Source: Eledone cirrhosa (taxonomy: Eukaryota). From it: 64,000 nucleotides of DNA. Each line of letters begins with the position of its first letter. Position 1 is the first letter of the stretch. Shown piece after piece: positions 1 through 64,000 of this stretch. Below the pieces are notes generated by a model. It was not told the DNA's origin. It made no database searches and saw nothing but the letters and a program-made list of their open reading frames with translations. A program made the translations under genes and the position numbers. The stretch lies in the NCBI GenBank assembly GCA_964016885.1, contig OZ024740.1:34162001-34226000 (forward strand), written 5' to 3'.

Positions 1-229
1 ATTTGGTATTCGATTCCTCAGAGCGGCCGATGGCAACTTCTTTTTCCGTATCTACGGGTCTTCTCTCTATTTTATAGCATTGTCGAGCACGAGCACATCA
101 TTCTTTATCATCTCAGTGCTTTGTAAAAGTCCGAGAGATCGGCTACGCATACACCGTATTTCACTTAGTTATTCACCCTTTACTGCAATAGTGAAAATTC
201 CAATAAGGGTTGGCTGTTGGAGAATCTCT

Positions 230-422
230 ATGCTGCTGCTTGAGCTACAAAAAACAGTAGCCAACTCTCTTACAAATCTTTCCCTACCATCTTAAAAAAG
301 AGACACATTGGATAATATAGGCATTGCTATAAAAACAGAAGTGATGGTCACGGCTTGAATGACTTTCGATCACAGATCTTCTCAATCAGGGCTGACCGGA
401 GGCTAAACAACTACCACCACCA
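230..422 (+). mobile_element. Decayed 3' part of a SINE-like interspersed repeat
   Basis: GCTACAAAAAACAGTAGCCAACTCTCTTACAAATC...CATCTTAAA resembles 16200-16330 (GCTAAAGATCACAGCCAAATCTCCCT...CATCTTAAAC). It ends in GGCTAAACAACTACCACCAC, a decayed (AAC)n-like tail. Family assignment is from memory of cephalopod repeats. Confidence 0.4.
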
Positions 423-611
423 ATCCCCACTACATACACATCTCATCTCAACCTCTCTATATATAAGCTCCTCTTTTCTCTTTCCAACTCCTACATATTC
501 CCTTTCCATAATGGACGTCCACAGTCTCTATATAAAATCCGTCTTTATGTTCTCTTCCAGTTTTATTCTTCTCCATTCTTTCCCACCCTTTTCATTTCCT
601 TTTATATATTG

Positions 612-740
612 TGAAGGCGTGTGGTTGAGTGGTTAGAGAATTGTATTCACGATCTTGAGGTTGTGAGTTCGATTCCTGGACCGGGCGATGCGTTATGTCC
701 TTGAGAAAGACACTTTATTTCACGTTGCTCCTTCTACCTG
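612..740 (+). mobile_element. tRNA-derived SINE head (5' fragment)
   Basis: Pol III A-box-like TGGTTGAGTGGTTAG and B-box GAGTTCGATTCC at tRNA-like spacing, followed by GTCCTTGAGAAAGACACTTTATTTCACGTTGCTCC, which is SINE body rather than a tRNA 3' end. Confidence 0.6.
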
Positions 741-894
741 GAGTTGCGACCGATAGTTAGTATTAGCAATTGGAAAGACCAATGGAAACATTGTTTCATC
801 GGTTCGATTTGACGAAAGTCGATCGTTCCTTTTTATATATTGTAGCGTTTTCATTTTTTGGAGATTTTTTTTGTGAAACATTCTTGTATGATAG

Positions 895-1084
895 AGCCAT
901 GGATTGGCAGTATCGGTAGAGAGTCGGACACCATGCTTTCGAGCATAGTTACGTCCCTTTACGGTCTGAGTTCAAATCCCGTCATGGTTAACTTTGCCTT
1001 TCATCCTTACGGGGTCGATAAAATAAAGTACCAGTAATGTACTGGGTAATTGCTGGCCTTGTGCCAAAAGTAGAAACAATTATT
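895..1084 (+). mobile_element. tRNA-derived SINE, copy A (internally deleted variant)
   Basis: B-box GAGTTCAAATCCC, core TTTGCCTTTCATCCTTACGGGGTCGATAAAATAAAGTACCAGT and ATTATT end. Homologous copies at 1284-1487, 15945-16130 and 16919-17038 (-). Confidence 0.75.
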
Positions 1085-1283
1085 CTCGTGCCCATTTCTA
1101 AATTCTCTGTTTTATTTGCGAGACTTAAGGAGAAAAGTCCGGCCCTTTATTTAGAATTTATTTTAGTTTTGTGGAGTTTTACACGAAGGAATTTTGGTAT
1201 TTTTTATGTATGATTCAAAGTACGCATCCCTCATAATTACTTTAGGCTGATACAGTTTTTACTCGTATTATTTGTCATTTTTA

Positions 1284-1487
1284 GGGCGGTGGAGTGTCGG
1301 ATACCATGCTTTGCAGCATAGAGTTACGGCCCTTTACGGTCTGAGTTCAAATCCCGTCGAGGTTAACTTTGCCTTTCATCCTTACGGAGTCGATAAAATA
1401 AAGCACCAGTAACATACTGGGGTCGATTTAATTGACTTCCTCTCCCCCCCAAATTACTGGCCTTGTGCCTAAACTAGAAATCATTAT
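1284..1487 (+). mobile_element. tRNA-derived SINE, same family as 895-1084
   Basis: Shares the B-box and core with copy A. Retains the GTCGATTTAATTGACTTCCTCTCCCCCCC segment that copy A lacks and ends in ATCATTATT. Confidence 0.75.
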
Positions 1488-1632
1488 TTGTCCTTTTTGA
1501 GTGTGGTAGTGGTGAACCGGACGAAATTGGTCAGGTGTTGATATGAACCGAGTTCCAAGAGTAAGTTGATACGTAATATGGCATCAGCGAATGGAAGACA
1601 CCAAATAGGTGTTAAGCGTATTACTCATGCAG

Positions 1633-2027
1633 TCTTCTTCTTCTTCTTCTTCTTCTTCTTCTTCTTCTTCTTCTTCTTCTTCTTCTTCTTCTCCTCCTCC
1701 TCCTCCTCCTTCTTATTCTCCTCCTCCTCCTCCTTCTCCTCCTCCTCCTCCTCCTCCTCCTCCTCCTTCTCCTTCTTCTTCTTCTTCCCCCCCCCCCCTT
1801 CTCCTTCTTCTTCTCCCCCCCCCCCCCCCCCCCCCCCCCTCCTTCTTCTTCTCCCCCTTCTCCCCCTCCTCCGTCTCCTCCTCACCCCTTCTCCTCCTCC
1901 TTCTTCTTCTCCTCCTCCTCCTACTCCGTCTTCCCCCTCCTTCCCCTCTCCCCCCTTCTTCTTCTTCTTCTTCTTCTTCTTCTTCTTCTTCTTCTTCTTC
2001 TTCTTCTTCTTCTTCTTCTTCTTCTTC
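1633..2027. repeat. Compound (TTC)n/(TCC)n/poly-C polypyrimidine microsatellite
   Basis: Seen directly: long (TTC)n runs at both ends around a (TCC)n/C-run core, with only a handful of purines. Confidence 0.97.
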
Positions 2028-3380
2028 AAATCGTTGCTGTACCGCATGGCCTGTAACCTTGCATCAATTCCGATTCTATTTACACAGTCCTCAAAACTGT
2101 CCGATATACATCCCAATGCTCCAATCACCACTGGAATCACTAAAACCTTCTTCATTCCCCACAACTTCCCAACCTCCTCCTTCAGTGGCTCATACTTCTT
2201 TATCTTCTCATGCTCTTTATGTTTCACTCTATTTTCTTCTAGGACATATCTATCGATAATTTGGGCCTCTTTTTTCTTCTTGTTCACAAAATATCTGGCC
2301 TTCTTGCCTCAATCATTCTATCGTATTGAATGGCGAAGTCCCACAAAAGCTTAAATTCGACATTCGCTCATACTCCTTCTGGTCTCTGCTCATACCATTT
2401 AGTTGCACTGACTAACCCATATTTCTCAATGTATATATCTGGCAACATTATCATGATGCTTAATGTAGTTAGTTGGAAGAGCCTGCTCCTGGGAGCTGTA
2501 CACCAGAGGTTCAGTGCATCCTTTCAGATTGCCATTTTTATGCCACGACTAACTCTTTTCCCATTCAAAGCCTATTTTATCTTTTGTGTACTGTCCATAC
2601 ATAAGTTTATCCTTCCATTCCTTTTCAAGTTCATTTTTTACTTTCTTCCTACATTCATTGGGTGCTACTACATCAGCAGATTTCTGTGTGTCGAAGTCTC
2701 TTACTTTTGACATGATGTAACCCTTTACATTTTTAAGGTACCAACGTAGGTTGTTCGCTTTTAACACAATTTTTCACAACTTATCAGTCCTCTACCTCCG
2801 TTCTTTCTTCCAATATAAACTCTCGCGACATCACTCTTTGGGTGGAATTCGTTATGCATTGTCATCAATTCCCTAGTTTTCCTATCAATACTTTCCAATT
2901 CAACCTTCCACCATTTAATAACTCCTGCCCCATAGCGCATGAGAGACACAGTCCATGTATTTTTTTTACCTTGATCTTATTCCTTCCATTCAATTTAGAT
3001 GACATTACAAGTTTCATTCGCTTGATGTATTCTTTTTTAAATATCTCCTTCATTTCTTTCTCTTTCTCCCACTTTTTTTAATAGTCTGGCCATTTACAAG
3101 CTTAATCCCTCTATTCTGTGTTAGTTTTCTACGTTTCAGAGTTACAACACCATATTTTTTTTATCCCACACTCCATCCCAATATCCTGACTAATCAGGTT
3201 TACAATAGATGTTAAGCTATCAATTCAAATAACTTCAAATCATCCATGAATAATAGATGGTTGATCTTAATACCATCTAACACATATCACATTTTCCCTT
3301 TTCTAAGGATTTCGGTCATGAGGATCATACAGTGACAAATAAGAGTGGTGATAACCTGTTTCTCTGAAATATGCCGCTTC
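2028..3380 (-). mobile_element. 5'-truncated, frameshifted R4/Dong-like non-LTR retrotransposon (RT + restriction-like endonuclease)
   Basis: Minus-strand translations give RT motifs GIFQRNRLSPLLFV (~3340-3378) and INHLLFMDDLK (~3235-3266), post-RT SLMRYGAGVIKW...FHPKSDVARVYIGRKNGGRGL, and RLE motifs LLWDFAIQYDRMIEARRPDI, KKKEAQIID, EKIKKYEPLK, VIPVVIGALG. Many frameshifts. Confidence 0.85.
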
Positions 3381-3411
3381 GTATGTTAACAGAGCGTAAC
3401 TGTTAACATAC

Positions 3412-3525
3412 TAACAGCTATAAAACGGTGATAGCAAACACAACAATTATAACAATGAAAACACGACAACAACAACATCAACAATAACAACAATAGCTAT
3501 AAAAACAATAACAGCAACAAGAACG
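3412..3525. repeat. Degenerate (AAC)n/(AAT)n simple repeat
   Basis: ACAACAACAACATCAACAATAACAACAATAGC; AGCTATAAAA occurs twice. Confidence 0.7.
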
Positions 3526-3779
3526 AGTCACCTAGCAAACCAGTCAAAAATGTCAGCACTAGTGGTAAGATATCTGTCGCTAATGCTATGAAATCTTTCT
3601 TCCACTAAGTTACTTACTCTGAGGAAGAAGTACAAAACAAATGGCTGATGGAAAGAGCTGGCCCTACTGTCAAACTCAACACTTGTTAACACCACCCAAA
3701 ATATAGTCTGTTGCACGGTGACGTACTGTGTTATTGGTTTAAAAAAGGAAGGAAGAGAGAACAGAGGCTCAAATACAAA

Positions 3780-5240
3780 TGGCTTTAGGTTCCATATGGA
3801 AGTTGAGGTGAAATTTGTGACAGAAGAGAAAGCAAGATCTCTGTATGAGGCTCTAGAACCATTCTGCGAATTCACTGACAGCACCGAGACACTAGAAGGA
3901 GTTGAGAAATATGTGAAGCGAACGGAACTGATATTCACTATACAAGATGTAATCACTGATGTTAAAAAGAAACATCTGATACAGATATGGGGTGGGGTGA
4001 TGATCCCATGACTTTTCTATCATACAGGTAAAGTCAAAACAGAAGATTCATTCATCCAAACCGCGAAAAACACCAAGGATTGTTTGAAAGCAGCAATGAA
4101 TCAAGTATATCCCATATACAAACACTTCCGTGTCATTCCTCAGGGTAACAAGACGTTTCAGACAGGTATCCTCAGGTTTTAGAGCAAGTAATGAGATATC
4201 CACTAGGTAATTCTACACTAGTACCTGCAGTCAGAGATGCCACCGCCATGCAAGCTTCAAGCTCCTCTCGCATTCGGAAAAAAGCCATCCAGAAGGACCT
4301 GTTTATGAAACACTGGTTATACTTGGGTTTACTCGTGAGACAACTGACAAGCAAGCGAAGGCTGTACATTCCATTAAGACACCTCATGAGACTCACGACA
4401 AGAGAGCTATCTGTGATAAATGTGGGTCTGAGGAAAAAGGCTTATCTAAGTGGATCATGTCCAGCCAAAGGTAAAAAATGTGGAGTTTGTGGGGAAAGAG
4501 GATATTTCCCGAAAGCTGAGGTTTGCAGTCGGAAAAGAAACGACTAGTCCGTTATCAGACATAAAGGCTCCTGTTCGGGATAACAGAAGTTGAGATTTCA
4601 GCGAGAGCAGCGTAGACAATGATGTTGGTTGTGTAGTTGTGTGATTTGTAGCCACAGATAAGTGACGATGAAATTGTGAAAGTCTAAGTCTTCATAAATG
4701 GTAAGGAGACATTCAAACAAGTTGATTCTGACTGTAGTAAGACTGATTAGCAACAATGAGTTCAAGAAACTGAATTGTGGCAGTAAATTTTGTTCAATCA
4801 ATGCCAAGTTCACATTTTATGGCACAAAACAACTGCTCCTAATCAAAGGTCGTGCCAAATTAACACTAGGTTCGGTAGGTGGTTCAAAACTAGTCTCATG
4901 GATTTACATATAGATGATAAAAGTAAATCCTTGTTCGGTTTTGAAGATGCACTTAGCATTTTGCCAACTAACCCAGAAGCCATTGTTGTCAACGCTAACA
5001 ACGCAACACTATCGAGCTCCACAGAAAAGATACTCCAAGAAGTTGATCACATATTTGATAGAATTGGATCATTCGATGGTTTAAGATAGATAGGTATGTT
5101 ACACCAGTAGTTCAAAAATATAATCCTATTCCTCTGACGTACAGAGATAGAGTTGATAAACATAGATGAACTTTTAGCTAATGATATTATTGAAGGACCC
5201 TTGGGCTCTAAAGAAGATTTACAATGGATATCTAAATGAA
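3780..5240 (+). mobile_element. Heavily decayed Ty3/Gypsy gag-protease-RT start relic
   Basis: Gag-like EKYVKRTELIFTIQDVITDVKKKHLIQIWGG, decayed zinc knuckle CPAKGKKCGVCGERGYFPKAEVC, protease-region remnant, and RT-start-like IDELLANDIIEGP...WIS (~5160-5235). Multiple stops and frameshifts; no LTR seen. Confidence 0.65.
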
Positions 5241-5574
5241 ATATGTTTAGAAACATTACTGCAACTGTAAATCTAAATCCACTAACTTGAATACAATTCT
5301 GATTATAATTATTTTCCTTTTTGCAAATTCTGTATCTGTATCTGATTGTTCAAATATACAGAATAAAATATCAACGCATAAAGTTCCATTAGCCGAAAAT
5401 GTTTCCCGTTTGCTGAAAATTGTTATTACTATATTCATTTGTTTAATATTATTATAGCTTAAGAATTATTATCATTGAATTTCATTAAACCTTTATTAAA
5501 TTAGTCAATATGACTCGTTGTCAGGCTATTGAATGCTGAAGATAAGGAGAGCTTCAGGCCTTCGCTCATTAGTT

Positions 5575-5922
5575 AGTTGGCAGTACTTCACGGAGGATAT
5601 AAACAGCAGAACCTAGAAACACCAAACAATGGAGAGTATTTATTTCGTAGAAAAAGCTATCTCACTTACCGCTTTTCACAGGCGCCGCTAAATTCCACTG
5701 CAGGTACTCCTCTTCCACGTGCGTCCGACTGCTTAAAACCGGGAGCTGCCCAAAACGCGTCCTCACCGTATGCTAGTCACCACTAGAGAGAGGCCCTCTC
5801 CTGGCCCTTCCGGTCGAACATCCTTCCGGTCAAAGACCCCTTCCGGTCGAACACTCAAAAACCCCTTCCGGTCGAGCACTCCCCCCCCGCCCCCGGCCAC
5901 CGCACGCCACACCATACCCACA
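5575..5922 (-). repeat. 3' LTR
   Basis: 5648-5922 matches 9591-9874 with about 4 substitutions and a 9-bp indel in the GC-box run. Continues on the minus strand through AATAAA (5639-5644) and a GT-rich downstream stretch. Exact distal end uncertain. Confidence 0.85.
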
Positions 5923-5931
5923 CGCCCCCTG
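5923..5931 (-). other. Polypurine tract (plus-strand primer site)
   Basis: Minus strand reads ...GATCAGGGGGCG|TGTGGG, between the pol stop (5947-5949) and the LTR start. Confidence 0.7.
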
Positions 5932-5946
5932 ATCTCAAGGATCAAT

Positions 5947-8810
5947 TTACCCCTCGTCCCTCTGCATATGAAAGTCTGCCGTCCAGGTCGGTGGTCTATA
6001 ACTCCGTTGCGATCTTCGTAGTATTGGGGCAGGGCTCTGGGTTTCCACCTCATCTTGGGTTTCCTCTTCCTCGGAGTCCGTCGATACAGTGATTCTTCTT
6101 ACATCCAGGACATGACGTGGTACCCCGTCCACGGACACATTGTTCTTTGAATTTACGGCCGTCACCGTTCCCCTTCCCCATTGAGATGTGCACCGTGCAT
6201 CTGGGGGTTCAACCCAGACTTCTTCGCCCACCTGCACGAATGCACTCTCTCTCCCCACTGGCCGTTGTGGTGGGGTGCACGGGTGCCGCCACTCGTATTT
6301 GAATACTGCTCTGTGTGGCACCGATTCCTCGACCTGTCCAACCCGAGGGGACATATTGTACCAGAACACTGCCTCCATTGGTGAGATATGGCCCCGCTCC
6401 GCCATTGCCTTGATCGTCCGGTGGTGTCGCTCCACGATTCCATTCCCGCTCGGCCTGTGCGCCGCTCTGAAGAAACGGTCTACCTTCCATCCCTCGAGCA
6501 TCCCCCTCAGTGCCTCCGAGCGGAACGCTGCGCTGTTGTCCATCAGCAGTTCGTCCACAGGGCCCCGCTCCAAGAACACCCCTCTCAACGTCCGCACGAT
6601 TTCCTCGGTCGTTCCGGTCTTCATCTCCCTCCATATCGCCATTCGACCTGGTCCACAGTCGACCATCGAGAGGTACGTTCCCTGCCAGTAGTGCGTCACA
6701 TCCACCACTAATCGCTTCCAGTCGCGATCCACCGGGAGGCTTCCCGTTTCGTGTACACCCGGGGCGGGATCAATGGACTGACATCGGACGCAGCCTCTAA
6801 CGACCCCCCGAACACTGTGTCTGCTAACGTCCGAGTCGATTCTCCTGGCTAGGAACAGGCTCCTATCCACCCCCATGTGGTGCATGTCATGCAACCCCTT
6901 CAGGTCTAACTCGGTCAGCCGACACACGGCAGCTATCTCATCCTCTACCTCCTCCGGCGCTTCCATCCAGGCTTTCTTCACTCTAGTTAAGATGTCCGCC
7001 CTATTTTTCTCTGAAGGCACGAACACTACGCTCAGCTTCAGGTCGAACTCGGTGGCCAGCTCTCCTAACGTTCCCAGGCGGCGCTTTATCAGCATCTCCG
7101 CCGCGCCTCTCGTTCGCACTCTCTTCTCACTGGTGAGCACTGATCTTACCCATCCGAGTACGGTAGCCGAGTCGGTGCGTATCTCGATGGTGCGCAGCCC
7201 CCACCGCAGGGCGAGGTTCACCCCTCTCAACACCGCGTCCAGCTCGGCCACATTGATGTGGCTGCAGTCGTCCTTCTTTCTAAGCCAGGCTGCATCCTCG
7301 ACCTCAACACCTCCTATCTCCAACGTGACACCCAGCGCTATGCTGCTGGCATCGCACCATACGGTCCCGCTCCGTGATTTGGGAACATACCAGCGTCCCC
7401 GCACTGGGTCGTCGGCCTTCACCCTCCCCAGGATCTCCTGCATCATGGCCACCGTTCTCTCTCCCACTCTGTCACTCCAAGTCACCCCTCCCGCTCGTCT
7501 CTTGACATAGCTGCATGCCGTCCGGAGCCACCCAGCGATCGGGTAGTGACCCACCAGCTTTCCACACACCGAGAAAAGCTCCCGCCTATTCATACTTGGG
7601 CTCAGTTCCGGAACTTCGTTTCCCCTCTGGAACACCAAAACGCCCGTCTTATCTCGCCGTAGCCTAAGTCCCAGCGCGGCTCCTCCCTCCAATACTTCTG
7701 ATGGCTTCGCAGTCAGTCCATACCTCCGCAAATGGCTCGTGTCCTCCGCCGTCGACACCACCGACTCATCCACTAGGATGTCGTCAATGTAGGAGTTAGT
7801 AGCCCTCTATATCTTGTCGGCCCTCCCCAGAGCGGTCTTGAGGACCGCCGCCATGATCTTCGGTGCGGAGCTCAGCCCGAAACTGAGCCTGGTCAGGCAA
7901 TATGTCCGGCCCTTGTACCTGACCAGCTGATACCGCCAGAGCTTCTCATTTATATGCAACTGCAAGTAAGCCGACTTTAGATCCACGATCGCTGAACCCC
8001 CCGTCATGCGTCTCCACTCACGCAGGGTTTCCCCACAGACATCCGTGACCTCGCCACCCGTGTGGCATGACACGTGCTCGTTCAGCTCTCGATAGTCCAG
8101 CACCGGCCTCACCTTGCTCTTCGTGGGTTGCACCACCCCCATCAACGGCAATACTCCGCACTTCACCTCCTCATTCCAGGGAAGCAGTATGCCCTCTTCG
8201 ATCCATCTCTCTACTTCTCGCTCGAACTCGCCCCTAGCGTTTCCCTTCAATGTGTGTTGATAGCAGCCCACTTTGGTCTTCAGTGTTGGTGGTTCTCCCT
8301 TCCAGTACCACTCAACAACCCATCGCTGCCCATCAAACACGGCCTTGAAGTCCTTGTCCTGTACAGTGTAAGCGGGGTATTCCTCCTCGTGGGCCTTCTG
8401 GTTCTCATGACGTGCACTCACAGCGCATACCGATGCAGCGGCGCCAAACGACACACCGACATTGTTCACCGTGACGCCCCCTAGACGGCCAATCGCGTCC
8501 ATGCCCATAACCACGCCGATCCCATCCACCACACTGTCTACCACGATGGCGGAAAGCCTTATCGTCCTTCCCCGTACCGCTATTTCCATCTCGCTGCGAC
8601 CTCGGCATTCAATTTTCCTGCCGTCAACTGCCCTTACGCTGCTCTTCCCTCCCCACCTCTGCGCCACCCCCGCGGTCACCAGTGTCGTCGTACAGCCCGT
8701 ATCCACGAGGGCTCGCTGTGGCTTCCCCCTCACGAAGACTTCCACCACGGGCAGCGCCGCTACTCGTAAGGGGCAACTACCGGCGCAGTAGTTCCCCTTG
8801 GACCGTTTCC
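5947..8810 (-). pseudogene. pol: Gypsy pol (protease, RT, RNase H, integrase) with a single in-frame TAG
   Basis: ALVDTGC protease; RT VRPVLDYRELN, DLKSAY, FGLSSAP, then TAG at 7807-7809 followed in the same frame by RATNSYIDDILV; RNase H WCDAS/HINVAEL/TDS/NRADILTR; integrase H-H-C-C, VDVTHY, DNSAAF, GNGIVERHHRTIK. ORFs 7807..8748 and 5947..7773 are in one frame. Confidence 0.92.
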
Positions 8811-8811
8811 C
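8754..8811 (-). promoter_or_regulatory. -1 programmed ribosomal frameshift signal (slippery heptamer + H-type pseudoknot)
   Basis: G GGA AAC (8811-8805) in the gag frame, 5-nt spacer, stem AAGGGGAACTAC/GTAGTTGCCCCTT, and loop GCGCCG complementary to downstream CGGCGC. The -1 frame reads RSKGNYCAGSCPLRVAALPVVEVF into pol. Confidence 0.85.
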
Positions 8812-9521
8812 TGGCCGCAGTTAGTAGCGATGTGGCCTGGTCGCTTACACCGGTAGCAAATTATATCCGGCTTCGACTCTCTACAGTCTCTAGCCATATG
8901 AGGGCCGTTACACCTAAAACAGCGGCCCTTAAATTCTCGCGAACGGCCGCGTGCCGAGGTTGCCTCCCTTTGACCATTCCGCTGCCAGGTGTCCTGAGCC
9001 TCCGTAGTCGCTATCGCCACGACACTCTTTTTGGCATCTTCCGCTATGATCCGGGCTTGTTCCACCAGTGAACGCATTTCCATCTCCTTGTACCCCGGGA
9101 CCTGCTGCAGTTTCACCGCTATGTCGTCCGGAAATCCATTGATGAACGCCAACCGCACCGTGCGTTCGCATTCCGCCTGGTAACCGGCCAACATAGCCAA
9201 CCGCCTTATTTCCGCTGCGAAAATGTCGACGCGCTCACCATTCCACCTGATTCTCGCCAGCTTAGCAAAAGCCGCCAACGGTCCCTCGGCGAATGCATCC
9301 ATCAGACGCCTCTCAATCTTCTGCACATCTCTTTGGCTGTGCTCGTCCAACTCAAGGAAGAGTACCAACGCGTCGCCCTCGAGGTACAATGCAATGAGAC
9401 CGGCCACGTCTTCTATCTTCTGCAAGCCCGCGACCAGCCGAACCTTCCGCAGCCAAGCGACAACATCACCTTCCCCGGTGAATGGCCTGATAGTTTCGTT
9501 CATCCGTAGTCCTGTCGCCAT
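8760..9521 (-). CDS. gag: Gypsy Gag, 253 aa, two zinc knuckles
   Basis: Open ATG ORF with IRPFTGEGDVVAWL, YLEGDAL and AFINGFP, plus C-terminal CFRCNGPHMARDC and CYRCKRPGHIATNC. Confidence 0.92.
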   Translation of the reverse strand: MATGLRMNETIRPFTGEGDVVAWLRKVRLVAGLQKIEDVAGLIALYLEGDALVLFLELDEHSQRDVQKIERRLMDAFAEGPLAAFAKLARIRWNGERVDIFAAEIRRLAMLAGYQAECERTVRLAFINGFPDDIAVKLQQVPGYKEMEMRSLVEQARIIAEDAKKSVVAIATTEAQDTWQRNGQREATSARGRSREFKGRCFRCNGPHMARDCRESKPDIICYRCKRPGHIATNCGQGNGPRGTTAPVVAPYE

Positions 9522-9590
9522 CTTCTGATTTGTTTTGCGGCAAGTGTGTTTTTTTTTTTTTTTTTTTTAGTCGCCGAAATAGCTTGTGGT

Positions 9591-9874
9591 TAGAAAAAGC
9601 TATCTCACTTACCGCTTTTCACAGGCGCCGCTAAATTCCACTGCAGGTACTCCTCTTCCACGTGCGTCCGACTGCTTAAAACCGGGAGCTGCCCAAAACG
9701 CGTCCTCACCGTATGCTGGTCACCACTAGAGAGAGGCCCTCTCCTGGCCCTTCCGGTCGAGCATCCTTCCGGTCAAAGACCCCTTCGGGTCGAACACTCA
9801 AAACCCCCTTCCGGTCGAGCACTCCCCCGCCCCCGCCCCCGCCCCCGGCCACCGCACGCCACACCATACCCACA
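9591..9874 (-). repeat. 5' LTR, truncated at its 3' end
   Basis: Matches 5648-5922, but homology stops just before the AATAAA. No TGG-type primer-binding site follows. Confidence 0.88.
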
Positions 9875-9880
9875 CTGACG

Positions 9881-11830
9881 TCTGGCTTCGGTGGGGCCCT
9901 GATCAACTTGGATCAGTCTAAGGCTTTCTATAGGGTGGACCATCGTTACCTGGATGCGGTGCTCGAGGCGGCAGGCTTCGGACCCGTGTTCAGGGGCTGG
10001 ATTGCTGAAATGCACAGCAGCAACATCTGCTCAAGGGTCAAGGTGAACGGCTACCTCTCGGAGCCGTTCCATATCACGCGATCCATCCGACAGGGATGCC
10101 CTCTCTCCTCCCTTCTGTACGTACTGACTCTCGAGCCACTACTGCTGAAGTTGAAGCTATTGCAGGGCATCCCTTTGGAACCGGGACTGCGAAAAGCGGC
10201 GTCGGCCTACGCCGACGACGTGTCAGTAATGGTGTCGAGCATCTCACAAATCGAGGAAGTCGGCACCTTACTGAAGGAATACGAAAGGTTCACAGGAGCG
10301 AAGATGAACCGGGACAAATCCGTCGGTTTGCAACTCGGAACGTGGAGAGGCAAACCGATATCTTCCGATGGCGTCGTCGGACGCTGGACAGAAGGACCGG
10401 TAAAGCTGCTCGGTGTCTGGTTTGGTCCGGACCTCCAGGTGGAGAAGAACTGGAAGGAGGTGACGGCCAAGGTGTTTGCACTCACCCAGAAGTGGGCCGA
10501 GTGCAAACTATCCTTGAAAGGTCGAGCGGAGGTGGCGAACACTTTTATAGCGTCCGTCATCTACTACCGCTTGACCGTCGTGCCTTGTCCAGCCAAAGCG
10601 CTCACCAAAATGGAGCGCGTGCTCTTCCAATTCCTTTGGAAGAAGCAGGCTCCTTTGGTGAGAAGATTCCTCTGCTGCCAACACCCTTCAAACGGAGGGC
10701 TGGGGATGCCGTGGCTGACGATGCGCAAACACGCGCTCAGGCTGCGGTACCTCCACGTATTCCTCACCGGACAACCGGTGTGGGCCCCGTTCGTGAGGCG
10801 AGCCTTCCCACGACTCGTCTCGCTGACCGAGCTGCAGTCCTGGGTCAAGCAAAGACCGAGGAAAACGGGCGGCTGGCACATCGAATGTGCTCAGGCACTC
10901 ACAGCCCTCTGGCAAACGGACCCGGCGATCAGTGGAGACTCCACTTCGTCATTCTATAGAGGGTTGGTCTGCAGCAAATGCGACGACGCGCTCGGAGAAA
11001 CGCTCGGCGTAGAGGAGGACGAACTGGCCTGTCTGTTCGGTAGGACCTTCCGCCCGGGACCGATGGACAACATTCCAAAAGTTCCTGGCCTGGCAGTGCT
11101 ACCGAGGAGCTCTACCAGTTCGAGACAAGCTCTACAGACATGGGCGCCCGGGCAGGGACTCTGCAAAAAAGATCTGTCCGAGGTGCGTGCGAGACGAAGA
11201 AACCGTCGCGCACGCATTCATACAGTGCCCGGGCGTCACTGACCTGTGGGGCTATGTAGAACGACTATTGTCGTGGGTGGGACCAATCCGGTTGACCACC
11301 GAGTCCATTGTCATGATCAAACCGCCACCCTCCTTCAAAAACGAAGGAGAGGCGGTTTTCCTTTGTGTAATAGCTATGGCGAAATAGGTTGTATGGTGGA
11401 CAAGGTTGAAAGGGCTGAGGTCAGATACATTTCTCTCCGGCCAACAACTGATTCTTTTTTTAAAATACCACTTTGGAAGAAGAATCAGGATGGAGAGAGA
11501 GGTGCTGTACTCCAGCAAGTTTTATGAAAGTTGGGTGAAAGTGGCGAGAATGGCCCGAGTGAATGGGCCTTCTCTCTATATCAGCCTGTAGGTTGAGGAA
11601 AAGGAGGATGAGAGGAAAGTAGTACAAACTCTTCGTACTCCTGGAGATGAGGGTTGCACATTTTTTCGGGGGTATGTGTTACCCATATAAACTGTCTCCC
11701 TCTATTGGGGAAAATCGACTAACTTTTAAAATTCCATTTGTGATAACATTTTACACGTTTTTATTGTATGTAAACTTCCCCCTTTGTATTTGTCGCCTTC
11801 TTTTGTGTCCCTGTGGCTAATAAAGAAACA

Positions 11831-11886
<56 letters not shown>
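9881..11886 (+). mobile_element. L1/Tx1-clade LINE copy 1, 5'-truncated within RT, (TATC)14 tail
   Basis: LDQSKAFYRVDH, RQGCPLS, YADD, LSLKGRAEVANTF, GGLGMP and a CCHC remnant. Frameshift near 11072, stop at 11385-11387, ORF2 end at 11591, AATAAA at 11819-11824, tail at 11831-11886. Confidence 0.92.
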
Positions 11887-12832
11887 ACAGTCCTCTGGCA
11901 AGCAGGCGCAGCAATCAGTGGAGACTCCACTTCGACATTCTATAGAGGGATTGTACGTTACAAGGGCGACGACGTGCTCGGAGAGACTCTGGGCGTCGAA
12001 GACGATGAGCTCACCAGTATGTTTGGTAGGACTTTCCGCCCGGGACCTATGGACAACTTCCAGAGGTCCCTGGCCTGGCAGTGCTACCGAGGAGCTCTAC
12101 CGGTTCGTGACAAGATCTACAGGCACGGACGCCCTGGCAGGGATCCTTCCAAGAGGACGTGTCCAAGATGTGCGCAGGACATTGAAACAGTTCTGCACGC
12201 AATTGTACACTGCCCGGGCGTAAGCGACCTGTGGAACTATGCAGAACAACTGCTGTCGCGTATGGGACAAATACAGTTGACTGCCGAGTCCATAGTAAGG
12301 ATCAAACCGCCAGACTCTTTCAAAAACGAAAGAGAGGCGGTTTTCCTCTGTACGGTGGCTATGGTGAAAGAAGTTATATGGTGGACGAGGTTGAGAGGAC
12401 TGAGGACAGATGCCTTTCTCTCCGGACAACAATTGATTCCATTCTTTAAGTATCACTTTAGAAGGAGAATCAGGGTGGAGAGAGAGGCACTGCACCCCAG
12501 TAAATTTACTGAAAGGTGGGTGAATGAAGCGAAAATGGCCCGAGTGATTGGGCCTTCTCTGTTTATAAGCCTGTAGGTTGAGGAAGAGAGCAAAAGGAAG
12601 AAAGGAGCACTTGCACAACACGCTCCTTGAGTTGAGGGTTGTTCTATCGACGGGGTATTAAACAACCCATTTGTGGCGCCTCCCCCCTATTGGGGATTTC
12701 GATTGTTGAAATTGTTTGTTTTTATATTTTTTACACGACTGTATGTAAAATCCCCGGCATGTCTTTGTATTGTCCCCTTTCTTGTTGCGCCCTTGTGGCT
12801 AATAAAGAAATCTATCTATCTATCTATCTATC
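11887..12832 (+). mobile_element. L1/Tx1-clade LINE copy 2, short 3' fragment of a more diverged subfamily, (TATC)n tail
   Basis: ORF 11974..12576 contains WQCYRGALPVRDK and CPRCAQDIETVLHAIVHC (CCHC). The 3' UTR ends TGTGGCTAATAAAGAAA followed by about 5-6 TATC units. Confidence 0.9.
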
Positions 12833-15800
12833 TTGTTAATCTGTCTACAAATGTTCATGGTTGCCTATTCAGATCACAAATTAGTGACCCGCTTAGTCAA
12901 CCTTGACAAAACCCATAGACAGGGACTCGGCTACTGGAAGCTGAACTTGTCGTTACCGACATGCAAAGCCTACAGTAGGCGGATTAGCACTTTAGTTAAG
13001 CAGCACTTGACGGGGGCCATTGTCAACAACAGATGGTGGTACTCTCTCAAAAGGGCAGTTAGATTAGACTCGATAGGTTTTAGTAAAGAATTAGTGTTAG
13101 ATAGAAATAAGACCAAAAAGGAACTGGTAGATAAAGTAGAAGAGGCACTTAGGAGTGGCAACGTAGCCAGCGTGCTAGCGACGAGAACGGCCTTGGACCA
13201 GTTCTTCGACGCAAAGCATGAAGGCTGCGTTGTCAGAAGCAAAATACGTGCTCTGGGAAACGAGGGAGCCAAAGCTGTTAGCTGGGCCCGAGTGACGGAG
13301 GCGAAAAGTGGCAACAACTCCACGATTCGGTCTTTGAAGGACCAAGACGGACGCGTGATACGTGAGCCGAAGCAAATGTGCGCGGCCTTTCAGCGGTACT
13401 TTGCTCAACTGTTCGGGAAGGGCGGCGCGCCGGGAGGGGCTATGGATTTCGGTTCATACCTCGACGGCCTACCGCGACTCTCAGACAGCGAGGCGAAGTT
13501 CTGCGAAAGGCCGATTTCGGCCGCTGAGATAGGGGACGCGCTGAGCCAATGCGGCAAACGCAAATCTCCAGGTCTCGACGGTCTCCCCTACGAATTTTAC
13601 GTAGCAATGCCGGACTTGTTCTCCGGTCTCCTGGAAGCGGTCTACTGCAACTGGCAGCAAAACGGGAGAATTCCCTGTTCTGTGACCAAGGACGTAATCA
13701 CGTTAGTCAGGAAGGACAAGAACAAGGGGGATGACATAGGCAACTTCCGGCCCACAACTCTGCTCAACACAGAGGTACAGATTTTGGCCAAGGTGTTGGC
13801 AAAGAGGCTGGGGCTTGTCGAAAACCTGGTGGGAGAAGCGCAGACATGCGCAATACCGACCAGGTCCATACACGACAACCTTCACCTCATGCGATACATC
13901 ATAGAGAGGGTAGGGTGTAAACCCGGCTTCGGTGGGGCCCTGATCAACTTGGATCAGTCTAAGGCTTTCGATAGGGTTGACCATCGTTATGCGGTGCTCG
14001 AGGCGGCAGGCTTCGGTCCCGTGTTCAGGAGCTGGATTGCTGAAATGAACAACAGCAACATCAGCTCAAGGGTCAAGGTGAACGGCTACCTCTCGGAGCC
14101 GTTCCATATCACGCGATCCATCCGACAGGGATACCCTCTCTCCTCCCTTCTGTATGTACTGACTCTCGAGCCACTACTGCGGAAGTTGAAGCTATTGCAG
14201 GGCATCCCTTTGGAACCGGGACTGCGAAAAGCGGCGTCGGCCTACGCCGACGACGTGTCAGTAATGGTGTCGAGCACCTTGGAAATCGGGGAGGTCGGCA
14301 CCTTACTGAAGGAATACGAAAGGTTCACAGGAGCGAAGATGAACCGGGACAAATCCGTCGGTTTGCAACTCGGAACGTGGAGAGGCATACCGATGCCTTC
14401 CGATGACGTCGTCTGACGCTGGACAGAAGGACCGGTAAAGCTGCTCGGTGTCTGGTTTGGTCCTGACCTCCAGGTGGAGAAGAACTGGAACGAGGTGACG
14501 GCCAAGGTGTTTGCGCTCACCCAGAAGTAGGCCGAGTGCAAACTATCCTTGAAAGGTCGAGCGGAGGTGGCGAACACTTTTATAGCGTGCGTCATCTACT
14601 GCCGCTTGACCGTTGTGCCTTGTCCAGCCAAAACGCTCACCAAAATGGAGCGCGTGCTCTTCCAATTCCTTTGGAAGAAGCGGGCTCCTTTGGTGAGAAG
14701 ATTCATCTGCTACCAACACCCTTCAAACGGAGGGCTGGGGATGCCGTGGCTGACGATGCGCAAACACGCGCTCAGGCTGCGGCACCTCCACGTATTCCTC
14801 ACCAGACAACCGGTGTGGGCCCCGTTCGTGAGGCGAGCCTTCCCACGACTCATCTCGCTGACCGAGCTGCAGTCCTGGGTCAAGCAAAGACCGAGGAAAA
14901 TGGGCGACTGGCACATCGAATGTGCTCAGGCACTCACAGTCCTCTGGCAAACGGACCCGGCGATCAGTGGAGACTCCACTTCGACATTCTATAGAGGGTC
15001 GGTCCGCAGCAAGTGCGACGACACGCTCGGAGAAACTCTAGGCGTAGAGGAGGACGAACTGGCCAGTCTGTTCGGTAGGACCTTCCGCCCTGGACCAATG
15101 GACAACTTCCCAAAGTCCCTGGCCTGGCAGTGCTACCGAGGAGCTCTACCAGTTCGAGACAAGCTCTACAGACACGGGCGCCCGGGCAGGGACCCTTCGA
15201 AAAAGATCTGTCCGAGATGCGTGCTCGACGAGGAAACCGTCGCACACGCATTTGTACACTGTCCAGGCGTTACCGACCTGTGGGGCTATGTAGAACGATT
15301 ATTGTCGCGGGTGGGACCAATCCAGTTGACCACCGAGTCCATTGTCATGATCAAACCGCCAGCCTCCTTCAAAAACGAGGGAGAGGCGGTTTTTCTATGT
15401 GTTATGGCTATGGTGAAAGAGGTTATATGGTGGACGAGGTTAAAAGGGCTGAGGTCAGACACCTTTCTCTCCGGCGAACAACTGATTCGTTTTTTCAAAT
15501 ATCATTTTGGAAGAAGAATCAGGATGGAGAGAGAGGTGCTGTACCCCAGCAAATTTTATAAAAGGTGGTGAATGTGGCAAAGATGGCCCGAGTGGTTGGG
15601 CCTTCTCTCTATATAAGCCTATAGGTTGAGGAAAAAGAGGAAGAGAGGAAGGGAGTACTCACTGTTGGTGCTCCTGGAGATGAGGGTTGTACATTTTTTA
15701 GGGGTGTGTACAACCCCTGTGTAAAACCTTCCCCCTATTGGGGATTTCAATTGTTATTTGTTATTGTATTAATAGTTTTATTTTCATATACCTGTATGTA

Positions 15801-15854
15801 AACTCTCCATTTGTATTTGTCCCCTTCTTTTGTGCCATTGTGGCTAATAAAGAA

Positions 15855-15904
<50 letters not shown>
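12833..15904 (+). mobile_element. L1/Tx1-clade LINE copy 3, truncated at the end of the APE endonuclease, (TATC)n tail
   Basis: YSDH (APE C-terminus), GLGYWKLNLSL, KSPGLDGLPYEFY, NFRPTTLLN, DQSKAFDRVDH, YADD and CPRC..ETVAHAFVHC. In-frame stops at 14414-14416, 14528-14530 and 15569-15571. AATAAA then about 12 TATC units. Confidence 0.93.
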
Positions 15905-15944
15905 AAAACAAATGACCTATGTTGCAACAAGTATCCCACGCTAA

Positions 15945-16130
15945 ACATGCTTTACTTCATATAGTTACGGCTCTTTTCCTTCTGAGTTCAAATCCCACCG
16001 AAGTCAGCTTTGTATTTTATCCTCACAGAGTCGATGAAATAATGTACCAGTAACGCACTGGATCGATTTAATCGACTTTCCCTTTGCCCCAAAATTGCTG
16101 ACATTGAGCCAATATTAGAAATAATTATTT
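15945..16130 (+). mobile_element. Older tRNA-derived SINE copy (family of 895-1084)
   Basis: CTGAGTTCAAATCCCACCGAAGTCAGCTTTG...GTCGATGAAATAATGTACCAGT...AAAATTGCTGACATTGAGCC...AGAAATAATTATT. Confidence 0.7.
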
Positions 16131-16199
16131 TTGCAATCATTCATTAATTGAACAATTTCTATAATTGTTGAATAACGTTTATTACTTTACCTCACGATA

Positions 16200-16330
16200 C
16201 CGTCTCAATGAGGTCACTCGATCTGCTAAAGATCACAGCCAAATCTCCCTAATATTCTTATTTTAAACAACAAAAGTCGATTCCAGAAAATCACAACCTC
16301 GCATCTTAAACAACAACAACAACAATCTAA
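16200..16330 (+). mobile_element. SINE-like 3' fragment with (AAC)n tail
   Basis: Similar to 230-300; ends AAACAACAACAACAACAA. Confidence 0.4.
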
Positions 16331-16918
16331 TATAAAATGATTGGAGAAATGCGAGACTGTGTCAGGGATATTTTTTCTGAACACGTTATGAAGATAAGTT
16401 GGATTACTTTGAATAAATCATGGATGAATATTATGTAATTTATCTACTAAATTTCGTAGCTCTTGATTAAACATAAATATTCTTATATATAATGTATTGC
16501 TTATTCTAAGACTCACTTCTTTTAAAATGTTCAAATGTTAACACTTCCGGTTAGCGTCCGTTATATCTTAACACTTCGCCGTACGCTACATAAAATCGTT
16601 TATATAAACGTTCATGTATTTGCATTGTTATATGACGTTTATATTTCAGTCGCTAATTTTCTCCTTTTTCGTTTTCATAACATTTCAGCGTAATGCAGTT
16701 GATATATAATATCGTCTTTTTAAAATGATTCGTGGATTACTTTACTGATTACAGAAGAGAGTGTAACACAGTCTCTCTTCAATTTCTGTGCATATTCCCA
16801 ATTTAATTTTCATTTGACGTATCATATCTACATGCATAGATATTTGCGTATAATATCAATATGCATACTATATATGCCAGCAGAAAACCACCCGAAGGGT
16901 GGTTTATCTGCTAGTAGT

Positions 16919-17038
16919 AATAATTGTTTCTACTTTTGGCACAAGGCCAGCAATTACCCAGTACATTACTGGTACTTTATTTTATCGACCCCGTAAGGAT
17001 GAAAGGCAAAGTTAACCTCGGCGGGATTTGAACTCAGA
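16919..17038 (-). mobile_element. tRNA-derived SINE, reverse orientation, 5' part missing
   Basis: Reverse complement is almost identical to 965-1084. It abuts the tail of the reverse Tx1 copy. Confidence 0.8.
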
Positions 17039-17045
17039 ATGGCAA

Positions 17046-18170
17046 GTAGTAATAATGATAATGTCTTTATTATTAGCCACAAGGGCTGAACATATAGGAC
17101 AATACAACCACGGAAAATGGGGTTTTACATAAGATCGTGCAAAAAACAATGCAATAAAAGCAATTAACAATACAATAAAAACAACAGAATTCCCAAATAT
17201 GGGGCATATCACCCAGGGGTGACGTTAGGAACCCCACAAATTCTAACCCACCTTAATCGTCAAGAGTACCATAGGAAGGTGCCCCTCCCTTTTTTAAACC
17301 CTTCAGCCTACAGGCACATAGTCAGAGTAGGCCCACTCACACGGGCCATCCTCGCAACATTTACCCACCTTTTCACAAATGTACGGGGTGGTGGGTGGTG
17401 GGGGCGGCAGCACTTCCCTCTCCACCCTCACTTCTCTTTCCAAGTGGAACATGAAAAATTGATGGGGGATGGGTCGGAGAGAAAAGTGTCTGTCTTCAGT
17501 CGTTTCAGCCTGGTTCACCACACAACCTCTTTCGCTACCGTCACCATACAGACGAGAACTGCCCGTCCTTCCCAGCCAAAAGAAAGCGGTGGGTCGATCT
17601 TCACTATGGATTCGGTTGACAGCTAGATCCGTACTACACGAGATAACAGCTGTTCGACGTAACTCCACAAGTCAGTAATGCACGGACACTGGATGAGTGC
17701 CTGCAGAACGGCCTCGTCGCTCTGAGCGCACTTCCGTGCCTATAGAGTTTATCTCGAACCGGCAGTGCCCACCGGTAGCACTGCCAAGCGAGAGACTTCT
17801 GGAAATTGTTCATAGAACTCGGCTGATATATCTATGTAAAGCTCGTAGGGTAGACCATCCCAACTGGGTGACTTGCACCTGCTTCAGCGGACTAGAGCCT
17901 CCCGAATTTTAGCTGAAGTTATTGGCTTTTCGCAGCGCTCAGCATCGGCTGGCGAGAGACGCGTTAGGCCGTCGATGTAGCAACTGAAATCTGCTATTGT
18001 CTCCAACCCATCATTCCTCCCGAACAGCTGAGCAAAGTGTTGGCAAAAGGTCTCACACATCTGCCTGGAATCGTTCAGCTCGCGTTCGTCTTGGTCGGAA
18101 TTGTGGTTTTGTTACCATGCCGTGCCTGACACGCAGAACCATCGAACAGTTTTTGTTCTGTCGTTTCTTG
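17046..18170 (-). mobile_element. L1/Tx1-clade LINE copy 4, reverse, 5'-truncated, RT internally deleted, (ATT)n-like tail
   Basis: Minus strand reads DFSCYIDGLTRLSPADAERCEKPITSA...KSPSWDGLPYELY, joined almost directly to MNNFQKSLAWQCYRWALPVRDKLYRHG. The 3' end is CTTGTGGCTAATAATAAAGACATTATCATTATTACTAC. 5' boundary approximate. Confidence 0.85.
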
Positions 18171-18619
18171 GAGCACGCGCCCTTCTGGAACGTCTCGCCC
18201 ATTACAATTAGTAAATTGCTTTTCTTTGTTGATTTTTTTTATTGCTTTGTAATTGAATCGGATCATTTGGAAAAGCTGAATATTTTAAAATTAGGTAATA
18301 TCATTCCCACACATGTAATGTGGCTACGTAAGAGATTTGTCTGGTGTTTTCATCACAGATTTGTTGGTGGTGTATGCATTCCCGTCTATCCTATGTAATT
18401 TTGAAAACCCTAATCCATGTAATAACATGTTGCAGGTGAAATTTTCTTTTAAATTACACCCCACCACATAAGTGAACTAGAAGATTATCCGGCATGGCTC
18501 AGGAAATAGAAAAAAAACTGTTGATAGCCTATTTATATGAATTTCTTATTTCAAACACAATATTTATATTTTTTGTAACAGACATACACGTTTTTTAATT
18601 TTTTTTATTTTACAGGCAC

Positions 18620-19235
18620 CACATACACGCCCCTCCCACACCCCTACACAACACACACGTACCTCACATCCACCCACCACACCCACACCTCACACCCACC
18701 CAACACACCCACACCTCACACCCACCCAACACACACACACACACACCTCACACCCACCCAATACACACCTCACACCCACCTCACACCCACCAAACACACA
18801 CTCACACCTCACACACACCCAATACACACACACCTCACACCCACCCAACACATACACACACACCGCACACCCACCCAACACACACACACACACCTCAAAA
18901 ACACACAATACACACACACACCTCACACACACACACCTCACACCCAACCACCACACACCCACCCAACACACACACACCTCAAACACACCCAATACACACA
19001 CACACCTCACACACACCTCACACCCACCCAACACACACACACATACACACCTCAAACACACCCAATACACATACACACCTCACACCCACCCAACGTACAC
19101 TCAGACACCTCACACACACACACCTCACACACACCAAACACACACACCCACCCAACACCTCATACTCACCCAACACCTCACACCCACCCTACACCCACAA
19201 ACACACCCACCCAACATCACACACACACACACACA
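18620..19235. repeat. Degenerate CA-rich minisatellite (approx. ACACACCTCACACCCACCCAAC units)
   Basis: Seen directly; the plus strand is almost devoid of G, with recurring CACCTCACAC and CCCACCCAA modules. Confidence 0.92.
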
Positions 19236-22200
19236 TATATCAGGCATATCAACTTTCCCGCATTGAACCTCAAGAAACTTCATTTTTGTCAAGTGTAGCC
19301 CCCCGATCCTAGAACCTCAAGAAACTTCATTTTTGTCAAGTGTAGCCTCCAACTCCTAGAACTTCAAGAAAGTTCATTTTTGTCAAGTGTAGACCCCCCC
19401 CCCCCCGACCACTAGAACCTCAAGAAACTTCATTTTTGTCAAGTATAGCCCCAACTCCTAGAACCTCAAGAAACTTCATTTTTGTCAAGTGTAGCCCCCC
19501 GGCTCCTAGAACATCAAGAAGCTTCATTTTTGTCAAGTGTAGCCCCTAAATCCTAAAACCTCAAGAAACTTCAATTTTGTCAAGTGTAGCCCCCACCCCT
19601 ACAACCTCAAGAAACTTCATTTTTGTCAAGTGTAGCCCCCCGACTCCTAGAACCTCAAGAAACTTCATTTTTGTCAAGTGTAGCTCCCCGACTCCTAGAA
19701 CCTCAAGAAACTTCATTTTTGTCAAGTGTAGCCCCCAACTCCTAGAACCCCAAGAAAATTCATTTTTGTCAAGTGTAGCCCCCCACCCCTACAACCTCAA
19801 GAAACTTCATTTTTGTCAAGTGTAGCCTCTAAATCCTAGAAGCTCAAGAAACTTCACATTTGTCAAGTGTAGCCCCCCTCCCCTAGAACCTCAAGAAACT
19901 TCACTTTTGTCAAGTGTAGCGCCCAAATCCTAGAATCTCAAGAAACTTCATTTTAGTCAAGTGTAGCCCCCGACTCGTGGAACGTCAAGAAACTTGCTTT
20001 TTGTCAAGTGTAGCTCTCAAATACTAGAACCTCAAGAAACTTCATTTTAGTCAAGTGTAGCCCCCCGACTCCTGGAACGTCAAGAAACTTGCTTTTTGTC
20101 AAGTGTAGCTCCCAAATCCTAGAACCTCAAGAAACTTCATTTTTATCAAGTGTAGCCCCAAACTCCTAGAACCTCAAGAAACTTCATTTTTGTCAAGTGT
20201 AGCCCCAAATCCTAGAACCAAAAGAAACTTGATTTTTGTCAAGTGTAGCCCCCAACTCCTAGAACCCCAAGAAACTTCATTTTTGTCAAGTGTAGCCCCC
20301 AACTCCTTAAACGTCAAGAAACTTAATTTTAGTCAAGTGTAGCTCCCAAATCCTAGAACCTCAAGAAACTTCATTTTTGTCAAGTGTAGCCCCAACTCCT
20401 ACAGCCTCAAGAAACTTCATTTTTGTCAAGTGTAGCCCCCAACTCCTAGAACATCAAGAAATTTCATTTTTGTAAAGTGTAGCCTCCAACTTCTAGAACC
20501 CCAAGAAAATTCATTTTTGTAGAGTGTAGCCTCTAAATCCTAGAACCTCAAGAAACTTCACTTTTGTCAAGTGTAGCCCCCCACCCCTACAACCTCAAGA
20601 AACTTCATTTTTGTCAAGTGTAGACCCCAACTCCTAGAACATCAAGAAACTTCATTTTTGTAAAGTGTAGCCCCCAAATCCTAGAACCTCAAGAAACTTC
20701 ATTTTAGTCAAGTGTAGCCCCCCGACTCCTCGAACGTCAAGAAACTTGCTTTTTGTCAAGTGTAGCTCCCAAATCCTAGAACCTCAAGAAACTTCATTTT
20801 TCTCAAGTGTAGCCCCAAACTCCTAGAACCTCAAGAAACTTCATTTTTGTCAAGTGTAGCCCCCAACTCCTAGAACCCCAAGAAACTTCATTTTTGTCAA
20901 GTGTAGCCCACAACTCCTTGAACGTCAAGAAACTTAATTTTTGTCAAGTGTAGCTCCCAAATCCTAGAACCTCAAGAAACTTCATTTTTGTCAAGTGTAG
21001 CCTCCAACTCCTAGAACCTCAAGAAACTTCATTTTTGTCAAGTGTAGCCCTCCAACTCCTAGAACCTCAAGAAACTTCATTTTTGTCAAGTGTAGCCCTC
21101 CAACTCCTAGAACCTCAAGAAACTTCATTTTTGTCAAGTGTAGCCCCCAACTCCTAGAACCTCAAGAAACTTCATTTTTGTCAAGTGTAGCACCCAACTC
21201 CTAGAACCTCAAGAAACTTCATTTTTGTCAAGTGTAGCCTCCAACTCCTACAACCTCAAGAAACTTCACTTTTGTCAAGTGTAGCCCCCAACTCCTAGAA
21301 CCTCAAGAAACTTCATTTTTGTAAAGTGTAGCCTCCAACTTCTAGAACCCCAAGAAAATTCATATTTGTAGAGTGTAGCCCCCCACCCCTACAACCTCAA
21401 GAAACTTCATTTTTGTCAAGTGTAGACCCCCGACTCCTAGAACCGCAAGTAACTTCATTTTTGTCAAGTGTAGCCCCCCGACTGCAAGAACCCCAAGAAA
21501 GTTCATCTTTGTCAAGTGTAGCCCCCCACCCCTACAACCTCAAAAAACTTCATTTTTGTCAAGTGTAGACCCCCGACTCCTACAACCTCAAGAAACTTAA
21601 TTTTTGTCAAGTGTAGCCCCATCTCCTAGAACCTAAAGAAACTTCATTTTTGTCAAGTGTAGCCCCCAACTCCTAGAACCTCAAGAAACTTTATTTTTGT
21701 CAAGTGTAGCCCCCCAACTCATAGAACCTCAAGAAACTTCATTTTTGTCAAGTGTAGCCCCATCTCCTAGAACCTCAAGAAACATCATTTTTGTCAAGTG
21801 TAGCCCCGTACTCCTAGAACCTCAAGAAACTTCACTTTTGTCAAGTGTAGCTCCTAACTCCTAGAACCTAAAGAAACTTCATTTTTGTCAAGTGTAGCTC
21901 CCCGACTCCTAGAACCTCAAGAAACTTCACTTTTGTCAAGTGTAGCTCCCAACTCCTAGAACTTAAAGAAACTTCATTTTTGTCAAGTGTAGCCCCCAAC
22001 ACCTAGAACCTCAAGAAACATCATTTTTGTCAAGTGTAGACCCCCGACTCCTAGAACCCCAAGAAAGTTCATTTTTGTCAAGTGTAGCCCCCCCCTGACT
22101 CCTAGAACCTCAAGAAACTTCATTTTTGTCAAGTGTAGCCCCCCGACTCGTAGAACCCCAAGAAAGTTCATTTTTGTCAAGTGTAGCCCCCCCCCCCGAC

Positions 22201-25200
22201 TCCTAGAACCTCAAGAAACTTCACTTTTGTCAAGTGTAGCCGCCAACATCTAGAACTTCAAGAAAATTCATTTTTGTAATGTGTAGACACCCGACTACTA
22301 GGACCTCAAGAAACTTCATTTTTGTCAAGTGTAGCCCCAACACCTAGGACCTCAAGAAACTTCACTTTTGTCAAGTGTAGCTCCCAACTCCTACAAACTA
22401 AAGAAACTTCATTTTTGTCAAGTGTAGCCGCCCGACTCCTAGAACCTCAAGAAACTTCATTTTTGTCAAGTGTAGCCTCCAACTCCTAGAACCTCAAGAA
22501 ACTTCACTTTTGTCAAGTGTAGCCCCCCAACTCATAGAACCTCAAGAAACTTCATTTTTGTCAAGTGTAGCCCCATCTCCTAGAACCTAAAGAAACTTCA
22601 TTTTTGTCAAGTGTAGCTCCCCGACTCCTAGAACCTCAAGAAACTTCACTTTTGTCAAGTGTAGCTCCCAACTCCTAGAACTTAAAGAAACTTCATTTTT
22701 GTCAAGTGTAGCCCCCAACACCTAGAACCTCAAGAAACATCATTTTTGTCAAGTGTAGACCCCCGACTCCTACAACCCCAAGAAAGTTCATTTTTGTCAA
22801 GTGTAGCCCCCCCCTGACTCCTAGAACCTCAAGAAACTTCATTTTTATCAAGTGTAGCCCCCCGACTCGTAGAACCCCAAGAAAGTTCATTTTTGTCAAG
22901 TGTAGCCCCCCCCCCCCGACTCCTAGAACCTCAAGAAACTTCACTTTTGTCAAGTGTAGCCGCCAACATCTAGAACTTCAAGAAAATTCATTTTTGTAAT
23001 GTGTAGACACCCGACTACTAGGACCTCAAGAAACTTCATTTTTGTCAAGTGTAGCCCCAACACCTAGGACCTCAAGAAACTTCACTTTTGTCAAGTGTAG
23101 CTCCCAACTCCTACAAACTAAAGAAACTTCATTTTTGTCAAGTGTAGCCGCCCGACTCCTAGAACCTCAAGAAACTTCATTTTTGTCAAGTGTAGCCTCC
23201 AACTCCTAGAACCTCAAGAAACTTCACTTTTGTCAAGTGTAGCCCCCCAACTCATAGAACCTCAAGAAACTTCATTTTTGTCAAGTGTAGCCCCATCTCC
23301 TAGAACCTAAAGAAACTTCATTTTTGTCAAGTGTAGCCCCCAACTCCTAGAACCTCAAGAAACTATATTTTTGTCAAGTCTAGCGCCCAACTCCTAGAAC
23401 CACAAGAAACTTCATTTTTGTCAAGTGTAGCCCCCGACCCGACTCCTAGAACCCCAAGAAAGTTCATTTTTGTCAAGTGTAGCCCTCCGACTCCTAGACC
23501 CTCAAGAAACTTCACTCTTGTCAAGTGTAGCCCCCAACATCTAGAACCTCAAGAAACTTCATTTTTGTCAAGTGTAGCCCCCAACTCCTAGAACCTCAAG
23601 AAACCTCATTTTTCTCAAGTGTAGCCCCCAACTCCTAGAACCTCAAGAAACTTCATTTTTGTCAAGTGTAGCACCCAACCCATAGAACCTCAAGAAACTT
23701 CATTTTTGTCAAGTGTAGCCTCCTCGGCTCCTAGAACCTCAAGAAACTTCACTTTTGTCAAGTGTAGCGCCCAACTCCTAGAACCTCAAGAAACTTCATT
23801 TTTGTCAAGTCTAGCCCCAACACCTAGAACCTCAAGAAATTTCATTTTTGTCAAGTGTAGCTCCCCGACTCCTAGAACCTCAAGAAACTTCATTTTTGTC
23901 AAGTGTAGCCCCCAACTCCTAGAACCTCAAGAAACTATATTTTTGTCAAGTCTAGCGCCCAACTCCTAGAACCACAAGAAACTTCATTTTTGTCAAGTGT
24001 AGCCCCCATCTCCTAGAACCTCAAGAAACTTCATTTTTGTCAAGTGTAGCCCCCATCTCCTAGAACCTCAAGAAACTTCATTTTTGTCAAGTGTAGCCCC
24101 CATCTCCTAGAACCTCAAGAAACTTCATTTTTGCCAAGTCTAGCCCCCAACACCTAGAACCTCAAGAAACTTCATTTTTGTCAAGTGTAGCCCCCCAACT
24201 CCTATAACCTCAAGAAACTTCATTTCTGTCAAGTGTAGCTCGCAAATCCTAGAACCTCAAGAAACTTCATTTTTGTCAAGTGTAGCCCCCCAACTCCTAG
24301 AACCTCAAGAAACATCATTTTTGTCAGGTGTAGCCCTCCAACTCCTATAACCTCAAGAAACTTCATTTCTGTCAAGTGTAGCTCGCAAATCCTAGAACCT
24401 CAAGAAACTTCATTTTTGTCAAGTGTAGCCCCCCAACTCCTAGAACCTCAAGAAACATCATTTTTGTCAGGTGTAGCCCTCCAACTCCTAGAACCTCAAG
24501 AAACTTCATTTCTGTCAAGTGTAGCCCCCCGAATCCTAGAACCTCAAGAAACTTCATTTTTGTCAAGTGTAGCCCCCCAACTCCTATAACCTCAAGAAAC
24601 TTCATTTCTGTCAAGTGTAGCTCGCAAATCCTACAACCTCAAGAAACTTCATTTTTGTCAAGTGTAGCCCCCCAACTCCTATAACCTCAAGAAACTTCAT
24701 TTTTGTCAAGTGTAGCCCTCCAACTCCTAGAACCTCAAGAAACTTCATTTCTGTCAAGTGTAGCCCCCCGAATCCTAGAACCTCAAGAAACTTCATTTTT
24801 GTCAAGTGTAGTCCCCAACACCTAGAACCTCAAGAAACTTCATTTTTGTCAAGTGTAGCCTCCAACTCCTAGAACCCCAAGCGAGTTCATTTTTGTGAAG
24901 TGTAGCCCCCCCCCCCCCCCGACTCCTAGAACCTCAAGAAACTTAATTTTTGTCAAGTGTATCCCCCCCCCCCCGACTCCTAGAACCTGAAGAAATTTCA
25001 CTTTTGTCAAGTGTAGCCCGCCCAACTCCTAGAACCTCATGAAACTTCATTTTTGTCAAGTGTAGCCCCAACTCCTAGAAGCTCCAGAAACTTCATTTTT
25101 GTCAAGTGTACCACCCAACTCCTATAACCTCAAGAAACTTCATTTGTGTCAAGTGTAGCCTCCTCGGCTCCTAGAACCTCAAGAAGATTCATTTTTGTCA

Positions 25201-28200
25201 AGTGTAGCCTCTCAACTCCTAGAACCCCAAGAAAATTCATTTTTGTCAAGTGTAGCCCCCAACTCCTAGAACCTCAAGAAAGTTCATTTTTGTCAAGTGT
25301 AGCCCCCCGACTCCTAGAACCTCAAGAAACTTCATTTTCTTCAAGTGTAGCCCCAACTCCTAGAACCTCAAGAAACTTTATTTTTGTCAAGTGTAGCTCC
25401 CCGACTCCTAGAACCTCAAGAAACTTTATTTTTGTCAAGTGTAGCCCCCAACTCCTAGAACCTCAATAAACTTCATTTTTGTCAAGTGTAGCCCCCAATC
25501 TCCTAGAACCTCAAGAAACTTCATTCTTGTCAAGTGTAGCCCCAAACTCCTAGAACCTCAAGAAACTTAATTTTTGTCAAGTGTAGCCCCCCGACTCCTA
25601 GAACCTCAAGAAACTTCATTTTTGTCAAGTGTAGCCCCCAACAGCTAGAACCTCAAGAAACATCATTTTTGTCAAGTGTAGACCCCCGACTCCTACAACC
25701 CCAAGAAAGTTCATTTTTGTCAAGTGTAGCCCCCCCCCCCTGACTCCTAGAACCTCAAGAAACTTCATTTTTGTCAAGTGTAGCCCCCCGACTCCTAGAA
25801 CCCCAAGAAAGATCATTTTTGTCAAGTCTAGCCCCCCCCCCCCCCGACTCCTAGAACCTCAAGAAACTTCACTTTTGTCAAGTGTAGCCGCCAACATCTA
25901 GAACTTCAAGAAAATTCATTTTTGTAATGTGTAGACACCCGACTACTAGGACCTCAAGAAACTTCATTTTTGTCAAGTGTAGCCCCAACACCTAGAACCT
26001 CAAGAAACTTCACTTTTGTCAAGTGTAGCTCCCAACTCCTACAAACTAAAGAAACTTCATTTTTGACAAGTGTAGCCTCCAACTCCTAGAACCTCAAGAA
26101 ACTTAATTTTTGTCAAGTGTAGCCCCCCGACTCCTAGAACCTCAAGAAACTTCACTTTTGTCAAGTGTAGCCCCCCACCACTACAACCTCAAGAAACTTC
26201 ATTTTTGTCAAGTGTAGCCCCCCGACTCCTAGAACCCCAAGAAAGTTCATTTTTGTCAAGTGTTTCCCCCCCCCGACTCCTAGAACCCCAAGAAAGTTCA
26301 TTTTTGTCAAGTGTAGCAACACCCCCCGACTCCTAGAACCTGAAGAAACTTCATTTTTGTCAAGTGTAGCACCCAACCCCTAGAACCTCAAGAAACTTCA
26401 TTTTTGTCAAGTGTAGCCCCCCAATTCCTAGAAACTCAAGAAACTTCATTTTTGTCAAGTGTAGCACCCAACCCCTAGAACCTCAAGAAACTTCATTTTT
26501 GTCAAGTGTAGCCTCCTCGGCTCCTAGAACCTCAAGAAGCTTCATTTTTGTCAAGTGTAGCCCCCCAACTCCTAGAACCTCAAGAAACATCATTTTTGTC
26601 AGGTGTAGCCCTCCAACTCCTATAACCTCAAGAAACTTCATTTCTGTCAAGTGTAGCTCGCAAATCCTAGAACCTCAAGAAACTTCATTTTTGTCAAGTG
26701 TAGCCCTCCAACTCCTAGAACCTCAAGAAACTTCATTTTTGTCAAGTGTAGCCCCCCGAATCCTAGAACCTCAAGAAACTTCATTTTTGTCAAGTGTAGC
26801 CCCCAACCCCTAGAACCTCAAGAAACTTCATTTTTGTCAAGTGTAGCCTCCAACTCCTAGAACCCCAAGCGAGTTCATTTTTGTCAAGTGTAGCCCCCCC
26901 CCCGACTCCTAGAACCTCAAGAAACTTAATTTTTGTCAAGTGTAGCCCCAACTCCTAGAACCTCAAGAAACTTTATTTTTGTCAAGTGTACCACCCAACT
27001 CCTAGAACCTCAAGAAACTTAATTTTTATCAAGTGTAGCCCCATCTCCTAGAACCTCAAGAAACTTCATTTTTGTCAAGTGTAGCCCCGTACTCCTAGAA
27101 CCTCAAGAAACTACACTTTTGTCAAGTGTAGCTCCCAACTCCTAGAACCTAAAGAAACTTCATTTTTGTCAAGTGTAGCCCCCAACTCCTAGAACCTCAA
27201 GAAACTTTATTTTTGTCAAGTGTAGCCCCCCAACTCATAGAACCTCAAGAAACTTCATTTTTGTCAAGTGTAGCCCCATCTCCTAGAACCTCAAGAAACA
27301 TCATTTTTGTCAAGTGTAGCCCCGTACTCCTAGAACCTCAAGCAACTTCACTTTTGTCAAGTGTAGCTCCCAACTCCTAGAACCTAAAGAAACTTCATTT
27401 TTGTCAAGTGTAGCTCCCCGACTCCTAGAACCTCATGAAACTTCACTTTTGTCAAGTGTAGCTCCCAACTCCTAGAACCTAAAGAAACTTCATTTTTGTC
27501 AAGTGTAGCCCCCAACACCTAGAACCTCAAGAAACATCATTTTTGTCATGTGTAGACGCCCGACTCCTAGAACCCCAAGAAAGTTCATTTTTGTCAAGTG
27601 TAGCCCCCCCCCCCTGACTCCTAGAACCTCAAGAAACTTCATTTTTGTCAAGTGGAGCCCCCCGACACCTAGAACCCCAAGAAAGATCATCTTTGTCAAG
27701 TGTAGCCCCCCCCCCGACTCCTAGAACCTCAAGAAACTTCACTTTTGTAAAGTGTAGCCTCCAACTTCTAGAACCCCAAGAAAATTCATATTTGTAGAGT
27801 GTAGCCCCCCACGCCTACAACCTCAAGAAACTTCATTTTTGTCAAGTGTAGACACCCGACTCCTAGAACCTCAAGTAACTTCATTTTTGTCAAGTGTAGC
27901 CCCCCGACTGCAAGAACCCCAAGAAAGTTCATCTTTGTCAAGTGTAGCCCCCCACCCCTACAACCTCAAAAAACTTCATTTTTGTCAAGTGTAGACCCCC
28001 GACTCCTAGAACCTCAAGAAACTTCATTTTTGTCAAGTGTAGCCCTCAACACCTAGAACCCCAAGAAAATTCATTTTCGTCAAGTGTAGACCCTCGGCTC
28101 CTACAACCTCAAGAAACTTAATTTTTGTCAAGTGTAGCCCCATCTCCTAGAACCTAAAGAAACTACACTTTTGTCAAGTGTAGCTCCCAACTCCTAGAAC

Positions 28201-28651
28201 CTAAAGAAACTTCATTTTTGTCAAGTGTAGCCCCCAACTCCTAGAACCTCAAGAAACTTTATTTTTGTCAAGTGTAGCCCCCCAACTCATAGAACCTCAA
28301 GAAACTTTATTTTTGTCAAGTGTAGCCCCATCTCCTAGAACCTCAAGAAACTTCATTTTTGTCAAGTGTAGCCCCCCGACTCCTAGAACCCCAAGAAAGT
28401 TCATTTTTGTCAAGTGTAGCCCCCCCCCCGACTCCTAGAACCTCAAGAAACTTCACTTTTGTCAAGTGTAGCCCCCAACATCTAGAACTTCAAGAAAATT
28501 CATTTTTGTAATGTGTAGACACCCGACTACTAGGACCTCAAGAAACTTCATTTTTGTCAAGTGTAGCCCCAACACCTAGGACCTCAAGAAACTTCACTTT
28601 TGTCAAGTGTAGCTCCCAACTCCTACAAACTAAAGAAACTTCATTTTTGTC

Positions 28652-28693
28652 AACCCTAACCCTAACCCTAACCCTAACCCTAACCCTAACCCT
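28652..28693. repeat. Interstitial telomeric tract (AACCCT)7 = TTAGGG on the minus strand
   Basis: Perfect 42-bp run counted in the sequence. Confidence 0.97.
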
Positions 28694-31600
28694 CCAACTC
28701 CTATAACTTCAAGAAACTTCATTTTTCTCAAGTGTAGCCCCCGACTCCTAGAACCTCAAGAAGCTTCATTTTTGTCAAGTGTAGCCCCCCAACTCCTAGA
28801 ACCTCAAGAAACTTCACTTTTGTCAAGTGTAGCCCTCCGACTCCTAGAACCTCAAGAAACTTTATTTTTGTCAAGTGTAGCCCCCAAATCCTAGAACCTC
28901 AGGAAACTTCATTTTTGTCAAGTGTAGCCCCCCTCCCCAACTCCTAGAACCTCAAGAATCTTCATTTTTGTCAAGTGTAGCCTCAATTCCTAGAACCTCA
29001 AGAAACTTCATTTTTGTCAAGTGTAGCCCACAACTCCTAAAACCTCAAGAATCTTCATTTTTGTCAAGTGTAGCCTCAATTCCTAGAACCTCAAGAAACT
29101 TCATTTTTGTCAAGTGTAGCCCCCCAACTCCTAGAACCTCAAGAAACTTCATTTTTGTCAAGTGTAGCCCCCCAACTCCTAGAACCTCAAGAATCTTCAT
29201 TTTTGTCAAGTGTAGCCTCAATTCCTAGAACCTCAAGAATCTTCATTTTTGTCAAGTGTAGCCCTCCAACTCCTAGGACCTCAAGAAACTTCATTTTTGT
29301 CAAGTGTAGCCCCCAACTCCTATAACCTCAAGAAACTTCATTTTTGTCAAGTGTAGCCCCCAACTCCTATAACCTCAAGAAACTTCATTTTTGTCAAGTG
29401 TAGCCCCCAACTCCTATAACTTCAAGAAACTTCATTTTTGTCAAGTGTAGCCCCCAACTCCTAGAACCTCAAGAATCTTCATTTTTGTCAAGTGTAGCCT
29501 CAATTCCTAGAACCTCAAGAAACTTCATTTTTGTCAAGTGTAGCCCCCCCAACTCCTAGAACCTAAAGAAACTTCATTTTTGTCAAGTGTAGCCCCCAAC
29601 TCCTAGAACCTCAAGAAACTTCACTTTTGTCAAGTGTAGCCCTCCAACTCCTATAACTTCAAGAAACTTCATTTTTGTCAAGTGTAGCCCCCAACTCCTA
29701 TAACCTCAAGAAACTTCATTTTTGTCAAGTGTAGCCCTCCAACTCCTAGAACATCAAGAAAATTCATTTTTCTCAAGTGTAGCCCCCAACTCCTAGAACC
29801 TCAAGAAACTTCATTTTTGTCAAGTGTAGCTCCCCGACTCCTAGAACCTCAAGAAACTTCATTTTTGTCAAGTGTAGCTCCCCGACTCCTAGAACCTCAA
29901 GAAACTTCATTTTTGTCAAGTGTAGCTCCCCGACTCCTAGAACCTCAAGAAACTTCATTTTTGTCAAGTGTAGCTCCCCGACTCCTAGAACCTCAAGAAA
30001 CTTCATTTTTGTCAAGTGTAGCTCCCCGACTCCTAGAACCTCAAGAAACTTCATTTTTGTCAAGTGTAGCCTCCCCGACTCCTAGAACCTCAAGAAACTT
30101 CATTTTTGTCAAGTGTAGCTCCCCGACTCCTAGAACCTCAAGAAACTTCATTTTTGTCAAGTGTAGCTCCCCGACTCCTAGAACCTCAAGAAACTTCATT
30201 TTTGTCAAGTGTAGCCTCCCCGACTCCTAGAACCTCAAGAAACTTCATTTTTGTCAAGTGTAGCCCCCAACTCCTATAACCTCAAGAAACTTCATTTTTG
30301 TCAAGTGTAGCCTCCCCGACTCCTAGAACCTCAAGAAACTTCATTTTTGTCAAGTGTAGCCCCCAAATCCTAGAACCTCAAGAAACTTCATTTTTGTCAA
30401 GTGTAGCCCCCAAATCCTAGAACCTCAAGAAACTTCATTTTTGTCAAGTGTAGCCCCCAACTCCTATAACCTCAAGAAACTTCATTTTTGTCAAGTTTGG
30501 CCTCCCCGACTCCTAGAACCTCAAGAAACTTCATTTTTGTCAAGTGTAGCCCCCAAATCCTAGAACCTCAAGAAACTTCATTTTTGTCAAGTGTAGCCCC
30601 CAACTCCTAGAACCTCAAGAAACTTCATTTTTGTCAAGTGTTGCTCCCCGACTCCTAGAACCTCAAGAAACATCATTTTTGTCAAGTGTAGCTCCCCGAC
30701 TCCTAGAACCTCAAGAAACTTCATTTTTGTCAAGTGTAGCCTACCCGACTCCTAGAACCTCAAGAAACTTCATTTTTGTCAAGTGTAGCCCCCAACTCCT
30801 ATAACCTCAAGAAACTTTATTTTTGTCAAGTGTAGCCCCCAAATCCTAGAACCTCAAGAAACTTCATTTTTGTCAAGTGTAGCCCCCGACTCCTAGAACC
30901 TCAAGAAACTTCATTTTTGTCAAGTGTAGCCCCAATTCCTAGAACCTCAAGAAACTTCCTTTTTGTCAAGTGTAGCCCCCCGACTCCTAGAACCTCAAGA
31001 AACTTCATTTTTGTCAAGTGTAGCCCCAATTCCTAGAACCTCAAGAAACTTCATTTTTGTCAAGTGTAGCCCCCGACTCCTAGAACCTCAAGAATCTTCA
31101 TTTTTGTCAAGTGTAGCCCCAACTCCTAGAACCTCAAGAATCTTCATTTTTGTCAAGTGTAGCCTCAATTCCTAGAACCTCAAGAGACTTCATTTTTGTC
31201 AAGTATAGCCCCCGACTCCTAGAACCCCAAGAAAGTTCATTTTTGTCAAGTGTTTCCCCCCCCCCGACTCCTAGAACCCCAAGAAAGTTCATTTTTGTCA
31301 AGTGTAGCAACACCCCCCGACTCCTAGAACCTGAAGAAACTTCATTTTTGTCAAGTGTAGCCCCAATTCCTAGAAACTCAAGAAACTTCATTTTTGTCAA
31401 GTGTAGCACCCAACCCCTAGAACCTCAAGAAACTTCATTTTTGTCAAGTGTAGCCTCCTCGGCTCCTAGAACCTCAAGAAGCTTCATTTTTGTCAAGTGT
31501 AGCCCCCCAACTCCTAGAACCTCAAGAAACATCATTTTTGTCAGGTGTAGCCCTCCAACTCCTATAACCTCAAGAAACTTCATTTCTGTCAAGTGTAGCT

Positions 31601-33928
31601 CGCAAATCCTAGAACCTCAAGAAACTTCATTTTTGTCAAGTGTAGCCCTCCAACTCCTAGAACCTCAAGAAACTTCATTTTTGTCAAGTGTAGCCCCCCG
31701 AATCCTAGAACCTCAAGAAACTTCATTTTTGTCAAGTGTAGCCCCCAACCCCTAGAACCTCAAGAAACTTCATTTTTGTCAAGTGTAGCCTCCAACTCCT
31801 AGAACCCCAAGCGAGTTCATTTTTGTCAAGTGTAGCCCCCCCCCGACTCCTAGAACCTCAAGAAACTTAATTTTTGTCAAGTGTAGCCCCAACTCCTAGA
31901 ACCTCAAGAAACTTTATTTTTGTCAAGTGTACCACCCAACTCCTAGAACCTCAAGAAACTTAATTTTTATCAAGTGTAGCCCCATCTCCTAGAACCTCAA
32001 GAAACTTCATTTTTGTCAAGTGTAGCCCCGTACTCCTAGAACCTCAAGAAACTACACTTTTGTCAAGTGTAGCTCCCAACTCCTAGAACCTAAAGAAACT
32101 TCATTTTTGTCAAGTGTAGCCCCCAACTCCTAGAACCTCAAGAAACTTTATTTTTGTCAAGTGTAGCCCCCCAACTCATAGAACCTCAAGAAACTTCATT
32201 TTTGTCAAGTGTAGCCCCATCTCCTAGAACCTCAAGAAACATCATTTTTGTCAAGTGTAGCCCCGTACTCCTAGAACCTCAAGCAACTTCACTTTTGTCA
32301 AGTGTAGCTCCCAACTCCTAGAACCTAAAGAAACTTCATTTTTGTCAAGTGTAGCTCCCCGACTCCTAGAACCTCATGAAACTTCACTTTTGTCAAGTGT
32401 AGCTCCCAACTCCTAGAACCTAAAGAAACTTCATTTTTGTCAAGTGTAGCCCCCAACACCTAGAACCTCAAGAAACATCATTTTTGTCATGTGTAGACGC
32501 CCGACTCCTAGAACCCCAAGAAAGTTCATTTTTGTCAAGTGTAGCCCCCCCCCCTGACTCCTAGAACCTCAAGAAACTTCATTTTTGTCAAGTGTAGCCC
32601 CCCGACACCTAGAACCCCAAGAAAGATCATCTTTGTCAAGTGTAGCCCCCCCCCCCGACTCCTAGAACCTCAAGAAACTTCACTTTTGTAAAGTGTAGCC
32701 TCCAACTTCTAGAACCCCAAGAAAATTCATATTTGTAGAGTGTAGCCCCCCACGCCTACAACCTCAAGAAACTTCATTTTTGTCAAGTGTAGACACCCGA
32801 CTCCTAGAACCTCAAGTAACTTCATTTTTGTCAAGTGTAGCCCCCCGACTGCAAGAACCCCAAGAAAGTTCATCTTTGTCAAGTGTAGCCCCCCACCCCT
32901 ACAACCTCAAAAAACTTCATTTTTGTCAAGTGTAGACCCCCGACTCCTAGAACCTCAAGAAACTTCATTTTTGTCAAGTGTAGCCCTCAACACCTAGAAC
33001 CCCAAGAAAATTCATTTTCGTCAAGTGTAGACCCTCGGCTCCTACAACCTCAAGAAACTTAATTTTTGTCAAGTGTAGCCCCATCTCCTAGAACCTAAAG
33101 AAACTACACTTTTGTCAAGTGTAGCTCCCAACTCCTAGAACCTAAAGAAACTTCATTTTTGTCAAGTGTAGCCCCCAACTCCTAGAACCTCAAGAAACTT
33201 TATTTTTGTCAAGTGTAGCCCCCCAACTCATAGAACCTCAAGAAACTTTATTTTTGTCAAGTGTAGCCCCATCTCCTAGAACCTCAAGAAACATCATTTT
33301 TGTCAAGTGTAGCCCCGTACTCCTAGAACCTCAAGAAACTTCACTTTTGTCAAGTGTAGCTCCCAACTCCTAGAACCTAAAGAAACTTCATTTTTGCCAA
33401 GTGTAGCTCCCCGACTCCTAGAACCTCAAGAAACTTCACTTTTGTCAAGTGTAGCACCCAACTCCTAGAACCTAAAGAAACTTCATTTTTGTCAAGTGTA
33501 GCCCCCAACACCTAGAAACTCAAGAAACATCATTTTTGTCAAGTGTAGACCCCCGACTCCTAGAACCCCAAGAAAGTTCATTTTTGTCACGTGTAGCCCC
33601 CCCCCTGACTCCTAGAACCTCAAGAAACTTCATTTTTGTCAAGTGTAGCCCCCCGACTCCTAGAACCCCAAGAAAGTTCATTTTTGTCAAGTGTAGCCCC
33701 CCCCCCGACTCCTAGAACCTCAAGAAACTTCACTTTTGTCAAGTGTAGCCCCCAACATCTAGAACTTCAAGAAAATTCATTTTTGTAATGTGTAGACACC
33801 CGACTACTAGGACCTCAAGAAACTTCATTTTTGTCAAGTGTAGCCCCAACACCTAGGACCTCAAGAAACTTCACTTTTGTCAAGTGTAGCTCCCAACTCC
33901 TACAAACTAAAGAAACTTCATTTTTGTC

Positions 33929-33958
33929 AACCCTAACCCTAACCCTAACCCTAACCCT
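33929..33958. repeat. Interstitial telomeric tract (AACCCT)5
   Basis: Perfect 30-bp run with the same flanks as 28652. Confidence 0.97.
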
Positions 33959-36900
33959 CCAACTCCTATAACTTCAAGAAACTTCATTTTTCTCAAGTGT
34001 AGCCCCCGACTCCTAGAACCTCAAGAAGCTTCATTTTTGTCAAGTGTAGCCCCCCAACTCCTAGAACCTCAAGAAACTTCACTTTTGTCAAGTGTAGCCC
34101 TCCAACTCCTAGAACATCAAGAAAATTCATTTTTCTCAAGTGTAGCCCCCAACTCCTAGAACCTCAAGAAACTTCATTTTTGTCAAGTGTAGCTCCCCGA
34201 CTCCTAGAACCTCAAGAAACTTCATTTTTGTCAAGTGTAGCCTCCCCGACTCCTAGAACCTCAAGAAACTTCATTTTTGTCAAGTGTAGCCCCCAACTCC
34301 TATAACCTCAAGAAACTTTATTTTTGTCAAGTGTAGCCCCCAAATCCTAGAACCTCAGGAAACTTCATTTTTGTCAAGTGTAGCCCCCGACTCCTAGAAC
34401 CTCAAGAAACTTCATTTTTGTCAAGTGTAGCCTCCCCGACTCCTAGAACCTCAAGAAACTTCATTTTTGTCAAGTGTAGCCCCCAACTCCTATAACCTCA
34501 AGAAACTTTATTTTTGTCAAGTGTAGCCCCCAAATCCTAGAACCTCAAGAAACTTCATTTTTGTCAAGTGTAGCCCCCGACTCCTAGAACCTCAAGAAAC
34601 TTCATTTTTGTCAAGTGTAGCCCCAATTCCTAGAACCTCAAGAAACTTCATTTTTGTCAAGTGTAGCCTCCTCGGCTCCTAGAACCTCAAGAAGCTTCAT
34701 TTTTGTCAAGTGTAGCCCCCGACTCCTAGAACCTCAAGAAACATCATTTTTGTCAAGTGTAGCCCTCCAACTCCTATAACTTCAAGAAACTTCATTTTTC
34801 TCAAGTGTAGTACCCAACTCCTAGAACCTCAAGAAACTTCACTTTTGTCAAGTGTAGCCCTCCAACTCCTAGAACATCAAGAAAATTCATTTTTCTCAAG
34901 TGTAGCCCCCAACTCCTAGAACCTCAAGAAACTTCATTTTTGTCAAGTGTAGCCCCCAACTCCTAGAACCTCAAGAAACTTCATTTTTGTCAAGTGTAGC
35001 TCCCCGACTCCTAGAACCTCAAGAAACTTCATTTTTGTCAAGTGTAGCCCCCAACTCCTATAACCTCAAGAAACTTCATTTTTGTCAAGTGTAGCCCCCA
35101 AATCCTAGAACCTCAAGAAACTTCATTTTTGTCAAGTGTAGCCTCCCCGACTCCTAGAACCTCAAGAAACTTCATTTTTGTCAAGTGTAGCTCCCCGACT
35201 CCTAGAACCTCAAGAAACTTCATTTTTGTCAAGTGTAGCTCCCCGACTCCTAGAACCTCAAGAAACTTCATTTTTGTCAAGTGTAGCCTCCCCGACTCCT
35301 AGAACCTCAAGAAACTTCATTTTTGTCAAGTGTAGCCCCCAACTCCTATAACCTCAAGAAACTTCATTTTTGTCAAGTGTAGCCTCCCCGACTCCTAGAA
35401 CCTCAAGAAACTTCATTTTTGTCAAGTGTAGCCCCCAAATCCTAGAACCTCAAGAAACTTCATTTTTGTCAAGTGTAGCCCCCAAATCCTAGAACCTCAA
35501 GAAACTTCATTTTTGTCAAGTGTAGCCCCCAACTCCTATAACCTCAAGAAACTTCATTTTTGTCAAGTTTGGCCTCCCCGACTCCTAGAACCTCAAGAAA
35601 CTTCATTTTTGTCAAGTGTAGCCCCCAAATCCTAGAACCTCAAGAAACTTCATTTTTGTCAAGTGTAGCCCCCAACTCCTAGAACCTCAAGAAACTTCAT
35701 TTTTGTCAAGTGTTGCTCCCCGACTCCTAGAACCTCAAGAAACATCATTTTTGTCAAGTGTAGCTCCCCGACTCCTAGAACCTCAAGAAACTTCATTTTT
35801 GTCAAGTGTAGCCTACCCGACTCCTAGAACCTCAAGAAACTTCATTTTTGTCAAGTGTAGCCCCCAACTCCTATAACCTCAAGAAACTTTATTTTTGTCA
35901 AGTGTAGCCCCCAAATCCTAGAACCTCAAGAAACTTCATTTTTGTCAAGTGTAGCCCCCGACTCCTAGAACCTCAAGAAACTTCATTTTTGTCAAGTGTA
36001 GCCCCAATTCCTAGAACCTCAAGAAACTTCCTTTTTGTCAAGTGTAGCCCCCCGACTCCTAGAACCTCAAGAAACTTCATTTTTGTCAAGTGTAGCCCCA
36101 ATTCCTAGAACCTCAAGAAACTTCATTTTTGTCAAGTGTAGCCCCCGACTCCTAGAACCTCAAGAATCTTCATTTTTGTCAAGTGTAGCCCCAACTCCTA
36201 GAACCTCAAGAATCTTCATTTTTGTCAAGTGTAGCCTCAATTCCTAGAACCTCAAGAGACTTCATTTTTGTCAAGTGTAGCCCACCGACTCCTAGAACCT
36301 CAAGAAACTTCATTTTTGTCAAGTATAGCCCCCGACTCCTAGAACCCCAAGAAAGTTCATTTTTGTATAGTGTAGCAACACCCCCCGACTCCTAGAACCT
36401 CAAGAAACTTCATTTTTGTCAAGTGTAGCCCCAATTCCTAGAACCTCAAGAAACTTCATTTTTGTCAAGTGTAGCACCCAACTCCTAGAACCTCAAAAAA
36501 CTTCATTTTTGTCAAGTGTAGCCTCCTCGGCTCCTAGAACGTCAAGAAGCTTCATTTTTGTCAAGTGTAGCCCCCCAACTCCTAGAACCTCAAGAAACAT
36601 CATTTTTGTCAAGTGTAGCACCCAACCCCTAGAACCTCAAAAAACTTCATTTTTGTCAAGTGTAGCCTCCTCGGCTCCTAGAACCTCAAGAAGCTTCATT
36701 TTTGTCAAGTGTAGCCCCCCAACTCCTAGAACCTCAAGAAACATCATTTTTGTCAAGTGTAGCACCCAACCCCTAGAACCTCAAAAAACTTCATTTTTTC
36801 AAGTGTAGCCTCCCCGACTCCTAGAACCTCAAGAAGCTTCATTTTTGTCAAGTGTAGCCCCCAACTCCTAGAACCTCAAGAAACTTCATTTTTGTCAAGT

Positions 36901-39900
36901 GTAGCCCCAATTCCTAGAACCTCAAGAAACTTCATGTTTGTCAAGTGTAGCCCCCAACTCCTAGAACCTCAAGAAGCTTCATTTTTGTCAAGTGTAGCCC
37001 CCAACTCCTAGAACCTCAAAAAACTTCATTTTTGTCAAGTGTAGCCCCCCGACTCCTAGAACCTCAAGAAACTTCACTTTTGTCAAGTGTAGACCCCGAA
37101 CTCCTAGAACATCAAGAAACTTCATTTTTCTCAAGTGTAGCCCCCAAATCCTAGAACCTCAAGAAACTTCACCTTTGTCAAGTGTAGCCTCCCCGACTCC
37201 TAGAACCTCAAGAAGCTTCATTTTTGTCAAGTGTAGCCCTCCAACTCCTATAACTTCAAGAAACTTCATTTTTGTCAAGTGTAGCCCCCGACTCCTAGAA
37301 CCTCAAGAAACTTCATTTTTGTCAAGTGTAGCCCCAACTCCTAGAACCTCAAGAAACTTCATTTTTGTCAAGTGTAGCCCCAATTCCTAGAACCTCAAGA
37401 AACTTCATTTTTGTCAAGTGTAGCCACAATTCCTAGAACCTCAAGAAACTTCATTTTTGTCAAGTGTAGCCCCCGACTCCTAGAACCTCAAGAATCTTCA
37501 TTTTTGTCAAGTGTAGCCCCAACTTCTAGAACCTCAAGAATCTTCATTTTTGTCAAGTGTAGCCCCAATTCCTAGAACCTCAAGAAACTTCATTTTTCTC
37601 AAGTGTAGCCCACCGACTCCTAGAACCTCAAGAAACTTCATTTTTGTCAAGTGTAGCCCACCAACTCCTAGAACCCCAAGAAAGTTCATTTTTGTATAGT
37701 GTAGCAACACCCCCCGACTCCTAGAACCTCAAGAAACTTCATTTTTGTCAAGTGTAGCCCCAATTCCTAGAACCTCAAGAAACTTCATTTTTGTCAAGTG
37801 TAGCACCCAACCCCTAGAACCTCAAAAAACTTCATTTTTGTCAAGTGTAGCCTCCTCGGCTCCTAGAACCCCAAGAAGCTTCATTTTTGTCAAGTGTAGC
37901 CCCCCAACTCCTAGAACCTCAAGAAACATCATTTTTGTCAAGTGTAGCACCCAACCCCTAGAACCTCAAAAAACTTCATTTTTGTCAAGTGTAGCCTCCT
38001 CGGCTCCTAGAACCTCAAGAAGCTTCATTTTTGTCAAGTGTAGCCCCCCAACTCCTAGAACCTCAAGAAGCTTCATTTTTGTCAAGTGTAGCCCCCCAAT
38101 TCCTAGAACCTCAAGAAACTTCATGTTTGTCAAGTGTAGCCCCCCGACTCCTAGGACCTCAAGAAACTTCACTTTTGTCAAGTGTAGACCCCGAACTCCT
38201 AGAACATCAAGAAACTTCATTTTTCTCAAGTGTAGCCCCCAACTCCTCGAACCTCAAGAAACTTCATTCTTGTCAAGTGTAGCTCCCCGACTCCTAGAAC
38301 CTCAAGAAGCTTCATTTTTGTCAAGTGTAGTCCCCCAACTCCTAGAACCTCAAGAAACTTCATTCTTGTCAAGTGTAGCCCCCCAACTCCTAGAACCTCA
38401 AGAAGCTTCATTTTTGTCAAGTGTAGTCCCCCAACTCCTAGAACCTCAAGAAACTTCATTTTTGTCAAGTGTAGCTCCCCAACTCCTAGAACCTCAAGAT
38501 ACTTCATTTTTGTCAAGTGTAGCTCCCAACTCCTAGAATCTCAAGAAACTTCATTTTTGTCAAGTGTAGCCCCCGACTCCTAGAACCTCAAGAAACTTCA
38601 TTTTTCTCAAGTGTAGCACCCAACTCCTAGAACATCAAGAAACTTCACTTTTGTCAAGTGTAGACCCCGAACTCCTAGAACATCAAGAAACTTCATTTTT
38701 CTCAAGTGTAGCCCCCAACTCCTCGAACCTCAAGAAACTTCATTCTTGTCAAGTGTAGCTCCCCGACTCCTAGAACCTCAAGAAGCTTCATTTTTGTCAA
38801 GTGTAGTCCCCCAACTCCTAGAACCTCAAGAAACTTCATTCTTGTCAAGTGTAGCCCCCCAACTCCTAGAACCTCAAGAAGCTTCATTTTTGTCAAGTGT
38901 AGTCCCCCAACTCCTAGAACCTCAAGAAACTTCATTTTTGTCAAGTGTAGCTCCCCAACTCCTAGAACCTCAAGATACTTCATTTTTGTCAAGTGTAGCT
39001 CCCAACTCCTAGAATCTCAAGAAACTTCATTTTTGTCAAGTGTAGCCCCCGACTCCTAGAACCTCAAGAAACTTCATTTTTCTCAAGTGTAGCACCCAAC
39101 TCCTAGAACATCAAGAAACTTCACTTTTGTCAAGTGTAGCCCTCCAACTCCTAGAACCTCAAGAAACTTCATTTTTGTCAAGTGTAGCCCCCATCTCCTA
39201 GAACCTAAAGAAACTTCATTTTTGTCAAGTGTAGCCCCCCAACTCCTAGAAACTCAAGAAACATCATTTTTGTCAAGTGTAGCCCTCCAACTCCTATAAC
39301 TTCAAGAAAGTTCATTTTTGTATAGTGTAGCAACACCCCCCGACTCCTAGAACCTCAAGAAACTTCACTTTTGTGAAGTGTAGCCTTCCAACTCCTAGAA
39401 CATCAAGAAACTTCATTTTTCTCAAGTGTAGCACCCAACTCCTAGAACCTCAAGAAACTTCATTTTTGTCAAGTGTAGCTCCCCGACTCCTAGAACCTCA
39501 AGAAACTTTATTTTTGTCAAGTGTAGCCCCCCAACTCCTAGAACCTCAAGAAACTTCATTTTTGTGAAGTGTAGCCCCCCAACTCCTAGAACCTCAAGAA
39601 ACTTCATTTTTGTCAAGTGTAGACCCCCATCTCCTAGAACCTCAAGAAACTTCATTTTTGTCAAGTGTAGCCCCCAACTCCTAGAACCTCAAGAAACTTC
39701 ATTTTTGTCAAGTGTAGCCCCAACTCCTAGAACCTCAAGAAACTTCATTTTTGTCAAGTGTAGCCCCAATTCCTAGAACCTCAAGAAACTTCATTTTTGT
39801 CAAGTGTAGCCCCCATCTCCTAGAACCTCAAGAAACTTTATTTTTGTCAAGTGTAGCACCCCAACTCCTAGAACCTCAAGAAACTTCATTTTTGTCAAGT

Positions 39901-42900
39901 GTAGTCCGCACCCCTACAACCTCAAGAAACTTCATTTTTGTCAAGTGTAGCCCCAAATCCTAGAACCTCAAGAAACTCCATTTTTGTCAAGTGTAGCCAC
40001 CAAATCCTAGAACCTCAAGAAACTTCATTTTTGTCAAGTGTAGCCCCCGACTCCTAGGACCTCAAGAAACTTCATTTTTGTCAAGTGTAGCCCCAATTCC
40101 TAGAACCTCAAGAAACTTCATTTTTGTCAAGTGTAGCCCCCCGACTCCTAGAACCTCAAGAAACTTCATTTTTGTCAAGTGTAGCCCCAATTCCTAGAAC
40201 CTCAAGAAACTTCATTTTTGTCAAGTGTAGCCCCCAACTCCTAGAACCTCAAGAAACTTTATTTTTGTCAAGTGTAGCCCCCCATCTCCTAGAACCTCAA
40301 GAAACTTTATTTTTGTCAAGTTTAGCCCCCAACTCCTAGAACATTTGAGAAACTTCATTTTTGTCAAGTGAAGCCCACAACTCCTAGAACCTCAAGAAAC
40401 TTCACTTTTGTCAAGTGTAGCCACCCACCCCTACAACCTCAAGAAACTTTATTTTTGTCAAGTGTAGCCTCCGCCCCCGACTCCTAGAACCTCAAGAAAC
40501 TTCATTTTTGTCAAGTGTAGCCTCCTCGGCTCCTAGAACCTCAAGAAGCTTCATTTTTGTAGAGTGTAGCCCCCCCAACTCCTAGAACCTCAAGAAACAT
40601 CATTTTTGTCAAGTGTAGCCCCCATCTCCTAGAACCTCAAGAAACTTTATTTTTGTCAAGTGTAGCACCCCAACTCCTATAACCTCAAGAAACTTCATTT
40701 TTCTCAAGTGTAGCCCCCAACTCCTAGAACCTCAAGAAACTTCACTTTTGTCAAGTGTAGCCCCCCAACTCCTAGAACCTCAAGAAACTTCACCTTTGTC
40801 AAGTGTAGCTCCCAACTCCTAGAACCTAAAGAAACTTCATTTTTGTCAAGTGTAGCTCCCCGACTCCTAGAACCTCAAGAAACTTCATTTTTGGCAAGTG
40901 TAGCCCCCAACTCCTAGAACCTCAAGAAACTTCACTTTTGTCAAGTGTAGCCCCCCAACTCCTAGAACCTCAAGAAACTTCATTTTTGGCAAGTGTAGCC
41001 CCAACTCCTAGAACCTCAAGAAACTTTATTTTTGTCAAGTGTACCACCCAACTCCTAGAACCTCAAGAAACTTAATTTTTATCAAGTGTAGCCCCATCTC
41101 CTAGAACCTCAAGAAACTTCATTTTTGTCAAGTGTAGCCCCGTACTCCTAGAACCTCAAGAAACTACACTTTTGTCAAGTGTAGCTCCCAACTCCTAGAA
41201 CCTAAAGAAACTTCATTTTTGTCAAGTGTAGCCCCCAACTCCTAGAACCTCAAGAAACTTTATTTTTGTCAAGTGTAGCCCCCCAACTCATAGAACCTCA
41301 AGAAACTTCATTTTTGTCAAGTGTAGCCCCATCTCCTAGAACCTCAAGAAACATCATTTTTGTCAAGTGTAGCCCCGTACTCCTAGAACCTCAAGCAACT
41401 TCACTTTTGTCAAGTGTAGCTCCCAACTCCTAGAACCTAAAGAAACTTCATTTTTGTCAAGTGTAGCTCCCCGACTCCTAGAACCTCATGAAACTTCACT
41501 TTTGTCAAGTGTAGCTCCCAACTCCTAGAACCTAAAGAAACTTCATTTTTGTCAAGTGTAGCCCCCAACACCTAGAACCTCAAGAAACATCATTTTTGTC
41601 ATGTGTAGACGCCCGACTCCTAGAACCCCAAGAAAGTTCATTTTTGTCAAGTGTAGCCCCCCCCCCCTGACTCCTAGAACCTCAAGAAACTTCATTTTTG
41701 TCAAGTGTAGCCCCCCGACACCTAGAACCCCAAGAAAGATCATCTTTGTCAAGTGTAGCCCCCCCCCCGACTCCTAGAACCTCAAGAAACTTCACTTTTG
41801 TAAAGTGTAGCCTCCAACTTCTAGAACCCCAAGAAAATTCATATTTGTAGAGTGTAGCCCCCCACGCCTACAACCTCAAGAAACTTCATTTTTGTCAAGT
41901 GTAGACACCCGACTCCTAGAACCTCAAGTAACTTCATTTTTGTCAAGTGTAGCCCCCCGACTGCAAGAACCCCAAGAAAGTTCATCTTTGTCAAGTGTAG
42001 CCCCCCACCCCTACAACCTCAAAAAACTTCATTTTTGTCAAGTGTAGACCCCCGACTCCTAGAACCTCAAGAAACTTCATTTTTGTCAAGTGTAGCCCTC
42101 AACACCTAGAACCCCAAGAAAATTCATTTTCGTCAAGTGTAGACCCTCGGCTCCTACAACCTCAAGAAACTTAATTTTTGTCAAGTGTAGCCCCATCTCC
42201 TAGAACCTAAAGAAACTACACTTTTGTCAAGTGTAGCTCCCAACTCCTAGAACCTAAAGAAACTTCATTTTTGTCAAGTGTAGCCCCCAACTCCTAGAAC
42301 CTCAAGAAACTTTATTTTTGTCAAGTGTAGCCCCCCAACTCATAGAACCTCAAGAAACTTTATTTTTGTCAAGTGTAGCCCCATCTCCTAGAACCTCAAG
42401 AAACATCATTTTTGTCAAGTGTAGCCCCGTACTCCTAGAACCTCAAGAAACTTCACTTTTGTCAAGTGTAGCTCCCAACTCCTAGAACCTAAAGAAACTT
42501 CATTTTTGCCAAGTGTAGCTCCCCGACTCCTAGAACCTCAAGAAACTTCACTTTTGTCAAGTGTAGCACCCAACTCCTAGAACCTAAAGAAACTTCATTT
42601 TTGTCAAGTGTAGCCCCCAACACCTAGAAACTCAAGAAACATCATTTTTGTCAAGTGTAGACCCCCGACTCCTAGAACCCCAAGAAAGTTCATTTTTGTC
42701 ACGTGTAGCCCCCCCCCTGACTCCTAGAACCTCAAGAAACTTCATTTTTGTCAAGTGTAGCCCCCCGACTCCTAGAACCCCAAGAAAGTTCATTTTTGTC
42801 AAGTGTAGCCCCCCCCCGACTCCTAGAACCTCAAGAAACTTCACTTTTGTCAAGTGTAGCCCCCAACATCTAGAACTTCAAGAAAATTCATTTTTGTAAT

Positions 42901-43039
42901 GTGTAGACACCCGACTACTAGGACCTCAAGAAACTTCATTTTTGTCAAGTGTAGCCCCAACACCTAGGACCTCAAGAAACTTCACTTTTGTCAAGTGTAG
43001 CTCCCAACTCCTACAAACTAAAGAAACTTCATTTTTGTC

Positions 43040-43081
43040 AACCCTAACCCTAACCCTAACCCTAACCCTAACCCTAACCCT
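43040..43081. repeat. Interstitial telomeric tract (AACCCT)7
   Basis: Perfect 42-bp run with the same flanks. Confidence 0.97.
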
Positions 43082-46000
43082 CCAACTCCTATAACTTCAA
43101 GAAACTTCATTTTTCTCAAGTGTAGCCCCCGACTCCTAGAACCTCAAGAAGCTTCATTTTTGTCAAGTGTAGCCCCCCAACTCCTAGAACCTCAAGAAAC
43201 TTCACTTTTGTCAAGTGTAGCCCTCCGACTCCTAGAACATCAAGAAAATTCATTTTTCTCAAGTGTAGCCCCCAACTCCTAGAACCTCAAGAAACTTCAT
43301 TTTTGTCAAGTGTAGCTCCCCGACTCCTAGAACCTCAAGAAACTTCATTTTTGTCAAGTGTAGCCTCCCCGACTCCTAGAACCTCAAGAAACTTCATTTT
43401 TGTCAAGTGTAGCCCCCAACTCCTATAACCTCAAGAAACTTTATTTTTGTCAAGTGTAGCCCCCAAATCCTAGAACCTCAGGAAACTTCATTTTTGTCAA
43501 GTGTAGCCCCCGACTCCTAGAACCTCAAGAAACTTCATTTTTGTCAAGTGTAGCCTCCCCGACTCCTAGAACCTCAAGAAACTTCATTTTTGTCAAGTGT
43601 AGCCCCCGACTCCTAGAACCTCAAGAAACTTCATTTTTGTCAAGTGTAGCCCCAATTCCTAGAACCTCAAGAAACTTCATTTTTGTCAAGTGTAGCCCCC
43701 CGACTCCTAGAACCTCAAGAAACTTCATTTTTGTCAAGTGTAGCCCCCATCTCCTAGAACCTCAAGAAACTTCATTTTTGTCAAGTGTAGCCCCCGACTC
43801 CTAGAACCTCAAGAATCTTCATTTTTGTCAAGTGTAGCCCCAACTCCTAGAACCTCAAGAATCTTCATTTTTGTCAAGTGTAGCCTCAATTCCTAGAACC
43901 TCAAGAAACTTCATTTTTGTCAAGTGTAGCCCCCCATCTCCTAGAACCTAAAGAAACTTCATTTTTGTCAAGTGTAGCCCTCCAACTCCTATAACCTCAA
44001 GAAACTTCATTTTTGTCAAGTGTAGCCCCCATCTCCTATAACCTCAAGAAACTTCATTTTTGTCAAGTGTAGCCCTCCAACTCCTATAACTTCAAGAAAC
44101 TTCATTTTTCTCAAGTGTAGTACCCAACTCCTAGAACCTCAAGAAACTTCACTTTTGTCAAGTGTAGCCCTCCAACTCCTAGAACCTCAAGAAACTTCAT
44201 TTTTGTCAAGTGTAGCTCCCCGACTCCTAGAACCTCAAGAAACTTCATTTTTGTCAAGTGTAGCCTCCCCGACTCCTAGAACCTCAAGAAACTTCATTTT
44301 TGTCAAGTGTAGCTCCCCGACTCCTAGAACCTCAAGAAACTTCATTTTTGTCAAGTGTAGCTCCCCGACTCCTAGAACCTCAAGAAACTTCATTTTTGTC
44401 AAGTGTAGCCTCCCCGACTCCTAGAACCTCAAGAAACTTCATTTTTGTCAAGTGTAGCCCCCAACTCCTATAACCTCAAGAAACTTCATTTTTGTCAAGT
44501 GTAGCCTCCCCGACTCCTAGAACCTCAAGAAACTTCATTTTTGTCAAGTGTAGCCCCCAAATCCTAGAACCTCAAGAAACTTCATTTTTGTCAAGTGTAG
44601 CCCCCAAATCCTAGAACCTCAAGAAACTTCATTTTTGTCAAGTGTAGCCCCCAACTCCTATAACCTCAAGAAACTTCATTTTTGTCAAGTTTGGCCTCCC
44701 CGACTCCTAGAACCTCAAGAAACTTCATTTTTGTCAAGTGTAGCCCCCAAATCCTAGAACCTCAAGAAACTTCATTTTTGTCAAGTGTAGCCCCCAACTC
44801 CTAGAACCTCAAGAAACTTCATTTTTGTCAAGTGTTGCTCCCCGACTCCTAGAACCTCAAGAAACATCATTTTTGTCAAGTGTAGCTCCCCGACTCCTAG
44901 AACCTCAAGAAACTTCATTTTTGTCAAGTGTAGCCTACCCGACTCCTAGAACCTCAAGAAACTTCATTTTTGTCAAGTGTAGCCCCCAACTCCTATAACC
45001 TCAAGAAACTTTATTTTTGTCAAGTGTAGCCCCCAAATCCTAGAACCTCAAGAAACTTCATTTTTGTCAAGTGTAGCCCCCGACTCCTAGAACCTCAAGA
45101 AACTTCATTTTTGTCAAGTGTAGCCCCAATTCCTAGAACCTCAAGAAACTTCCTTTTTGTCAAGTGTAGCCCCCCGACTCCTAGAACCTCAAGAAACTTC
45201 ATTTTTGTCAAGTGTAGCCCCAATTCCTAGAACCTCAAGAAACTTCATTTTTGTCAAGTGTAGCCCCCGACTCCTAGAACCTCAAGAATCTTCATTTTTG
45301 TCAAGTGTAGCCCCAACTCCTAGAACCTCAAGAATCTTCATTTTTGTCAAGTGTAGCCTCAATTCCTAGAACCTCAAGAGACTTCATTTTTGTCAAGTGT
45401 AGCCCACCGACTCCTAGAACCTCAAGAAACTTCATTTTTGTCAAGTATAGCCCCCGACTCCTAGAACCCCAAGAAAGTTCATTTTTGTCAAGTGTTTCCC
45501 CCCCCCCGACTCCTAGAACCCCAAGAAAGTTCATTTTTGTCAAGTGTAGCAACACCCCCCGACTCCTAGAACCTGAAGAAACTTCATTTTTGTCAAGTGT
45601 AGCCCCAATTCCTAGAAACTCAAGAAACTTCATTTTTGTCAAGTGTAGCACCCAACCCCTAGAACCTCAAGAAACTTCATTTTTGTCAAGTGTAGCCTCC
45701 TCGGCTCCTAGAACCTCAAGAAGCTTCATTTTTGTCAAGTGTAGCCCCCCAACTCCTAGAACCTCAAGAAACATCATTTTTGTCAGGTGTAGCCCTCCAA
45801 CTCCTATAACCTCAAGAAACTTCATTTCTGTCAAGTGTAGCTCGCAAATCCTAGAACCTCAAGAAACTTCATTTTTGTCAAGTGTAGCCCTCCAACTCCT
45901 AGAACCTCAAGAAACTTCATTTTTGTCAAGTGTAGCCCCCCGAATCCTAGAACCTCAAGAAACTTCATTTTTGTCAAGTGTAGCCCCCAACCCCTAGAAC

Positions 46001-48169
46001 CTCAAGAAACTTCATTTTTGTCAAGTGTAGCCTCCAACTCCTAGAACCCCAAGCGAGTTCATTTTTGTCAAGTGTAGCCCCCCCCCGACTCCTAGAACCT
46101 CAAGAAACTTAATTTTTGTCAAGTGTAGCCCCAACTCCTAGAACCTCAAGAAACTTTATTTTTGTCAAGTGTACCACCCAACTCCTAGAACCTCAAGAAA
46201 CTTAATTTTTATCAAGTGTAGCCCCATCTCCTAGAACCTCAAGAAACTTCATTTTTGTCAAGTGTAGCCCCGTACTCCTAGAACCTCAAGAAACTACACT
46301 TTTGTCAAGTGTAGCTCCCAACTCCTAGAACCTAAAGAAACTTCATTTTTGTCAAGTGTAGCCCCCAACTCCTAGAACCTCAAGAAACTTTATTTTTGTC
46401 AAGTGTAGCCCCCCAACTCATAGAACCTCAAGAAACTTCATTTTTGTCAAGTGTAGCCCCATCTCCTAGAACCTCAAGAAACATCATTTTTGTCAAGTGT
46501 AGCCCCGTACTCCTAGAACCTCAAGCAACTTCACTTTTGTCAAGTGTAGCTCCCAACTCCTAGAACCTAAAGAAACTTCATTTTTGTCAAGTGTAGCTCC
46601 CCGACTCCTAGAACCTCATGAAACTTCACTTTTGTCAAGTGTAGCTCCCAACTCCTAGAACCTAAAGAAACTTCATTTTTGTCAAGTGTAGCCCCCAACA
46701 CCTAGAACCTCAAGAAACATCATTTTTGTCATGTGTAGACGCCCGACTCCTAGAACCCCAAGAAAGTTCATTTTTGTCAAGTGTAGCCCCCCCCCCTGAC
46801 TCCTAGAACCTCAAGAAACTTCATTTTTGTCAAGTGTAGCCCCCCGACACCTAGAACCCCAAGAAAGATCATCTTTGTCAAGTGTAGCCCCCCCCCCGAC
46901 TCCTAGAACCTCAAGAAACTTCACTTTTGTAAAGTGTAGCCTCCAACTTCTAGAACCCCAAGAAAATTCATATTTGTAGAGTGTAGCCCCCCACGCCTAC
47001 AACCTCAAGAAACTTCATTTTTGTCAAGTGTAGACACCCGACTCCTAGAACCTCAAGTAACTTCATTTTTGTCAAGTGTAGCCCCCCGACTGCAAGAACC
47101 CCAAGAAAGTTCATCTTTGTCAAGTGTAGCCCCCCACCCCTACAACCTCAAAAAACTTCATTTTTGTCAAGTGTAGACCCCCGACTCCTAGAACCTCAAG
47201 AAACTTCATTTTTGTCAAGTGTAGCCCTCAACACCTAGAACCCCAAGAAAATTCATTTTCGTCAAGTGTAGACCCTCGGCTCCTACAACCTCAAGAAACT
47301 TAATTTTTGTCAAGTGTAGCCCCATCTCCTAGAACCTAAAGAAACTACACTTTTGTCAAGTGTAGCTCCCAACTCCTAGAACCTAAAGAAACTTCATTTT
47401 TGTCAAGTGTAGCCCCCAACTCCTAGAACCTCAAGAAACTTTATTTTTGTCAAGTGTAGCCCCCCAACTCATAGAACCTCAAGAAACTTTATTTTTGTCA
47501 AGTGTAGCCCCATCTCCTAGAACCTCAAGAAACATCAATTTTGTCAAGTGTAGCCCCGTACTCCTACAACCTCAAGAAACTTCACTTTTGTCAAGTGTAG
47601 CTCCCAACTCCTAGAACCTAAAGAAACTTCATTTTTGCCAAGTGTAGCTCCCCGACTCCTAGAACCTCAAGAAACTTCACTTTTGTCAAGTGTAGCACCC
47701 AACTCCTAGAACCTAAAGAAACTTCATTTTTGTCAAGTGTAGCCCCCAACACCTAGAAACTCAAGAAACATCATTTTTGTCAAGTGTAGACCCCCGACTC
47801 CTAGAACCCCAAGAAAGTTCATTTTTGTCACGTGTAGCCCCCCCCCTGACTCCTAGAACCTCAAGAAACTTCATTTTTGTCAAGTGTAGCCCCCCGACTC
47901 CTAGAACCCCAAGAAAGTTCATTTTTGTCAAGTGTAGCCCCCCCCCCGACTCCTAGAACCTCAAGAAACTTCACTTTTGTCAAGTGTAGCCCCCAACATC
48001 TAGAACTTCAAGAAAATTCATTTTTGTAATGTGTAGACACCCGACTACTAGGACCTCAAGAAACTTCATTTTTGTCAAGTGTAGCCCCAACACCTAGGAC
48101 CTCAAGAAACTTCACTTTTGTCAAGTGTAGCTCCCAACTCCTACAAACTAAAGAAACTTCATTTTTGTC

Positions 48170-48199
48170 AACCCTAACCCTAACCCTAACCCTAACCCT
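48170..48199. repeat. Interstitial telomeric tract (AACCCT)5
   Basis: Perfect 30-bp run with the same flanks. Confidence 0.97.
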
Positions 48200-50239
48200 C
48201 CAACTCCTATAACTTCAAGAAACTTCATTTTTCTCAAGTGTAGCCCCCGACTCCTAGAACCTCAAGAAGCTTCATTTTTGTCAAGTGTAGCCCCCCAACT
48301 CCTAGAACCTCAAGAAACTTCACTTTTGTCAAGTGTAGCCCTCCAACTCCTAGAACATCAAGAAAATTCATTTTTCTCAAGTGTAGCCCCCAACTCCTAG
48401 AACCTCAAGAAACTTCATTTTTGTCAAGTGTAGCTCCCCGACTCCTAGAACCTCAAGAAACTTCATTTTTGTCAAGTGTAGCCTCCCCGACTCCTAGAAC
48501 CTCAAGAAACTTCATTTTTGTCAAGTGTAGCCCCCAACTCCTATAACCTCAAGAAACTTTATTTTTGTCAAGTGTAGCCCCCAAATCCTAGAACCTCAGG
48601 AAACTTCATTTTTGTCAAGTGTAGCCCCCGACTCCTAGAACCTCAAGAAACTTCATTTTTGTCAAGTGTAGCCTCCCCGACTCCTAGAACCTCAAGAAAC
48701 TTCATTTTTGTCAAGTGTAGCCCCCAACTCCTATAACCTCAAGAAACTTTATTTTTGTCAAGTGTAGCCCCCAAATCCTAGAACCTCAAGAAACTTCATT
48801 TTTGTCAAGTGTAGCCCCCGACTCCTAGAACCTCAAGAAACTTCATTTTTGTCAAGTGTAGCCCCAATTCCTAGAACCTCAAGAAACTTCATTTTTGTCA
48901 AGTGTAGCCCCCCGACTCCTAGAACCTCAAGAAACTTCATTTTTGTCAAGTGTAGCCCCCGACTCCTAGAACCTCAAGAATCTTCATTTTTGTCAAGTGT
49001 AGCCCCAACTCCTAGAACCTAAAGAATCTTCATTTTTGTCAAGTGTAGCCTCAATTCCTAGAACCTCAAGAAACTTCATTTTTGTCAAGTGTAGCCCCAA
49101 CTCCTATAACCTCAAGAAACTTCATTTTTGTCAAGTGTAGCCCCCGACTCCTAGAACCTCAAGAATCTTCATTTTTGTCAAGTGTAGCCCCAACTCCTAG
49201 AACCTCAAGAATCTTCATTTTTGTCAAGTGTAGCCCCCGACTCCTAGAACCTCAAGAATCTTCATTTTTGTCAAGTGTAGCCCCAACTCCTAGAACCTCA
49301 AGAATCTTCATTTTTGTCAAGTGTAGCCCCAACTCCTAGAACCTAAAGAAACTTCATTTTTGTCAAGTGTAGCCCTCCAACTCCTATAACCTCAAGAAAC
49401 TTCATTTTTGTCAAGTGTAGCCCCAACTCCTAGAACCTCAAGAAACTTCATTTTTGTCAAGTGTAGCCCCCATCTCCTAGAACCTCAAGAAACTTCATTT
49501 TTGTCAAGTGTAGCCCCAATTCCTAGAACCTCAAGAAACTTCATTTTTGTCAAGTGTAGCCTCCTCGGCTCCTAGAACCTCAAGAAGCTTCATTTTTGTC
49601 AAGTGTAGCCCCCATCTCCTAGAACCTCAAGAAACTTCATTTTTGTCAAGTGTAGCCTCCTCGGCTCCTAGAACCTCAAGAAGCTTCATTTTTGTCAAGT
49701 GTAGCCCCAACTCCTAGAAACTCAAGAAACATCATTTTTGTCAAGTGTAGCCCTCCAACTCCTATAACTTCAAGAAACTTCATTTTTCTCAAGTGTAGTA
49801 CCCAACTCCTAGAACCTCAAGAAACTTCACTTTTGTCAAGTGTAGCCCTCCAACTCCTAGAACATCAAGAAAATTCATTTTTCTCAAGTGTAGCCCCCAA
49901 CTCCTAGAACCTCAAGAAACTTCATTTTTGTCAAGTGTAGCCCCCAACTCCTAGAACCTCAAGAAACTTCATTTTTGTCAAGTGTAGCTCCCCGACTCCT
50001 AGAACCTCAAGAAACTTCATTTTTGTCAAGTGTAACCTCCCCGACTCCTAGAACCTCAAGAAACTTCATTTTTGTCAAGTGTAGCTCCCCGACTCCTAGA
50101 ACCTCAAGAAACTTCATTTTTGTCAAGTGTAGCTCCCCGACTCCTAGAACCTCAAGAAACTTCATTTTTGTCAAGTGTAGCCTCCCCGACTCCTAGAACC
50201 TCAAGAAACTTCATTTTTGTCAAGTGTAGCCCCCAACTC

Positions 50240-53200
50240 CTATAACCTCAAGAAACTTCATTTTTGTCAAGTGTAGCCTCCCCGACTCCTAGAACCTCAA
50301 GAAACTTCATTTTTGTCAAGTGTAGCCCCCAAATCCTAGAACCTCAAGAAACTTCATTTTTGTCAAGTGTAGCCCCCAAATCCTAGAACCTCAAGAAACT
50401 TCATTTTTGTCAAGTGTAGCCCCCAACTCCTATAACCTCAAGAAACTTCATTTTTGTCAAGTTTGGCCTCCCCGACTCCTAGAACCTCAAGAAACTTCAT
50501 TTTTGTCAAGTGTAGCCCCCAAATCCTAGAACCTCAAGAAACTTCATTTTTGTCAAGTGTAGCCCCCAACTCCTAGAACCTCAAGAAACTTCATTTTTGT
50601 CAAGTGTTGCTCCCCGACTCCTAGAACCTCAAGAAACATCATTTTTGTCAAGTGTAGCTCCCCGACTCCTAGAACCTCAAGAAACTTCATTTTTGTCAAG
50701 TGTAGCCTACCCGACTCCTAGAACCTCAAGAAACTTCATTTTTGTCAAGTGTAGCCCCCAACTCCTATAACCTCAAGAAACTTTATTTTTGTCAAGTGTA
50801 GCCCCCAAATCCTAGAACCTCAAGAAACTTCATTTTTGTCAAGTGTAGCCCCCGACTCCTAGAACCTCAAGAAACTTCATTTTTGTCAAGTGTAGCCCCA
50901 ATTCCTAGAACCTCAAGAAACTTCCTTTTTGTCAAGTGTAGCCCCCCGACTCCTAGAACCTCAAGAAACTTCATTTTTGTCAAGTGTAGCCCCAATTCCT
51001 AGAACCTCAAGAAACTTCATTTTTGTCAAGTGTAGCCCCCGACTCCTAGAACCTCAAGAATCTTCATTTTTGTCAAGTGTAGCCCCAACTCCTAGAACCT
51101 CAAGAATCTTCATTTTTGTCAAGTGTAGCCCCAACTCCTAGAACCTCAAGAATCTTCATTTTTGTCAAGTGTAGCCCCAACTCCTAGAACCTCAAGAAAC
51201 TTCATTTTTGTCAAGTATAGCCCCCGACTCCTAGAACCCCAAGAAAGTTCATTTTTGTATAGTGTAGCAACACCCCCCGACTCCTAGAACCTCAAGAAAC
51301 TTCATTTTTGTCAAGTGTAGCCCCAATTCCTAGAACCTCAAGAAACTTCATTTTTGTCAAGTGTAGCACCCAACTCCTAGAACCTCAAAAAACTTCATTT
51401 TTGTCAAGTGTAGCCTCCTCGGCTCCTAGAACGTCAAGAAGCTTCATTTTTGTCAAGTGTAGCCCCCCAACTCCTAGAACCTCAAGAAACATCATTTTTG
51501 TCAAGTGTAGCACCCAACCCCTAGAACCTCAAAAAACTTCATTTTTGTCAAGTGTAGCCTCCTCGGCTCCTAGAACCTCAAGAAGCTTCATTTTTGTCAA
51601 GTGTAGCCCCCCAACTCCTAGAACCTCAAGAAACATCATTTTTGTCAAGTGTAGCACCCAACCCCTAGAACCTCAAAAAACTTCATTTTTTCAAGTGTAG
51701 CCTCCCCGACTCCTAGAACCTCAAGAAGCTTCATTTTTGTCAAGTGTAGCCCCCAACTCCTAGAACCTCAAGAAACTTCATTTTTGTCAAGTGTAGCCCC
51801 AATTCCTAGAACCTCAAGAAACTTCATGTTTGTCAAGTGTAGCCCCCCGACTCCTAGAACCTCAAGAAACTTCACTTTTGTCAAGTGTAGACCCCGAACT
51901 CCTAGAACATCAAGAAACTTCATTTTTCTCAAGTGTAGCCCCCAAATCCTAGAACCTCAAGAAACTTCACCTTTGTCAAGTGTAGCCCACCGACTCCTAG
52001 AACCTCAAGAAACTTCATTTTTGTCAAGTGTAGCCCCAACTCCTAGAACCTCAAGAAACTTCATTTTTGTCAAGTGTAGCCCCAATTCCTAGAACCTCAA
52101 GAAACTTCATTTTTGTCAAGTGTAGCCCCCCGACTCCTAGAACCTCAAGAAACTTCATTTTTGTCAAGTGTAGCCACAATTCCTAGAACCTCAAGAAACT
52201 TCATTTTTGTCAAGTGTAGCCCCCGACTCCTAGAACCTCAAGAATCTTCATTTTTGTCAAGTGTAGCCCCAACTCCTAGAACCTCAAGAATCTTCATTTT
52301 TGTCAAGTGTAGCCCCAATTCCTAGAACCTCAAGAAACTTCATTTTTCTCAAGTGTAGCCCACCGACTCCTAGAACCTCAAGAAACTTCATTTTTGTCAA
52401 GTGTAGCCCACCAACTCCTAGAACCCCAAGAAAGTTCATTTTTGTATAGTGTAGCAACACCCCCCGACTCCTAGAACCTCAAGAAACTTCATTTTTGTCA
52501 AGTGTAGCCCCAATTCCTAGAACCTCAAGAAACTTCATTTTTGTCAAGTGTAGCACCCAACCCCTAGAACCTCAAAAAACTTCATTTTTGTCAAGTGTAG
52601 CCTCCTCGGCTCCTAGAACCCCAAGAAGCTTCATTTTTGTCAAGTGTAGCCCCCCAACTCCTAGAACCTCAAGAAACATCATTTTTGTCAAGTGTAGCAC
52701 CCAACCCCTAGAACCTCAAAAAACTTCATTTTTGTCAAGTGTAGCCCCCAACTCCTAGAACCTCAAGAAGCTTCATTTTTGTCAAGTGTAGCCCCCCAAC
52801 TCCTAGAACCTCAAGAAACTTCATTTTTGTCAAGTGTAGCCCCAATTCCTAGAACCTCAAGAAACTTCATGTTTGTCAAGTGTAGCCCCCCGACTCCTAG
52901 GACCTCAAGAAACTTCACTTTTGTCAAGTGTAGACCCCGAACTCCTAGAACATCAAGAAACTTCATTTTTCTCAAGTGTAGCCCCCAACTCCTCGAACCT
53001 CAAGAAACTTCATTCTTGTCAAGTGTAGTCCCCGACTCCTAGAACCTCAAGAAACTTCATTTTTGTCAAGTGTAGCTCCCCAACTCCTAGAACCTCAAGA
53101 TACTTCATTTTTGTCAAGTGTAGCTCCCAACTCCTAGAATCTCAAGAAACTTCATTTTTGTCAAGTGTAGCCCCCGACTCCTAGAACCTCAAGAAACTTC

Positions 53201-56200
53201 ATTTTTCTCAAGTGTAGCACCCAACTCCTAGAACCTCAAGAAACTTCATTTTTGTCAAGTGTAGCCCCCATCTCCTAGAACCTAAAGAAACTTCATTTTT
53301 GTCAAGTGTAGCCCCCCAACTCCTAGAAACTCAAGAAACATCATTTTTGTCAAGTGTAGCCCTCCAACTCCTATAACTTCAAGAAAGTTCATTTTTGTAT
53401 AGTGTAGCAACACCCCCCGACTCCTAGAACCTCAAGAAACTTCACTTTTGTGAAGTGTAGCCTTCCAACTCCTAGAACATCAAGAAACTTCATTTTTCTC
53501 AAGTGTAGCACCCAACTCCTAGAACCTCAAGAAACTTCATTTTTGTCAAGTGTAGCCCCAATTCCTAGAACCTCAAGAAACTTCATTTTTGTCAAGTGTA
53601 GCCCCCATCTCCTAGAACCTCAAGAAACTTTATTTTTGTCAAGTGTAGCACCCCAACTCCTAGAACCTCAAGAAACTTCATTTTTGTCAAGTGTAGTCCG
53701 CACCCCTACAACCTCAAGAAACTTCATTTTTGTCAAGTGTAGCCCCAAATCCTAGAACCTCAAGAAACTCCATTTTTGTCAAGTGTAGCCACCAAATCCT
53801 AGAACCTCAAGAAACTTCATTTTTGTCAAGTGTAGCCCCCGACTCCTAGGACCTCAAGAAACTTCATTTTTGTCAAGTGTAGCCCCAATTCCTAGAACCT
53901 CAAGAAACTTCATTTTTGTCAAGTGTAGCCCCCCGACTCCTAGAACCTCAAGAAACTTCATTTTTGTCAAGTGTAGCCCCAATTCCTAGAACCTCAAGAA
54001 ACTTCATTTTTGTCAAGTGTAGCCCCCAACTCCTAGAACCTCAAGAAACTTTATTTTTGTCAAGTGTAGCCCCCCATCTCCTAGAACCTCAAGAAACTTT
54101 ATTTTTGTCAAGTTTAGCCCCCAACTCCTAGAACATTTGAGAAACTTCATTTTTGTCAAGTGAAGCCCACAACTCCTAGAACCTCAAGAAACTTCACTTT
54201 TGTCAAGTGTAGCCACCCACCCCTACAACCTCAAGAAACTTTATTTTTGTCAAGTGTAGCCTCCGCCCCCGACTCCTATAACCTCAAGAAACTTCATTTT
54301 TGTCAAGTGTAGCCTCCCCGACTCCTAGAACCTCAAGAAACTTCATTTTTGTCAAGTGTAGCCCCCAAATCCTAGAACCTCAAGAAACTTCATTTTTGTC
54401 AAGTGTAGCCCCCAAATCCTAGAACCTCAAGAAACTTCATTTTTGTCAAGTGTAGCCCCCAACTCCTATAACCTCAAGAAACTTCATTTTTGTCAAGTTT
54501 GGCCTCCCCGACTCCTAGAACCTCAAGAAACTTCATTTTTGTCAAGTGTAGCCCCCAAATCCTAGAACCTCAAGAAACTTCATTTTTGTCAAGTGTAGCC
54601 CCCAACTCCTAGAACCTCAAGAAACTTCATTTTTGTCAAGTGTTGCTCCCCGACTCCTAGAACCTCAAGAAACATCATTTTTGTCAAGTGTAGCTCCCCG
54701 ACTCCTAGAACCTCAAGAAACTTCATTTTTGTCAAGTGTAGCCTACCCGACTCCTAGAACCTCAAGAAACTTCATTTTTGTCAAGTGTAGCCCCCAACTC
54801 CTATAACCTCAAGAAACTTTATTTTTGTCAAGTGTAGCCCCCAAATCCTAGAACCTCAAGAAACTTCATTTTTGTCAAGTGTAGCCCCCGACTCCTAGAA
54901 CCTCAAGAAACTTCATTTTTGTCAAGTGTAGCCCCAATTCCTAGAACCTCAAGAAACTTCCTTTTTGTCAAGTGTAGCCCCCCGACTCCTAGAACCTCAA
55001 GAAACTTCATTTTTGTCAAGTGTAGCCCCAATTCCTAGAACCTCAAGAAACTTCATTTTTGTCAAGTGTAGCCCCCGACTCCTAGAACCTCAAGAATCTT
55101 CATTTTTGTCAAGTGTAGCCCCAACTCCTAGAACCTCAAGAATCTTCATTTTTGTCAAGTGTAGCCCCAACTCCTAGAACCTCAAGAATCTTCATTTTTG
55201 TCAAGTGTAGCCCCAACTCCTAGAACCTCAAGAAACTTCATTTTTGTCAAGTATAGCCCCCGACTCCTAGAACCCCAAGAAAGTTCATTTTTGTATAGTG
55301 TAGCAACACCCCCCGACTCCTAGAACCTCAAGAAACTTCATTTTTGTCAAGTGTAGCCCCAATTCCTAGAACCTCAAGAAACTTCATTTTTGTCAAGTGT
55401 AGCACCCAACTCCTAGAACCTCAAAAAACTTCATTTTTGTCAAGTGTAGCCTCCTCGGCTCCTAGAACGTCAAGAAGCTTCATTTTTGTCAAGTGTAGCC
55501 CCCCAACTCCTAGAACCTCAAGAAACATCATTTTTGTCAAGTGTAGCACCCAACCCCTAGAACCTCAAAAAACTTCATTTTTGTCAAGTGTAGCCTCCTC
55601 GGCTCCTAGAACCTCAAGAAGCTTCATTTTTGTCAAGTGTAGCCCCCCAACTCCTAGAACCTCAAGAAACATCATTTTTGTCAAGTGTAGCACCCAACCC
55701 CTAGAACCTCAAAAAACTTCATTTTTTCAAGTGTAGCCTCCCCGACTCCTAGAACCTCAAGAAGCTTCATTTTTGTCAAGTGTAGCCCCCAACTCCTAGA
55801 ACCTCAAGAAACTTCATTTTTGTCAAGTGTAGCCCCAATTCCTAGAACCTCAAGAAACTTCATGTTTGTCAAGTGTAGCCCCCCGACTCCTAGAACCTCA
55901 AGAAACTTCACTTTTGTCAAGTGTAGACCCCGAACTCCTAGAACATCAAGAAACTTCATTTTTCTCAAGTGTAGCCCCCAAATCCTAGAACCTCAAGAAA
56001 CTTCACCTTTGTCAAGTGTAGCCCACCGACTCCTAGAACCTCAAGAAACTTCATTTTTGTCAAGTGTAGCCCCAACTCCTAGAACCTCAAGAAACTTCAT
56101 TTTTGTCAAGTGTAGCCCCAATTCCTAGAACCTCAAGAAACTTCATTTTTGTCAAGTGTAGCCCCCCGACTCCTAGAACCTCAAGAAACTTCATTTTTGT

Positions 56201-58311
56201 CAAGTGTAGCCACAATTCCTAGAACCTCAAGAAACTTCATTTTTGTCAAGTGTAGCCCCCGACTCCTAGAACCTCAAGAATCTTCATTTTTGTCAAGTGT
56301 AGCCCCAACTCCTAGAACCTCAAGAATCTTCATTTTTGTCAAGTGTAGCCCCAATTCCTAGAACCTCAAGAAACTTCATTTTTCTCAAGTGTAGCCCACC
56401 GACTCCTAGAACCTCAAGAAACTTCATTTTTGTCAAGTGTAGCCCACCAACTCCTAGAACCCCAAGAAAGTTCATTTTTGTATAGTGTAGCAACACCCCC
56501 CGACTCCTAGAACCTCAAGAAACTTCATTTTTGTCAAGTGTAGCCCCAATTCCTAGAACCTCAAGAAACTTCATTTTTGTCAAGTGTAGCACCCAACCCC
56601 TAGAACCTCAAAAAACTTCATTTTTGTCAAGTGTAGCCTCCTCGGCTCCTAGAACCCCAAGAAGCTTCATTTTTGTCAAGTGTAGCCCCCCAACTCCTAG
56701 AACCTCAAGAAACATCATTTTTGTCAAGTGTAGCACCCAACCCCTAGAACCTCAAAAAACTTCATTTTTGTCAAGTGTAGCCCCCAACTCCTAGAACCTC
56801 AAGAAGCTTCATTTTTGTCAAGTGTAGCCCCCCAACTCCTAGAACCTCAAGAAACTTCATTTTTGTCAAGTGTAGCCCCAATTCCTAGAACCTCAAGAAA
56901 CTTCATGTTTGTCAAGTGTAGCCCCCCGACTCCTAGGACCTCAAGAAACTTCACTTTTGTCAAGTGTAGACCCCGAACTCCTAGAACATCAAGAAACTTC
57001 ATTTTTCTCAAGTGTAGCCCCCAACTCCTCGAACCTCAAGAAACTTCATTCTTGTCAAGTGTAGTCCCCGACTCCTAGAACCTCAAGAAACTTCATTTTT
57101 GTCAAGTGTAGCTCCCCAACTCCTAGAACCTCAAGATACTTCATTTTTGTCAAGTGTAGCTCCCAACTCCTAGAATCTCAAGAAACTTCATTTTTGTCAA
57201 GTGTAGCCCCCGACTCCTAGAACCTCAAGAAACTTCATTTTTCTCAAGTGTAGCACCCAACTCCTAGAACCTCAAGAAACTTCATTTTTGTCAAGTGTAG
57301 CCCCCATCTCCTAGAACCTAAAGAAACTTCATTTTTGTCAAGTGTAGCCCCCCAACTCCTAGAAACTCAAGAAACATCATTTTTGTCAAGTGTAGCCCCC
57401 CAACTCCTATAACTTCAAGAAAGTTCATTTTTGTATAGTGTAGCAACACCCCCCGACTCCTAGAACCTCAAGAAACTTCACTTTTGTGAAGTGTAGCCTT
57501 CCAACTCCTAGAACATCAAGAAACTTCATTTTTCTCAAGTGTAGCACCCAACTCCTAGAACCTCAAGAAACTTCATTTTTGTCAAGTGTAGCCCCAATTC
57601 CTAGAACCTCAAGAAACTTCATTTTTGTCAAGTGTAGCCCCCATCTCCTAGAACCTCAAGAAACTTTATTTTTGTCAAGTGTAGCACCCCAACTCCTAGA
57701 ACCTCAAGAAACTTCATTTTTGTCAAGTGTAGTCCGCACCCCTACAACCTCAAGAAACTTCATTTTTGTCAAGTGTAGCCCCAAATCCTAGAACCTCAAG
57801 AAACTCCATTTTTGTCAAGTGTAGCCACCAAATCCTAGAACCTCAAGAAACTTCATTTTTGTCAAGTGTAGCCCCCGACTCCTAGGACCTCAAGAAACTT
57901 CATTTTTGTCAAGTGTAGCCCCAATTCCTAGAACCTCAAGAAACTTCATTTTTGTCAAGTGTAGCCCCCCGACTCCTAGAACCTCAAGAAACTTCATTTT
58001 TGTCAAGTGTAGCCCCAATTCCTAGAACCTCAAGAAACTTCATTTTTGTCAAGTGTAGCCCCCAACTCCTAGAACCTCAAGAAACTTTATTTTTGTCAAG
58101 TGTAGCCCCCCATCTCCTAGAACCTCAAGAAACTTTATTTTTGTCAAGTTTAGCCCCCAACTCCTAGAACATTTGAGAAACTTCATTTTTGTCAAGTGAA
58201 GCCCACAACTCCTAGAACCTCAAGAAACTTCACTTTTGTCAAGTGTAGCCACCCACCCCTACAACCTCAAGAAACTTTATTTTTGTCAAGTGTAGCCTCC
58301 GCCCCCGACTC
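50240..58311. repeat. Near-perfect 4036-bp tandem higher-order duplication within the satellite
   Basis: Identical spurious ORFs are offset by exactly 4036 bp (50929/54965, 51308/55344, 51784/55820, 52495/56531, 53450/57486, 53916/57952). Hybrid junction monomer near 54275. Confidence 0.9.
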
Positions 58312-61300
58312 CTAGAACCTCAAGAAACTTCATTTTTGTCAAGTGTAGCCTCCTCGGCTCCTAGAACCTCAAGAAGCTTCATTTTTGTAGAGTGTAGCCC
58401 CCCCAACTCCTAGAACCTCAAGAAACATCATTTTTGTCAAGTGTAGCCCCCATCTCCTAGAACCTCAAGAAACTTTATTTTTGTCAAGTGTAGCACCCCA
58501 ACTCCTATAACCTCAAGAAACTTCATTTTTCTCAAGTGTAGCCCCCAACTCCTAGAACCTCAAGAAACTTCACTTTTGTCAAGTGTAGCCCCCCAACTCC
58601 TAGAACCTCAAGAAACTTCACCTTTGTCAAGTGTAGCTCCCAACTCCTAGAACCTAAAGAAACTTCATTTTTGTCAAGTGTAGCTCCCCGACTCCTAGAA
58701 CCTCAAGAAACTTCATTTTTGGCAAGTGTAGCCCCCAACTCCTAGAACCTCAAGAAACTTCACTTTTGTCAAGTGTAGCCCCCCAACTCCTAGAACCTCA
58801 AGAAACTTCATTTTTGGCAAGTGTAGCCCCAACTCCTAGAACCTCAAGAAACTTCATTTTTGTCAAGTGTAGCCCCATCTCCTAGAACCTCAAGAAACTT
58901 CATTTTTATCAAGTGTAGCCCTCCAACTCCTATAACCTCAAGAAACTTCATTTTTGTCAAGTGTAGCCCCCGACTCCTAGAACCTCAAGAAACTTCATTT
59001 TTGTCGAGTGTAGCCCCAACTCCTAGAACCTCAAGAAACTTCATTTTTGTCAAGTGTAGCCCCCAACTCCTAGAACCTCAAGAAACTTCATTTTTGTCAA
59101 GTGTAGCCCCCGACTCCTAGAACCTCAAGAAACTTCATTTTTGTCAAGTGTAGCCCCCAACTCCTATAACCTCAAGAAACTTCATTTTTGTCAAGTGTAG
59201 CCCCCGACTCCTAGAACCTCAAGAAACTTCATTTTTGTCGAGTGTAGCCCCAACTCCTAGAACCTCAAGAAACTTCATTTTTGTCAAGTGTAGCCCCCAA
59301 CTCCTAGAACCTCAAGAAACTTCATTTTTGTCAAGTGTAGCCCCCGACTCCTAGAACCTCAAGAAACTTCATTTTTGTCAAGTGTAGCCCCCAACTCCTA
59401 TAACCTCAAGAAACTTCATTTTTGTCAAGTGTAGCCCCCGACTCCTAGAACCTCAAGAAACTTCATTTTTGTCAAGTGTAGCCCCCGACTCCTAGAACCT
59501 CAAGAAACTTCATTTTTGTCAAGTGTAGCCCCCAACTCCTATAACCTCAAGAAACTTCATTTTTGTCAAGTGTAGCCCCCGACTCCTAGAACCTCAAGAA
59601 ACTTCATTTTTGTCGAGTGTAGCCCCAACTCCTAGAACCTCAAGAAACTTCATTTTTGTCAAGTGTAGCCCCCAACTCCTAGAACCTCAAGAAACTTCAT
59701 TTTTGTCAAGTGTAGCCCCCGACTCCTAGAACCTCAAGAAACTTCATTTTTGTCAAGTGTAGCCCCCAACTCCTATAACCTCAAGAAACTTCATTTTTGT
59801 CAAGTGTAGCCCCCGACTCCTAGAACCTCAAGAAACTTCATTTTTGTCGAGTGTAGCCCCAACTCCTAGAACCTCAAGAAACTTCATTTTTGTCAAGTGT
59901 AGACCCCAACTCCTAGAACCTCAAGAAACTTCATTTTTGTCAAGTGTAGCCCCCGACTCCTAGAACCTCAAGAAACTACATTTTTGTCAAGTGTAGCCCC
60001 CAACTCCTATAACCTCAAGAAACTTCATTTTTGTCAAGTGTAGCCCCCGACTCCTAGAACCTCAAGAAACTTCATTTTTGTCGAGTGTAGCCCCAACTCC
60101 TAGAACCTCAAGAAACTTCATTTTTGTCAAGTGTAGCCCCCAACTCCTAGAACCTCAAGAAACTTCATTTTTGTCGAGTGTAGCCCCGACTCCTAGAACC
60201 TCAAGAAACTTCATTTTTGTCGAGTGTAGCCCCAATTCCTAGAACCTCAAAAAACTTCATTTTTGTCAAGTGTAGCCCCATCTCCTAGAACCTCAAGAAA
60301 CTTCATTTTTGTCAAGTGTAGCCCCAATTCCTAGAACCCCAAGAAACTTCATTTTTGGCAAGTGTAGCCCCAACTCCTAGAACCTCAAGAAACTTCATTT
60401 TTGGCAAGTGTAGCCCCAACTCCTAGAACCTCAAGAAACTTCATTTTTGTCAAGTGTAGCCCCCATCTCCTAGAACCTCAAGAAACTTCATTTTTGTCAA
60501 GTGTAGCCCTCCAACTCTTATAACCTCAAGAAACTTCATTTTTTTCAAGTGTAGCCCCCGACTCCTAGAACCTCAAGAAACTTCATTTTTGTCAAGTGTA
60601 GCCCCAACTCATAGAACCTCAAGAAACTTCATTTTTGTCAAGTGTAGCTCCAACTCCTAGAACCTCAAGAAACTTCATTTTTCTCAAGTGTAGCCCCCAA
60701 CTCCTAGAACATCAAGAAACTTCACTTTTGTCAAGTGTAGCCCTCCAACTCCTAGAACATCAAGAAACTTCATTTTTGTCAAGTGTAGCCCCCAACTCCT
60801 AGAACATCAAGAAACTTCACTTTTGTCAAGTGTAGCCCTCCAACTCCTAGAACATCAAGAAACTTCATTTTTGTCAAGTGTAGCCCCCAACTCCTACAAC
60901 CTCAAGAAACTTTATTTTTGTCAAGTGTAGCCCCCATCTCCTAGAACCTCAAGAAACTTTATTTTTGTCAAGTGTAGCCCACCGACTCCTAGAACCTCAA
61001 GAAACTTCATTTTTGTCAAGTGTAGCCCCCAACTCCTACAACCTCAAGAAACTTTATTTTTGTCAAGTGTAGCCCCCATCTCCTAGAACCTCAAGAAACT
61101 TTATTTTTGTCAAGTGTAGCCCCCCAACTCCTAGAACCTCAAGAAACTTCATTTTTGTCAAGTGTAGACCCCCATCTCCTAGAACCTCAAGAAACTTCAT
61201 TTTTGTCAAGTGTAGCCCGCACCCCTACAACCTCAAGAAACTTCATTTCTGTCAAGTGTAGCTCCCTAATCCTAGAACCTCAAGAAACTTCATTTTTGTC

Positions 61301-64000
61301 AAGTGTAGCCCCCAAATCGTAGAACCTCAAGAAACTTCATTTTTGTCAAGTGTAGCCCCCGACTCCTAGAACCTCAAGAATCTTCATTTTTGTCAAGTGT
61401 AGCCCACCGACTCCTAGAACCTCAAGAAACTTCATTTTTGTCAAGTGTAGCCACCAACTCCTAGAACCCCAAGAAACTTCATTTTTGTCAAGTGTAGCCC
61501 CAACTCCTAGAACCTCAAGAAACTTCATTTTTGTCAAGTGTAGACCCAATTCCTAGAACCTCAAAAAACTTCATTTTTGTCAAGTGTAGCCCCATCTCCT
61601 AGAACCTCAAGAAACTTCATTTTTGTCAAGTGTAGCCCCAATTCCTAGAACCCCAAGAAACTTCATTTTTGGCAAGTGTAGCCCCAACTCCTAGAACCTC
61701 AAGAAACTTTATTTTTGTCAAGTTTAGCCCCCAACTCCTAGAACATTTGAGAAACTTCATTTTTGTCAAGTGAAGCCCACAACTCCTAGAACCTCAAGAA
61801 ACTTCACTTTTGTCAAGTGTAGCCACCCAACCCTACAACCTCAAGAAACTTTATTTTTGTCAAGTGTAGCCTCCGCCCCCGACTCCTAGAACCTCAAGAA
61901 ACTTCATTTTTTCAAGTGTAGCCTCCTCGGCTCCTAGAACCTCAAGAAGCTTCATTTTTGTAGAGTGTAGCCCCCCCAACTCCTAGAACCTCAAGAAACA
62001 TCATTTTTGTCAAGTGTAGCCCTCCAACTCCTATAACCTCAAGAAACTTCATTTTTATCAAGTGTAGCCCCCAACTCCTAGAACCTCAAGAAACTTCACT
62101 TTTGTCAAGTGTAGCCCCCCAACTCCTAGAACCTCAAGAAACTTCACCTTTGTCAAGTGTAGCTCCCAACTCCTAGAACCTAAAGAAACTTCATTTTTGG
62201 CAAGTGTAGCCCCAACTCCTAGAACCTCAAGAAACTTCATTTTTGTCAAGTGTAGCCCCATCTCCTAGAACCTCAAGAAACTTCATTTTTGTCAAGTGTA
62301 GCCCTCCAACTCCTATAACCTCAAGAAACTTCATTTTTGTCAAGTGTAGCCCCCGACTCCTAGAACCTCAAGAAACTTCATTTTTGTCAAGTGTAGCCCA
62401 CCGACTCCTAGAACCTCAAGAAACTTCATTTTTGTCAAGTGTAGCCTCCTCGGCTCCTAGAACCTCAAAAAACTTCATTTTTGTCAAGTGTAGCCCCATC
62501 TCCTAGAACCTCAAGAAACTTCATTTTTGTCAAGTGTAGCCCCAATTCCTAGAACCCCAAGAAACTTCATTTTTGGCAAGTGTAGCCCCAACTCCTAGAA
62601 CCTCAAGAAACTTCATTTTTGTCAAGTGTAGCCCCATCTCCTAGAACCTCAAGAAACTTCATTTTTGTCAAGTGTAGCCCTCCAACTCTTATAACCTCAA
62701 GAAACTTCATTTTTGTCAAGTGTAGCCCCCGACTCCTAGAACCTCAAGAAACTTCATTTTTGTCAAGTGTAGCCCCAACTCCTAGAACCTCAAGAAACTT
62801 CATTTTTGTCAAGTGTAGCCCCAACTCCTAGAACCTCAAGAAACATCATTTTTGTCAAGTGTAGCCCCCAACTCCTATAACTTCAAGAAACTTCATTTTT
62901 GTCAAGTGTAGCCCCCAACTCCTAGAACATCAAGAAACTTCACTTTTGTCAAGTGTAGCCCTCCAACTCCTAGAACATCAAGAAACTTCATTTTTGTCAA
63001 GTGTAGCCCCCAACTCCTACAACCTCAAGAAACTTTATTTTTGTCAAGTGTAGCCCCCATCTCTTAGAACCTCAAGAAACTTTATTTTTGTCAAGTGTAG
63101 CCCACCGACTCCTAGAACCTCAAGAAACTTTATTTTTGTCAAGTGTAGCCCCCCAACTCCTAGAACCTCAAGAAGCTTCATTTTTGTAGAGTGTAGCCCC
63201 CCCAACTCCTAGAACCTCAAGAAACATCATTTTTGTCAAGTGTAGCCCTCCAACTCCTAGAACCTCAAGAAACTTCATTTTTATCTAGTGTAGCCCCCAA
63301 CTCCTAGAACCTCAAGAAACTTCACTTTTGTCAAGTGTAGCCCCCCAACTCCTAGAACCTCAAGAAACTTCACCTTTGTCAAGTGTAGCTCCCAACTCCT
63401 AGAACCTAAAGAAACTTCATTTTTGGCAAGTGTAGCCCCAACTCCTAGAACCTCAAGAAACTTCATTTTTGTCAAGTGTAGCCCCATCTCCTAGAACCTC
63501 AAGAAACTTCATTTTTGTCAAGTGTAGCCCTCCAACTCCTATAACCTCAAGAAACTTCATTTTTGTCAAGTGTAGCCCCCGACTCCTAGAACCTCAAGAA
63601 ACTTCATTTTTGTTAAGTGTAGCCCTCCAACTCCTAGAACCTCAAGAAACTTCATTTTTGTCAAGTGTAGCCCCAACTCCTAGAACCTCAAGAAACTTCA
63701 TTTTTGTCAAGTGTAGACCCAATTCCTAGAACCTCAAAAAACTTCATTTTTGTCAAGTGTAGCCCTCCAACTCCTAGAACCTCAAGAAACTTCATTTTTG
63801 TCAAGTGTAGCCCCAACTCCTAGAACCTCAAAAAACTTCATTTTTGGCAAGTGTAGCCCCAACTCCTAGAACCTCAAAAAACTTCATTTTTGTCAAGTGT
63901 AGCCCCATCTCCTAGAACCTCAAGAAACTTCATTTTTGTCAAGTGTAGCCCCAATTCCTAGAACCCCAAGAAACTTCATTTTTGGCAAGTGTAGCCCCAA

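What the first reader, a model, noticed from the sequence alone, without database searches (positions are those of the whole stretch)
28652..48199. Telomerase-like scars: in-register TTAGGG tracts joining two satellite domains, then amplified four times
Seen: four perfect telomeric tracts (7, 5, 7, 5 units) at the same monomer position with the same flanks. On the minus strand a normal monomer reads TTGGAGGG-CTACAC-TTGACAAAA; here it reads TTGGAGGG-(TTAGGG)n-TTGACAAAA. The repeats therefore continue in phase from the satellite's own AGGG, rejoin through a TT microhomology, and occupy the place of CTACAC. The diagnostic left-flank string (TGTAATGTGTAGACACCCGACTACTAGG...CCTACAAACTAAAG) also occurs without a tract at ~22420, ~23140 and ~26070, followed there by different monomers. 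So the tract is a junction between two monomer strings rather than a clean insertion. Established: in-phase seed homology is the hallmark of telomerase addition at breaks and of short interstitial telomeric sequences. Inference: a break in the satellite was capped by telomerase and later re-extended or fused with more satellite, and that single event was copied by unequal exchange. Every monomer carries an AGGG/GGGG seed, so the array could act as a telomerase-healable buffer.
Basis: partly seen in the sequence, partly recalled or inferred. Interest (0 to 1): 0.72.

Follow-up and report, generated by a model that had tools for sequence, protein, structure and literature searches.

The report
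Telomere scar copied inside satellite array
Four short runs of telomere repeats with identical neighbours sit inside one 197-kb block of repeated DNA; they are likely copies of a single chromosome break that telomerase patched and that was then carried along as the block duplicated, a known and ordinary kind of scar rather than a chromosome-healing system.

Summary
Four perfect telomeric tracts (6, 4, 6, 4 full units; 7, 5, 7, 5 counting borrowed flanks) replace the 6-bp head of one 47-bp satellite monomer, in register with a pre-existing AGGG. They are one event. Flanks are identical and upstream blocks differ by 0-2 substitutions. No other telomeric 12-mer occurs in about 5,480 monomers. All 1,129 exact core matches lie in two interstitial arrays 34-35 Mb into a 443-Mb scaffold. 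None of 10 assembled telomere junctions carries the satellite; all pass through a TTGGGG zone that the tracts lack. The 'telomerase-healable buffer' is therefore not supported, and AGGG stands at that position in only 6% of monomers. Best reading: a short interstitial telomeric sequence, likely added by telomerase during repair of one break and copied passively. Capture of a telomeric fragment remains a real rival; slippage is unlikely. A join of two different monomer strings is favoured (about 5% coincidence), but no empty site survives to prove it. Raw-read confirmation was not obtained. The scan noted the same kind of scar on other DNA of this genome and in other genomes. Known kind, low interest.

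The parts
19265..64000 (+). 47-bp satellite array A; runs on to about G000:C1:34,377,900 (about 197 kb, about 4,126 monomers); G-rich strand is the minus strand
28654..28689 (-). Telomeric tract, copy 1: 6 full TTAGGG units in place of the 6-bp monomer head
28690..28693 (-). Satellite-derived AGGG in register with the tract (inferred primer end); present in 25 of 27 tract-free monomers of the same variant type
28652..28653 (-). TT shared by tract phase and satellite (inferred rejoin microhomology)
33931..33954 (-). Telomeric tract, copy 2: 4 full units
43042..43077 (-). Telomeric tract, copy 3: 6 full units; shares a flank variant and a C-run length with copy 1
48172..48195 (-). Telomeric tract, copy 4: 4 full units
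22281..22421 (+). Tract-free copy of the three-monomer left string (exact), followed by another monomer
23001..23141 (+). Second tract-free exact copy of the left string
25929..26069 (+). Third tract-free copy of the left string (2 differences)
34757..34804 (+). Intact, tract-free monomer of the type that carries the tract (also at 44067 and 49745; 23 exact copies in array A, 0 in array B), with a different left neighbour

Best explanation
The four tracts are likely copies of one short interstitial telomeric sequence, made when telomerase likely primed on a satellite end reading AGGG at a double-strand break, added a few repeats, and the end was then rejoined. Steps. (1) A break next to the G-run of one monomer exposed ...GGAGGG-3' on the G-rich strand (inferred). 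(2) Telomeric repeats were added in register with that AGGG (the register is shown; the enzyme is inferred). (3) The short extension was joined through TT to the end of a monomer, with loss of the 6-bp head and probably of a whole number of further monomers, since the left string has other partners elsewhere (6-bp loss shown; larger loss inferred). (4) Two rounds of block duplication and one 2-unit length change gave 6-4-6-4, with later local reshuffling (grouping of copies 1+3 against 2+4 shown; order of events inferred). The tract is a passenger with no function of its own (inferred). The 'one passive scar' part I hold at about 0.9; telomerase as the agent brings the whole to about 0.6.
For: TTAGGG is this genome's telomere repeat: arrays of about 4-18 kb at 10 of 50 contig ends sampled. 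A TERT C-terminal domain match over the Pfam cut-off is present. One junction type in the assembly: patterns find only these four tracts beside satellite sequence. Both arrays, read whole, hold no other telomeric 12-mer on either strand: 100 in A, all accounted for by the four tracts, and 0 in B. The seed predates the tract: 25 of 27 tract-free monomers of that variant type carry it. A random break with a random phase gives 4 or more in-register bases in 0.85% of cases in this satellite, against 15-17% of mammalian short ITS (PMC7215372 Table 6; PMC2246262 Table 4; passages). A short deletion at the site is the commonest modification there (30% and about 50%). The tract is perfect and sharply bounded, whereas 10 of 10 native junctions run through TTGGGG variants into non-satellite DNA. 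Sharp borders mark de novo addition in 10.64898/2026.07.24.740321 (passages). Upstream blocks of 1.6-1.9 kb differ by 0-2 substitutions.
Against: It is one event, so the register statistic rests on n = 1. Microhomology at both ends is also what capture of a telomeric fragment predicts; PMC11293586 (passages) finds the strict telomerase seed at only about 10% of cancer neotelomeres and favours capture or error-prone addition. No empty site with both flanks survives in either array, so the original break structure is reconstructed, not seen. No telomerase-RNA-derived bases flank the tract. The TRBD search for TERT found nothing (exon-wise search, uninformative). The junction was not seen in reads, because the tool skips those bases. 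40 of 50 sampled contig ends have no assembled telomere, both ends of C1 among them, so satellite at unassembled ends is not excluded.
Confidence: 0.6

Rival explanations
1. A short piece of telomeric DNA was captured or copied into the break by end joining, using AGGG and TT as microhomologies, without telomerase acting at the site; it was then copied passively in the same way.
For: Both ends show microhomology. PMC2246262 names capture as the alternative route (section 14), and PMC11293586 favours it for cancer neotelomeres. Kilobases of perfect repeat exist at chromosome ends as donors.
Against: The tract points the way telomerase would write from the seed; its G-strand continues the satellite's G-rich strand. 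The satellite's G-strand offers 4-base seeds at 5.1% of positions against 0.09% on the other strand, so orientation discriminates little. No variant units or extra bases are present.
Confidence: 0.25
2. No break repair: a 6-bp deletion of the monomer head put AA next to CCCT and made one telomeric hexamer by chance, which slippage then expanded to 5-7 copies (the in-situ drift route proposed for Arabidopsis CenTel motifs).
For: The tract is exactly a whole number of AACCCT units whose first and last bases are satellite. The array is indel-prone (28-, 37- and 39-bp monomers, long C-runs). Single telomeric hexamers do arise in it by point change.
Against: 0 of 5,483 monomers lack the head without a tract. 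No other unit of 3-12 bp reaches 3 copies in 262 kb, while the only one that does is the telomere hexamer. The Arabidopsis preprint itself finds multi-unit gains by mutation exceedingly rare and invokes telomerase or repair (Discussion).
Confidence: 0.07
3. The array is a telomerase-healable buffer or a buried chromosome end: breaks in it are routinely capped, and this cap later fused with more satellite.
For: GGG lies next to the head in 3,599 of 5,483 monomers. Broken satellite arrays can acquire telomeres in plants (10.64898/2026.07.24.740321). Most chromosome ends are not assembled.
Against: One event in about 5,480 monomers. The satellite is confined to two arrays at 34.2-34.4 and 35.3-35.4 Mb of a 442.9-Mb scaffold (951 + 178 = 1,129 of 1,129 core matches). 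Healing here would discard about 34 Mb. No satellite at 10 of 10 native junctions; tracts are 24-36 bp against 4-18 kb and are not head-to-head.
Confidence: 0.03
4. The tract or its four-fold repetition is an assembly artefact.
For: No read confirmation; satellite arrays are hard to assemble; array B and its flanks may themselves be an uncollapsed haplotype (not tested).
Against: The four blocks differ by private substitutions, a 336-bp deletion, different monomer orders and two tract lengths that co-segregate with two flank markers. A 92-107-bp tract-adjacent left string is present without mismatch in public contigs of one sample (possibly the source sample, so not independent).
Confidence: 0.05

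Closest known systems
Short interstitial telomeric sequences (s-ITS) of primates, rodents and horse (PMC2246262: passages and section 14; PMC7215372: passages; PMC6410037: passages)
   Same: [quoted passage not shown] PMC2246262 also defines empty sites from a repeat consensus, as done here.
   Different: The host is a tandem satellite, so the scar was multiplied to four paralogous copies and the empty site has been shuffled away. The animal may not be a vertebrate (earlier AI notes say probably an octopus; not tested here).
Arabidopsis CenTel mosaic satellites / interstitial telomeric repeat domains (10.64898/2026.05.10.723265: abstract, Results part 1 of 3, Discussion; supplements closed)
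   Same: Telomeric repeats abutting a truncated satellite monomer, amplified in place as part of higher-order blocks.
   Different: There the mosaics form 69-484-kb domains with thousands of motifs and a regular period, next to centromeres. Here there are four copies in about 20 kb, no regular period, and no evidence that the array is centromeric.
Neotelomeres and telomere-spanning fusions in cancer genomes (PMC11293586, passages) and de novo telomeres on CRISPR-broken satellite arrays (10.64898/2026.07.24.740321, passages)
   Same: Sharp boundary between perfect repeats and internal DNA; short repeats left inside a rejoined chromosome.
   Different: Those are terminal and kilobases long, or join different chromosome arms. 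Here the tract is 24-36 bp with the same satellite in the same orientation on both sides.

Membership tests
Short ITS (break-repair insertion) | A few exact telomeric units (2-25) at an internal site | tested here: met
   6, 4, 6, 4 units, 34.2 Mb inside a 442.9-Mb scaffold; motif matches the genome's telomeres; size range from PMC6410037
Short ITS (break-repair insertion) | [quoted passage not shown] | tested here: met
   AGGG in 25 of 27 tract-free monomers of the same variant type
Short ITS (break-repair insertion) | End-joining signature at the site (deletion, addition or duplication) | tested here: met
   6-bp head lost, TT shared at the far end
Short ITS (break-repair insertion) | An ITS-less orthologous or allelic site with both flanks | tested here: inconclusive
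   The intact monomer exists 23 times but never with both neighbours; array B shares 0 three-monomer strings with A
Short ITS (break-repair insertion) | Telomerase as the writer | not testable with these tools
   TERT_C match present; no RNA-derived flank; needs an assay or many independent sites
TERC-ITS | Telomerase-RNA-derived sequence inserted with the repeats | tested here: not met
   No bases other than satellite and hexamers at either junction
Fusion ITS / buried native telomere | Head-to-head repeats with degenerate units and subtelomeric flanks | tested here: not met
   Single orientation, no TTGGGG zone, no subtelomeric element, unlike 10 of 10 native junctions
Heterochromatic ITS / CenTel mosaic satellite | Large block in which telomeric repeats are a regular part of the repeat unit | tested here: not met
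   4 of about 5,483 monomers; spacing 5.3, 9.1 and 5.1 kb
Telomere-associated (subtelomeric) satellite or healing substrate | Satellite abuts terminal telomere arrays; recurrent independent additions | tested here: not met
   0 of 10 assembled junctions; one junction type; both arrays interstitial; 40 of 50 sampled ends have no assembled telomere

The most novel reading that the evidence does not exclude
This is a telomere-satellite mosaic caught at birth in an animal. The G-run of this monomer is a recurrent break site at which telomerase writes in the germ line, and array turnover amplifies the scars. Other individuals would then carry further junction types, or far more copies of this one, on the way to a heterochromatic ITS like the Arabidopsis CenTel domains.
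Probability: 0.1. Interest if true: 0.5.

Novelty: new member of a known kind. Interest (0 to 1): 0.2.

Why it matters
As it stands it is a clean example of a known process. Its small value: paralogous monomers stand in for the missing empty allele, so the pre-existing seed can be shown inside one genome, and the four copies act as a tracer of how fast the array duplicates and reshuffles. It would matter more only if population long reads showed recurrence or strong copy-number change. That would make the step from a single telomerase scar to a large interstitial telomeric block testable in an animal.

Tried and rejected
Read support: one run search found 3 rows of one sample holding 35-39% of the words, plus 17 small-share rows. 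Laying 4 contig sets and 3 RAD-seq runs (3, 7 and 0 reads laid) could not show the junction, because bases 28646-28704 are skipped as repeat; no verdict. Array B as the empty allele: it has no relative of the flanking strings (best four-monomer distance 20; 0 shared three-monomer strings). Satellite derived from telomeric repeats: local alignment score 21 against a shuffle mean of 15.5, p = 0.19 in 3,000 shuffles; rejected. Two satellite domains meeting at the tract: variant sharing and distance to consensus do not change there; rejected. TERT RNA-binding domain search: no match; uninformative for a split gene. DNA search with a 201-bp stretch returned only array A among the listed rows (150 of 321 shown), and a 22-mer variant was private to A (75 of 75). 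Array B was found with a third pattern. The fifth locus (C23) is not satellite and was dropped from the junction count. A genome-wide census of short telomeric tracts was not obtained, so whether one insertion in 262 kb exceeds this genome's background is open. Paper searches found no description of this satellite or of in-register short ITS in an invertebrate satellite; they are narrow word searches (52 returned unrelated papers) and do not show absence from print.
Full report
Observation. TRF counts 7, 5, 7, 5 because two bases of the left monomer and four of the right one continue the phase. They lie in a 47-bp satellite that starts near 19265 and fills the rest of the window. Splitting the array into monomers shows that each tract stands in place of the 6-bp monomer head. 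The same monomer with its head intact occurs 23 times. The three-monomer left string recurs without a tract before 22422, 23142 and 26070, followed by other monomers. Two side claims fail. The TTGGAGGG form is a minority (263 of 4,126 monomers). A seed is not universal: AGGG or GGGG in the first 20 bases of 4,334 of 5,483 monomers, and AGGG at the tract position in 324 of 5,483, the four tracts included.

Setting. The window is G000:C1:34,162,001-34,226,000 of a 3.0-Gb genome; C1 is 442.9 Mb. The array runs on to about 34,377,900 (about 197 kb). An exact 32-base core has 1,129 matches in the genome, all on one strand: 951 in this array and 178 in a second array of about 65 kb at C1:35.34-35.40 Mb. 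The two arrays share flanks that are 97-99% identical over tens of kilobases but no three-monomer string. The second is either a segmental duplicate or an uncollapsed haplotype, which I did not test. The satellite, as assembled, is therefore a single-region interstitial repeat.

How many events. Patterns for either junction find only these four tracts next to satellite sequence. The one other locus, on C23, is not satellite. Both arrays read whole contain 100 telomeric 12-mers in A, exactly the number the four tracts give, and 0 in B. The 1.6-1.9-kb blocks upstream of the tracts differ by 0-2 substitutions, a few C-run indels and one 336-bp deletion in copy 1. Copies 1 and 3 share tract length, a variant in the third monomer to the right and a C-run length, against copies 2 and 4. 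The simplest history is one insertion, one duplication with a 2-unit length change, and a second duplication of the pair, with local reshuffling after. These blocks are about ten times less diverged than the A/B flanks, so the amplification is recent in relative terms (inference).

True chromosome ends. Of 50 contig ends fetched, 10 carry TTAGGG arrays in the terminal orientation, about 4-18 kb long. I followed all 10 inward: each passes through a TTGGGG-type variant zone into non-satellite DNA, mostly one shared AT-rich element, with no satellite word. The tracts lack that zone, so they are not pieces of a native junction or a buried end. The other 40 ends, both ends of C1 among them, have no assembled telomere, which limits the test. 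A TERT C-terminal match over the Pfam cut-off lies on C27; the RNA-binding domain search was empty and uninformative.

Mechanism. The AGGG predates the tract: 25 of 27 tract-free monomers with the same two diagnostic variants carry it. A random break with a random repeat phase would give 4 or more in-register bases in 0.85% of cases in this satellite. Among mammalian short ITS the figure is 15-17%, and a short deletion is the commonest change at the site (PMC2246262, passages; PMC7215372, passages). That is roughly a twenty-fold lean towards a seed-guided process, on one event. It does not separate telomerase from capture of a telomeric fragment through microhomology, which PMC2246262 names as the alternative (section 14) and PMC11293586 favours for cancer neotelomeres (passages). 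Slippage from a chance hexamer is unlikely. No monomer lacks the head without a tract, and no other unit of 3-12 bp reaches three copies in 262 kb. The Arabidopsis preprint on in-situ origin also needs a sequence-specific step for multi-unit tracts (10.64898/2026.05.10.723265, Discussion).

Junction or clean insertion. Both flanking strings have tract-free relatives with other partners, and no site with both flanks survives. Paralogous strings part at a given step in 14 of 395 pairs nearby and 130 of 2,670 over the array, so the break in paralogy exactly at the tract is about a 1-in-20 coincidence. That favours a join of two strings during repair. Against it, the join keeps the monomer register but for 6 bases, as a single trimmed break would, and a tract could itself stop later exchanges (inference). 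I leave this at about 60:40. There is no sign of two different satellite domains.

The buffer idea. One event in about 5,480 monomers, an interstitial position where a lasting cap would discard about 34 Mb, tracts of 24-36 bp, and no satellite at 10 of 10 junctions all speak against it.

Reads. The run search found one sample holding about a third of the words. Neither its contigs nor three RAD-seq runs could show the junction, since the tool skips the repeat bases. The tract-adjacent left string is present without mismatch in that sample's contigs, which may be the source sample. The junction is unconfirmed outside the assembly.

Comparison and verdict. It works like, and by the features that could be tested is, a short interstitial telomeric sequence. 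The empty-site test is inconclusive and the enzyme cannot be tested here. It fails the defining features of TERC-ITS, fusion ITS, heterochromatic ITS (classes as in PMC6410037, passages) and subtelomeric satellite. Searches found no paper on this satellite, which is weak evidence; supplements of the two bioRxiv preprints could not be seen. Earlier unchecked notes of this scan describe the same kind of scar elsewhere in this genome (in tRNA-gene arrays and at a seam between two satellites) and in other genomes. They are not support, and I did not test them. They also call the animal probably an octopus, which I did not test. Verdict: new member of a known kind, interest 0.2.

Noticed in passing
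G000:C1:35,338,650-35,403,660 (L083-L090) and flanks: Second array of the same satellite about 1 Mb downstream, same orientation, with flanks 97-99% identical to those of the window's array but no shared three-monomer string: complete turnover of array order since a recent duplication, or an uncollapsed haplotype.
   Followed up: partly
L099, L100; G000:C27:13.14, 14.25 and 14.73 Mb: Three equal-scoring TERT C-terminal matches on one scaffold; two compared loci align with 2,519 identities and 28 mismatches. Possible triplication of the telomerase gene, or false duplication.
   Followed up: partly
L020, G000:C23:4,164,460-4,164,483: Another short perfect telomeric tract (4 units) between short C-runs in non-satellite DNA; looks like an independent short ITS with a GGG seed.
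   Followed up: no
contig ends C5, C6, C7, C9, C10, C13 (both), C14, C18, C19 (L061-L070, L094-L096): All 10 assembled telomeres end inward in a TTGGGG-type variant zone, and most then enter one shared AT-rich subtelomeric element.
   Followed up: partly
window 18620-19235: Degenerate CA-rich repeat directly before the first monomer, also present before array B; the array starts abruptly in mid-monomer at the same base in both.
   Followed up: no
window 9680-15904: Broken open frames of 160-536 codons ending in a tetranucleotide tail at 15855-15904, likely a decayed non-LTR retrotransposon (label from its look, no family scan run); the region is duplicated beside array B.
   Followed up: no
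array A ends and array B: The C-run after the monomer head is the main length variable and reaches 12-18 bases mostly near array edges and in B.
   Followed up: no
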